Positions 1 to 64,000 of a stretch of 64,000 bases of DNA are shown piece after piece. This stretch comes from Eledone cirrhosa. Taxonomy: Eukaryota. How positions within the stretch are numbered: position 1 is the first letter of the stretch; the number at the start of each line of letters is the position of its first letter. The position numbers were made by a program, and so were the translations under genes. The notes under the pieces are model-generated. The model was given only the letters and a program-made list of their open reading frames with translations. It had not been told where the DNA came from and ran no database searches. The DNA is taken from NCBI GenBank assembly GCA_964016885.1, contig OZ024740.1, positions 121,520,001-121,584,000 on the forward strand, read 5' to 3'.

Positions 1-293
1 AGAATCATCTTCACATGCTTTAATATATGCACACCTCATTTCTAATCAATAACATTGCAGCTTTGAATATCTCGCAAGTTTAGGGTTATCCAGGATTACA
101 TTATTTAATAGGCCAATCTATTTTCTAAATTCATGAGAATAAATAAATCTGTTAGGGCCTCAGATAGAATGCTTTACAGTATTCATTAAGACTCAGCGCT
201 GTGTGTTGAAATGGCGTCCAGATCATCAGTGCTTTAAAATCATTTCGAGTTAGATTAAATTAAAAACAGTTCATTGGTAAGATCGAATCGTCT

Positions 294-324
<31 letters not shown>

Positions 325-1097
325 ACGAGTCTTTGTATTTTTTTCCAATAGAAGCGTAAGGTTAGAGGGAGATTTGCCTGCAAGTACTCGGAAGTCGAGC
401 GATTGACTCCCTATTCCACCAATAGCATATTGTATAGTAACGCAGAACCCAGGAATTGCCTTACAATATCACTGCCGGATTAGAACTTATAACGTGTACG
501 ACGTAAATCAAATAATAGTTTGGTTTTGAAAAATGTATTAAACATACCTCGCATTCCCTCTTAAAAACGCGTGTAGTAATGTGCAGATAATACAATGCGA
601 TTTACAAGATATTATCAAATATGCTCGACAAAATAAAATTAAAATCTCTAGAGAGCGTTAAGTTCACTATTATTCTGTCTTAGTTGGGAATTAAATATAA
701 AGAATACTGAAATAAATGTATTACATATTTATGAACGTAGCTGATATAGCAAAGAATGAAAATGGAAAAAGAGATAAGCTTAGGATGTTTGGAATATTCA
801 TATAAATATCGGTTTAAGCTTCTTATGGAAAATAACTTACTAGCGGTAGAAATGTCTGAGGAGAGAGGGGGTAAAGAACGAGTGACAGAGAGAAGGAGAG
901 AAAATACAGAGGAAGACAGAATGAGAAACGTGTATCAGTGCAGCGAAGAAATACAAAGACAAATAACTGATAAGCTAAAAGAGAGGAGACTGTTTCTGTT
1001 TATAATTTTCAGAATAATTGTGTAATATAATCGAAGGCTATCATTAATTACTACCCCTATTTTCAAGTACTGCTCGAAAAATTATCATGTATGTGCG

Positions 1098-1508
<411 letters not shown>

Positions 1509-1868
1509 CAAGTAAAAATTAGCGAGAATCGAATTTCAGCCTATGAAATAACGAAAAAACACTTTCGAATTGTGAGGCAAGCGCTCAATAATTCAAAAGA
1601 ATTAGAGCTTACAACTTACGTTAAAGGCCAGACACACTGAGATGATGGTTAAACTAATTATCCACACACCGAAGATTCGATCTCCTATTTCGAGTCAAAC
1701 AGATATACAGATATAAAAATATATGAAAGCATAAATGTTTTATACTTATATATTAATAAGAGGAATTCCAACTTTGTCTGATTTACTCGTTTTATTTACA
1801 ATCCTTTAAAAGGGATAATGGTATTATAATGAAATAGTATGATAGAATATTAAATGTTAAGTGTTAAT

Positions 1869-1907
1869 TGAACAAGTACTTTCATGCTTTCGCAATCTTC
1901 AGGTCCA
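1869..1907 (-). ncRNA. Minimal type I hammerhead ribozyme motif
   Basis: Minus strand reads tggac-CTGAAGA-t-tgc(gaaa)gca-t-GAAA-gtac-TT-gttca. Confidence 0.75.
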
Positions 1908-2002
1908 TAATGTGTGGTGACAGTCAAGTTTGCAATTTTCAACTGTAAACAGTTAAAACTGTGACAGTTGAACATTGCAAACTTGACTGAAACCACACAT
2001 TA

Positions 2003-2041
2003 TGAACCTGAAGATTGCGAAAGCATGAAAGTACTTGTTCA
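2003..2041 (+). ncRNA. Minimal type I hammerhead ribozyme motif
   Basis: tgaac-CTGAAGA-t-tgc(gaaa)gca-t-GAAA-gtac-TT-gttca: 5-bp stem I, palindromic stem III (agtact), CUU triplet. Confidence 0.8.
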
Positions 2042-2074
2042 ATTAACACTTAACATTTAATATTCTATCATACT

Positions 2075-2228
2075 GGAAAAAATGAAACGCACCGAGCATT
2101 ATAATAAATGTTCGGTGAATCCATACGTACATATATATATGTGTGCATGTATGTATATATATATATATATATATATATACATACTACTGTACGTCGGTAT
2201 ACATATATGTATGTACGTGTACATACTT
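2075..2228. mobile_element. Short insertion flanked by a 15-bp target-site duplication
   Basis: atattctatcatact at 2060-2074 and 2229-2243; the insert contains hairpin caccgagcatt/aatgttcggtg and a TA/TG-rich tail. Confidence 0.7.
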
Positions 2229-2362
2229 ATATTCTATCATACTATTTCATTATAATAACATTATACCTTTTAAAGGATTGTAAATAAAACGAGTAAATCA
2301 GACAAAGTTGGAATTCCTCTTATTAATATAATCTTCTATACACAATCATACACACCCGTGTA

Positions 2363-2550
<188 letters not shown>

Positions 2551-2682
2551 ACAAAGAAATAGGATTTAGCTTCAAGCATAGCTGTATACAGATATGTATA
2601 GACATGTCGTCTTTCTAAAGAAACACGGTATGTTTAAAGGGAAAACGTTTAGGAAGCCAGAGTCATGCAAACACCGGGACTA

Positions 2683-2697
2683 CCGCCCTCTGGTGGT
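2683..2697 (-). promoter_or_regulatory. CTCF-core-like motif
   Basis: Minus strand CCACCAGAGGGCGG matches the CTCF core consensus and sits in a GC-richer patch; motif match only. Confidence 0.25.
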
Positions 2698-3146
2698 GTC
2701 CAGCAGACGCAAGAGGGACAACCGTCTATGCATTTGAGACTTGAGTGGTCTTCATCTGGATGGTCCCTCCCTAGGAAATTTCTATACATATCTGTATGTG
2801 TGTGTGTTCGTCTGTAAATAACGCCTGCAAATATTCTATTATATTATTGTCGTTGTTTCAATGAGCTAAAAAGTCAGTCAAATTGGAAAATGGCGGGTAA
2901 GCGTATGCATGTGTGTGTGTATATGTAGGCACGTGTGTGCGTGCCTGTGTGTGAGAGAGACAAAAAGAGGGAAAATATTTTTCGAAAATCATATTTATTG
3001 TCAAATTACACATAGTTCGTTGCTGTAGTTTCGGTCATTTATTAATTTTAATCGATCTGTTTATTGTGTGTTTTATATATAACATCTAGTATTATTATTA
3101 GGCGGAGTAATTGCTGACCTTGTACCTAAAGTAGAAACAATTATTA

Positions 3147-3340
3147 GGCGGTGGATTGGCAGTATCGGTAGAGGGTCGGACGCCATGCTTTGCAGCAAAG
3201 AGTTACGGCCCTTTATGGTCTGAGTTCAAATCCCGCCGAGGTTAACTTAGCCTTTCATCCTTACGGGGTCGATAAAATAAAGTACCAGTAATACACTGGG
3301 ATAATTAATGGCCTTGTGCCTAAAGTAGAAACAATTATTA
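3147..3340 (+). mobile_element. tRNA-derived SINE (octopus-type), preceded by a duplicated tail at about 3105-3146
   Basis: A-box-like tggcagtatcgg, B-box gagttcaaatcc, core gcctttcatccttacggggtcgataaaataaagtaccagt, tail gccttgtgcctaaagtagaaacaattatta; several copies in the window. Confidence 0.85.
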
Positions 3341-4279
3341 ATTTTAGTAAAATAAAATAAATTACAGCGGTTTTCAAAAGAAATATATATAGTCACTAAC
3401 ATTTTAAAGAAGATATTAGGAGAAAGTATTATGTATTAAAATTTGTACTCTTTTCGCAAGCCTTGTTAATTTTTCTGATATTAGAAATATAAAAGTAAAA
3501 AGTACATTCAATAAACTTTACTCTTTCGCTAACTTTATGATTTGATATTTGTATCTATGAAACCTGCCAATTTAAGATATATGCCTTACTGAAATAAGTG
3601 GATTCCATATATATATTTAACTGGATATCATATTGGTGAGACCTAGTAAAACCTGATGTATTTGCTATTGACTTTATTACTATGCAATGAATACGAGTTA
3701 AAATAAATAGGTGTCAACAGTTGAACTATTATTGGTACAAAATAAACAAATTCGAGACCGATTCTCACTTTGATAGAGAGAGAACAAATGGACGAAAGTA
3801 AAGAACATATATACAGACGCTCACACACACATATACATACACACACACACGCACACACACACACACACAGACACACACACACACACGCAAACAACCCCCC
3901 CCCCACCCCCCACTTCCCATACATACACACACACGGCTGCATATCTCATGCGCAAACCTGTTGGGGTGAATTTATGCTCACAGGGGAACTGACATTCGCT
4001 TCATGAACATCGTGTTTGTCCGTTCCGTTGTCACTTCAATGTGGATTACCTCCTGATGTTCAGCTTATTATGTAGGAAGCTGTCAAATGAGGTCAAGGCA
4101 CTGGGTACTACGCGGAATCACGTGGCGACTGTCATCGTCGAAATATGTATCACAGCCTTATCAATAAAGGACTTTAATATCTAACCTACTTTGTATTTCA
4201 TTATTCTAAAAATACTCCGTCCTTCCAAAGTGGGGAAATGTACGTTGAGTTCTCGAATTGAATTACATCAATGTTTACG

Positions 4280-4315
<36 letters not shown>

Positions 4316-5068
4316 TATATGTGTGTGTGCAATTTTCTATATGTGTCTTTATGTTTGTGTTTGAAAAATGAAATGAAATTTACATCTATGAATATTTCGT
4401 GTTGGCTTCTTCCCAGTTGCATGAAGTGATGCTCATCAAATGAAAAGCAAAACCCTTATATGTTAAGCCAACATTTGTATGATAAACGTTTGTTTCACAC
4501 AATTCAAAATATATGAATAGAGATTTATTATGGTTTACATGGGGCATGCTTTTCATAAGACGAGTCAATTACCAACTCGTTTGATGAAAGGAATCTCCCA
4601 ATTAAACTATAATGAAATGGTATATCTAATAAAGAGGCATGTTTTAAAACCTAACATAGAGAAAACGTATCGAGAATATATTCTATGCAATCATTAGAGC
4701 TAAAATCAGTTATAAAAATTATATAAAATGAAACTTTTGGTTCGTTTTTTTGTGGAGATCTTTTACATTAAACATACGCACACAGGCGCACACACATGGA
4801 CACACGAATATATATATATATATATATAGTTTTGCGCGGTTTTTTATATGAAATTGTGTGTCGAATAAAATATTGTTATACTTGGGGAGGGTCATATTGT
4901 TATAATAATATTGCCAGAATTAATAATAGATCACACTTACTGTTTGGTTGGTTTTCGCTTCTGTATCTTTTATATCAGTTAATTTATTCGGTCCTCAATG
5001 TTTACCATTGACTGACCAACGGTCAAAAATACAGATATAATATAGACACAAACATATATATATAGTCT

Positions 5069-5110
5069 ACCAAAGTTCTTTCGTTGCACATCTGCAATAT
5101 CGTCAGTGGT
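5069..5110 (-). ncRNA. Minimal hammerhead ribozyme motif, slightly degenerate
   Basis: Minus strand reads acca-CTGACGA-ta-ttgca(gatg)tgcaa-c-GAAA-gaac-TT-tggt. Confidence 0.6.
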
Positions 5111-5154
5111 GCTATTATGTTTCCTCCTGTTGTATTGTATGTCTACGCCATAAA

Positions 5155-5409
5155 GATATCTTGATTTAAAACTGCACTATCCACAAGTGTTTTTTAACCT
5201 TCATATCATGTCTTCCTGTTTTATCTGATGAAAACACAAATATTGTTGCATGATGATATTTGTTTTTGAAATGCGCATAATAAAATACATGGAACTCTTT
5301 TAACCATCTTTGTTCTTATATATTATGTATACTCCAGTTCTACAAACTGTAGAGTGCTTCTTATCCGATATCTGCATTGCTTTATTGTACTACAATTAGA
5401 CTCACCTCC

Positions 5410-5412
<3 letters not shown>
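5155..5412 (+). mobile_element. PLE pseudo-LTR-like repeat ending in (TA)n; same family as 17516-17944
   Basis: Closely matches the reverse complement of 17516-17772; contains a hammerhead motif. Confidence 0.8.
5219..5285 (+). ncRNA. Type I hammerhead ribozyme motif
   Basis: ttttat-CTGATGA-[aaacacaaatatt...gatatttgttttt]-GAAA-tgcgca-TA-ataaaa: 6-bp stem I, palindromic stem III. Confidence 0.85.
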
Positions 5413-5487
<75 letters not shown>

Positions 5488-5661
5488 CATACATATATAA
5501 ACTACCGTATCATGTCGGGGTGTAACTACACAGTTAGAAAAAGGTATTCAATAAGTTGGTCGACTAGAGGCATCTATATTATTCATAGAAATGGAACAGT
5601 TCCAGTACTGTAGAAGCCATTTCAATATACAACAAAGATACATGCATGCACACACACGCAC

Positions 5662-5714
<53 letters not shown>

Positions 5715-5715
5715 A

Positions 5716-5818
<103 letters not shown>

Positions 5819-6743
5819 TATATAATTCGGATATATGTTTCGTGTGTGGAAAGTTGTTATGTGTGTTTGTAAGACTACATAACATCATATTATCAAACGA
5901 ATAGTACATTTATTAATGCGTAATATACTTTTTTTTGTTTTTGTTGTTTTGATGTATTTTATAGTCTGAGGAAAATATTTTTGTAATTTTTCGTATTTTA
6001 CATTATCTGTATCTGCTTTAGGAGGACTACATATTATATAGATTTAGTCATAGACAGACTGATATACATCGGAATGCACGCACGGAAAACTGTTTATTTG
6101 CATTATACGTATAATCTCATACATAAATACACGCGTGCAAAATAGAAACACACACATACGCTCACATCTGAACACAGATATACGTATATACACACACGCA
6201 TACGAATAACAACATTCCCTCAATCAAAGACAATCTGATACACACCTGAACCGGCACACACGCATACATACATATATACTATCTCAAACGTATGAGCCGA
6301 AATGGCAACGCACACACTTAAATTCTTCTTCTTCTTCTTCTTCTTCTTCTTCTTCTTTTCCATAATTTGATATTTACTGATGAGGAATCGACGTCCGATA
6401 TATTGATATATTTTTTGCATCAACTATGCAGCATAAAATAATAAGACTATCTTTCATTGTTATGCACGCGTGTCTCGTTCTTTTATCTTGAATTATATAC
6501 ATATATATATGTGACACACACATACACGTACACACACATAAACAAACACAGAAATATACACGCACGCACACACACACACATATATATATGTATATATATA
6601 TAAATATTTTTATGTAGATAAATCTACCAAAATATACGGTAGTGTCCAATCTGTATGAAGAACTCAATGTAATCCAAATATCATGAAAAGAGAAGATGTA
6701 TTCAAGAATTTTTTCGATGAAATCACAGGAAAACAGAGTCAAG

Positions 6744-7106
6744 ATAAATTAATAAAAACAATGAATAAAAACAAAGAAACAGTTCCTTATATTAAAAAAT
6801 TCATCATTTTACGATCGTTTCTAGTATATATATGTGTGTATTGGTATGTGTATCATATAGATCTATGTACAACTTTTACAAACTATCAGAGGAAATATAC
6901 ATACCTACACATATATAAGATGTCTTCAGAAATATATATGTGTAGGTATGTATATTTCCTCTGATAGTTTGTAAACACTTTACATAGATCTCTATGATAT
7001 ACCTACCAACACACACATATATATCGTAGAAACGATCGTAAAATGATGAATTTTTTAATATAAGGAACTGTTTCTTTGTTTTTATACATTGTTTTTATTA
7101 ATTTAT
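6744..7106. mobile_element. Palindromic PLE pseudo-LTR-like insertion
   Basis: Arms 6744-6917 and 6933-7106 around a 15-nt loop; both arms carry GAAACGATCGTA; right arm ends at (TA)n. Confidence 0.75.
6806..6933 (-). ncRNA. Hammerhead motif with about 100-nt stem II
   Basis: Minus strand reads attt-CTGAAGA-[long imperfect stem]-GAAA-cgatcg-TA-aaat. Confidence 0.6.
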
Positions 7107-7120
7107 ATATATATATACAT

Positions 7121-8038
7121 ATATTTATTAAAATAACAGATTAAAGTTTAAGCAAAAAATCGCTGCTTTCACCCTTAACGGGATCTTCTGAAACGAGAAA
7201 AATCAATCTGTGAACGCAAAAGTGAATATTTCGAAAAACGTTGCAACCGGAGGAAGATAGGAAGACGATAATTTGGTTCGTGGAAAGGTTCTCTGGCAAA
7301 AAACGGGAAAAAACGAATATAATACGTCATTATTTTAGGCGGTGAAAAACAAATTACACACAAAGACAAAACCACGTTTATGGTATAAAAGAAGTTGTAG
7401 ACTAATATTCTATTAGGTGGTTCATAGAGACGTTCTCTGGCAATGAACGGAAAAAACGAAGATAATACGTCATATGTGGAGCGTGGAGAACAAATGAAAG
7501 CAAAGACAAAACCACGTAAACGGTATAACTGAAGTCGTAGACTAAAATTCTAACTAGGAAACTAGTTATTCTAATCTCTGAAGCCGAGAATCATTCGGTT
7601 TCCTAGTTAGAATTTATAGTCTGCGACTTCAGTTATACCATTTACGTGGCTTTGTCTTTGCGTGCAATAGTTCTCGTCGCTCCACATATTACATATTATC
7701 TCGTTTTTTCCGTTTATTGCCAGAGAACGTCTCTATGAACCACCTAATAGAATATTAGTCTACAACTTCTTTTATACCATAAACGTGGTTTTGTCTTTGC
7801 GTGTAATTGTTTTTCACTGCTCCAAATAATGACGTATTATATTCGTTTTTTCCCGTTCTTTGCCATGGAACGTTTCCACGAACCAAAGTATCGTCTTCCT
7901 GTCTTCTTCCGGTTGCAACGTTTTTTGAAATATTCACTTCTGCGTTCACAGATTGACTTTGTTAGTTTCAGAAGATCCCGTTAAGGGTGAAAGCAACGAT
8001 TCTTTGCTTAAACTTTAATCTGTTATTTTAATAAATAT
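7121..8038. repeat. About 0.9 kb imperfect palindrome with an internal tandem duplication in each arm; probably PLE pLTR-derived
   Basis: Arms 7121-7562 and 7598-8038 with a 35-nt spacer; unit ttctctggca...gtagacta at 7289-7411 and 7434-7551; (TA)n on the left and at 8126 on the right. Confidence 0.8.
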
Positions 8039-8120
8039 TCGCTCAACGGTTCTTATATATTTGATATATATTTATCCTCATCCAGCCCTCTTTGGATTTT
8101 AGTCTTCACATTTATTATTA

Positions 8121-8189
<69 letters not shown>

Positions 8190-8284
8190 ATACATATATA
8201 TATATATGTATATATATATATAGATGAATACACAAGCAATCACACGTATGCATACATACATACAAGCATTCATATGATTTATAT

Positions 8285-8321
<37 letters not shown>

Positions 8322-9344
8322 CACTAGCATATACAAATATATAATTATAGAAATAATATGTTGGGATCCATGTATGTGTGTGTGTTTGTGTTTGCCTTCG
8401 TGCATTTATGTATTCATGAGCGTGAGAATATGCGATGTAAGTGAGGAATTGCATGTCATTTTAATTATCATCGCTAACATTACATTCGGTATTCCTGAAG
8501 CCCGCCATTAATTTGTTTTATACGCCGGCGTTCAGATGATTCGCTATTTCCAGTTATAATGAAACTGATGTCATTCTTGTTGCCTGTACCTACTTTCAGA
8601 ATGACTGCTCCTAAAGTAATCACTGCTTTCTTCTACATCTCTCCCATCACCAGATATAGTTTGACAGTGTCATTCCAAGTAGGAAGCTATCAATGGAATC
8701 ACGTTTCACAATGATATATGAAAGGAGATGTACTCATTGCACGCAAATTAGTTCATGTCAAACGATCAGATTAAACTGAGATATCTTGCTAAGTAGTTAG
8801 ATAGGTAGATAGCTATTGTAATAGTTTATCATATTGTTGTTGTGTAGTAAATTTTCTGACGAATAAATGTTTCTTCTACGCAAAAATGCTACGTTGATCT
8901 ACTTTTTTTGTAATGTGCAGTTAAATCTACATGTTGCCATTAAGATGGCGTCGAAATCGTGATATGATCAAAGATTTATTTAGGAATTCATAGTGAAAAG
9001 GAAAACAAATTCGACATAGTAAAATAATAATAAAATGCAGAAAAATCAATCGTTAAAATAAAATTTTATCGAAAGAATATTGTAAAGTATTAAAACAAAT
9101 TATGAACAAATCTTTCGTTGAAATTGTTAACTTGCCGACTTAGTATAGTGTCGAATAACATCAAAGTATTGAAATGAGACAGGAATATTAAAGAACTGAG
9201 GATTTTTATGACACCAATAACAGGATGAGGAGTAAGTTACACATTTTCAAATGTTAGTCGGTTCCTTCCAGCGTAAACCTGAAACAGGAGAGGAAATTCT
9301 ATCACGCACACGCACGCACGCATTTATCTATCCATCTAACTATC

Positions 9345-11965
9345 TAACTTTCGGAGGGAGCCAAAGCTGTTAGCTGGGCCCAAGTGGCAGAGGCGAGAAG
9401 TGGCATCAAATCCACAATTCGGTCTTTGCAAGAGAAAGATGGACGCATTATACATCCAAGCAGATGTGCACGGCCTTCCAGCAGCATTTTGCACAACTGT
9501 TCGGGAAAAGAGGTACATCGAGCGAGGTGATGGACTTCAGCTTCTACCTCGACGGCGTACCGCGACTCTCAAGCACGGATGCAGAGAACTGCGAAAGGCC
9601 GATCACAGCGGGTGAAATAGAAGATGCCCTAGGCCGCGGCGGGAAACGCAAATCTACCGGTTTAGATGGTCTACCCAATGAGTTTTACATAAGCATGCCA
9701 GACTTGTTCTCTGGCATCCTCGAAGCGGCCTACTGCAACTGGCAGCAGAACGGGAGTATTCCCACTCCTGTAGGCAGTGGCGTAGTAACGCTGATCAGGA
9801 AAGATGAGAACAAGGGGGATAAGATAAGCAATTTCAAGCCCATAACTCTGCTCAACACAGTGTTAAAGATTTTAGCCAAGGTGTTAGCAGCAGGGCTGGC
9901 GCTTGTCTTCGAGAACCTGGTAGGAGAAACACAAAAGTGTGCAACGCCAACCAGGTCCATGCACGACAACCTCCACCTCATGCGATACATCATAGCGAGG
10001 GTAGGGTGTAAACCTGACTTTTGTGGGGCTCTGATCAATTTAGATCAGTCTAAGGCATTTGATAGGGTCGACCATCAATACTTGGAAGCAGTTCTCAATG
10101 CGGCCGGCTTCGGTCCCATCTTCAGAGGCTGGATCGCTGCCATGCACACCAGCATCTGCTCGGCAGTCAAGGAGAATGTCTACCTTTCAGAACCATTCCA
10201 AATCATGCGTTCCATCCGTCAAGGATGCCCTCTCTCCTCCATTCTGTATGTACCAACTCTCGAGCCGTTACTGCGGAAGTTGGAGCTGTAGCCGGGCATT
10301 CCGATCGAACCAGGACTGCGGAAAGCAGCGTAGGCCTGTGCCGACGACATAACCGTAATGGTGTCGAAAACCTCGGAAATCAGGGTAATCGGCAACCTAT
10401 TACAAGAATACGAAACGTTGACAGGAGCAAGAAAACGTCTAAACAAGTCTGTCGGTTTGCAACTCGGCACATGCAGAGGCAAACCCATGCCTTCCGACAG
10501 TGTCGTTGGACGCTGGACGGAAGGACCAGTGAAATTGCTCGGTGTCTGGTTCGGTCCAGACCTCCAGGTGGACAAGAACTGGAACGAGGTCACGGAGAAG
10601 GTGTTTGCACTCACTCAGAAGTGGGCTGAGCGCATACTCTCCTTGAAAGGTCTAGCGGACGTGGCGAACACTTACATAGCGTCCATCATCTACTACCGCT
10701 TGACAGTCGTGCCTTGACTCCGCGAATAGCTTACCAAAATGGAACACCTACTCTTCAAGTTCCTCTGGAAGAAACAGGCTTCATTGGTGAGGAGATCCAT
10801 CTGCTGTTAACACCCTTCTAACGGAGGGCTGGGCATGCCGTGGCTGATGATGCGCAAACATGCACTGAGGCTACGCCATCTCCAGGTATTCCTGACCGGT
10901 GAACCGGTGTGGCTGTCTTTTAGGAGACAAGCTCTTCCACAACTCGTCTCACTAATAGAGCTGCAGTCTTGGTTCAAGCGAAGGCCTAAAATGAGTGACT
11001 GGCACCTCGAGTGCCTACGGGCACTCACAGCCCTCTACCAAGCGAAAACGGCAATCAGCGGAGACTCCACTTCGACATTCTATAGAGGATTAGTGGAGGA
11101 TAAGTGCGACGACGTTCTCGGGGAAACTCTAGGCATCGAGGAGGAAGAACTGACCAGTCTGTTCGGGAGGACTTTCCGTCCAGGGCCTATGGATAAATTC
11201 CAGAAATCAGTGGCCTGGCACTGCGTTCTACCAGTTCGAGACAAAATCTACAGGCATGGACGCCCTGGTAGAGATGCTTCCAAAAGGACCTGCCCAAGAT
11301 GCGAACAGGAGATCGAAACCGTTCTGCACGCAATTGTTTAGTGTCCAGGGGTGACCGACCTGTGGAATTAAGTCGAACAGCTGCTATCACGTGTGGGACG
11401 CATCCAGTTGTCAGCCGAGCCCATCATGAGGATCACCCCACCGCCTTCATTTAAGAACGAAGGAGAGGCTGCTTTCCTCTGTCTGGTGGCTATGGCGAAA
11501 GAGGTAATATAGTGGACGAGGTTAACAGGACTGAGGGCAAACACCTTTCTCTCCGGACAACAACTTATCCCCTTCTTTAAGTATCACTTCAGAAGGGAGG
11601 TGAGAGTGGAGAGAGAGGTGCTACACCCCAGTAAATTTGCTGAAAGGTGGGTGAATGTGGCGAAAATGGCCCAAGTGAATGGGCCATCTATGTATATAAA
11701 TCTGTAGGTTGAGGAAGATAAACAGAGGGAAGACAGGAACACCTACAAAACATGTTCCTGGTATTGACAGTTGTTCTATCCACCGGGTGTAAAACAACCC
11801 TGTAAAACAACCCTGCAACGTTCCCCCCTACTGGGGATTTCAATTGTTATTTTATTATATATAATTTATTGTTATTTATTAAGGTTAAAGTGTTTTTATG
11901 TAAAACCCCCGCCGTCACCTCTTGTAATGTCCCATTTTTGTACGCCCCTGTGGCAAATAAAGAAA
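9345..11965 (+). mobile_element. 5'-truncated, degenerate L1/Tx1-type LINE (RT, C-terminal CCHC, 3' UTR)
   Basis: ORF pieces with KSTGLDGLP, FKPITLLN, LDQSKAFDRV, RQGCPLS, CADD and CPRC-ETVLH; 3' end gtggcaaataaagaaa resembles the ends at about 56640 and 58620. Confidence 0.9.
9464..10291 (+). pseudogene. Tx1-type reverse transcriptase fragment
   Basis: Non-LTR RT motifs in a 275-aa ORF ended by a premature stop. Confidence 0.9.
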
Positions 11966-12055
11966 TATATCTATCTTTTGATCTATCTATTTATATTTCT
12001 CTCTCTATATATATCTACATATATATATTATCCCTATCTATCCACCTATGCACAT

Positions 12056-12170
<115 letters not shown>

Positions 12171-13420
12171 CATATACATATATAATCCGAGTATCTAACC
12201 ATTAGCTATTTAGCGAGATAATATACATTGACAGCGTCCTACCCCGGCGTATCTCCATACACCCCTCATTTCTGATCACCGGGCTTTACCATCTATCCTC
12301 GTTCTATAATCAAGCTCTCTTAAGGACAAACTAACTACTGCCTAATTCCTTTGACACATAGAATTCAATACAAACTGTGATAAGTAAAAAAAATACCTGT
12401 TATTTCTATTTTCATCCTTCTATAGGATAAATATGTGTCTCTATATGTGTATGTATTTACGTACGTGTGTGTAGGTGCTTATATGGGTGTATGTGTGTAT
12501 ATACGTATATATGTGTATACAGAAATGTGTATATATAGATATATGTGTGTGTATATATATATACATATATATATATATGTGTGTGTGAGCGTGTGTGTGT
12601 GTGCGTGTGTGTGTATGTGTGTGTATGTGTGTGTATGTGTGTATGTGTGTGTGTGTGCATTTAGAAATGTGTGGGCGAGTGTGTATTATATGTTTACAAT
12701 ATGGATTATAATTTTTAACGCCGACAATCATAATTTAACACCCCTTACTATCAGGACTCTTAATATTAATAAGCATACACCTTCCGAAATGATCTCATAT
12801 GTGAATATTTCACTAGCATCTCCAGTTCTACCCCAAAATGAGGAGTGAGAGCAGCCTATCAATGCTACTGCCACAAATATAGCCAGGTCATCTAGACCAA
12901 AGTTTCTCAACCCATTTCGGCCAAACGCTCCCTTTTGCCCCTCGAAAAAACAAAACGCCCCCTACGCTATTTTTCCATGTTACAATATACTACTGATTTT
13001 TATACCAGTAGATTACTGGGCCAAATGAAGTTTCGTTAAAATCTTTAAAAAAATCTTTAAAGAATACTCGTGCGAATTAAATACAAACACATTTCAGTCC
13101 CAAACAAAAGTAAGCTATTTCAAATTATATATTTTTGAAAAATAGACGTGAATGTTCTCAAAGATTTGATCTGAGTCGAAAAAGCTTTTTTTTAAAATAC
13201 TATATTTCACTGTTAGCTGTTGTAATATATTGAGTTGATAGACAATTCTACAATTCAAACTGTAAAGTCAAAATACAAAAGATGCAAAATATGAAGAATC
13301 ACAAACTCAAGGGAAAAATAGTACCTTGCAAAATAAAGTGCCTCGATCACAAACTTAGTAGTTGCAACGAATGAATTGAGATGCTTAGTGACAGTGAGCA
13401 AACAATATCTGTATCCTTTA

Positions 13421-13453
<33 letters not shown>

Positions 13454-13629
13454 GATATATACACATATATACACACATACCCCCCCCCCCCACACACACA
13501 CACACGCGCAGAAACGTGTGTGTGTGGGTGTCTGTGTATATCTTGATTTTGGTACAGAAAGAATTTTGTCTCTAGTTTTTATTGCCAGGTCAAAGGCCAC
13601 TCCTCTTTTCAACAACGTCAAGTAACAAC

Positions 13630-13727
<98 letters not shown>

Positions 13728-13870
13728 ATGAGAGAGAAAGAATTAAGTGTGTGTATGTGTGTGTGTGTTTGGTACACGTCTATCTATCTCTCAAACATGC
13801 GGCCGCGAACTACTATCCTATGGCCGGTGGTAGAACCAATATCTCAGATTCCATTATAACTGGTGAAAAT

Positions 13871-14070
13871 AAGGCGGTGAGCTGGTGGAATCGTTAGCAC
13901 ATCTCGCGAAATGTTTAGCGGTACTTCTTCTGTTTTTACGTTCTGAGTTCACATTCCGCAGATCTCAACTTTGCCTTTCATCCTATTGGGGTCGATAAAT
14001 TAAGTACCAGCTGTGAACTGGGATCGATGTAATCGACGGGATCCTAAGCTTTGTGTCTATAGTGAAAATG
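13871..14070 (+). mobile_element. tRNA-derived SINE with 18-bp TSD
   Basis: attataactggtgaaaat at 13853-13870 and 14071-14088; same core as the 3147 copy. Confidence 0.9.
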
Positions 14071-14203
14071 ATTATAACTGGTGAAAATCATCACCCACCA
14101 CGTTTGGCCCAGTGCCTCTCGTCCAGGACGTAATGGCCCTTTTACGTCCTTCAGGTTGAGACCCCTCTTCTACATACACACACACACATATATATATATA
14201 TAC

Positions 14204-14458
14204 ACTTTACTTTTGTTCTGTCTCTGGACTACACCCATGCTGGAGCATCACCTTGGTAAGTTATGTGGACGTCAACAAACCAACAAGCATTCATGGGAGG
14301 GCAAAGACAAAGGCAAACACACAGACATACATACATATATACGATGGGCTTCTTTTAGTTTCGGTCTATCAAATCCACTCAAAGGACTCTGGTCGGCCCG
14401 GGCAGTGGGACTGAACCCGGAGACGTGTGTTTGGGAAGCAAGCTTCTTGTCACACTGA
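14204..14458 (-). mobile_element. Second SINE family (octopus-type), degenerate
   Basis: Minus-strand tRNA-like head with B-box gggttcagtccc; body resembles octopus SINE sequence as recalled. Confidence 0.6.
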
Positions 14459-14524
<66 letters not shown>

Positions 14525-14751
14525 GTGCATGTGTGTTATCAAGTTAATGAAAATAAAAAGAACAAAGTCAAGTTACTTTATAACTTTGTTTTTATTTTTA
14601 TTGTTAAATTAATACCTAATATCTGACTCTATATCTAAAGAATTAATTCAGCGAGACACAGAACTTCCCTATGATTTTAGAAGATTACATTGAGTCCTAT
14701 CTACGGTACGGACGCTACCACCAGGGGTAGAACAGACTGAAACAAGAATAA

Positions 14752-14792
<41 letters not shown>

Positions 14793-14991
14793 CTGTGTGT
14801 GTGTATTATATATATATATATATTTGACATCGACAGCTATTACGCTTCAATAACCCCGGAACTGCTCAAGAAAGCATTAACCCTAGCCAGCACCAACTCG
14901 GACATAACTAATAATTCCTAGGCATACCATCAATGAATTCAACGGAGAAATCTGGACTAGAAAAGATAGAACAGACAGCTTTGACATCACG

Positions 14992-15930
14992 ATGGGCTCA
15001 AGTGACTCTGCGCAAATCACCGATTTACTTGGAATTTACCTATTACATAACATCAGAGCCGAAATCCAACCCTTGCAAGGCGGAATATACAGGGACGATG
15101 CCCTATTTGCAGTCCACAATTGCACTAATCGGGGCATTGATTTGCTAAAAAAACAATTACATAGATTCTTTAAAAATAACGGTCTCTTTATCACCATCGA
15201 GCCGAACCCAAAAGTAGTAAACTACCTAGACGTCACCCTTGATCTCAACAATAACCTATATTACCCTTACCATAAACAAGGTGAAATGCTCATATATATT
15301 AGCCCACACTCTAACCACCCACCGGCAGTCATCAGAGCAGTAATCAAATCTATCTCGTATAGGATCTCCATGCTATCAGCAAATGAGGAGATATTTATAA
15401 ACCATGCACAATATTATAATAAGGCTTTTTCTGAATCTGGTTATGAACAATCCATTTATTACATACCTAAATGCCATAACACAGCAATTCACCATAACAA
15501 ACTTAACACTAGAACTAGAAATACCGTAGCATATAGCAAGATTCGCCGGAATTTTAGCAGTAACAGCACCTATACAGGGAAGTTTAATGGTGGCAGTGGC
15601 CTGCTCCCCACTCCAAGTAGCAAACTAAAAATCAACCCGAGAATAGGAATGAGAAATGGGATGACAAATAACAAATCCCCATGTAATAATAACCCTAGGA
15701 AGGCCACTACCAACTCCACTAGAATCTCTAGAAGGAATAGACCTATAAATATCACCTGGCTTAACCCCCCATTCTCAACTAATCTAGCTACTAATATCCC
15801 TAAACGCTTAAACTCTATCATATCTAAACATCCCCCCCCCCCCCCCCCCGCAAAAAAAAAATATATATATATTAAAAACTCTTTAATAAAAATAACCTTA
15901 AGATCTCATTCTCCACAACACCTAACCTAG
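14992..15930 (+). pseudogene. PLE reverse transcriptase core and thumb
   Basis: YRDD catalytic motif; frameshift near the C/A homopolymers at about 15832-15861. Confidence 0.9.
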
Positions 15931-16937
15931 ATAGCCACATCGCATTCAGCAACCATCATAAACTAAGACAGTATAACTCCCACACCGCGGCACCACCACC
16001 ACTATCAAATACACCACGCCATTACACCATTACTTACTCTAGTCGCACACATCCCCCATCTAATCCTTCTAGCACTCACCAACCGCTTAGGCTAAACTAC
16101 CCTACTCTCTCTAACTGCAGAAGCAACTGCAACTGCCGTTACCCTAATGTATGTCCATTAAATGGACACTGCCTGACACCCAACATAGTCTATAGGTGCA
16201 CGGTTAAAACAGATTCGAATACCAGCTCTTATATCGGGTCTACCGCTAACCGTTTTAAGGTACGCTATAACGCCCACTCTTTTTCCTTCCGAGACCCTAG
16301 CAACAGATGTTCGACATCTCTAGCTAGGCTCATTAAAAACATTAAATCAAGCAACATTGAACACTCACTAAAATGGGATATCGTAGCTAGGGCCCAACCG
16401 TTCAATGGACGAAGAAAATCTTGTGATCTCTCTATTACGGAAGCATATTACATAACTCTATCACGACCTCTACCGATTAACGATAGAACGGAGGTAACTA
16501 TTAGCTGTCAACATCGAAGGGCTAATTCCTTCACTAATATAATATTTGACCCAACATAGTCATCTAGCCCCATTTTTACTTGTAGCTAATAAGTTAAATA
16601 GCTATAACTAACTTAAATAATTCTAAGTTACCTCCACTACATTGTCTCTCAATTAAAACATTTAAAAATTAGCACTTAACTATAAACTACCCGCAATTTC
16701 TAATCTCTCGAGGAGTTACTTCCCCTGAAACCACCCTCTAATTAGTAAGGTAAATATGTCCTTTGGCGGCCATATTGTTACGCATAGGCAGATATCACAG
16801 AATGCAGCCTCGACAGATGAATACTGCTTGATTATGGCTGACAATTGATACAACCTGGACACCATAGTGAAATACCAATATATGGAACATTACATTATGT
16901 AACATTCTCTCCTTATTTTAATTTATATTCCTTTGAA

Positions 16938-17055
16938 GTTCTGATGAGCCACTCTGTTTTAAATATGTTAATTATTTTCAACTGAACCAGATCAAAAATG
17001 ATATATAGTCACCTGATCCAGAAATATTATATGGAGTAGCGAAACAATTGTAAAC
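16938..17055 (+). ncRNA. Hammerhead motif in PLE 3' pLTR with long stem II
   Basis: gtt-CTGATGA-gccactct...ggagtagc-GAAA-caattg-TA-aac. Confidence 0.8.
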
Positions 17056-17077
17056 GGACATTATTTTTATTAATATT

Positions 17078-17200
17078 ATTCTGAGTTCAAATCCCACCGA
17101 GGTTAACTTTGCCTTTCCTCCTTACGGGTTCGATAATATAAAGTACTAGTAATGTACTGAGTAATTGCTGGCCTTGTGCCTGAAGTAGAAAGAATTATTA
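17078..17200 (+). mobile_element. 5'-truncated SINE
   Basis: B-box, core and tail as in the 3147 copy. Confidence 0.85.
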
Positions 17201-17480
17201 TTAATATTATTATTATTATTCTCTACATTCCTTACATCAAACTAAAATATGTTGACAATCTTTTAATAATGTATTCTTGTGAAATTTGTGGTCTTGTTTT
17301 GCTTAACTAATAAATATTTCCAGTTCTGCGCGCCTAACTTCTGCATGAACCCAGCCACCTAGTTGCTTTCTACTGCATATTGCACATTGAGCACATGCCT
17401 TTACGCTTTGGCTTCTAACTAATTCGCCAATCTCTCCTCTCCTATCTCCATCTCTCTCTTTAATATTGGTTACTGTTGAA

Positions 17481-17519
<39 letters not shown>

Positions 17520-17642
17520 GGAGGTGAGTTTTATTGTAGTACAATAAAGCAATGCAGATATCGGATAAGAAGCACTCTACAGTTTGTAGGACTGGAGTAT
17601 GCATAATATAAGATCAAAAGATGGTTAAAGGAGTTCCATGTA

Positions 17643-17709
17643 TTTTATTATGCGCATTTCAAAAACAAACATCATCATGCAATAATATTTGTGTTTTCAT
17701 CAGATAAAA
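17643..17709 (-). ncRNA. Type I hammerhead ribozyme motif
   Basis: Reverse complement of the motif at 17838-17904. Confidence 0.85.
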
Positions 17710-17837
17710 CAGGAGATCATGATATGAAGGCTAAAAAACACTTGTGGATAGTGCAGTTTTAAATCAACATATGGATATGTTGATTTAAAACTGCACTATC
17801 CACAAGTGTTTTTTAGCCTTCATATCATGATCTCCTG

Positions 17838-17904
17838 TTTTATCTGATGAAAACACAAATATTATTGCATGATGATGTTTGTTTTTGAAATGCGCATAAT
17901 AAAA
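17838..17904 (+). ncRNA. Type I hammerhead ribozyme motif
   Basis: ttttat-CTGATGA-stem II-GAAA-tgcgca-TA-ataaaa. Confidence 0.85.
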
Positions 17905-17936
17905 TACATGGAACTCCTTTAACCATCTTTTGATCT

Positions 17937-18005
<69 letters not shown>

Positions 18006-19041
18006 CATATATTTACCTATGTATATAGCTATGCATTTATACATGTGTATATATACATGCATTATATTTATGTGTGTCAGGATGTGACATGATTTATATT
18101 TGTTTGTTTTTTGGTAATGAGACAATTTTGCCTCCTGACTTTATTACCTAGCGAGAGTAAATACCACAGGCTCTGTACTGAAAGCTGACCAGGTTCTCAA
18201 CCTCATCCAACACCAGCGCCGGCCTGTCTGTGTATGTTTGTGTGTATGATTGCACCTTTCATCACCATTGCTTCTTTATCTTGTCGTGATTTTTAACTGT
18301 TGTAAATGTTGACGTTGTCCTCATTTCATTTTCTTTGATTTCCTTCGTATCTCTTTCATCTACCTAGGGAATTCGCTGACAAGCTTCTTTTATTTATTTT
18401 CTTCGTTTTCTTCATTCAAATGCATTCACACTGGCTGTCTCACAGACTTACAAATATGGCTTATAAAACTTAACTAAGTAAATAGCCTAGCGCCCCGCAA
18501 AGCTTCAACGGGCCCCTTAACACCCCTTGTCCAAAACGCCCCCCAGGAGATCCGAAACACCCTATGAGGCGGGGGGCGTATGCCCCCGTTTGAGAACCTT
18601 TGATCTAGACAAAAGAAAAGAATTTTTAGGTGCATACCATTATGTTTGGTTGCTAAAAACTGCCCTAACTAACTGACTTGATTCCAGGACAACTGACTAA
18701 AGAAATTCAATAGAATTAGTATTGGATTGGTAAGACTGCATCTGACTAATGCGAGGAAGGTAATCGTACTGACGCTTGAATTAGTTTATTCTGAATCATA
18801 TACCAACAGTTCTTTGAGAAAACTATACCATTCTTTGGGACTTGGCATATCAATTGATCGAAACAATAGAGGTATAATTTGTTCCATCATTATGTTTTTC
18901 TGGGTTTTTTTCTGTTCAAGTACTAGCTGTCTGATGAAGTCATAGATGTTCCAAATTACTCCGGAGTAAATAGACCCACATTCGCACTTAGTTTAGTGGT
19001 CCACGCTGCATACAGAAGTGTAGGTAACTTAACAACACATA

Positions 19042-19094
<53 letters not shown>

Positions 19095-19224
19095 TTATTT
19101 GTGTGTATGTGTGTCTGTGTGTGTGTGTGTGAATGTGTGTGTGTCTGATGGTAGCTAAGATGCTTCCATAGGCGGTATGCCGGTTGAGAACTCTATGCTC
19201 TTACAGAGCAGAGTATGAGAGAAT

Positions 19225-19543
19225 AGAAAACGAAAAATCAGTGATGCATCTGAACTCAATTTATTGTGTGTTACAATTGTTTCGCCGGCGGACAGCTCGA
19301 GACGCAATCATTGTGTGGATCTGTCTGATTCTGGATCCGCGGGTTCGACCAACACGTCAAATGATTTCGGAGCATATTCTCCCTGAGAGAATATGATCCT
19401 AAATCATTAGACGTGTCCGTCGAACCTGCGAGTCCAGAATCAGACAGATCCACACAATGATCGCATCTCGAGCTGTCCGCCGGCGCAACAATTGTAACAC
19501 ACAATAAATTGAGTTCAGATGCATCGCTGATTTTTCGCTTTCT
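19225..19543. mobile_element. Palindromic PLE pLTR-like insertion with only the 3' half of a hammerhead
   Basis: Arms about 155 bp around loop cctga (19382-19386); G(A/C)AA-caattg-TA-acac in each arm. Confidence 0.75.
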
Positions 19544-19586
19544 TATATATGTATATAAGTAGTAACACAACAGTTAGTTCACCATA

Positions 19587-19627
19587 CCGAGAACAATTGT
19601 TTCACCTTATGCGGATCTTCAGCTCGG
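19587..19627 (-). ncRNA. Minimal hammerhead ribozyme motif
   Basis: Minus strand reads ccgag-CTGAAGA-t-cc(gcataa)gg-t-GAAA-caattg-TT-ctcgg. Confidence 0.8.
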
Positions 19628-20302
19628 ATTGGTAATGGTTATACGGAACAGGATGAACAACCGTATAAACTCGCATGCTCTCTTGCCGAAAGCCTGAAGC
19701 TTGTCCTCTTCAACAGCAATGCAACACATCTGCTGTAGTTTAGGAAGCTGTGGTCACTTCAAACCGACCAAATAAACCACAGGAAGTCAAATCCTATGTG
19801 GGTCTGGCGGAGGGCCGATTTAAGGAACGCTTCTTCCTGAACCACCAGTCGACATTTAGTTACCCGGACAGACGTTCATCCACGAAACTCGCGAGCCAAG
19901 TATGGTCCCTCAAGGACTCAATTATAGACTACTCCATTCAATGGAAAGCCATTACTAAGTCCATGCCATACGCAAGGGGAAATCCGTCGTGTGGACTATG
20001 GAATTGATGAACGAATAAATATTCTAAAGAGATTATGCAATATCGATTGCCTAAACATGAAAAATGAATTCTTCACACGTTGTCCACACGTCTCGAAACA
20101 CCTCTTACGTAACTGCAAAGCTCCGGGTTGAATTACAACAACATTCTAATTTTCTAATGAACTCGAAAATTTTGTTCCGGACACTCGCACTTATCTCCTT
20201 ACAATTTTCGCCGGTGGTTTTGCATTGCTTGGGTGAAGTGATCGTTTCAGCGCATGCGCGTTTATACGGTTGTTATTCGTGTTCCGTATAACCATTAATA
20301 TT

Positions 20303-20343
20303 CCAAGCTGAAGATCCGCATAAGGTGAAACAATTGTTTTCTG
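20303..20343 (+). ncRNA. Hammerhead motif with eroded stem I
   Basis: ccaag-CTGAAGA-tccgcataaggt-GAAA-caattg-TT-ttctg. Confidence 0.6.
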
Positions 20344-20740
20344 TATAGTGAACAAACTGTTGTGTTACTACTTCTACCAAATTCGCCCTATTGACTGAGT
20401 GCTCTACCACTACCGATATTACCTTCTCGTGTTCTACCTCTCACCCCCCTCTCTCTCTCTCTCTCGCTCTCTCTATATATATATTCATATATATATATAA
20501 ATATATATATATATAGTCTGTTTCTAGCTGCTTGGCGTTTATCAAAACCACACAATCCACTGCCTCCGCCGAAAATTATAGAAATCGCCTTCTTATAGAA
20601 TTCCATTAATAATCATACGTTATATTGCAAAATAAACTATTCATACATTCATGTATAGTTCGCTATTTCAGACCAACTATACTAATACCTAATTTTTGCT
20701 GAACCGAAAATCGCTCTGTATAATCAACATAATATGTAAT

Positions 20741-20827
20741 ACAGTTTACAACAAGCTGCAATACTTATTGTCACTTTATACGACAGTTTACAAAAAGCTG
20801 CAATACTTATTGTCACTTTATACGACA
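20741..20827 (+). repeat. 42-bp tandem duplication
   Basis: acagtttacaa(c/a)aagctgcaatacttattgtcactttatacg occurs twice. Confidence 0.9.
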
Positions 20828-20967
20828 CCCTTTATACACTCTGCAAACGACACCCGTCTTAAATCTGCAGCACCACCTAACCAGAGACGGACACGGTAAG
20901 AGCATCGTGTGCTTCGACTAACGTTGTAGCTATAACTACAAGTTACGTACCCAATAGCATATAAATT

Positions 20968-21073
<106 letters not shown>

Positions 21074-21142
21074 GAAAAAGAGATGAAATCGAAAATGCAA
21101 CTGAAGTCTATTTTTTTTTTAAATATATATATTTATTTGGTT

Positions 21143-21180
21143 CCTTTACCGGTTTCGCAGTTCTTCTGCTTTTCAAAAGG
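21143..21180 (-). ncRNA. Minimal hammerhead motif, U3-A8 core variant
   Basis: Minus strand reads cctt-TTGAAAA-gcag(aagaa)ctgc-GAAA-ccgg-TA-aagg; all three stems are intact. Confidence 0.75.
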
Positions 21181-21284
21181 TGAGTTGAGATGGAGGGTCT
21201 GTGGTTTTTCTCACATATATATATATATATAAAGATTTACATATACACCAATTAAACAAAGTCATGGATATATATGTGTGTTTT

Positions 21285-22239
21285 GGTATGTATATAAGCA
21301 TTTCTAACTTTAATTTTATACCTAATTGTGTATGGTTGACCGTATATTTAATTGATTTTCACGTGCTGTTGAAATGTTGTGTAAAATTCTATAGCGGTTG
21401 GCCGCGAAGAGGCTGCTATCGTTTATTTATTTACTGTTTATCCATAGGTGCCTTTTAATCTTATAGCCTGGTCTAATTTTTTTTTTTGTGGTTAATTATG
21501 CTAATTGGGAGAAGAAATGATTAATATATATTATCAAATGATTCTATGGACATACTTTATAGTATTTTGCTCTGATTATGTAAATTATTAATTCTTCATT
21601 GAGCCACATTGTGAATGGTTGCCAAAAGACACATATATATCTATGACTTTGTTTAATTGGTGTATATGTAAATCTTTATATTTAATAATCTCCCATAAAG
21701 TTGAGATTCAATTTGGGCAATATTGGGCTGCGCTTTCTAACAACAAACCCACTCGCCGTAAGCAACCAATCACACTCTTTCTGACTTCACCATTGCCACG
21801 ACACAATTCTTAGCCATTTTGAATTCGTGTTTGGCGGGAGCCACTTCAGAAAATAATCTGTCCTAGCGAGTTTGTCTCCTAACGAGTTCGAAGCTCGAGA
21901 TTTATCCTTAATAGGATATCTCAAAATGCAAACGACCCCAAGAGTAGGGACATTATCCTGGTATGTATATAAGCATTTCTAACTTTAATTTTATACCTAA
22001 TTGTGTATGGTTGACCGTATATTTAATTGATTTCCACGTGCTGTTGAAATGTTGGGTAAATATTCTATAGCGGTTGGCCCCCAAGAGGCTACTATCGTTC
22101 ATTTATTTACTGTTTCTTAATAGGTGCCTTTTAATCTTATAGCCTGGCCTAATTGATTTTTTGTGAGGTTAATTATGCTAATCGGGAGAAGAAATGATGT
22201 ATATATATATTATCGAATGATTCTATGGAATACTTTATA

Positions 22240-22243
<4 letters not shown>
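21285..22243. repeat. About 280-bp direct repeats plus an adjacent 59-bp inverted repeat
   Basis: 21285-21565 matches 21960-22243; 21228-21286 is the reverse complement of 21622-21680. Confidence 0.85.
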
Positions 22244-22280
<37 letters not shown>

Positions 22281-22290
22281 CATATATGTA

Positions 22291-24476
22291 TAAAATTGAA
22301 AATGTAGAGAATAACATGGTCAACAGTACAAAAAGGGGAATTTATTGACGGTCTAACAATTGTTTCTCTGATAAAGTTGTGTAAAGCAGTGCCACTCAAT
22401 TTCAAATACAATTTCAAATACTTAAGGCAGGCCATAAAGAGAGACTCAAATACCTACCAGATACAAAAATAACAAGACACTTAATATTAATAACACTATC
22501 CACACGTATAGAAGCAGCAGTTTTATGACTAAATATAGAAAGTGGCAACAAGCACGTAAATTAAATGAACAGAATACTCATATAAAGACCACTAATAACT
22601 CGAGAAGATGCAGAAATAGAAACTACTTATGGTTCAATCCAATGTTTGACTCCTCTATAAAAACAAAACTACCTTACACTTTCTTCAAATTGGTTGACAA
22701 ACACTTCCATAAATTCATAAATATCATAAAATCTTTAATAGAAAAACTATCAAACTATCATACTACACTGCCAACAATATAGAATCGCACATACATAACA
22801 TTAACTATAAAATAATTTATAATACAAGTAGCCCGCAAATAAGTACCATAACACCAAATACAAGTCATAAGCATATATCATCATCACAACCAAACACACA
22901 TCAGAACACATCACCACAATACATCAACAAACCCAATTCTCAACCCATACATAACAACCTACAAACAACATATCGAAGAACCGGCACATAAAAAAGCATC
23001 TAAATGTAACTGCCATCTACCTGACAAATGCACTTTACAAAATAGATGCCTAGAGACAAATATAGTATACCTATTTACTATAGATTCAGGTAGCTTAGCA
23101 TGGAATTACATTGGTTCCACAGTTAGGGAGTTTAAGAAAAGGTGGTACGTCCACAGTTACTCTATGATTAACAGGAACCTCTCAAACACAACAACTCTCG
23201 CCAATAATATCTGGTAACTCAAGAATGAAAACAACGAATATAAAATCAGCTGGACGAAGCTATCAAATTGTTATGTACCACCGCGGTCTCTGTAATATGG
23301 AACTTTTCTAAATTTTAAATTACAACAAAATGCTTCTTAACAGTAAAATAAAAAAAATTGTTTTCTTTGGGCATAGGTCGGCAACCAAATTTGAGAACTT
23401 TAGACCAGCTTAATTTCATCTTATCTATTCCATAAGCCTAATTATACCACTTAGATCTATTATAATATCACATCATCATCATTATTATTATAAGAATTAT
23501 CATCTATCAATGAACAACATCAAAACCTCTTATATTTACATTCTTATTTTATATATCTCTATCTTTCTCTCTCTATCTTTATATTTCTTTCCCTAAATTT
23601 ATTTCATCTCTGGCATTTTATTTTCATATATTTTACTATATAATATAACTTACAACTAATTAATTTATTTATTTATTAAAATAACCAATACACACATAAA
23701 TATATTTAACATTATCATATGTATACCTTCATGTATCTCTGTGTATTGTAGCCATTCTCAAAAACCACTCTCAATAATCTTAATATGTTTAAATTTTCTT
23801 CGCATATTTTTACTTTTTTACTTATTTATTTTAATATTTTAATATTTTCAATTTTCGTTTTTCACATTTTATACCTTTTTATATCAAATTAGATATAATT
23901 TATTTATTTATTTATTTATATATTTATTATTATTTTTATTTACATTTATGCATGTATTAACGTTTATTCATTTATTGTTGATATCATTATTTTCCCTCTA
24001 TTTTACTTTCTCTCCTACGTTATTTCTCCTCATGTTTTTTTCTTCTCTTTCTACCATCACTTTTACATATATTTTCTTCTCTCTATATTTTTCTCTGTAT
24101 TCATTTCTCTTTCTTCCTCTTCTTTCTGTGTTTCTTTTTCTTTTTCTTTTTTCTTTTTCTTTTTCTTTTTCATTTTCTTTTTCTCTTTTTTCTTTTTCCT
24201 TTTCCTTTATTTCTCTTCTGTATCTATCTCCCTTTCTTTCTCTTTCTTTCCCTATATCTTTATTATTAATATTATTATTGATGATGTAAATCGAATTAGT
24301 AAATTTGCCGGTTATATATATATTTATAATACTTTCTGAAGATCTGATCGAGCTAGCACTGTATTTGAAAGTGTTCAATAATTTTTAGACAACATTTTAG
24401 AAACAATTGTTAGACTGTAAATAAATTCCACTCTTTTTACATTTGGACCATGCTATTCTCTACTTTTTCAATTTTA
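22291..24476 (+). mobile_element. Degenerate Hydra-type PLE 3' part with inverted pLTR
   Basis: WFNPMF...FFKLVDKHF; CNC-x5-C-x5-C at about 23004-23050, then IVY...NYIGSTVREFKKRWY.H; arms 22291-22412 and about 24358-24476. Confidence 0.85.
24333..24414 (+). ncRNA. Degenerate hammerhead motif
   Basis: ttt-CTGAAGA-tctgat...GAAA-caattg-TT-aga; the inverted left arm retains atcaga, which would close stem II. Confidence 0.55.
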
Positions 24477-24678
24477 TTACACAAAAATTAACTTACATAG
24501 GAATACAAGAGAAATCATAAACTCGTCATTACGTAAACATCTTGTTGAGTCAATCAACGCCGTACGCTAAAACTATCCATGAGAGGAAGTATTCACAACC
24601 TTTAACTGGATTACCTATAACGATATTTTGTTATCCCTTACACACACACACACACAAACATATATATATATACATATG

Positions 24679-24799
<121 letters not shown>

Positions 24800-24934
24800 A
24801 TTGTTTCTATCTAGGCACAAGGCCAGCAATTACCCTGTGCATTACTGGTACCTTATTTTATATATTATAATAATAATAATAAAATGTGGAGAGGAGGCAC
24901 ACGAGTTAGGATATATATATATATATATATATAG

Positions 24935-39547: not shown

Positions 39548-40569
39548 AAGGCCGTTCATAGCCTCTTTTTAAAGAAAGCAGTATTCATTGAAGTGGGTAA
39601 AGAAAACGGACCGCATGGTGGATGTCTATTCCTGTATTTGTTTAATTCTGTGTGAGTTAGTTTTGAGTGAAATTCTGGTAATTTTACTGGAACATTGTAA
39701 GTCCGATGGACTTATCACTTCATTCCAAATCTGTCAGCCCTCAACATGCGACGCAGTAAATACATAGCCCGACATTCTCGCCCCACCAATTTTTGATGAA
39801 CATATCACTGTTCAAAGGTTCAAACTGAACACCTACTGCATTGTTTTGTTTAGTCTGTTTGTTCAAGTAAATGTCATGGGCACTGATCCTCTTCTACAAA
39901 CCAGTTAATAAAAATATATTACATTCGTGTCTGAAAATTTAACTATTCTGAGAATATATTAAATCAACTGAGATTGAATACATTGCTATCATGAATGCAA
40001 CATGTCCTCTGTATTATTGTATAATGTATAGAAATTATTAGATACGATTGGTTTCACAAAATAACTACACAAATATTTCCATTCTCTTGATTATGAGAGG
40101 CACTTTCATCTTTTAAAGAAATAATTGTTCATAAGTTATAACTGGAAATAAAATATGCGTTAACTTCAAAGTATGTTTGATGCCTAAACCAATGAGAAGT
40201 AATTGTTTTGTTAAATATTTCCTTATTTTGATGAATATATGTCTATCGAATTTAAAGAGACTTGTTAATACTAAACATTTGAGTATAAGAATATATATCA
40301 CTGGATAATATATTTAACTATTTAGCAATATGGCAGATCATTTTTTGTTATTATTAACAAAATTGAACCATATTGTTGTGAACAAATTTATTTACATTTT
40401 AAAATGAAATGATTGATAATATTTTTCCAACGTTTAGCGAACAGGCATTTTGACTCATAAGAAATTTACAATAGTTACAATATAGATATTTTACTTAGGA
40501 TTGCATTTGAATTAAAAATATGTACGTCGTAGTTTAATCGACATAAAAACCGAGTTTACTATCATTGGA

Positions 40570-41010
40570 AGGCTAAGATCTTTGATACTTACACCCTACC
40601 AGTTGTGTTATATGGTCTTGACTGTGGTAATTGGACGGCAAGATCAATGCAGAAGCTCTCTACATTCCAGAACCATATCATGAGACTTATGACAGGCAAG
40701 CAGCTCAGCGACCATATCTGTATGAGTGAGCTACTCAACATTTCCAAGCTTAGACCAATTACATCAATTGTCAAGAGTACTCAAACTATATGGCCATATA
40801 AAAATATCAATTCGTGGTGTGAGTAGGTTATGCTTCTCCTACCAGCAAACCTTCCTGGAAGGAAGGTTTGCTGGTAGGAGAAGCAGAGACGGGCAGCCAA
40901 AACGATGGGTTGATAATGTCAACTTATGGACTGGACTTGATCTTTGCTCTTTGGACTCTGCTGCTGGTGATCGAACTTTGTCGAGAGACATATCAAATGT
41001 TAATGCACAG
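40570..41010 (+). mobile_element. RTE-like LINE 3' fragment (post-RT region)
   Basis: LPVVLYG...KLSTFQNHIMR, LKLYGHI, LEGRFAGRRSR.G.PKRWVDNV. Confidence 0.7.
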
Positions 41011-42407
41011 TCTGCAACTGGCGGAGTTTGGCGTCAGAAGATAAAGCTTAATCGACAAGGCTAGTAGATATTTAAGCTTACATACACTGATATGCTCAGT
41101 TCAGTTTAACATAGAGAAACAATGTGATTTCATTTCGATTTTGTATTTGTTTTGCAAAATTCATGATGGGAAAACGGGTGTTGAAACATGTTATACTTTA
41201 CGGCTGTCATGCCCCCCCCCCCCCCACACCAAATGAAATAAAATCAAAAATAAAAGACACACGCAGCATTTGAGCTTCACTTCAGCTTTATAGTTAATTA
41301 CGTCAAATGGCTTTGTACCGAAAGTGGAAATCATTATTAATTAAGTAACTGTTCCATTACTCGGTTAGTTTAGTATCCGATGGTTGTTTAATTGTCAAAG
41401 TTATTTCGTCACTCATTCTTTGACCTTTTCAATCCATATTCTCACTAGTCTGTGTCTCTGTTTTGATCTAATCATCTAATTAATCCGTCTTGTATTTTTG
41501 ATGCGCGTATGTGGCCTGCGCGTGGGTGTGTGTTTCTGTCCCTGTGTGTATATGTGTATGTTGTTACTTCCACAATCTTCTGTATTTGGCATACTCATAC
41601 GCGCGTGTATGTGTTCCTGTGTATGTATGTGTCTCTATACGTCTTGTGTCTCCTTCAATGATTTGGAAGCATATCTTTTTATTCTCTCTATCACACGTCA
41701 TTAGGTAGTTTATATCTAAATCTAAAAGATTGCATAGACAAACATATTTCCACCCCTGAACATAACTATTAACTAGTTGCGGGTGAGGAAAACAAAGAAA
41801 TAAAACATCTGAGCACAAAAACCTGGAAGAGAAACAATGAATACACACATACGTACAGAGGCACACATACAATTCGTTTTTCTGTATGTTTTACAAGATT
41901 CTGTAGGCGAAATTTTATGTTGAAACAGACATATATATTCTATGGGCGGGTCATGCTGCCAATAAAATATCACACGCACCAGATGAGTGTCACTTTAGTT
42001 TTATTATTAGTTAAATATTACGTGTGTTGAACGTATGTATTTATGCATTTGTATGTATGTCTTTGTGTGTGTACTCAAATACGAAACACAGAAACACATA
42101 AATTCACCTCTATACATATAAGCTATTATGTACTATAAGCATTTTAAAATGAAATCATCTTAATATGTAGCGTCATATTTGTTGATATATATATATAGTG
42201 AATAGCAGCTAATAGAGTTAAATGTATAAACTGCCATCGTGATGTTCAAATGAACGACAATAACGCTGTAATATGGAGTTTTACATTAACGCTAAAATAT
42301 AATGCCTTAAGGGAAACATGATTTCCATAAAAGATTATTATCTACTTTGAAAAACTTTTACACTAAAGAAATCTTAATTATAAACACACACACACGCACA
42401 CACACAA

Positions 42408-42442
<35 letters not shown>

Positions 42443-43378
42443 ATACACACTCACACACACATACATTCTCCAGAGCACATTTAATCTCATAATGAACATA
42501 CTATGCAAAGTTACCCTGGACAAAGCAGTGACAATGCTTTTAAATATATCAACATTATATGTCACTGACACGAAATGAAGGAGTAAACAAAAATGTGATG
42601 TCTAGAAAATATCCGAAAATATCCATATACATTCATAAGCCGAAATAAAAATATCCTGATTTTAACATAGCATGTTATAGATTAGACAAGATAATTGTAA
42701 TAGAAGTTTTATTCGCATTTTATATTACCTAATATTAAACATTGTAATTGTTTCTTCCGCATCCACAAAGGTCTAGGTTAGATCCCTCTGCGAGGTACTT
42801 CGTGTAAGTGTCTTCTAATGTCGATTTGGGTCAACTCTTGGTTTGGAATTTCTGATTAGAATATGTTAGAAGAAATGTGCATCAAATAGTGTTGTTTATT
42901 TGAAGTGGTAAGCAAGGAATCAACTATGCTGAAATTCAATTGAAACATTGAACGTCGGAAAGTTATAGACTAGAAGTTCTTAAAGAAATGCTTGAACTCA
43001 GGGAATGTGTCTATCATTAGCCTTCTTTATGAATCTTGGACAATTGATAAGTGGTCCATAGTTTCCGCAGTGTATCAATACAGATAATCTTAAGAGTTTT
43101 ATAACAATAAGATAGTTCATCGATAAAGGCTCTCTTACTCCATTATTTCAGCGTGAATAGCGTAATTCTTTACTGCGCATGGCATATCTACCGTAACTCT
43201 GGGCACAAATTCTCCGTGCAAAAATGTATATTTTCCTAATCTCTGGCATAAATTTGATTTTACACGAAAAAAAGCAAAAAAAAACAAATCAGAAAAAAAC
43301 ACCCACACACACTGTATATTCCTGTACCGTCTTTAACGTCTCATTAATGTTAGCCCAGTGAGGCTAATAAAGAAAGCA

Positions 43379-43818
43379 TTATTATTATTATTATTATTTT
43401 TTTTATTTTCCTTCATTATTGTTTCTGAGATATATGCCGAGTGTCTTCCTGACACCTAGGGCAAATACATTCACAGTGTGCATTGGCAAGCCAGTTGATA
43501 CAGCACATTGATTATAATAAAAAAAAAAAACAGTATACATATATACACATGTGCATATGCATATGTAAATACAAGGAGGGATATCAATCTTACAGAGATA
43601 GTGCTCTTCTCAATACGTGTGCAGTACCAGTCAAAACAATTTTTTGCACCTCGTGCAGAGAGAGTAAACCAGGAATCATTCGCAAATATTGTTCTGTTCC
43701 TTTCTTGATCATTCCCAGTCCTCCCACAATCACTGGTATTGTAACGGCCTTGAGGTGCCACATTTTCTCAATTTCAATAAGCAGATCTTTATATTTTTGT
43801 AGCTTGTCAAATTCTTTT
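43379..43818 (-). mobile_element. 5'-truncated R4/Dong-type LINE 3' end with (TAA)n tail
   Basis: Minus strand reads DKLQKYKDLLIEIEKMWHLKAVTIPVIVGGLGMIKKG...LTGTAHVLRRALSL*. Confidence 0.85.
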
Positions 43819-43819
43819 T

Positions 43820-46800
43820 ATGATTATTATTATAGTTGCATTTATCTTGCTTTATGATCATACGAGTTATCACCAAGTCACAACCAGTGACCTCAAGAGA
43901 CAACAAGGTCCGCCATGTTCAAGAAAGAACATATATACACGCACATGCATCTTTAGGTGTTTAGACTTGTGGTGTACTTATATTGACAGAATCTTCATTA
44001 GTATATAGGCAGTTCCCATTAGTACTATAGTTTGTATTTCTCCTATACGCGGATTTCCTGGGATTTGCGATAAGTAATCATTAAACCCCTTAGGTATCAT
44101 TCCTAGAGTGCCTACAATCACTAGTATTGTTTTAGTTCTCAATTTCCACAATTTTCCAATTTCAATCTCCAGGTCCTTATACTTGCTCAATTTTTCAAAT
44201 GTTTTTATAGATACATTCTTGTCTATTGGAACAGACATATCAATTAGCAGGCATACCCTCTTTTTAAAGTCCTTCTGTATTATAGCAGGTCTATTTGCAT
44301 CTATTTTTCGGTCTGTTTTGATGCTAAAGTTCCACAAGATTGAGATGTGATCTTTTTCAAGTATGGGAGATGGTTGATGCTCCCACCAATTCTTTTGATA
44401 GGGCAGCACAAAATGCTTACACATTATCCAATGTATGTATTGTGCAGCTCTGTCATTCCTGTTTAGGTATTTGGTTGGAGCTATAGGATTGCACATTGAA
44501 ATTATATGACCAATTGTCTCTGGTTGCTTTTTACATACACGGCATAATGGGTTCCATCCATTTTTTATTATGTTGGCTTGGTAATTTTTTGTTTGCAGAC
44601 ACTGATCTTGTGCTGATATAATCAGTCCTTCAGTCTCCGATTTCAGTCCAGAGGATGCCAACCACTGATGGGTTAAAGTTTTGTCAACATCAGGATTGTT
44701 AGCTCTTTCTTCGGTATGTTCCATACATAGGCTTTTCTTGCAATTTCTTAGCCAGTTTCTGTAGCAGTTCTTTCTTTGCAGTTACTTTTACCTGCTTTGC
44801 TTATTCTTTGTTTTCTATTTCAGCAGTAAATGGGACTTCTGAAATGGGTAGTCCATTACTGTATCTTTGTGCATCTTTTGTAATGGAGTATGATCTTTCG
44901 TGTTTCAAAACGAGTTTAGTCATCCAATCATGTGATTCCCTAAGATATGTAGATAATCCAATTGTTAAGTTTTCAAAGCAATATCTAACTGGATTAACCC
45001 ACGTCCTCCTTTCCTAGGGAGATATATTCTATCTGTATCTGCCTTAGGGTGATGCATTCTGTCATGGTTAAGTTTTTTCTAATTTTTGTATCGAGCCTAC
45101 GGATCTCTATGCTTGACCAGTTGATGACATTGTAACTGTATGTTACTACTGGTATGGCAAGCGTGTTTATGGCATCGATCTTATTCCTTGCATTTAATTC
45201 CGTTCTTAAGATTGCTCTTACTCTGCGGTAACATTCCTTCCTTATCTTTTCCCTCATTGTCGAGTGCTTGATCACGTCTCCTTCACAAACACCTAGATAT
45301 TTGTAAGATTCCTCTTGATCAAGTTCTCTTATCACATTCCCCCGATCAAGATTAATGTCTGAACTTTTCAGCAGCTTTCCTCTGGTGAATGTTGCTTTGG
45401 CGCATTTATCTAGTCCAAACTCCATTTTAATGTCATCACTGAACTGCTCCATCGTGGATAATAACCCTTGCAATTGTTCATCATTTTTTTCAAGTAGTTT
45501 CAGGTCATCCATGTAGAACAGGTGATTAATGGTTTTGTCATAGACATTATATCCATGTTTTGTTTCATTGAGCATTTTATATAAATGGTATAAGTGCGAT
45601 GCAGAATAAACGCAGTGATAAAGAGTCACCCTGAAAAATTCCACAATTAATATTAACTTCTCCAGCTTCCAGTGATTTTTTTTCACTATTCAAAAGGAGT
45701 GTCGTTTTCCATGTCTTCATACTGAATGACAGGAATTCCTGACAACGGGAGATATTTTGAAAATCTCTCATTTTTCAAACCAACTGTGTGGCAAACTATC
45801 GAATGCTTTTTTATAATCTATCCAAGCAATTGATAGATGTGTGTGTCTATTATGACAATCTTCCAGTATCATTTTGTTAACCAAAAGCTAAACCTTACAG
45901 CCATAGGAGCTTCGTTTGCACCCTTTCTGCTCATTGGGAAATAGATAATTTGTTATCAGGTGGTCATATGTATATTCAGTTAGGACTGATGTTAAAATGT
46001 TATACATTGAGGTCAAGCAAGTTATCGGTCTGTAATATTTGGGATTGTTTGTCTCATCATTCTTCGGAAGCAGGAATGTTAACTAGCCATGATGCTATCT
46101 TTTCTGGCTCCTTAACTATTTCATTGTAAAGTTGGGCTAACAGCTCATGAGACTCTGGGAACGCATTTATCCAACAATTTGGTATTTTGTCTTTTCCTGG
46201 GGATTTCCATTTGCTGGTTTTTCTAAGAGCGAAACGCAACTGTTCAACTGTTATATTTGTCCATATTTGTTCCTCGAGGCGAGCTGTATCTTTCATTTGT
46301 CTGTCTATCCATTGGGCATGTATATTATGAACTTTTTCTCAGGCCAAGATCTTTTCCCAGAATTCTTGCACTTCCTCCTTGGGTGGTAATGATTTAGCAG
46401 TTATTGTTGACTTGCCATTTTTTTTGTAGAAGTTTCTTTGGTTGTTTTTGAACATATTATTGTCCTTATAGAATCTAGATCGTTTTTCAAAGCGCCTTAC
46501 ACGAGCAGCTTTGGCCGACACTTTTTGCTTGATTATTTCTATCAGCATGTCTATGTCACTTGTTGATTTTATACTGTATTTTCTTTTCAATCTTCTAAGT
46601 TTAGTTTGTTTAACATGTTCACCTACTTTGTAGTTTGTTAAAATTTCTATGTCAGATCGGAGAAGGTTTATTTGGCGATTGATGTTCTCTTGCCAAGTAG
46701 GTTTCTTGTGGGAATTCCTTTGTTTTTTCATCTTCACTCCACATAAGTGAGTGGTGACTTTAGCCGATGCATAATAGAGATGATTTAAATCAGTAATGTT

Positions 46801-47740
46801 TAGTTTGTTTGTGATGATAATGTTTTTGAGAATTATGTTAGTCTTTTGGTTCTGTTTGGAGTTCTGGATCTTAGGGAGAATGTCTCGTTCCCCCATGTCA
46901 GATTCTTTCATTTTCATCCAGTCGATCATAATTTCATCCGTCAAGTTCGCAGGTTCGTTCTCATTCATTTCTTTATCATTTACGATCTCATTGTTTTCAT
47001 ATTTGAGTTTCATCTTGAGCATGCACTCCCTCCACTTTTTCGATCCTTTATTTCATTTGTTCTGTTGTCAGTGATTCCGCTCCAACCCTGGGATTCGAAG
47101 TGTTACAATTTACTGCGTTTTCACTGACACATCTTTCATTTTCCCTACGCTGCCTTTGTGCTAATAGCTTGATCTGATCAATTTCTATATCAGTTAGTAA
47201 CTTTTTAACAATATTTCCTTGTATATTGGCTAGTTTGTTACTGTCAATACAGCCTCTGTTTTCGGGATGTTTCTTTTTCCAGTTGATATATGTCTGTTCA
47301 TGGGTATTACATGGCAGTGTAGAGAAAGCCTCAAAAACTTCTTTATTATCTTCCCTTGACCATTTCTCTCTCTTTTTCTTTGGATTTCTTGGTGGTGAGC
47401 ATGGAGGGCCAACAGTCGGAGTATTCCGGTTATGGGAGGTCTCCAGCTCCGAAGTGATGGGAAGGTTTGAACCATTAGCTGATTTTTCGACCCCAGTCTG
47501 GTTACTCTCTGAGGTACGGGGCCCTTTTTGACCCGGGTGTCGGCCGATCCGGTATGAGATTTTATCATTTGACATTTACTTTATTTTGTCGCGTTTTATC
47601 CTTAACCGCCAAGGGGTAATCATTTCGTGTTACCACTTCTAGGACGAGTGTCAACCAAGACTAGAGGGGTCATCCTCTCCTAGAGACACTGCTATTGCCC
47701 GCCGGCCGCCATCCCGATATTTCTTGGTCAAGGGGTTTTC
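43820..47740 (-). mobile_element. Near full-length degenerate R4/Dong-type LINE
   Basis: ORF pieces 47048-47575, 46339-47022, 46057-46296 (WKSPGKD), 45577-45771 (GIFQGDSLS), 44994-45686 (HLFYMDDLKL) and 43978-44724 (CRVC...HIISMC, IDMSVP, KYKDL); (TAA)n tail. Confidence 0.92.
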
Positions 47741-47819
47741 TTTTTTGTTGTTTTCTTAAATTGTTATTACCATGAGTGGTTCCTTAATGTGAGCATTGCG
47801 TCGCTTAAGAATGAAATTA

Positions 47820-48008
47820 TGGATTGACAGTATCGGTAGAGGGTCGGACGCCATGCTTTGACGCATAGAGCTACGGCCCTTTCCATTCTGAGTTCAAATC
47901 CCGCCGAGGTTAACTTTGCCTTTCATCCTTACGGGGTCGATAAAATAAAGTACCAGTCATGTACTGGATAATTGCTGGCCTTGTGCCAAACGTAGAAACA
48001 ATTATTAA
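47820..48008 (+). mobile_element. SINE
   Basis: Close match to 3153-3340. Confidence 0.88.
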
Positions 48009-48249
48009 TAATATAATATACTTTTTGCTGAAGTTCCCTGTTATTGTTGTTGGCTATATCGGTGGAGGTGCTGGGGCTTTTTCTATTGTTGGTGGGAAAG
48101 GCACCCAGCAGTGCCATAGTCGTTGACATTTGACCGAGTCACTAAGTCAATCTATTTATATATTTTGCTAGCCTCTCCCTTGTCTAGTGATACCGCCACC
48201 TTCCAATTTCTTAAGTTAACAGAAGGTACTGGGGAATAGTTGTGATAGC

Positions 48250-48885
48250 AATGAAGGAGTGGTGGCGGCGGTGATGGGATAGTGGTAGCAATGATGGATG
48301 AAGTGGTGGCGGCCGTAACTATAGTGATGGCGTTGTCGTTACTGAGTTTTGTTGAATAGACTGTAGTTTGTTTGATCTGTGTATCTATGCGGTTAGTCGC
48401 GTATGTTTAATATATGTGTTGGTCCTTAATATTTGAATTAAACATTTTGAGAAAACTTGAGATACAATAATAGTAATTATTATTATTATGCTGGGATTGG
48501 TGGTGGTGGTGGTGGTGAAATTGCCGTTATCACGCTGTTGTATTTAGTGTACACAGAGGAGTGATGGGATAGTTGGTGTATCTAGTTTGTAGTGTTAGTG
48601 AAATTGCTGTTATTTGGCTGTTCTATATAGTGTAGACAGAGGGGGTTTTCTTCCATTTATAACCATTTTCCTTTTTGAATATAAAATTTATAATACAAAA
48701 TTGAATATTTCAGCGATATAACAGGATATTATGGATCCGAATTTTCTGAGAGTTGAGGCTGGTGCTTAATGTATCATTTGTACTAAGAATTGTTATATCA
48801 CAATTGTTTTAAATATGTTAAACATCAAAAACTTACGGGAGCGATTTCATGACCTTCTATCCACCACGTGCGTCTTCTTCCCTTC
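48250..48885. repeat. Unclassified interspersed repeat A, copy 1
   Basis: Diverged direct copy at about 62790-63228; both copies end aacttacgggagcgatttcatgacc...cgtgcgtcttcttccct followed by (TTA)n. Confidence 0.8.
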
Positions 48886-48899
48886 TTTATTATTATTAT

Positions 48900-51800
48900 C
48901 ACCCGATTTGTGCAAGGACCACCAGCTACGGACGGTGACTTACCGCACTGTAAGCAAAATCTCACATCGGGTGGAGAGAGCCACGGAGGCTCAAATCCAA
49001 AAGGCCTGGGGTGCGCCTGGGCAAGCAAAACCCACATCACCCGAAGCAGAAAGTACGCCACAGTAGACGTACTTTTCGCCACCCCCAAAGTCTCACTCTT
49101 TGGAAACCCTAAAGAGTGAGGAGATAGTTTTGGTGCCCTCCTACTGCGGGCAGAAAATTGTTACGGTCAAAGTGACCCAGGTCCCACCCGACGTGTCCAT
49201 ACCTTCGCTGGCTGCATCTGTCCTTGCTGGAATCGAGAAAAAATAGGGAGAGAGAACTGGTCAGATATAGGCACGCAACTGCTTATGCAAACTGCCCAGG
49301 AATGTATCGACGCTATCTCCTATATCATAGACATAGAGGAAGGACTCCAACTCCCTATAAGTGTAGAAGGAAGACGGCCAAAATGTTATCTCTGTGGGTC
49401 GAAGGGTCACCTCAGGGCCTTTTGACCGAAGAAGACAGCGAAGAAGAAGTCCCCTCTCCTTCCAATACCTGGTCCGCTGTTACCAAGAGCAGGGCAGGAA
49501 ACAAAGGCAGAAGCCCCTTCCACGGTGAGTAGGAGGGCAACGTCCGTAGTACCCGTACCATGGCCACGGACAACTAAAGCAGCATCATCAGTGGCGGCAA
49601 CACCAATAGCTATATTTGAAGTAGCTACACCAGCAACAAAATTGCCGAAGAGGGCTCCACTACCACCACCAACAGCCGTGGAGCACATACCACTCTCAGA
49701 CGCCACAGAATCCGACATGGAGTTTGAGGTGGGAGTGAAGTGGCAAACGGTCTGCCACAAAAATGAAAAAAGAAAAAACCCTTAGATTCACACTCCAAAA
49801 GCGAAGGCATACAATGAGGGGTAAAGGGAGAAAGGAAACTTGCTGCAACACCACCACCATCACCACCACAAGCACCACTGACAACAAAAACAACACCACC
49901 TCCAGCATCACCAAAAACATCAACAACACAAACAAAACAAGACACACACACCAAACAGTAACAAGAAGAAAACAGCAATAAAATCACACCTCACCTCAAA
50001 AAGTACACAGCCATAAACATGGCAAAAAAATAACTCATACAATATATAAAACAGCACACAGACATCACAGAAAAAAAATACTACACCCCACCAACACCAA
50101 GAATTCTCCCGACAAATATAAGCATCATTGAAATCTCACTAGAACAGTACAAACCTTTAAAACAAAAATTCCCCAACGCAGTTGGAGACTTATGAGGGTC
50201 GGTTACCAAGAGGATATACACTGACATCCTCTTGGAAACACCCATGACCAGCGAAAGGGACGGTTCTGCTGTCCCTTCACCACACGATCAAGGTAAGTGA
50301 CCCTTTCTCACTTGCCCCGTTTCTCATCCAACAAGGCCGTACTCAGAATAGGCAGTATAAATGCACGTGGCCTGGGGTCATCTTGGAAGCATGGTCACCT
50401 GCTCAACGACCTCAGGTCACTAAACACAAATGTGGTGGCCATCTGTGAAACCAGAACCTCCGAAGCACAAGCCTTCGCACCGATCTTCGGCGGCTACTAT
50501 GTATACGCATCTCCCAGCCGTCCAGGACCGGAGCGAGGGTTTTCCGTCCTTTTTCGGAGAGGCTTGGATCTCGCCATACGGGCCATCTTCCTAGACACAG
50601 AAGGTAACTCGGTGGTGCTGGACGTGACCGGCAGCGAAGGCAATGCTTTCAGGCTAGTAGCCGTGTACGCCCCAAATGGGGCAGGGCGGCCAGATTCTTC
50701 AGACGTCTAGAGACCTTTCTTGGAACGTACCTTTAGTGGGCGACTGGAACGGTATCTTGGATGCACGCTGGGATTGTGTGGGGCTAGTGCATAGGGGAGG
50801 AGGGTGCAAGAGCCTCACCAACCTGCTCCAACCGTTTTGAACTGTCTGACAGGTATCGACTGGATCACCCAAATGTGCCAATGTGGACATGGACAAACCG
50901 CATCGGATCATCGAGATCGTATCTCGATAGGGTATTCTGCAGAGAACTGGATAAGGCTAGTATTAGTTGTCCACAATTTAAAATAGTCGACTACACAGAC
51001 CATAAATTTGTGATCTTTGAGATCGACATAGACGAACTTCATAGACAAGGACCCGGTTACTGGAAGCTGAACGCGTCTCTCCCGGCGCGCAAAGCCTTCA
51101 GAGGCCTGATTAGCGTATTCATTAAATGGGCGTTGACGGGAGCGGTCGTCAAAATCAGGTGGTGGTTCGCCCTGAATATGGCTATTAAAGTAGAGTCGAT
51201 TAGGTTTAGCAAAGGACAAGTGATAGAGGACAATAGAATAGAGGGAAAGCTAGAAGAGGCGATTAGGACAAGCATCGCAACCGACGTGCTTGGGGCGAGT
51301 TTGGCACTTGACCAGTTCTTCAACGCAAAATACAAAGGCTGTGTTGTCAGAGCTAGAGCGCGTGCTCTGAAACACGAGGGGACAAAAGCCGTCCAATGAG
51401 CCCGCGTGGCAGAGGCGCGACGTGGCAACAAAGCCACAATTCGGTCTTTATCAGACCAAATCGGGCGCGTGTTGCTCGAACACGAGCCGATGTGTGAGGC
51501 TTTTCAGCAGCACTTTGTTGAACTGTTCGGGAGCAGCGGCGGGCCGGATCGTGGCATGGACTTCAGTGCATACCTCGACTGACTGCCTCGGTTCTCGACG
51601 ACTGCAGCACAATGTTGCGCAAAGCCAATAATTGCCGGTGAAATACGGGGAGCGATGGCTAACTGCACGAGGGTATATCGCCAGGTTTGGATGGTCTGCC
51701 CTACGAACTTTATGCATTTATGCCAGACTTGTTCGGTGACATCCCGACAGACATCTACTGCAACTGGCAGCAGAACGGGAGTATTCCCAGTTTTGTGAGC

Positions 51801-53850
51801 CGGGGAGCGGTGACGCTGCTGAGAAAAGACCCGAACAAGGGGGAATTTATCGATAACTTCAAGTCCATAACCCTACTAAACGCAGAGTTCAAGATTTTGG
51901 CCAATTATTAGCAACGACGTTGGCACTTGTCGTCAAGGGCCTGGTGGGAGAGGCGCAGAGATGAGCCATTCCGGACAGATACATACACGACAACCTCCAA
52001 CTCATGCGATATATCATAGAGAGGGTGGTTAAGGAACCTGGCCTGGGTGGGGCCTTGATCAACTTGGAGCAATCCAAAGCATTCGAACGGTCGACTATCG
52101 GTATCTGGCAGCGGTCCTCGAGGCAGCCGGTTTCGGGCCCGCTTTCAGGGGTTGGATCGCTGCGATGTACAGCGAGATCTGCTCAGTTGTCAGGGTGAAC
52201 GGTCACCTGTCGCAGCCGTTCAGCTTCATGCGCTCTGTCCGCCAGGTTTGTCCCCTCTCGACCCTCTTGTACGTATTGGTTCTCAAGCCGCTACTGCACA
52301 AACTGGGGGTGATGAGGGGCGTCCCACGCGAACTAGGAAGCAGGAAATCCGAGTCGGCTTGCGCCGACGACGTCCCCTACGTTGCGTCCAGCACCAGACA
52401 CGTCCAGATGCTCGGCAGCGCTCTCAAGGAGTACGATCCGGTGACAGGAGAAAAGATAAACCAGGAAAGATCGGTGGGCTTGCTGCTTGGCACCTGTAGA
52501 GGCAAGACCATGCTGTCCGACAGCGTCGTTGGGCTTTGGACAGACGGACCGGTTAAATTGTTCGGGTTCTGGTTCGAACCGGGCCTCCAGGTGGATAAAA
52601 CTGGAGCGAGGTGACGAGCAAGGTGACCTCCCTCACCCAGAAATGGGTCGAGAAGAAGCTGTCCCTGAAAGGCCGGGCGGAGGTGGCGAATGCGTACATC
52701 GCCTCTGTCATCTGCTACCGCCTCACCGTCGTCCCTTGCTCCGGCCCAACTCTCACCAAAATGCAGCGCCTCCTCTTCCGATTTTTGGGGAAGGGACGCG
52801 CTCCCATTGTCAGACGATACATCTGCTGTCAACACCCGTTGCGTGGTGGACTAGGCATGCCATGGCTGATGATGCGCAAACATGCGCTGAGGCTGCGATA
52901 TCTCTGGTGCTTCCTTGACGGTGAACAGGTGTGGTCGCCGTTCGCCAGGCACGTTTTCCCACAGCTCGTCTCCTAGAAATTGGAATGTCTCCAGGCACTC
53001 ACCGCCCTCTGCCAGCTGGGCTCCAGTATCGGTGGAACATCCACCTCGGCGTTCTATATAGGACTAGTAGTAGGGAAGAGCGACGACGTTGCCGGAGAGA
53101 TCCGGGGCGTCGAATAATATCAGCTGTTTGCTCTCATCCGGAGAATTTTGAGTCCAGGGCCTATGGATAACTTCCCAAAATCCCTGGTCTGGCAGTGCTA
53201 CAGGGGAGCGTTGCCGGTTCGAGATAAGCTCTACAGGCACGAAAGTGCCGTCAGCCAAGCCAGTCCGAGATACGCGCAGAATGACGAAACCGTGGTGCAC
53301 GCACTCGTTCAGTGCCCGAGCATTGCTGACTTGTGGAGCTATGTCGAACAGTTGCTGTCGCGTGTAGGACTGACCCGGTTATCGACTGAGTCCATTGTGC
53401 AGATGGTCACGCCGTCTTCCTTCGAGGAGAAAGGGCAGGCGGTTTTCACTTGCCTGGTGGCCATAGCAAAAGAGATTGTGTGGTGGACAAGGTTGAAAGG
53501 GTTAAAGACAGACACTTTCCTCTTCGGCGAATCCCTAATAAACTTTTTCAAGTTTCACTTGAAGAGAAAAATCAGGGTGGAGTAGCAAGTGCTACCCTCT
53601 AGCAAGTTTGTTGAAAGGTGGGTGAATGTAGCGAGAATGGTCCGAGTGAACAGGACCGCTCTGAATATACGCCCGTAGTTTGAGAAATGGAAAAATTGAG
53701 AGAGGGCGCTTGCTCTGGTGGTCACGGTGGCCGTGGTCTTTTGTGTGGTTTCGCCACGAGTAAGCCCCGGAGGTTTCCCTCCTATTGGGGAATTTTTCAT
53801 TGTTTCCATTTTCATTTTTATTGTTTATATACATATATGTTTCTATGTCT
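48900..53850 (+). mobile_element. Near full-length degenerate Tx1-type LINE (ORF1 remnant; ORF2 APE, RT, CCHC)
   Basis: ORF1 zinc-knuckle remnant EGRRPKCYLCGSKGHL at about 49370-49417; APE motifs SINARGL, VYAPN, GDWN, SYLDR, TDH; RT motifs DGLPYE, CPLS, CADD; many stops and frameshifts. Confidence 0.9.
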
Positions 53851-53856
53851 TTAAAG

Positions 53857-56655
53857 GGTCACCTGCTCAACGATCTCAGCTCTCTAAACCTAGATGTGGT
53901 GGCCATCAGCGAGACCAGAATCTCCGAAGCCTTCCCACCGATCGTTGGCGGCTACTATGTATACACATCTCCCAGCCGTCCTGGATCGGGGGGGGGGGTT
54001 GATGTGCTTTTTCGGAGAGGCTTGGATCTCACCATACGAGCCATCTTCATGGACACATAAAGTAAGTGACCAGGGCGAAGGCAATACTTTCAGGCTAGTA
54101 GCCGTCTACACCCCGACAGGTACAAACGGCCAGATTTCTTCAGACGTCTAGAGAACTTTCTTGGATCCTCCCGCTCCTTAGTGTTAATGGGCGACTGGAA
54201 CGGTATCTTAGATGGACGCTGGGAATATGTGGGGCTAGTAAAAGGCTCAACAACCTGCTCAGACGTTTTGAACTGTCTGACAGGTATAGACTGGATTATC
54301 CGAATGTACCAATGTGGACATGGGCAAACTGCATCGGGTCATCCAGATCGTATTTAGATAGGGTATTCGGTAGAGAAACAGATACGGCTAGTGTAAGTTG
54401 TCCACAATTTAAAGTCGACTACACGGACCCCGAATTCGTGAATTGTGAGGTTGACTTAGATAGAATCCATAGGCAAGGGCCCGGTTACTGGAAGCTAAAC
54501 GCTCCTTTCCCGGTGCTCAAAGTTAGAGAGACCGGATTAGCGAATTAATTAAGCGTGCGTTGACGGGTGCGATCATCAACAACAGATGGTGGTTTACCCA
54601 GAAAAGGGATATTAGAGTAGAATCGGTAGGTTTAGCAAAGGAGTAGTGACAGAGGAAAATAGAGTAGAGAAAGAGTTAGTCAGAAAGCTAGAAGAGGCGT
54701 TTAGGACAGGCATCGCAACCAACGTGCTTGCAGCGAGATTGGTACAAGACCAATTCTTCAACGCAAACATGAACGATGCGTTGTCAGAGCTAGAGCTCAT
54801 GCTCTGAGACACGAGGGGACAGAAGCCGTTCAATGGGCCCGAGTGGTGGAGGCGCAACCTGGCTACAAGCCCACAATACCGTTTTTGCCTGATCAAAACG
54901 GGCGCATATCGTACGAGCACGAACAGATGTGTGCGGCTTTTCAGCAGCACTTTGCTCGATTGTAAGGGGGCGGCGGCTGACAGGATCTGAGTATGGACTT
55001 CCGTGAATACCTCTACGGACTGCCGCAGCTTTCAGCGACCGCAGTACAGTGCTGCGAACGGCCGATAACAGCAGGTGAAATACGGGAAGCGATGTCTAAT
55101 TGTACGAGGGGTAAGTCGCCAGGTTTTGATGGTCTACTCTACGAACATTATGCGTATATGCCAGACTTGTTCGGCAACCTCTTGGCAAATGTCTACTGCA
55201 ACTGGCAGCAGAACGGGAGCATTCCCAGTTTTTAGAGCCGGGTAGCGGTGGCGCTCGGGGTCTGGTTCGGTCCGGACCTCTAGATGGAGAAAAACTTGAG
55301 CGAGGTGACGAGCAGGATGGCTTCTCTCACTCAGAAATGGGCGGGAGGTGGTGAATACGTACATCGCGTCCGTAATCTGCTACCGCCTGACCGTCGTATC
55401 TGGCCCCCGCCCAACTCTGACCAAAATAGAGCTCCTTCTCTTCCACTTTTTGTGGAAGTGACGTGCTCCCATAGTCAGACGATCCATTTGCTGTCAACAG
55501 CCGTTGCGTGGACTAGGCTTGCCGTGGCTGATGATGCCCAAACATGAACGGAGGCTGCGACATCTCTGGTGCTTCCTGACGGGGAACAGGTTTGGTTGCC
55601 ATTCGCCAGACGCGCTTTTCCCCAGCTCGTCTCCTTGACGGAGCTGCAGTCCTGGGTCAGGACAACACCGAGGGATAGCGTTTGGGAGATGGAATATCTC
55701 CAAACGCTCACCGTCCTCTACCAGCTGGGCACTAGTATCGGTGGAACATCCACCTCGGCGTTCTATAGAGGGCTAGTGGAGGGAAATGGCGACGACGTTA
55801 TCGGGGAGACCCTGGGCGTCCAAGACGATCAGCTGTTTGCTCTCTTCAAGAGAACTTTCAGACCGGGGCCTATGGACAACTTCCAGAAATCCCTGGTCTC
55901 GCAGTGCTACCGGGGAGCGTTGCCGGTTCGGGATAAGCTCTACAGGCACGGAAATGCTGTCAGCCAAGCCTGTCCAAGATGCGTACAGGGCGACGAAACC
56001 ATCGTGCACGCACTCGTTCAGTACCCGAGGATTGCTGACTTGTGGAGCTATTTCGAACAGCTGCTGTCGCGTGTAGGACCGATCCGGTTATCGACTGAGT
56101 CCATTGTGCAGAAAGTCCCGCCATCCTCCTTTAAATAAGAGTAAGGGCAGGCAGTTTTCATCTGCCTGGTGGACATGTCGAAAGAGATTGTATTGTGGAG
56201 AAGATTGAAAGGGTTGAAGACGGACACTTTCTTCTCCGGCGAATCCCTAATTAACTTTTTCAAGTTTCACTTGAAGAGGGAAATCAGGGTGGAGAGGCAA
56301 GTGCTGTTTTTCTAGTAAGTTTTTTGAAAGGTGGGTGAAAGTGGCGAGTCCGGTCCGAGTGAACGGGCCCGCTCTGAGTATACGCCTGTAGACTGAGGAC
56401 TGGGAAAAGTGAGACACGGCTCTTGCCCTCGTGGTCAGGGTGGCCGTGGACTTTTGTGTGGTTTTCACCACGAGTGACCCTCGGAGGTTTCACACTTCTT
56501 GGGGAATTTTTGTTGTTTGAATTTTGTTATATTTCTAGCCCGGTTTTGTTATAACCTGTTTACACGAACAAAACCCACTTAGTATCATCATGTACTGTTC
56601 TGTGCTGTCTCTAATGTTTTTCTTCGTGTCAGCCATTGTGGCCAATACAGAAACC
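53857..56655 (+). mobile_element. Second Tx1-type copy, starting inside APE, with RT core deleted
   Basis: Homologous to copy 1 from about 50393; deletion junction near 55250; ends gtggccaatacagaaa. Confidence 0.88.
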
Positions 56656-56659
56656 ATTC

Positions 56660-58634
56660 TCCTCGAAGCACTCTACTGCAACTGGCAGCAGAATGGGAGT
56701 ATTCCCTGTTCTGTGAGCAGGGGAGTGGTGACGCTGATGAGAAAAGACGAGAACAAGAGGGATACATTAGACAACTTCAGGCCCATAACTCTGCTCAACA
56801 CAGAATTTAAGATTTTGGCCAACGTGTTAGCAAAGAGATTGGCGCTTGTCGTCGAGGATTTGGTTGGGGAGGCGCAAACTTGTCAAATCCCAGCCAGGTT
56901 CATACACGACAATCTCCACCTCATGCGATACATCATAGAGAGGGTAGAGTGTAAAGCTAGCTTCGGTGGGGGCACTGATCAATTTAGATCAATCGAAAGC
57001 ATTCGATATGGTCAACCATCGGTATCTGGAGTTTGTTCTCAAAGCAGCTGGCTTCGGCCCTGTCTTCAGAAGCTGGATCGCTGCAATGCACAGTGGCACA
57101 CGCTAGGTGGTCAAGGTTAATGGCCACCTCTCGGAACCATTTCGGCGCTCCAGATCGGTGCGTCACGGGTGCAATCTCTCTTACCTTCTGTACGTATTGA
57201 CTCTCGTCTCGAGCCTTTACTGAGGAAGCTGTTGCATAGCATCCCACTCGAACCGGGGCGTGGAAAGGCGGTGTCGGCTTATGCGGACGACATCACCGTG
57301 ATGGTGTCGGACACCTCAGAAATCGACGTGGTGGGCACCTTATTGAAGGAGTATGAAAGGTTGACAGGAGCCAAACTTAAAAAAGTCGGTGGGCTTGCAA
57401 GTCGGAACCTGGAGAAGCAACCCTATGCCGTCCAAGAGTCTCGTGGGGCGCTGGACGGACGGACCGGTAAAGTTGCTCAGGGTTTCGTTCGCACCATACC
57501 TCCAAGTAGAAAAGAATTGGAATGAGGTAACGAGCAGAGTAGCCAGTCTCACCCAAAAATGAGCTGGGAGGAAACTATCACTGAAAGGACGCGGGGAGGT
57601 GGCGAATGCGTACATCGTGTCTGTTATCTACTACGGCCTGAGCGTCGTGCCTTGCCCCCATCGGCGCCTCGTCAATTTGCAACGGCTCCTCTTCAAATTC
57701 TTGTGGAAAGGACAAGTTCCGTAGATGAGGCGGTCCATCTGCTGCCATCACCCTCTACACGGAGGTCTGGGATTGCCGTGGCTAATGATGCGCAGACATG
57801 CGCTTAGGCTGCGACATCTCCAGATATTCTGTCTAAACGGTGAACAGTTGTGGTCGCCGTTTATCAGACAGGCCTTTCCGCATCTCGTTTCTTTGACTCA
57901 GCTGCAGTCCTGGGTCAAGAAGAGACCGAGACTAGGTACTGGCACCTAGAATGTTGCCAGGCACTCACTGCCCTCTACTAAGCGGGCAATACGATCAGTG
58001 CATTACTGACTTGTGGAGTTATGTCGAACAGCCACTGTCAAGTGTGGAACGGATCCGGCTATACGCCGAGTCCATAGTAAAGATCGACTCGCCGCTTTCC
58101 TTAGGTCAGGAAGAGCAGGAAATGTTCCTCTGTCTGGTGGCAGTTGCGAAAGAGGTTATATGGTTGACCAGATTAAAAGGACTGAAGACAGACACTTTTC
58201 TCTTCGGCCAATCCCTCATCAACTTCTTCAAGTTTCATCTGGAAAGGAAGGTGAGGGGGGAGAGAGAGAAGTGCTGCCCCCCAGTACATTTGCTAAAAGG
58301 TGGATGAATGTAGCGAGAATGGCCCGTGTGAATGAGCCTACTCTGACCATGCGTCTATAGGATAGCTAACTTGAGGAGAGGGGTGATCTCCCTGGGTTCC
58401 CTAGAAGCGCAGGGTGGTTCAGGATTGGTGGGGTACCTGAGTCACCCCTGGGTCGTCCACTTCCCATAGGGGAATTTATTTTGTTATATTTATGCATAGT
58501 TTATTTTATATTTTTATATCTTTATTACTAAATTAGTCTTGCCTTTGTGCACTTTTACTCTATTGTAAACCCCCACTGTCCCTGTCTTTTTATTTGTCCC
58601 CTACATATAAGCCCTTGTGGCTAATAAACGAAAT
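56660..58634 (+). mobile_element. Third Tx1-type copy, starting inside RT, with an internal deletion near 57995
   Basis: FRPITLLN, SAYADD, GGLGLPWL; ends gtggctaataaacgaaa followed by (TTA)n. Confidence 0.88.
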
Positions 58635-58928
58635 AATCATTATTATTATTGCTATTATTATTATTGTTGTTATTCCTTGAATCTCAGTCATTGATGTTGG
58701 TTAACTGGAAAGTCCGTTGGAATGAATATCAAGCCACTACCTGCAGCCTCAGATATTCAGGACGTATCGGAGGGTTCTTGCTGTTCCAAGCAAGCATGCC
58801 TTTTGAAGCGTTCCAAAAAGCGTGAAGGGGCCGATTTTCTTTAACCATCCCTGGAAACTTTTGGAGATAGTCCCCAGTGCGCCTATGACAATCGGGATCA
58901 CTTTGACTTCATGGCAGTTCCAAATCCT

Positions 58929-59438
58929 TTACACCTCCCACTTTAGGTCCTGGTATCGGTTAATTTTCTCCCTCTCCTTCTCTTGCACTCTCGTGTCGAA
59001 AGGGCAGGCCACATCCACAATCAGACACGATCTTTGTTCTTTGTCCACAACCACCAGGTCAGGTCTATTGTGTTCCAGTTTTTTGTCCGTCTGTATCCTA
59101 AAATCCCACAGCACCTTCACCTGATTGTTCTCCATCACCGCCTCTGGCCTATGCTCAAACCATTTCTCAGAATGTGGTAAATTGTTTACTTTGCACAGGT
59201 GCCAGTGGATCACCCTGCCCATCACATCGTGTCTCCAGCCCTTATAGTGGGTCTGGGCTAGGTGTTTACACTCGGACACAATGTGAGCCACAGACTCCTC
59301 TCTCTCTCCACAGATCCTGCACAGTGGGCTAGCCTCCTCCTTGTAAATATGATGCTTCAACCACTTCGTTTTGTGGGCCTGCTCCTGCGCAGCCATTAGC
59401 ATTCCTTCTGTAGCCTTTTTGAGGTCTCCTCTTCTCAA
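58929..59438 (-). pseudogene. CCHC zinc knuckle and restriction-like endonuclease
   Basis: CRICGEREESVAHIVSEC, RHD, RPDLVVV, IVDVACP, EKINRYQDL. Confidence 0.93.
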
Positions 59439-60862
59439 CCATTTCCATGTCTGTGGATCTCTGAATTCAGTTTTTCGAAGAAGTTACTATGAAGGGATTT
59501 TCCCTTAAGGCTGCTCTTCCTCCTTGATGTTATTTCCTCCTTGGACATCCCCTGGCCTACTGTCCCCTCCTTCAGTACAGTTCTGAGCATTGGCTCCTTA
59601 CTATAGGTCACGTATTTGTATAGGTTGTTTTTCTCCATCTGAACACAGTCCTCTATGCTGATAAGACCTCTTCCACTCTCAGATCTCCTTAGGTAGAGTC
59701 TATCGACATCACTCCTCTTGTGGAACATGTTGTAGATAGTCAATAGCTTCCTAGTCTTCCTATCCATTTCTTTTTGTTCAGCAACATTCCATCTCAGAAT
59801 TCCCGCACTGTATCTAATAATAGACACAGCTCGGGAATTTACTGCGCTTATGGCATTTCTGCTGTTCAGATGTGACTTCAATACGCTCCTTACTCTCCGA
59901 ATGTATTCAGTTCTTAACAATTCCTTCATTTTTTTGTTCTTTATGCCATCAGCCTCCAGAACGCCCCAATACTTGTATCCTTCCTCAGAGTCAATTTCCT
60001 TTATCATCTCACCTGTTGGTATCTGGATCCCGTTACTTCTGCTCAACCTACCCCTCCTCATCACAATGACTCCACATTTACTAATACCAAACTGCATACA
60101 TATATCACTGCTGAAAATACGGACAGTGTCAACAAGCACATCCAACTCCTTCTCACTTTTCCCGAAGAGCTTAAGATCGTCCATGAAGAGGAGGTGATTG
60201 ATGGTAAGCTCTCCCTTTCCCAACTTGTATCCTGCTCTCACTTTTCGCAGCATAATGCTCAAGGGCATCAGGGCAAGGACAAACAACAGAGGGGACAGGC
60301 TATCTCCCTGGAAGATACCTCTCTTGATCTTCACGCTTCCCAAGGATACTCCAGTTGATGTCAACTCTGTCTCCCAGGACCCCATACTCCTGCACAGCAA
60401 CTGTCTGATGTTATCTGCCACCCTGAAGATCTCCAGGCTTTTGGTGATCCAAGAATGAGGCACCATGTCAAATGCCTTTCTGTAGTCTATCCATCCCATG
60501 GCAAGATCAGTGTGTCTCCTCCTGCAATTCCCCATTACCATCTTATCAATAAGTAACTGGTCCTTTGTACCACGTGACTTCTTTCGGCATCCTTTCTGTT
60601 CGTCCGGTAACAAGTTGTTTGTGTGGAGGTGATGGTAGATTTCCTCAGACACAATGCTCGTCAACAGTTTCCACATTACGGACAGACATGTGATAGGTCT
60701 ATAGTTGGTAACATCATTACCCTTGATTCGGTCTTTCATTATCAGAACTGTGGTACCTTTTCTCAACCACTCTGGCACCTCACCCGACACCAAGCAGTCA
60801 TTGAACATGGCCGTCAGCTTCGGGTGGAGGGATGTTAAATTTTTAATCCAATACCCCTGCAC
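59435..60862 (-). pseudogene. R4-clade reverse transcriptase
   Basis: NYRPITCL, EQKGC, IDYRKAFDMVPH, GIFQGDSLSPLLF, HLLFMDDLKLF. Confidence 0.95.
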
Positions 60863-62789
60863 ACCATCTGGGCCTGGTGATTTCCAGTTGGTTAGTTATT
60901 TGGCCTGCCCCTTAAGAGTTTCAACTGTGATACTCAAATCAGTTTGTTGGTGTGCCTGCTCACCGATCTCCCTCTGTACTGTCTCAATCCACCCTGCCTG
61001 GACATTATGTCTAACATCCTGCTCCCATATTCCTCTCCAGAATGTTTTAGTTTGCTCCGCCCCAGGGATCAAGTCGTAGCCTCTTTCTTTCCCCTCAAGC
61101 TGTCCAAACATCATCTTCTGGTTGTTGTCGAACATGCGGTTCTGTTTGTACTGACTGACTCTGTTCTCGTATCGCCTCATTTTTGCACTCTTTGCTACAA
61201 TGCGTTGCTTCAGTTCCTCTATGATAATATTTAGCTTTTTCCTCCTAGTTTTGTACTTTATTTCCAGTCTATTTTTAGTGCCTATGTTTTTTAGTGTCCC
61301 ACTCAGTAGTGACTCAAGCTTTCCTATGTCAATTCTAATTTCCCCGATTTGTCCACTCAGTCGTTTCTTCCACCACGGCTCTGCTCTTTCTTGTCTGTTG
61401 TTTCCTCTCGCTTTTATACCAAGTAGTTTCCTCACCGTATTTGCTGTGGTTTTGAGGATATTGTTGCACTGGTGAAGGCTCCTCGCCTCAAGGTATGGGA
61501 TGACTTTGTTTACCTTAGCTGTTGTTTCTTTTAACTTTTTCCTGTCTACAAATCTTAGGTTCATAGGTCTCCCACTATCATTGTTCAATTCATCTACCAC
61601 TAAATTTAGGATGTCAACCGAATCTTGTCCTAGCCCGTCAGCATTCATCTCCTCAGTGGCCGTATCTCTGTTCCAGGTATTATTTATCTCAGTATTCAGA
61701 TCATTGTCTGCTTCGGGTGGTTCCTCCGTTCTCAGGGCCTCTTCACATTCATTTCCCACTGGCTCGCTTGTCTGACATACTACACCCGCCATCTCCAAGC
61801 CATTCTCTCTGTTCAGTTCCTCCAGTTCCAGCTCGCTTATCCACCCATTAGTTCTTATTACCCGAGCCTGCCCGGCCAATTTTTGTTCATCTAATTTAAA
61901 TAGACCAATCTCGTTCCAGATGTTATGCATCCGTCTCCTGTAGCCCCTCTCATTGGGGTTACTTTTCAGGTAACATTGCATAACAGTTCTATTCAATTCT
62001 TTAGTCCATGTTGGTTCTGGCCCCTTTCCTTCTTCTTCTTCCTCCAACATCAGCAGTATTTGGTTGACAGTCAGGTTCCTGCTGCTGAGCCAGGGGGCAC
62101 CTGTTGGGTGAGAGTCTGTCACATGACGTTCTAGTCTCCATTTCACCGTTATTCGAACTGTTTATGTTCGATATTTAAACACTCTTATCGAGGATTGGCG
62201 AATGTATGGTTACATAACCATCTGTGGATTCGCCGTTCCACTTGGCCCTTGTGTGGCATTATCACCCCGCTGTATACGAACACACATAAACAAACAAACA
62301 CACAAGCAGAAAGGGCCCCAAAAATGAATAAGCATCAGTTTCATTGTAATGTAGTGTTCGAATGTCTGACTTAGTTTTTGTTTTTTTAGTTTTAGTTTTT
62401 CCCCCCCTCTTCTCTGTCCGTCCGCCTGCTTCTCTCTTCATTCTTATTTTCTTTACGTTTTTTTTGTTTTTTTTTGTTTTTGTTTTTGTTTTTGTTTTTC
62501 TCTGTTTGTTTTTCTCGTTTTTTGCTGTTGTTGCTGTGCTGCTTTGGTTTTGTTGTTTGTTTTTTCTTTTTCCTTTTGAGTCTATCTATATATTTTGATG
62601 CCTTCCTCTTTTTTAGTAGTAGGAATTCTATAATGTGGTGGCAGCAGCCAGCTGGGAAAAGTGGGTGACCGGCGGCGGTAGCGATACTGAGACAGTGGTG
62701 GTGGTGATGTCGATACCGAGGCAGCGGTGGTGTTGATGTGATCGTATTACTGTAGTGATGGTGTTGTAGCGGTGGTAGCAGTGAAGGAG

Positions 62790-63228
62790 TGAAGGAGTGG
62801 TGGCGGCGGTGATGGGATAGTGGTGGTAATGATGGCAGTAGTGAGCGGTGGTGGTGAAATTGCCGTTATCTGGCTGTTGTGTTTAGTGTACACAGGTGAT
62901 GAGGTGGGTGGTGTATCTAGTTTCTGGTGTTGGTGAGTTTGGCTGTTCTATATAGTGTAGACAGAGGATAGGAGGGGGGGGGGTTCTTCTTCCATTTATA
63001 GCCATTTTCTTTTTTGGATATACAGTGTACAATACAAAGTTGAATATTTGAATATTTGAGCCTTATAACAATATATTTTGGGTCCGAATTTTTTGGGGCT
63101 CAAGCCGGGTACTTTACGTAGCATTTGTACTAAGAGTTGCTATTTCACAAATGATTTAAATATGTTAAAAATTCAAAACTTACGGGAGCGATTTCATGAC
63201 CCCCGCCACCTCGTGCGTCTTCTTCCCT
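62790..63228. repeat. Unclassified interspersed repeat A, copy 2
   Basis: Diverged direct copy of 48250-48885. Confidence 0.8.
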
Positions 63229-63343
63229 TTATTATTATTATTGTTGTTATTCCTTGAATCTCAGTCATTGATGTTGGTTAACTGGAAAGTCCGTTGGATT
63301 GAATATCAAGCCATTACCTGCAGCCTCAGATATTCAGGACGTA

Positions 63344-63344
<1 letters not shown>
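63229..63344 (-). mobile_element. About 115-bp Dong 3' terminus
   Basis: Nearly identical to 58655-58767. Confidence 0.85.
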
Positions 63345-63389
<45 letters not shown>

Positions 63390-64000
63390 GTTCTTTGAGT
63401 CTCAGTCATTGATGTTATTTAACTGGAAAGTTTGTTGAAATGAATATCAAGTCGCTACCTGCAGCCTCAGATATTCAGGACGTATCTGGAGGTTCTTGCT
63501 GTTTCCAGCAAGCATGACTGTTGAAGTGTTCCAAAATGCGGGCTAGACTAATCTTCTTTAACCATCCTTGGAAACTCTTTGAGATAGTAGGCCTATGACA
63601 ATCGGGCCGACCTTGATTTCCTGGCACTTCCAAATCCTTTTTAACTCACACTTTAAGTCCTGGTATCGGTTAATTTTCTCACTCTCCTTTTCTTGCTCTA
63701 TCGTGTCAAATGGGCAGGCTACGTCTACAATCAGGGGCGATCTTGTTTCTTTGTCCAAAACCACCAAGTAAGGTCTATTGTGTCCTAATGTCTTGTCCGT
63801 CTGTATCCTAAAATCCCATAGCACCTTCCCCTGATTGTTTTCTATCAACGACTCTGGCTTATGCTCATACCACTTCTCAGAATGTGCTAAATTGTTTACT
63901 TTGCATAGATACCAGTGGATCCTATCACATCATGTCGCCAGCCTTTATAGTGAGTCTGGGCTAGGTGTTTACACTCGGATACAAAGTGAGCCCCAGTCTC
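63345..64000 (-). mobile_element. R4/Dong-type LINE 3' end that runs off the window
   Basis: KVLWDFRIQTDK...IVDVACPFD...EKINRYQDL; long (TAA)n tail at 63345-63389. Confidence 0.92.

Follow-up and report, generated by a model that had tools for sequence, protein, structure and literature searches.

A head-to-head pair of putative Penelope-like element ends from two unrelated repeat families between (TA)n tracts

Introduction

The pseudo-LTRs (pLTRs) of Penelope-like elements (PLEs) comprise a hammerhead motif, the first ORF codons and an optional tail (PMC3846280, PMC8557442), the latter described as 30-40 nt long (PMC8557442, PMC11167929). In EN+ PLEs (Penelope/Poseidon, Neptune and Naiad) inverted head-to-head pLTRs have been reported, with their 3' ends outward and their 5' ends joined, together with a tail, a pLTR hammerhead, the first ORF codons and a microsatellite target; as far as the accessible text of these reports goes, the inverted arm copies the same element (PMC8557442, PMC3846280, PMC2377424). 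How tandem and inverted PLE ends arise is listed among the unsolved questions in PMC8557442, and PMC3846280 leaves it between models. In vitro, both strands are cut and extended by PAc, a Poseidon element of Anolis, with initiation 111-118 nt into the ORF and with a dimer predicted (PMC11167929). The accessible part of that demonstration concerns RNA of one family only, and neither the joining of cDNA to cDNA nor the use of RNA of a second family forms part of it. Minimal hammerheads of PLEs carry an extra base between 9 and 10.1 and a very short helix III (PMC4209133), and in Penelope the pLTR region contains a promoter, internal to the element, with a defined start (PMC2377424). Two further systems are of interest for comparison: the non-LTR retrozymes, i.e., short repeats without coding capacity that carry a type I hammerhead and are related to PLE pLTRs (bioRxiv 10.64898/2026.07.22.740005), and the PATRR fusions, e.g., t(11;22), in which the halves of two unrelated AT-rich palindromes meet at their centres (PMC4940405).

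The locus described here (4829-5412 of the window, i.e., of the whole 64-kb stretch of DNA that was analysed) is like the inverted pLTRs of EN+ PLEs in the properties listed above, although its first ORF codons are putative, and differs from them in that its two arms belong to unrelated families, are both long and enclose no ORF body. That PLEs have inverted pLTRs, hammerheads and tails and target TA is well established; the present pair stands apart by the origin of its arms from unrelated families. No description of such a mixed-family PLE pair was found in the literature searched, a scope that left subscription journals, Repbase and supplements outside.

Materials and methods

Reads and contigs from 4 of 15 runs (contigs from three, raw RAD reads from the fourth) were placed on positions 4835-5416 of the window at 85% likeness; positions 4829-4834 lie outside the stretch used for placement. 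The runs are cited below as X1, X4, X5 and X13, and the contigs of X4 come from a second species. Depths on 4835-5416 are to be read as sums, from which copy numbers do not follow, and cut sites bias the RAD set. Statements on joints refer to the 15 of 43 listed, and those on loose ends to the 24 of 849 listed. Hammerheads were sought with a relaxed core-plus-stem-I scan and by comparison with Rfam.

Results and discussion

The 64-kb window consists of animal-type DNA rich in microsatellites. The relaxed scan revealed 8 distinct type I hammerhead motifs in it, whereas 50 block shuffles yielded 0.18 on average and never more than 2. The comparison with Rfam gave no hammerhead among the 99 matches for the whole window at E<=1, the other hammerhead motifs of the window being likewise unmatched, and none among the 11 matches for 5040-5320 at E<=10. 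Folding z-scores of the hammerheads of the locus against shuffles were not significant (-1.39 for the left one; 0.23 and -0.30 for the right one). A bacterial promoter scan, with 4 matches where 5.9 were expected, was uninformative.

The locus consists, in this order, of a left (TA)10 tract (4808-4828), a left arm of 323 nt on the minus strand (4829-5151, hereafter L), a 4-nt filler (5152-5155), a right arm of 257 nt on the plus strand (5156-5412, hereafter R) and a right (TA)n tract (5413-5499), the two tracts being the targets into which the 3' ends of L and R run. Each arm is of the long 3' form, and the two enclose no ORF body. The initial annotation had proposed a tail-out pair of two hammerhead families between (TA)n tracts. 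Its hammerheads were recovered by the relaxed scan as type I cores at 5110-5069 (minus) and 5217-5287 (plus), and the unrelatedness of the arms was borne out, whereas its left boundary, a short (TA)n, was misplaced: this run (5054-5064) lies inside L, which extends to 4829 and ends at the (TA)10 of 4808-4828. The corrected boundaries suit the proposed palindrome-like geometry better than those originally given. The best local score between the arms (19) was equalled by 206 of 300 shuffles, and that against the reverse complement (24) by 33 of 300. The possibility that L and R are distant relatives was accordingly rejected, the similarity being no better than chance.

By their pLTR-like anatomy L and R are probably PLE families, an assignment drawn from the hammerhead, the short frame resembling an ORF start, the long and short 3' ends and the TA target; their own ORFs were not recovered by protein searches. 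Insertion into AT-rich or (TA)n DNA and an optional 3' tail, seen as two 3' ends, are pLTR traits that both arms display, with a depth ratio between the two forms near 1:1 in each family (0.47 for L, 0.50 for R). Each arm ends inside a short reading frame located after its hammerhead. The canonical PLE inverted repeat, with both arms from one same element, is not what is seen at this locus. Elsewhere in the window, hammerhead-bearing repeats of other families flank GIY-YIG-like frames (atlas score 0.95 against a cluster in which 31% of the members carry PF01541), and a Pfam search on four PLE-like frames returned one irrelevant weak match only.

Both arms contain a CUGANGA ... GAAA ... UH core with stem I. 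The type I minimal hammerhead of L (5069-5110, minus) has a CUGACGA core, an extra U after A9, a 6-bp stem II and a 1-bp stem III. It is degenerate in this copy, in which G10.1 is mutated, and was overlooked by a stricter scan; 99.7% of X1 depth at 5098 carries the letter that restores the G10.1-C11.1 pair. Helix III with loop 3 reads G-AA-C and is not palindromic in this copy. The type I minimal hammerhead of R (5217-5287, plus) is well formed: its core is CUGAUGA, stem I has 8 bp, stem II is a long hairpin closed by A-U, and stem III is palindromic and of dimer type (UGCGCA). Core, extra base and short helix III, as well as the palindromic helix III of R and the G10.1-C11.1 pair of family L, resemble the minimal type I hammerheads of metazoan PLEs (PMC4209133), from which the A-U closure and length of stem II in R and the non-palindromic loop 3 of L differ, as does the missing Rfam match; cleavage by both motifs is putative.

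L is the pLTR-like end of a high-copy repeat family, with multi-copy depth over 4835-5151 in 4 of 4 runs and unbroken high depth from about 4870 to 5151 in all of them, the second species included; no further copy of the arm occurs within the 64-kb window. The short TA run at 5054-5064 was weighed as an insertion target and rejected, since it is bridged by contigs (X1 record 7, 4948-5097; X5 record 18, 5007-5095; and, barely, X4 record 11, 4987-5066) and since a C at 5055 in 95% of X1 depth makes the run shorter; the run is therefore internal to L. The family has two 3' ends 41 nt apart, at 4870 and 4829. At 4870, 60 X1 and 7 X5 contigs exit into TA-like letters and others carry on, and X13 depth over 4835-4854 is 0.47 of that over 4875-4894, a value on which the edge of the stretch may have an effect. 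The piece between these ends (4829-4869, minus) thus appears as an optional extension of about 41 nt, like the tail of PLEs. A short frame of 49 codons leads to the 3' end of L (4830-4976, minus) and may be the start of the element's ORF. It contains one stop in this copy, at which 29% of X1 depth has a different letter (4920), and an extra 3 nt at 4976 in other L copies would, as judged by eye, supply a start codon. A protein search with this frame, a weak test, gave no homologue.

The 5' side of L is cut off at 5151. L copies elsewhere run past this point into constant T-rich sequence (102,283 X13 reads with an agreement of 0.83, and 5 X4 contigs). The breakpoints of L vary: most L reads continue beyond 5151, a joint 4937/5138 also exists, and a joint 4883/5151, present in a single X1 contig and in 116 X13 reads that share one start, uses L position 5151. 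The 'both' column of the joint table, which settles the orientation of the 5156/5383 joint, fits neither orientation for the 4883/5151 joint; going by prior expectation, it is probably a same-family L inversion rather than a second L-to-R join. The joints 4937/5138 and 5156/5383, and probably 4883/5151, are asymmetric inversions at other loci, in which one arm consists only of the element's last 30-110 nt. Where L copies elsewhere continue across 5151 (with 5144-5151 on the arm's side), their sequence resembles what we take to be a YY1-type motif, a possible sign of an internal promoter at this point.

R is the pLTR-like end of a second high-copy family. It matches the long arm of a palindrome at 17.6 kb (17772-17517) at 242 of 255 aligned bases, with the first and the last base in common. 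This young same-family palindrome (17517-17941) consists of the long arm, a GG spacer and a short arm from 17775; its arms are identical at 162 of 162 positions, and each begins at the base equivalent to 5156. The family itself is polymorphic, e.g., at 5197, 5218, 5258 and 5298, where about one third to one half of X1 depth has other letters, so that identical arms fit copying from one template. The initial annotation had pointed to this palindrome and to a start shared between R copies, and both points hold; the start may, as it suggested, be the 5' end of an RNA. Two or more further insertions share the R start at 5156: the palindrome, whose two arms count as one event, and an opposite-strand joint 5156/5383 in X13 (98 reads, one start), which has a 34-letter side and a 1-base overlap that fit a tail-out R pair. 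X5 record 19 likewise aligns from 5156.

At its other end, R terminates at about 5321 or at 5412. About half of the depth stops near 5321 (behind 5311, 118 X1 contigs have a loose end; ratio 0.50), and the distance of 91 nt between the two ends exceeds the published 30-40 nt of the tail. An ATG-started frame of 29 codons runs to the 3' end (5325-5411, plus) and may likewise represent an ORF start; it holds one private stop here and is open in the 17.5-kb copy, and its positions 5397 and 5399 deviate from more than 99% of X1 depth. A protein search with it gave three matches, all to repetitive proteins without real alignment. A 17-nt word of R was also followed into metagenomes, where the 118 loci found, with a best R similarity of 40 nt and no L similarity, were taken as chance.

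The filler AAAG is not the upstream sequence of L, and its G may belong to R, given that the spacer of the palindrome is GG. The longest word common to the two 5' ends is 3 nt, and no TA tract lies between the arms. An eroded (TA)n at the junction, which would have indicated two sequential insertions, was not clearly recognized: the filler is followed by ATAT, and the same ATAT opens both arms of the 17.6-kb palindrome. Nor does 5053-5154 behave as a constant upstream part of R, the other objection considered in the initial annotation, since L copies elsewhere possess their own T-rich sequence. Because L has its own constant upstream and because X13 depth is 95,527 over 5135-5154 but 520 over 5155-5174 (0.5% of the left side), L and R together are not a common composite element. 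That they nevertheless form a single element moving as a unit, as the 4883/5151 joint would allow if it were read as a second L-to-R join, is highly improbable, the more so as L runs into its own upstream in two species and the R copies at 17.6 kb stand without any L; it is largely refuted as a common unit, with rare copies being possible.

An assembly chimera between two repeats was considered as well. No record bridging 5151-5156 was present among the 24 of 11,164 contig pieces listed, and the best runs contain 0.72-0.80 of the sampled words and not all of them. Contigs built from short words, however, break at high-copy repeats, and the private differences in both arms, the clean TA ends, the family-recurrent meeting points and the non-homologous filler are presumably unlike a repeat-collapse error, which makes a chimera scarcely credible. 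Among the 40 of 187 variant rows listed, L differs from at least 95% of X1 depth at 9 of 317 sites and R at 5 of 257 (Fisher p=0.59), which is compatible with arms of about equal age.

The reading that we place first, at somewhat less than an even chance, is a head-to-head join from one event in which the ends of a cut microsatellite were each primed on the RNA of a different family. The PLE GIY-YIG endonuclease would cut both strands of one (TA)n, each 3'-OH would prime internally, about 90-150 nt into an ORF, on RNA of a different family, and each cDNA would reach the pLTR 5' point of its family, perhaps a transcription start, before the two cDNA ends were joined via a few non-templated or microhomologous bases. 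We infer all of these steps for the L-R locus. Its outward 3' ends lie 88 nt (R) and about 110 or 150 nt (L) inside the short frames, which fits the PAc reaction, where initiation is likewise internal and near the ORF start and two start sites define the tail (PMC11167929). By analogy with Penelope, an internal promoter and start could explain the recurring 5' points.

Several features of the locus argue for such a single event. Both 3' ends lie in TA tracts, and the degenerate CA-rich repeat left of the (TA)10 agrees in polarity with the CATA repeat that lies to the right of the 5413-5499 tract, as expected for one split compound microsatellite, a weak argument given that the agreement arises by chance in about 50% of cases. 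No TA separates the arms, whereas a solo 5'-truncated PLE at 14824 directly abuts a TA tract. R begins at its recurring start of 5156, a second joint occurs at L 5151 (4883/5151, in X1 and X13), and the arms look similar in age.

A rival is a two-step origin in one microsatellite, in which R would have arrived first, as a palindrome or solo, and L would then have been primed in the left TA and joined by its 5' end to the start of R, with deletion of the left R arm and of the TA. The families concerned all insert into (TA)n and crowd the window, same-family palindromes are the usual starting state, and no cross-family event is required. Non-LTR elements can delete target-site DNA, which also counts for this origin. 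The centre of a palindrome is, moreover, a natural break point (PMC4940405). Yet the deletion would have to stop without any loss at the first base of R, the private differences (5 of 257 against 9 of 317) do not make R older than L, and the junction retains no TA tract. We regard two steps as rather unlikely.

Less probable still is a fusion from centre to centre, in which two palindromes, one of L and one of R, would have been broken at the tips of hairpins or cruciforms and linked by local deletion or exchange, as in human PATRR translocations. The R breakpoint is the exact centre of a palindrome and that of L may be one, going by the 4883/5151 joint; the AT content of the arms is about 68%, the palindromes of the window are spaced 1-5 kb from one another, and PATRR breakage always takes place at the centres of unrelated palindromes (PMC4940405). 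PATRR fusions, on the other hand, lose a few central bases (PMC4940405) where R has lost none, and the halves at the L-R site are retroelement ends whose earlier palindromes are putative. The matching polarity of the flanking repeats and the length of both surviving arms, expected in about 1 in 4 cases by chance if half of the ends are long, further weaken this explanation. The non-LTR retrozymes, in turn, are head-to-tail tandem units (bioRxiv 10.64898/2026.07.22.740005), in contrast to the one inverted pair of unrelated units seen here; tandem head-to-tail hammerhead units are absent from the L-R locus.

The single-event reading may be extended to PLEs in general: double-strand cuts would be filled from both sides with two independent cDNAs, possibly of different families, and inverted ends would be of two-template and not of fold-back origin. 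We consider this generalization doubtful. Against it stand 7 of 30 inter-(TA)n segments of the window whose inverted arms, 55 nt or longer, belong to one family, along with the identical arms of the R palindrome, and the initial annotation, which held that the pair favours two RNPs over fold-back, overstated the weight of one mixed pair against these. The two-step origin and the fusion, which it did not name, would moreover leave an identical junction. In its accessible text PMC3846280 interprets such palindromes as the result of self-priming and describes no cross-mobilization between its two PLE types. Evidence for the single event comes from a single locus at which the empty allele was not seen.

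A mixed-family pair cannot come from simple fold-back of one RNA, but a single locus cannot overturn single-template fold-back, and one locus with three workable histories does not decide between them. If two-template insertion is real, mixed-family pairs would be its genomic fingerprint; if the pair resulted from a later deletion or fusion, PLE palindromes would be fragile sites that rearrange at their centres. Since many families attack the same (TA)n targets, mixed and same-family pairs as well as subfamily marks on the two arms can be counted. The value of the locus is therefore that of a lead: genome-wide counts of mixed pairs and subfamily marks would test how inverted ends form.

Further elements were noted in the window. 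A same-family inverted pair at 1749-2330 carries hammerheads at 1907-1869 (minus) and 2003-2041 (plus) around a central spacer of 37 nt, its right arm being interrupted at about 2075-2228. The 5'-truncated PLE at 14824-17080 has a Cys-rich linker and RT-like and GIY-YIG-like frames, with a frameshift near 15870; it borders on TA at its 5' end, it has no inverted arm, and in the vicinity of 16941-17050 a hammerhead-like core whose stem II is very long was recognized by eye. Classical arrangements of inverted pLTR, endonuclease fragment and pLTR are present at 19554-20376 and 22293-24474, with a hammerhead at 19627-19587. Older long palindromes (arms 88-91%) lie beside TA tracts at 6747-7103, 7121-8038, 19225-19543 and 24935-27419; scans found no hammerhead in them, and the one at 7121-8038 contains internal tandem units of 140 nt. 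Minus-strand hammerhead pieces that run left into TA occur at 27568-27877 and 28021-28881, the latter with a partial tandem repeat; their right halves are unexplained, and both pieces are candidates for further mixed pairs or solo insertions. Broken LINE-type RT/endonuclease elements occupy 9354-11716, 43978-47575, 50300-58400 and 58677-64000, and a short dispersed repeat recurs at 3148-3342, 17078-17200, 37383-37569 and 47820-48009.
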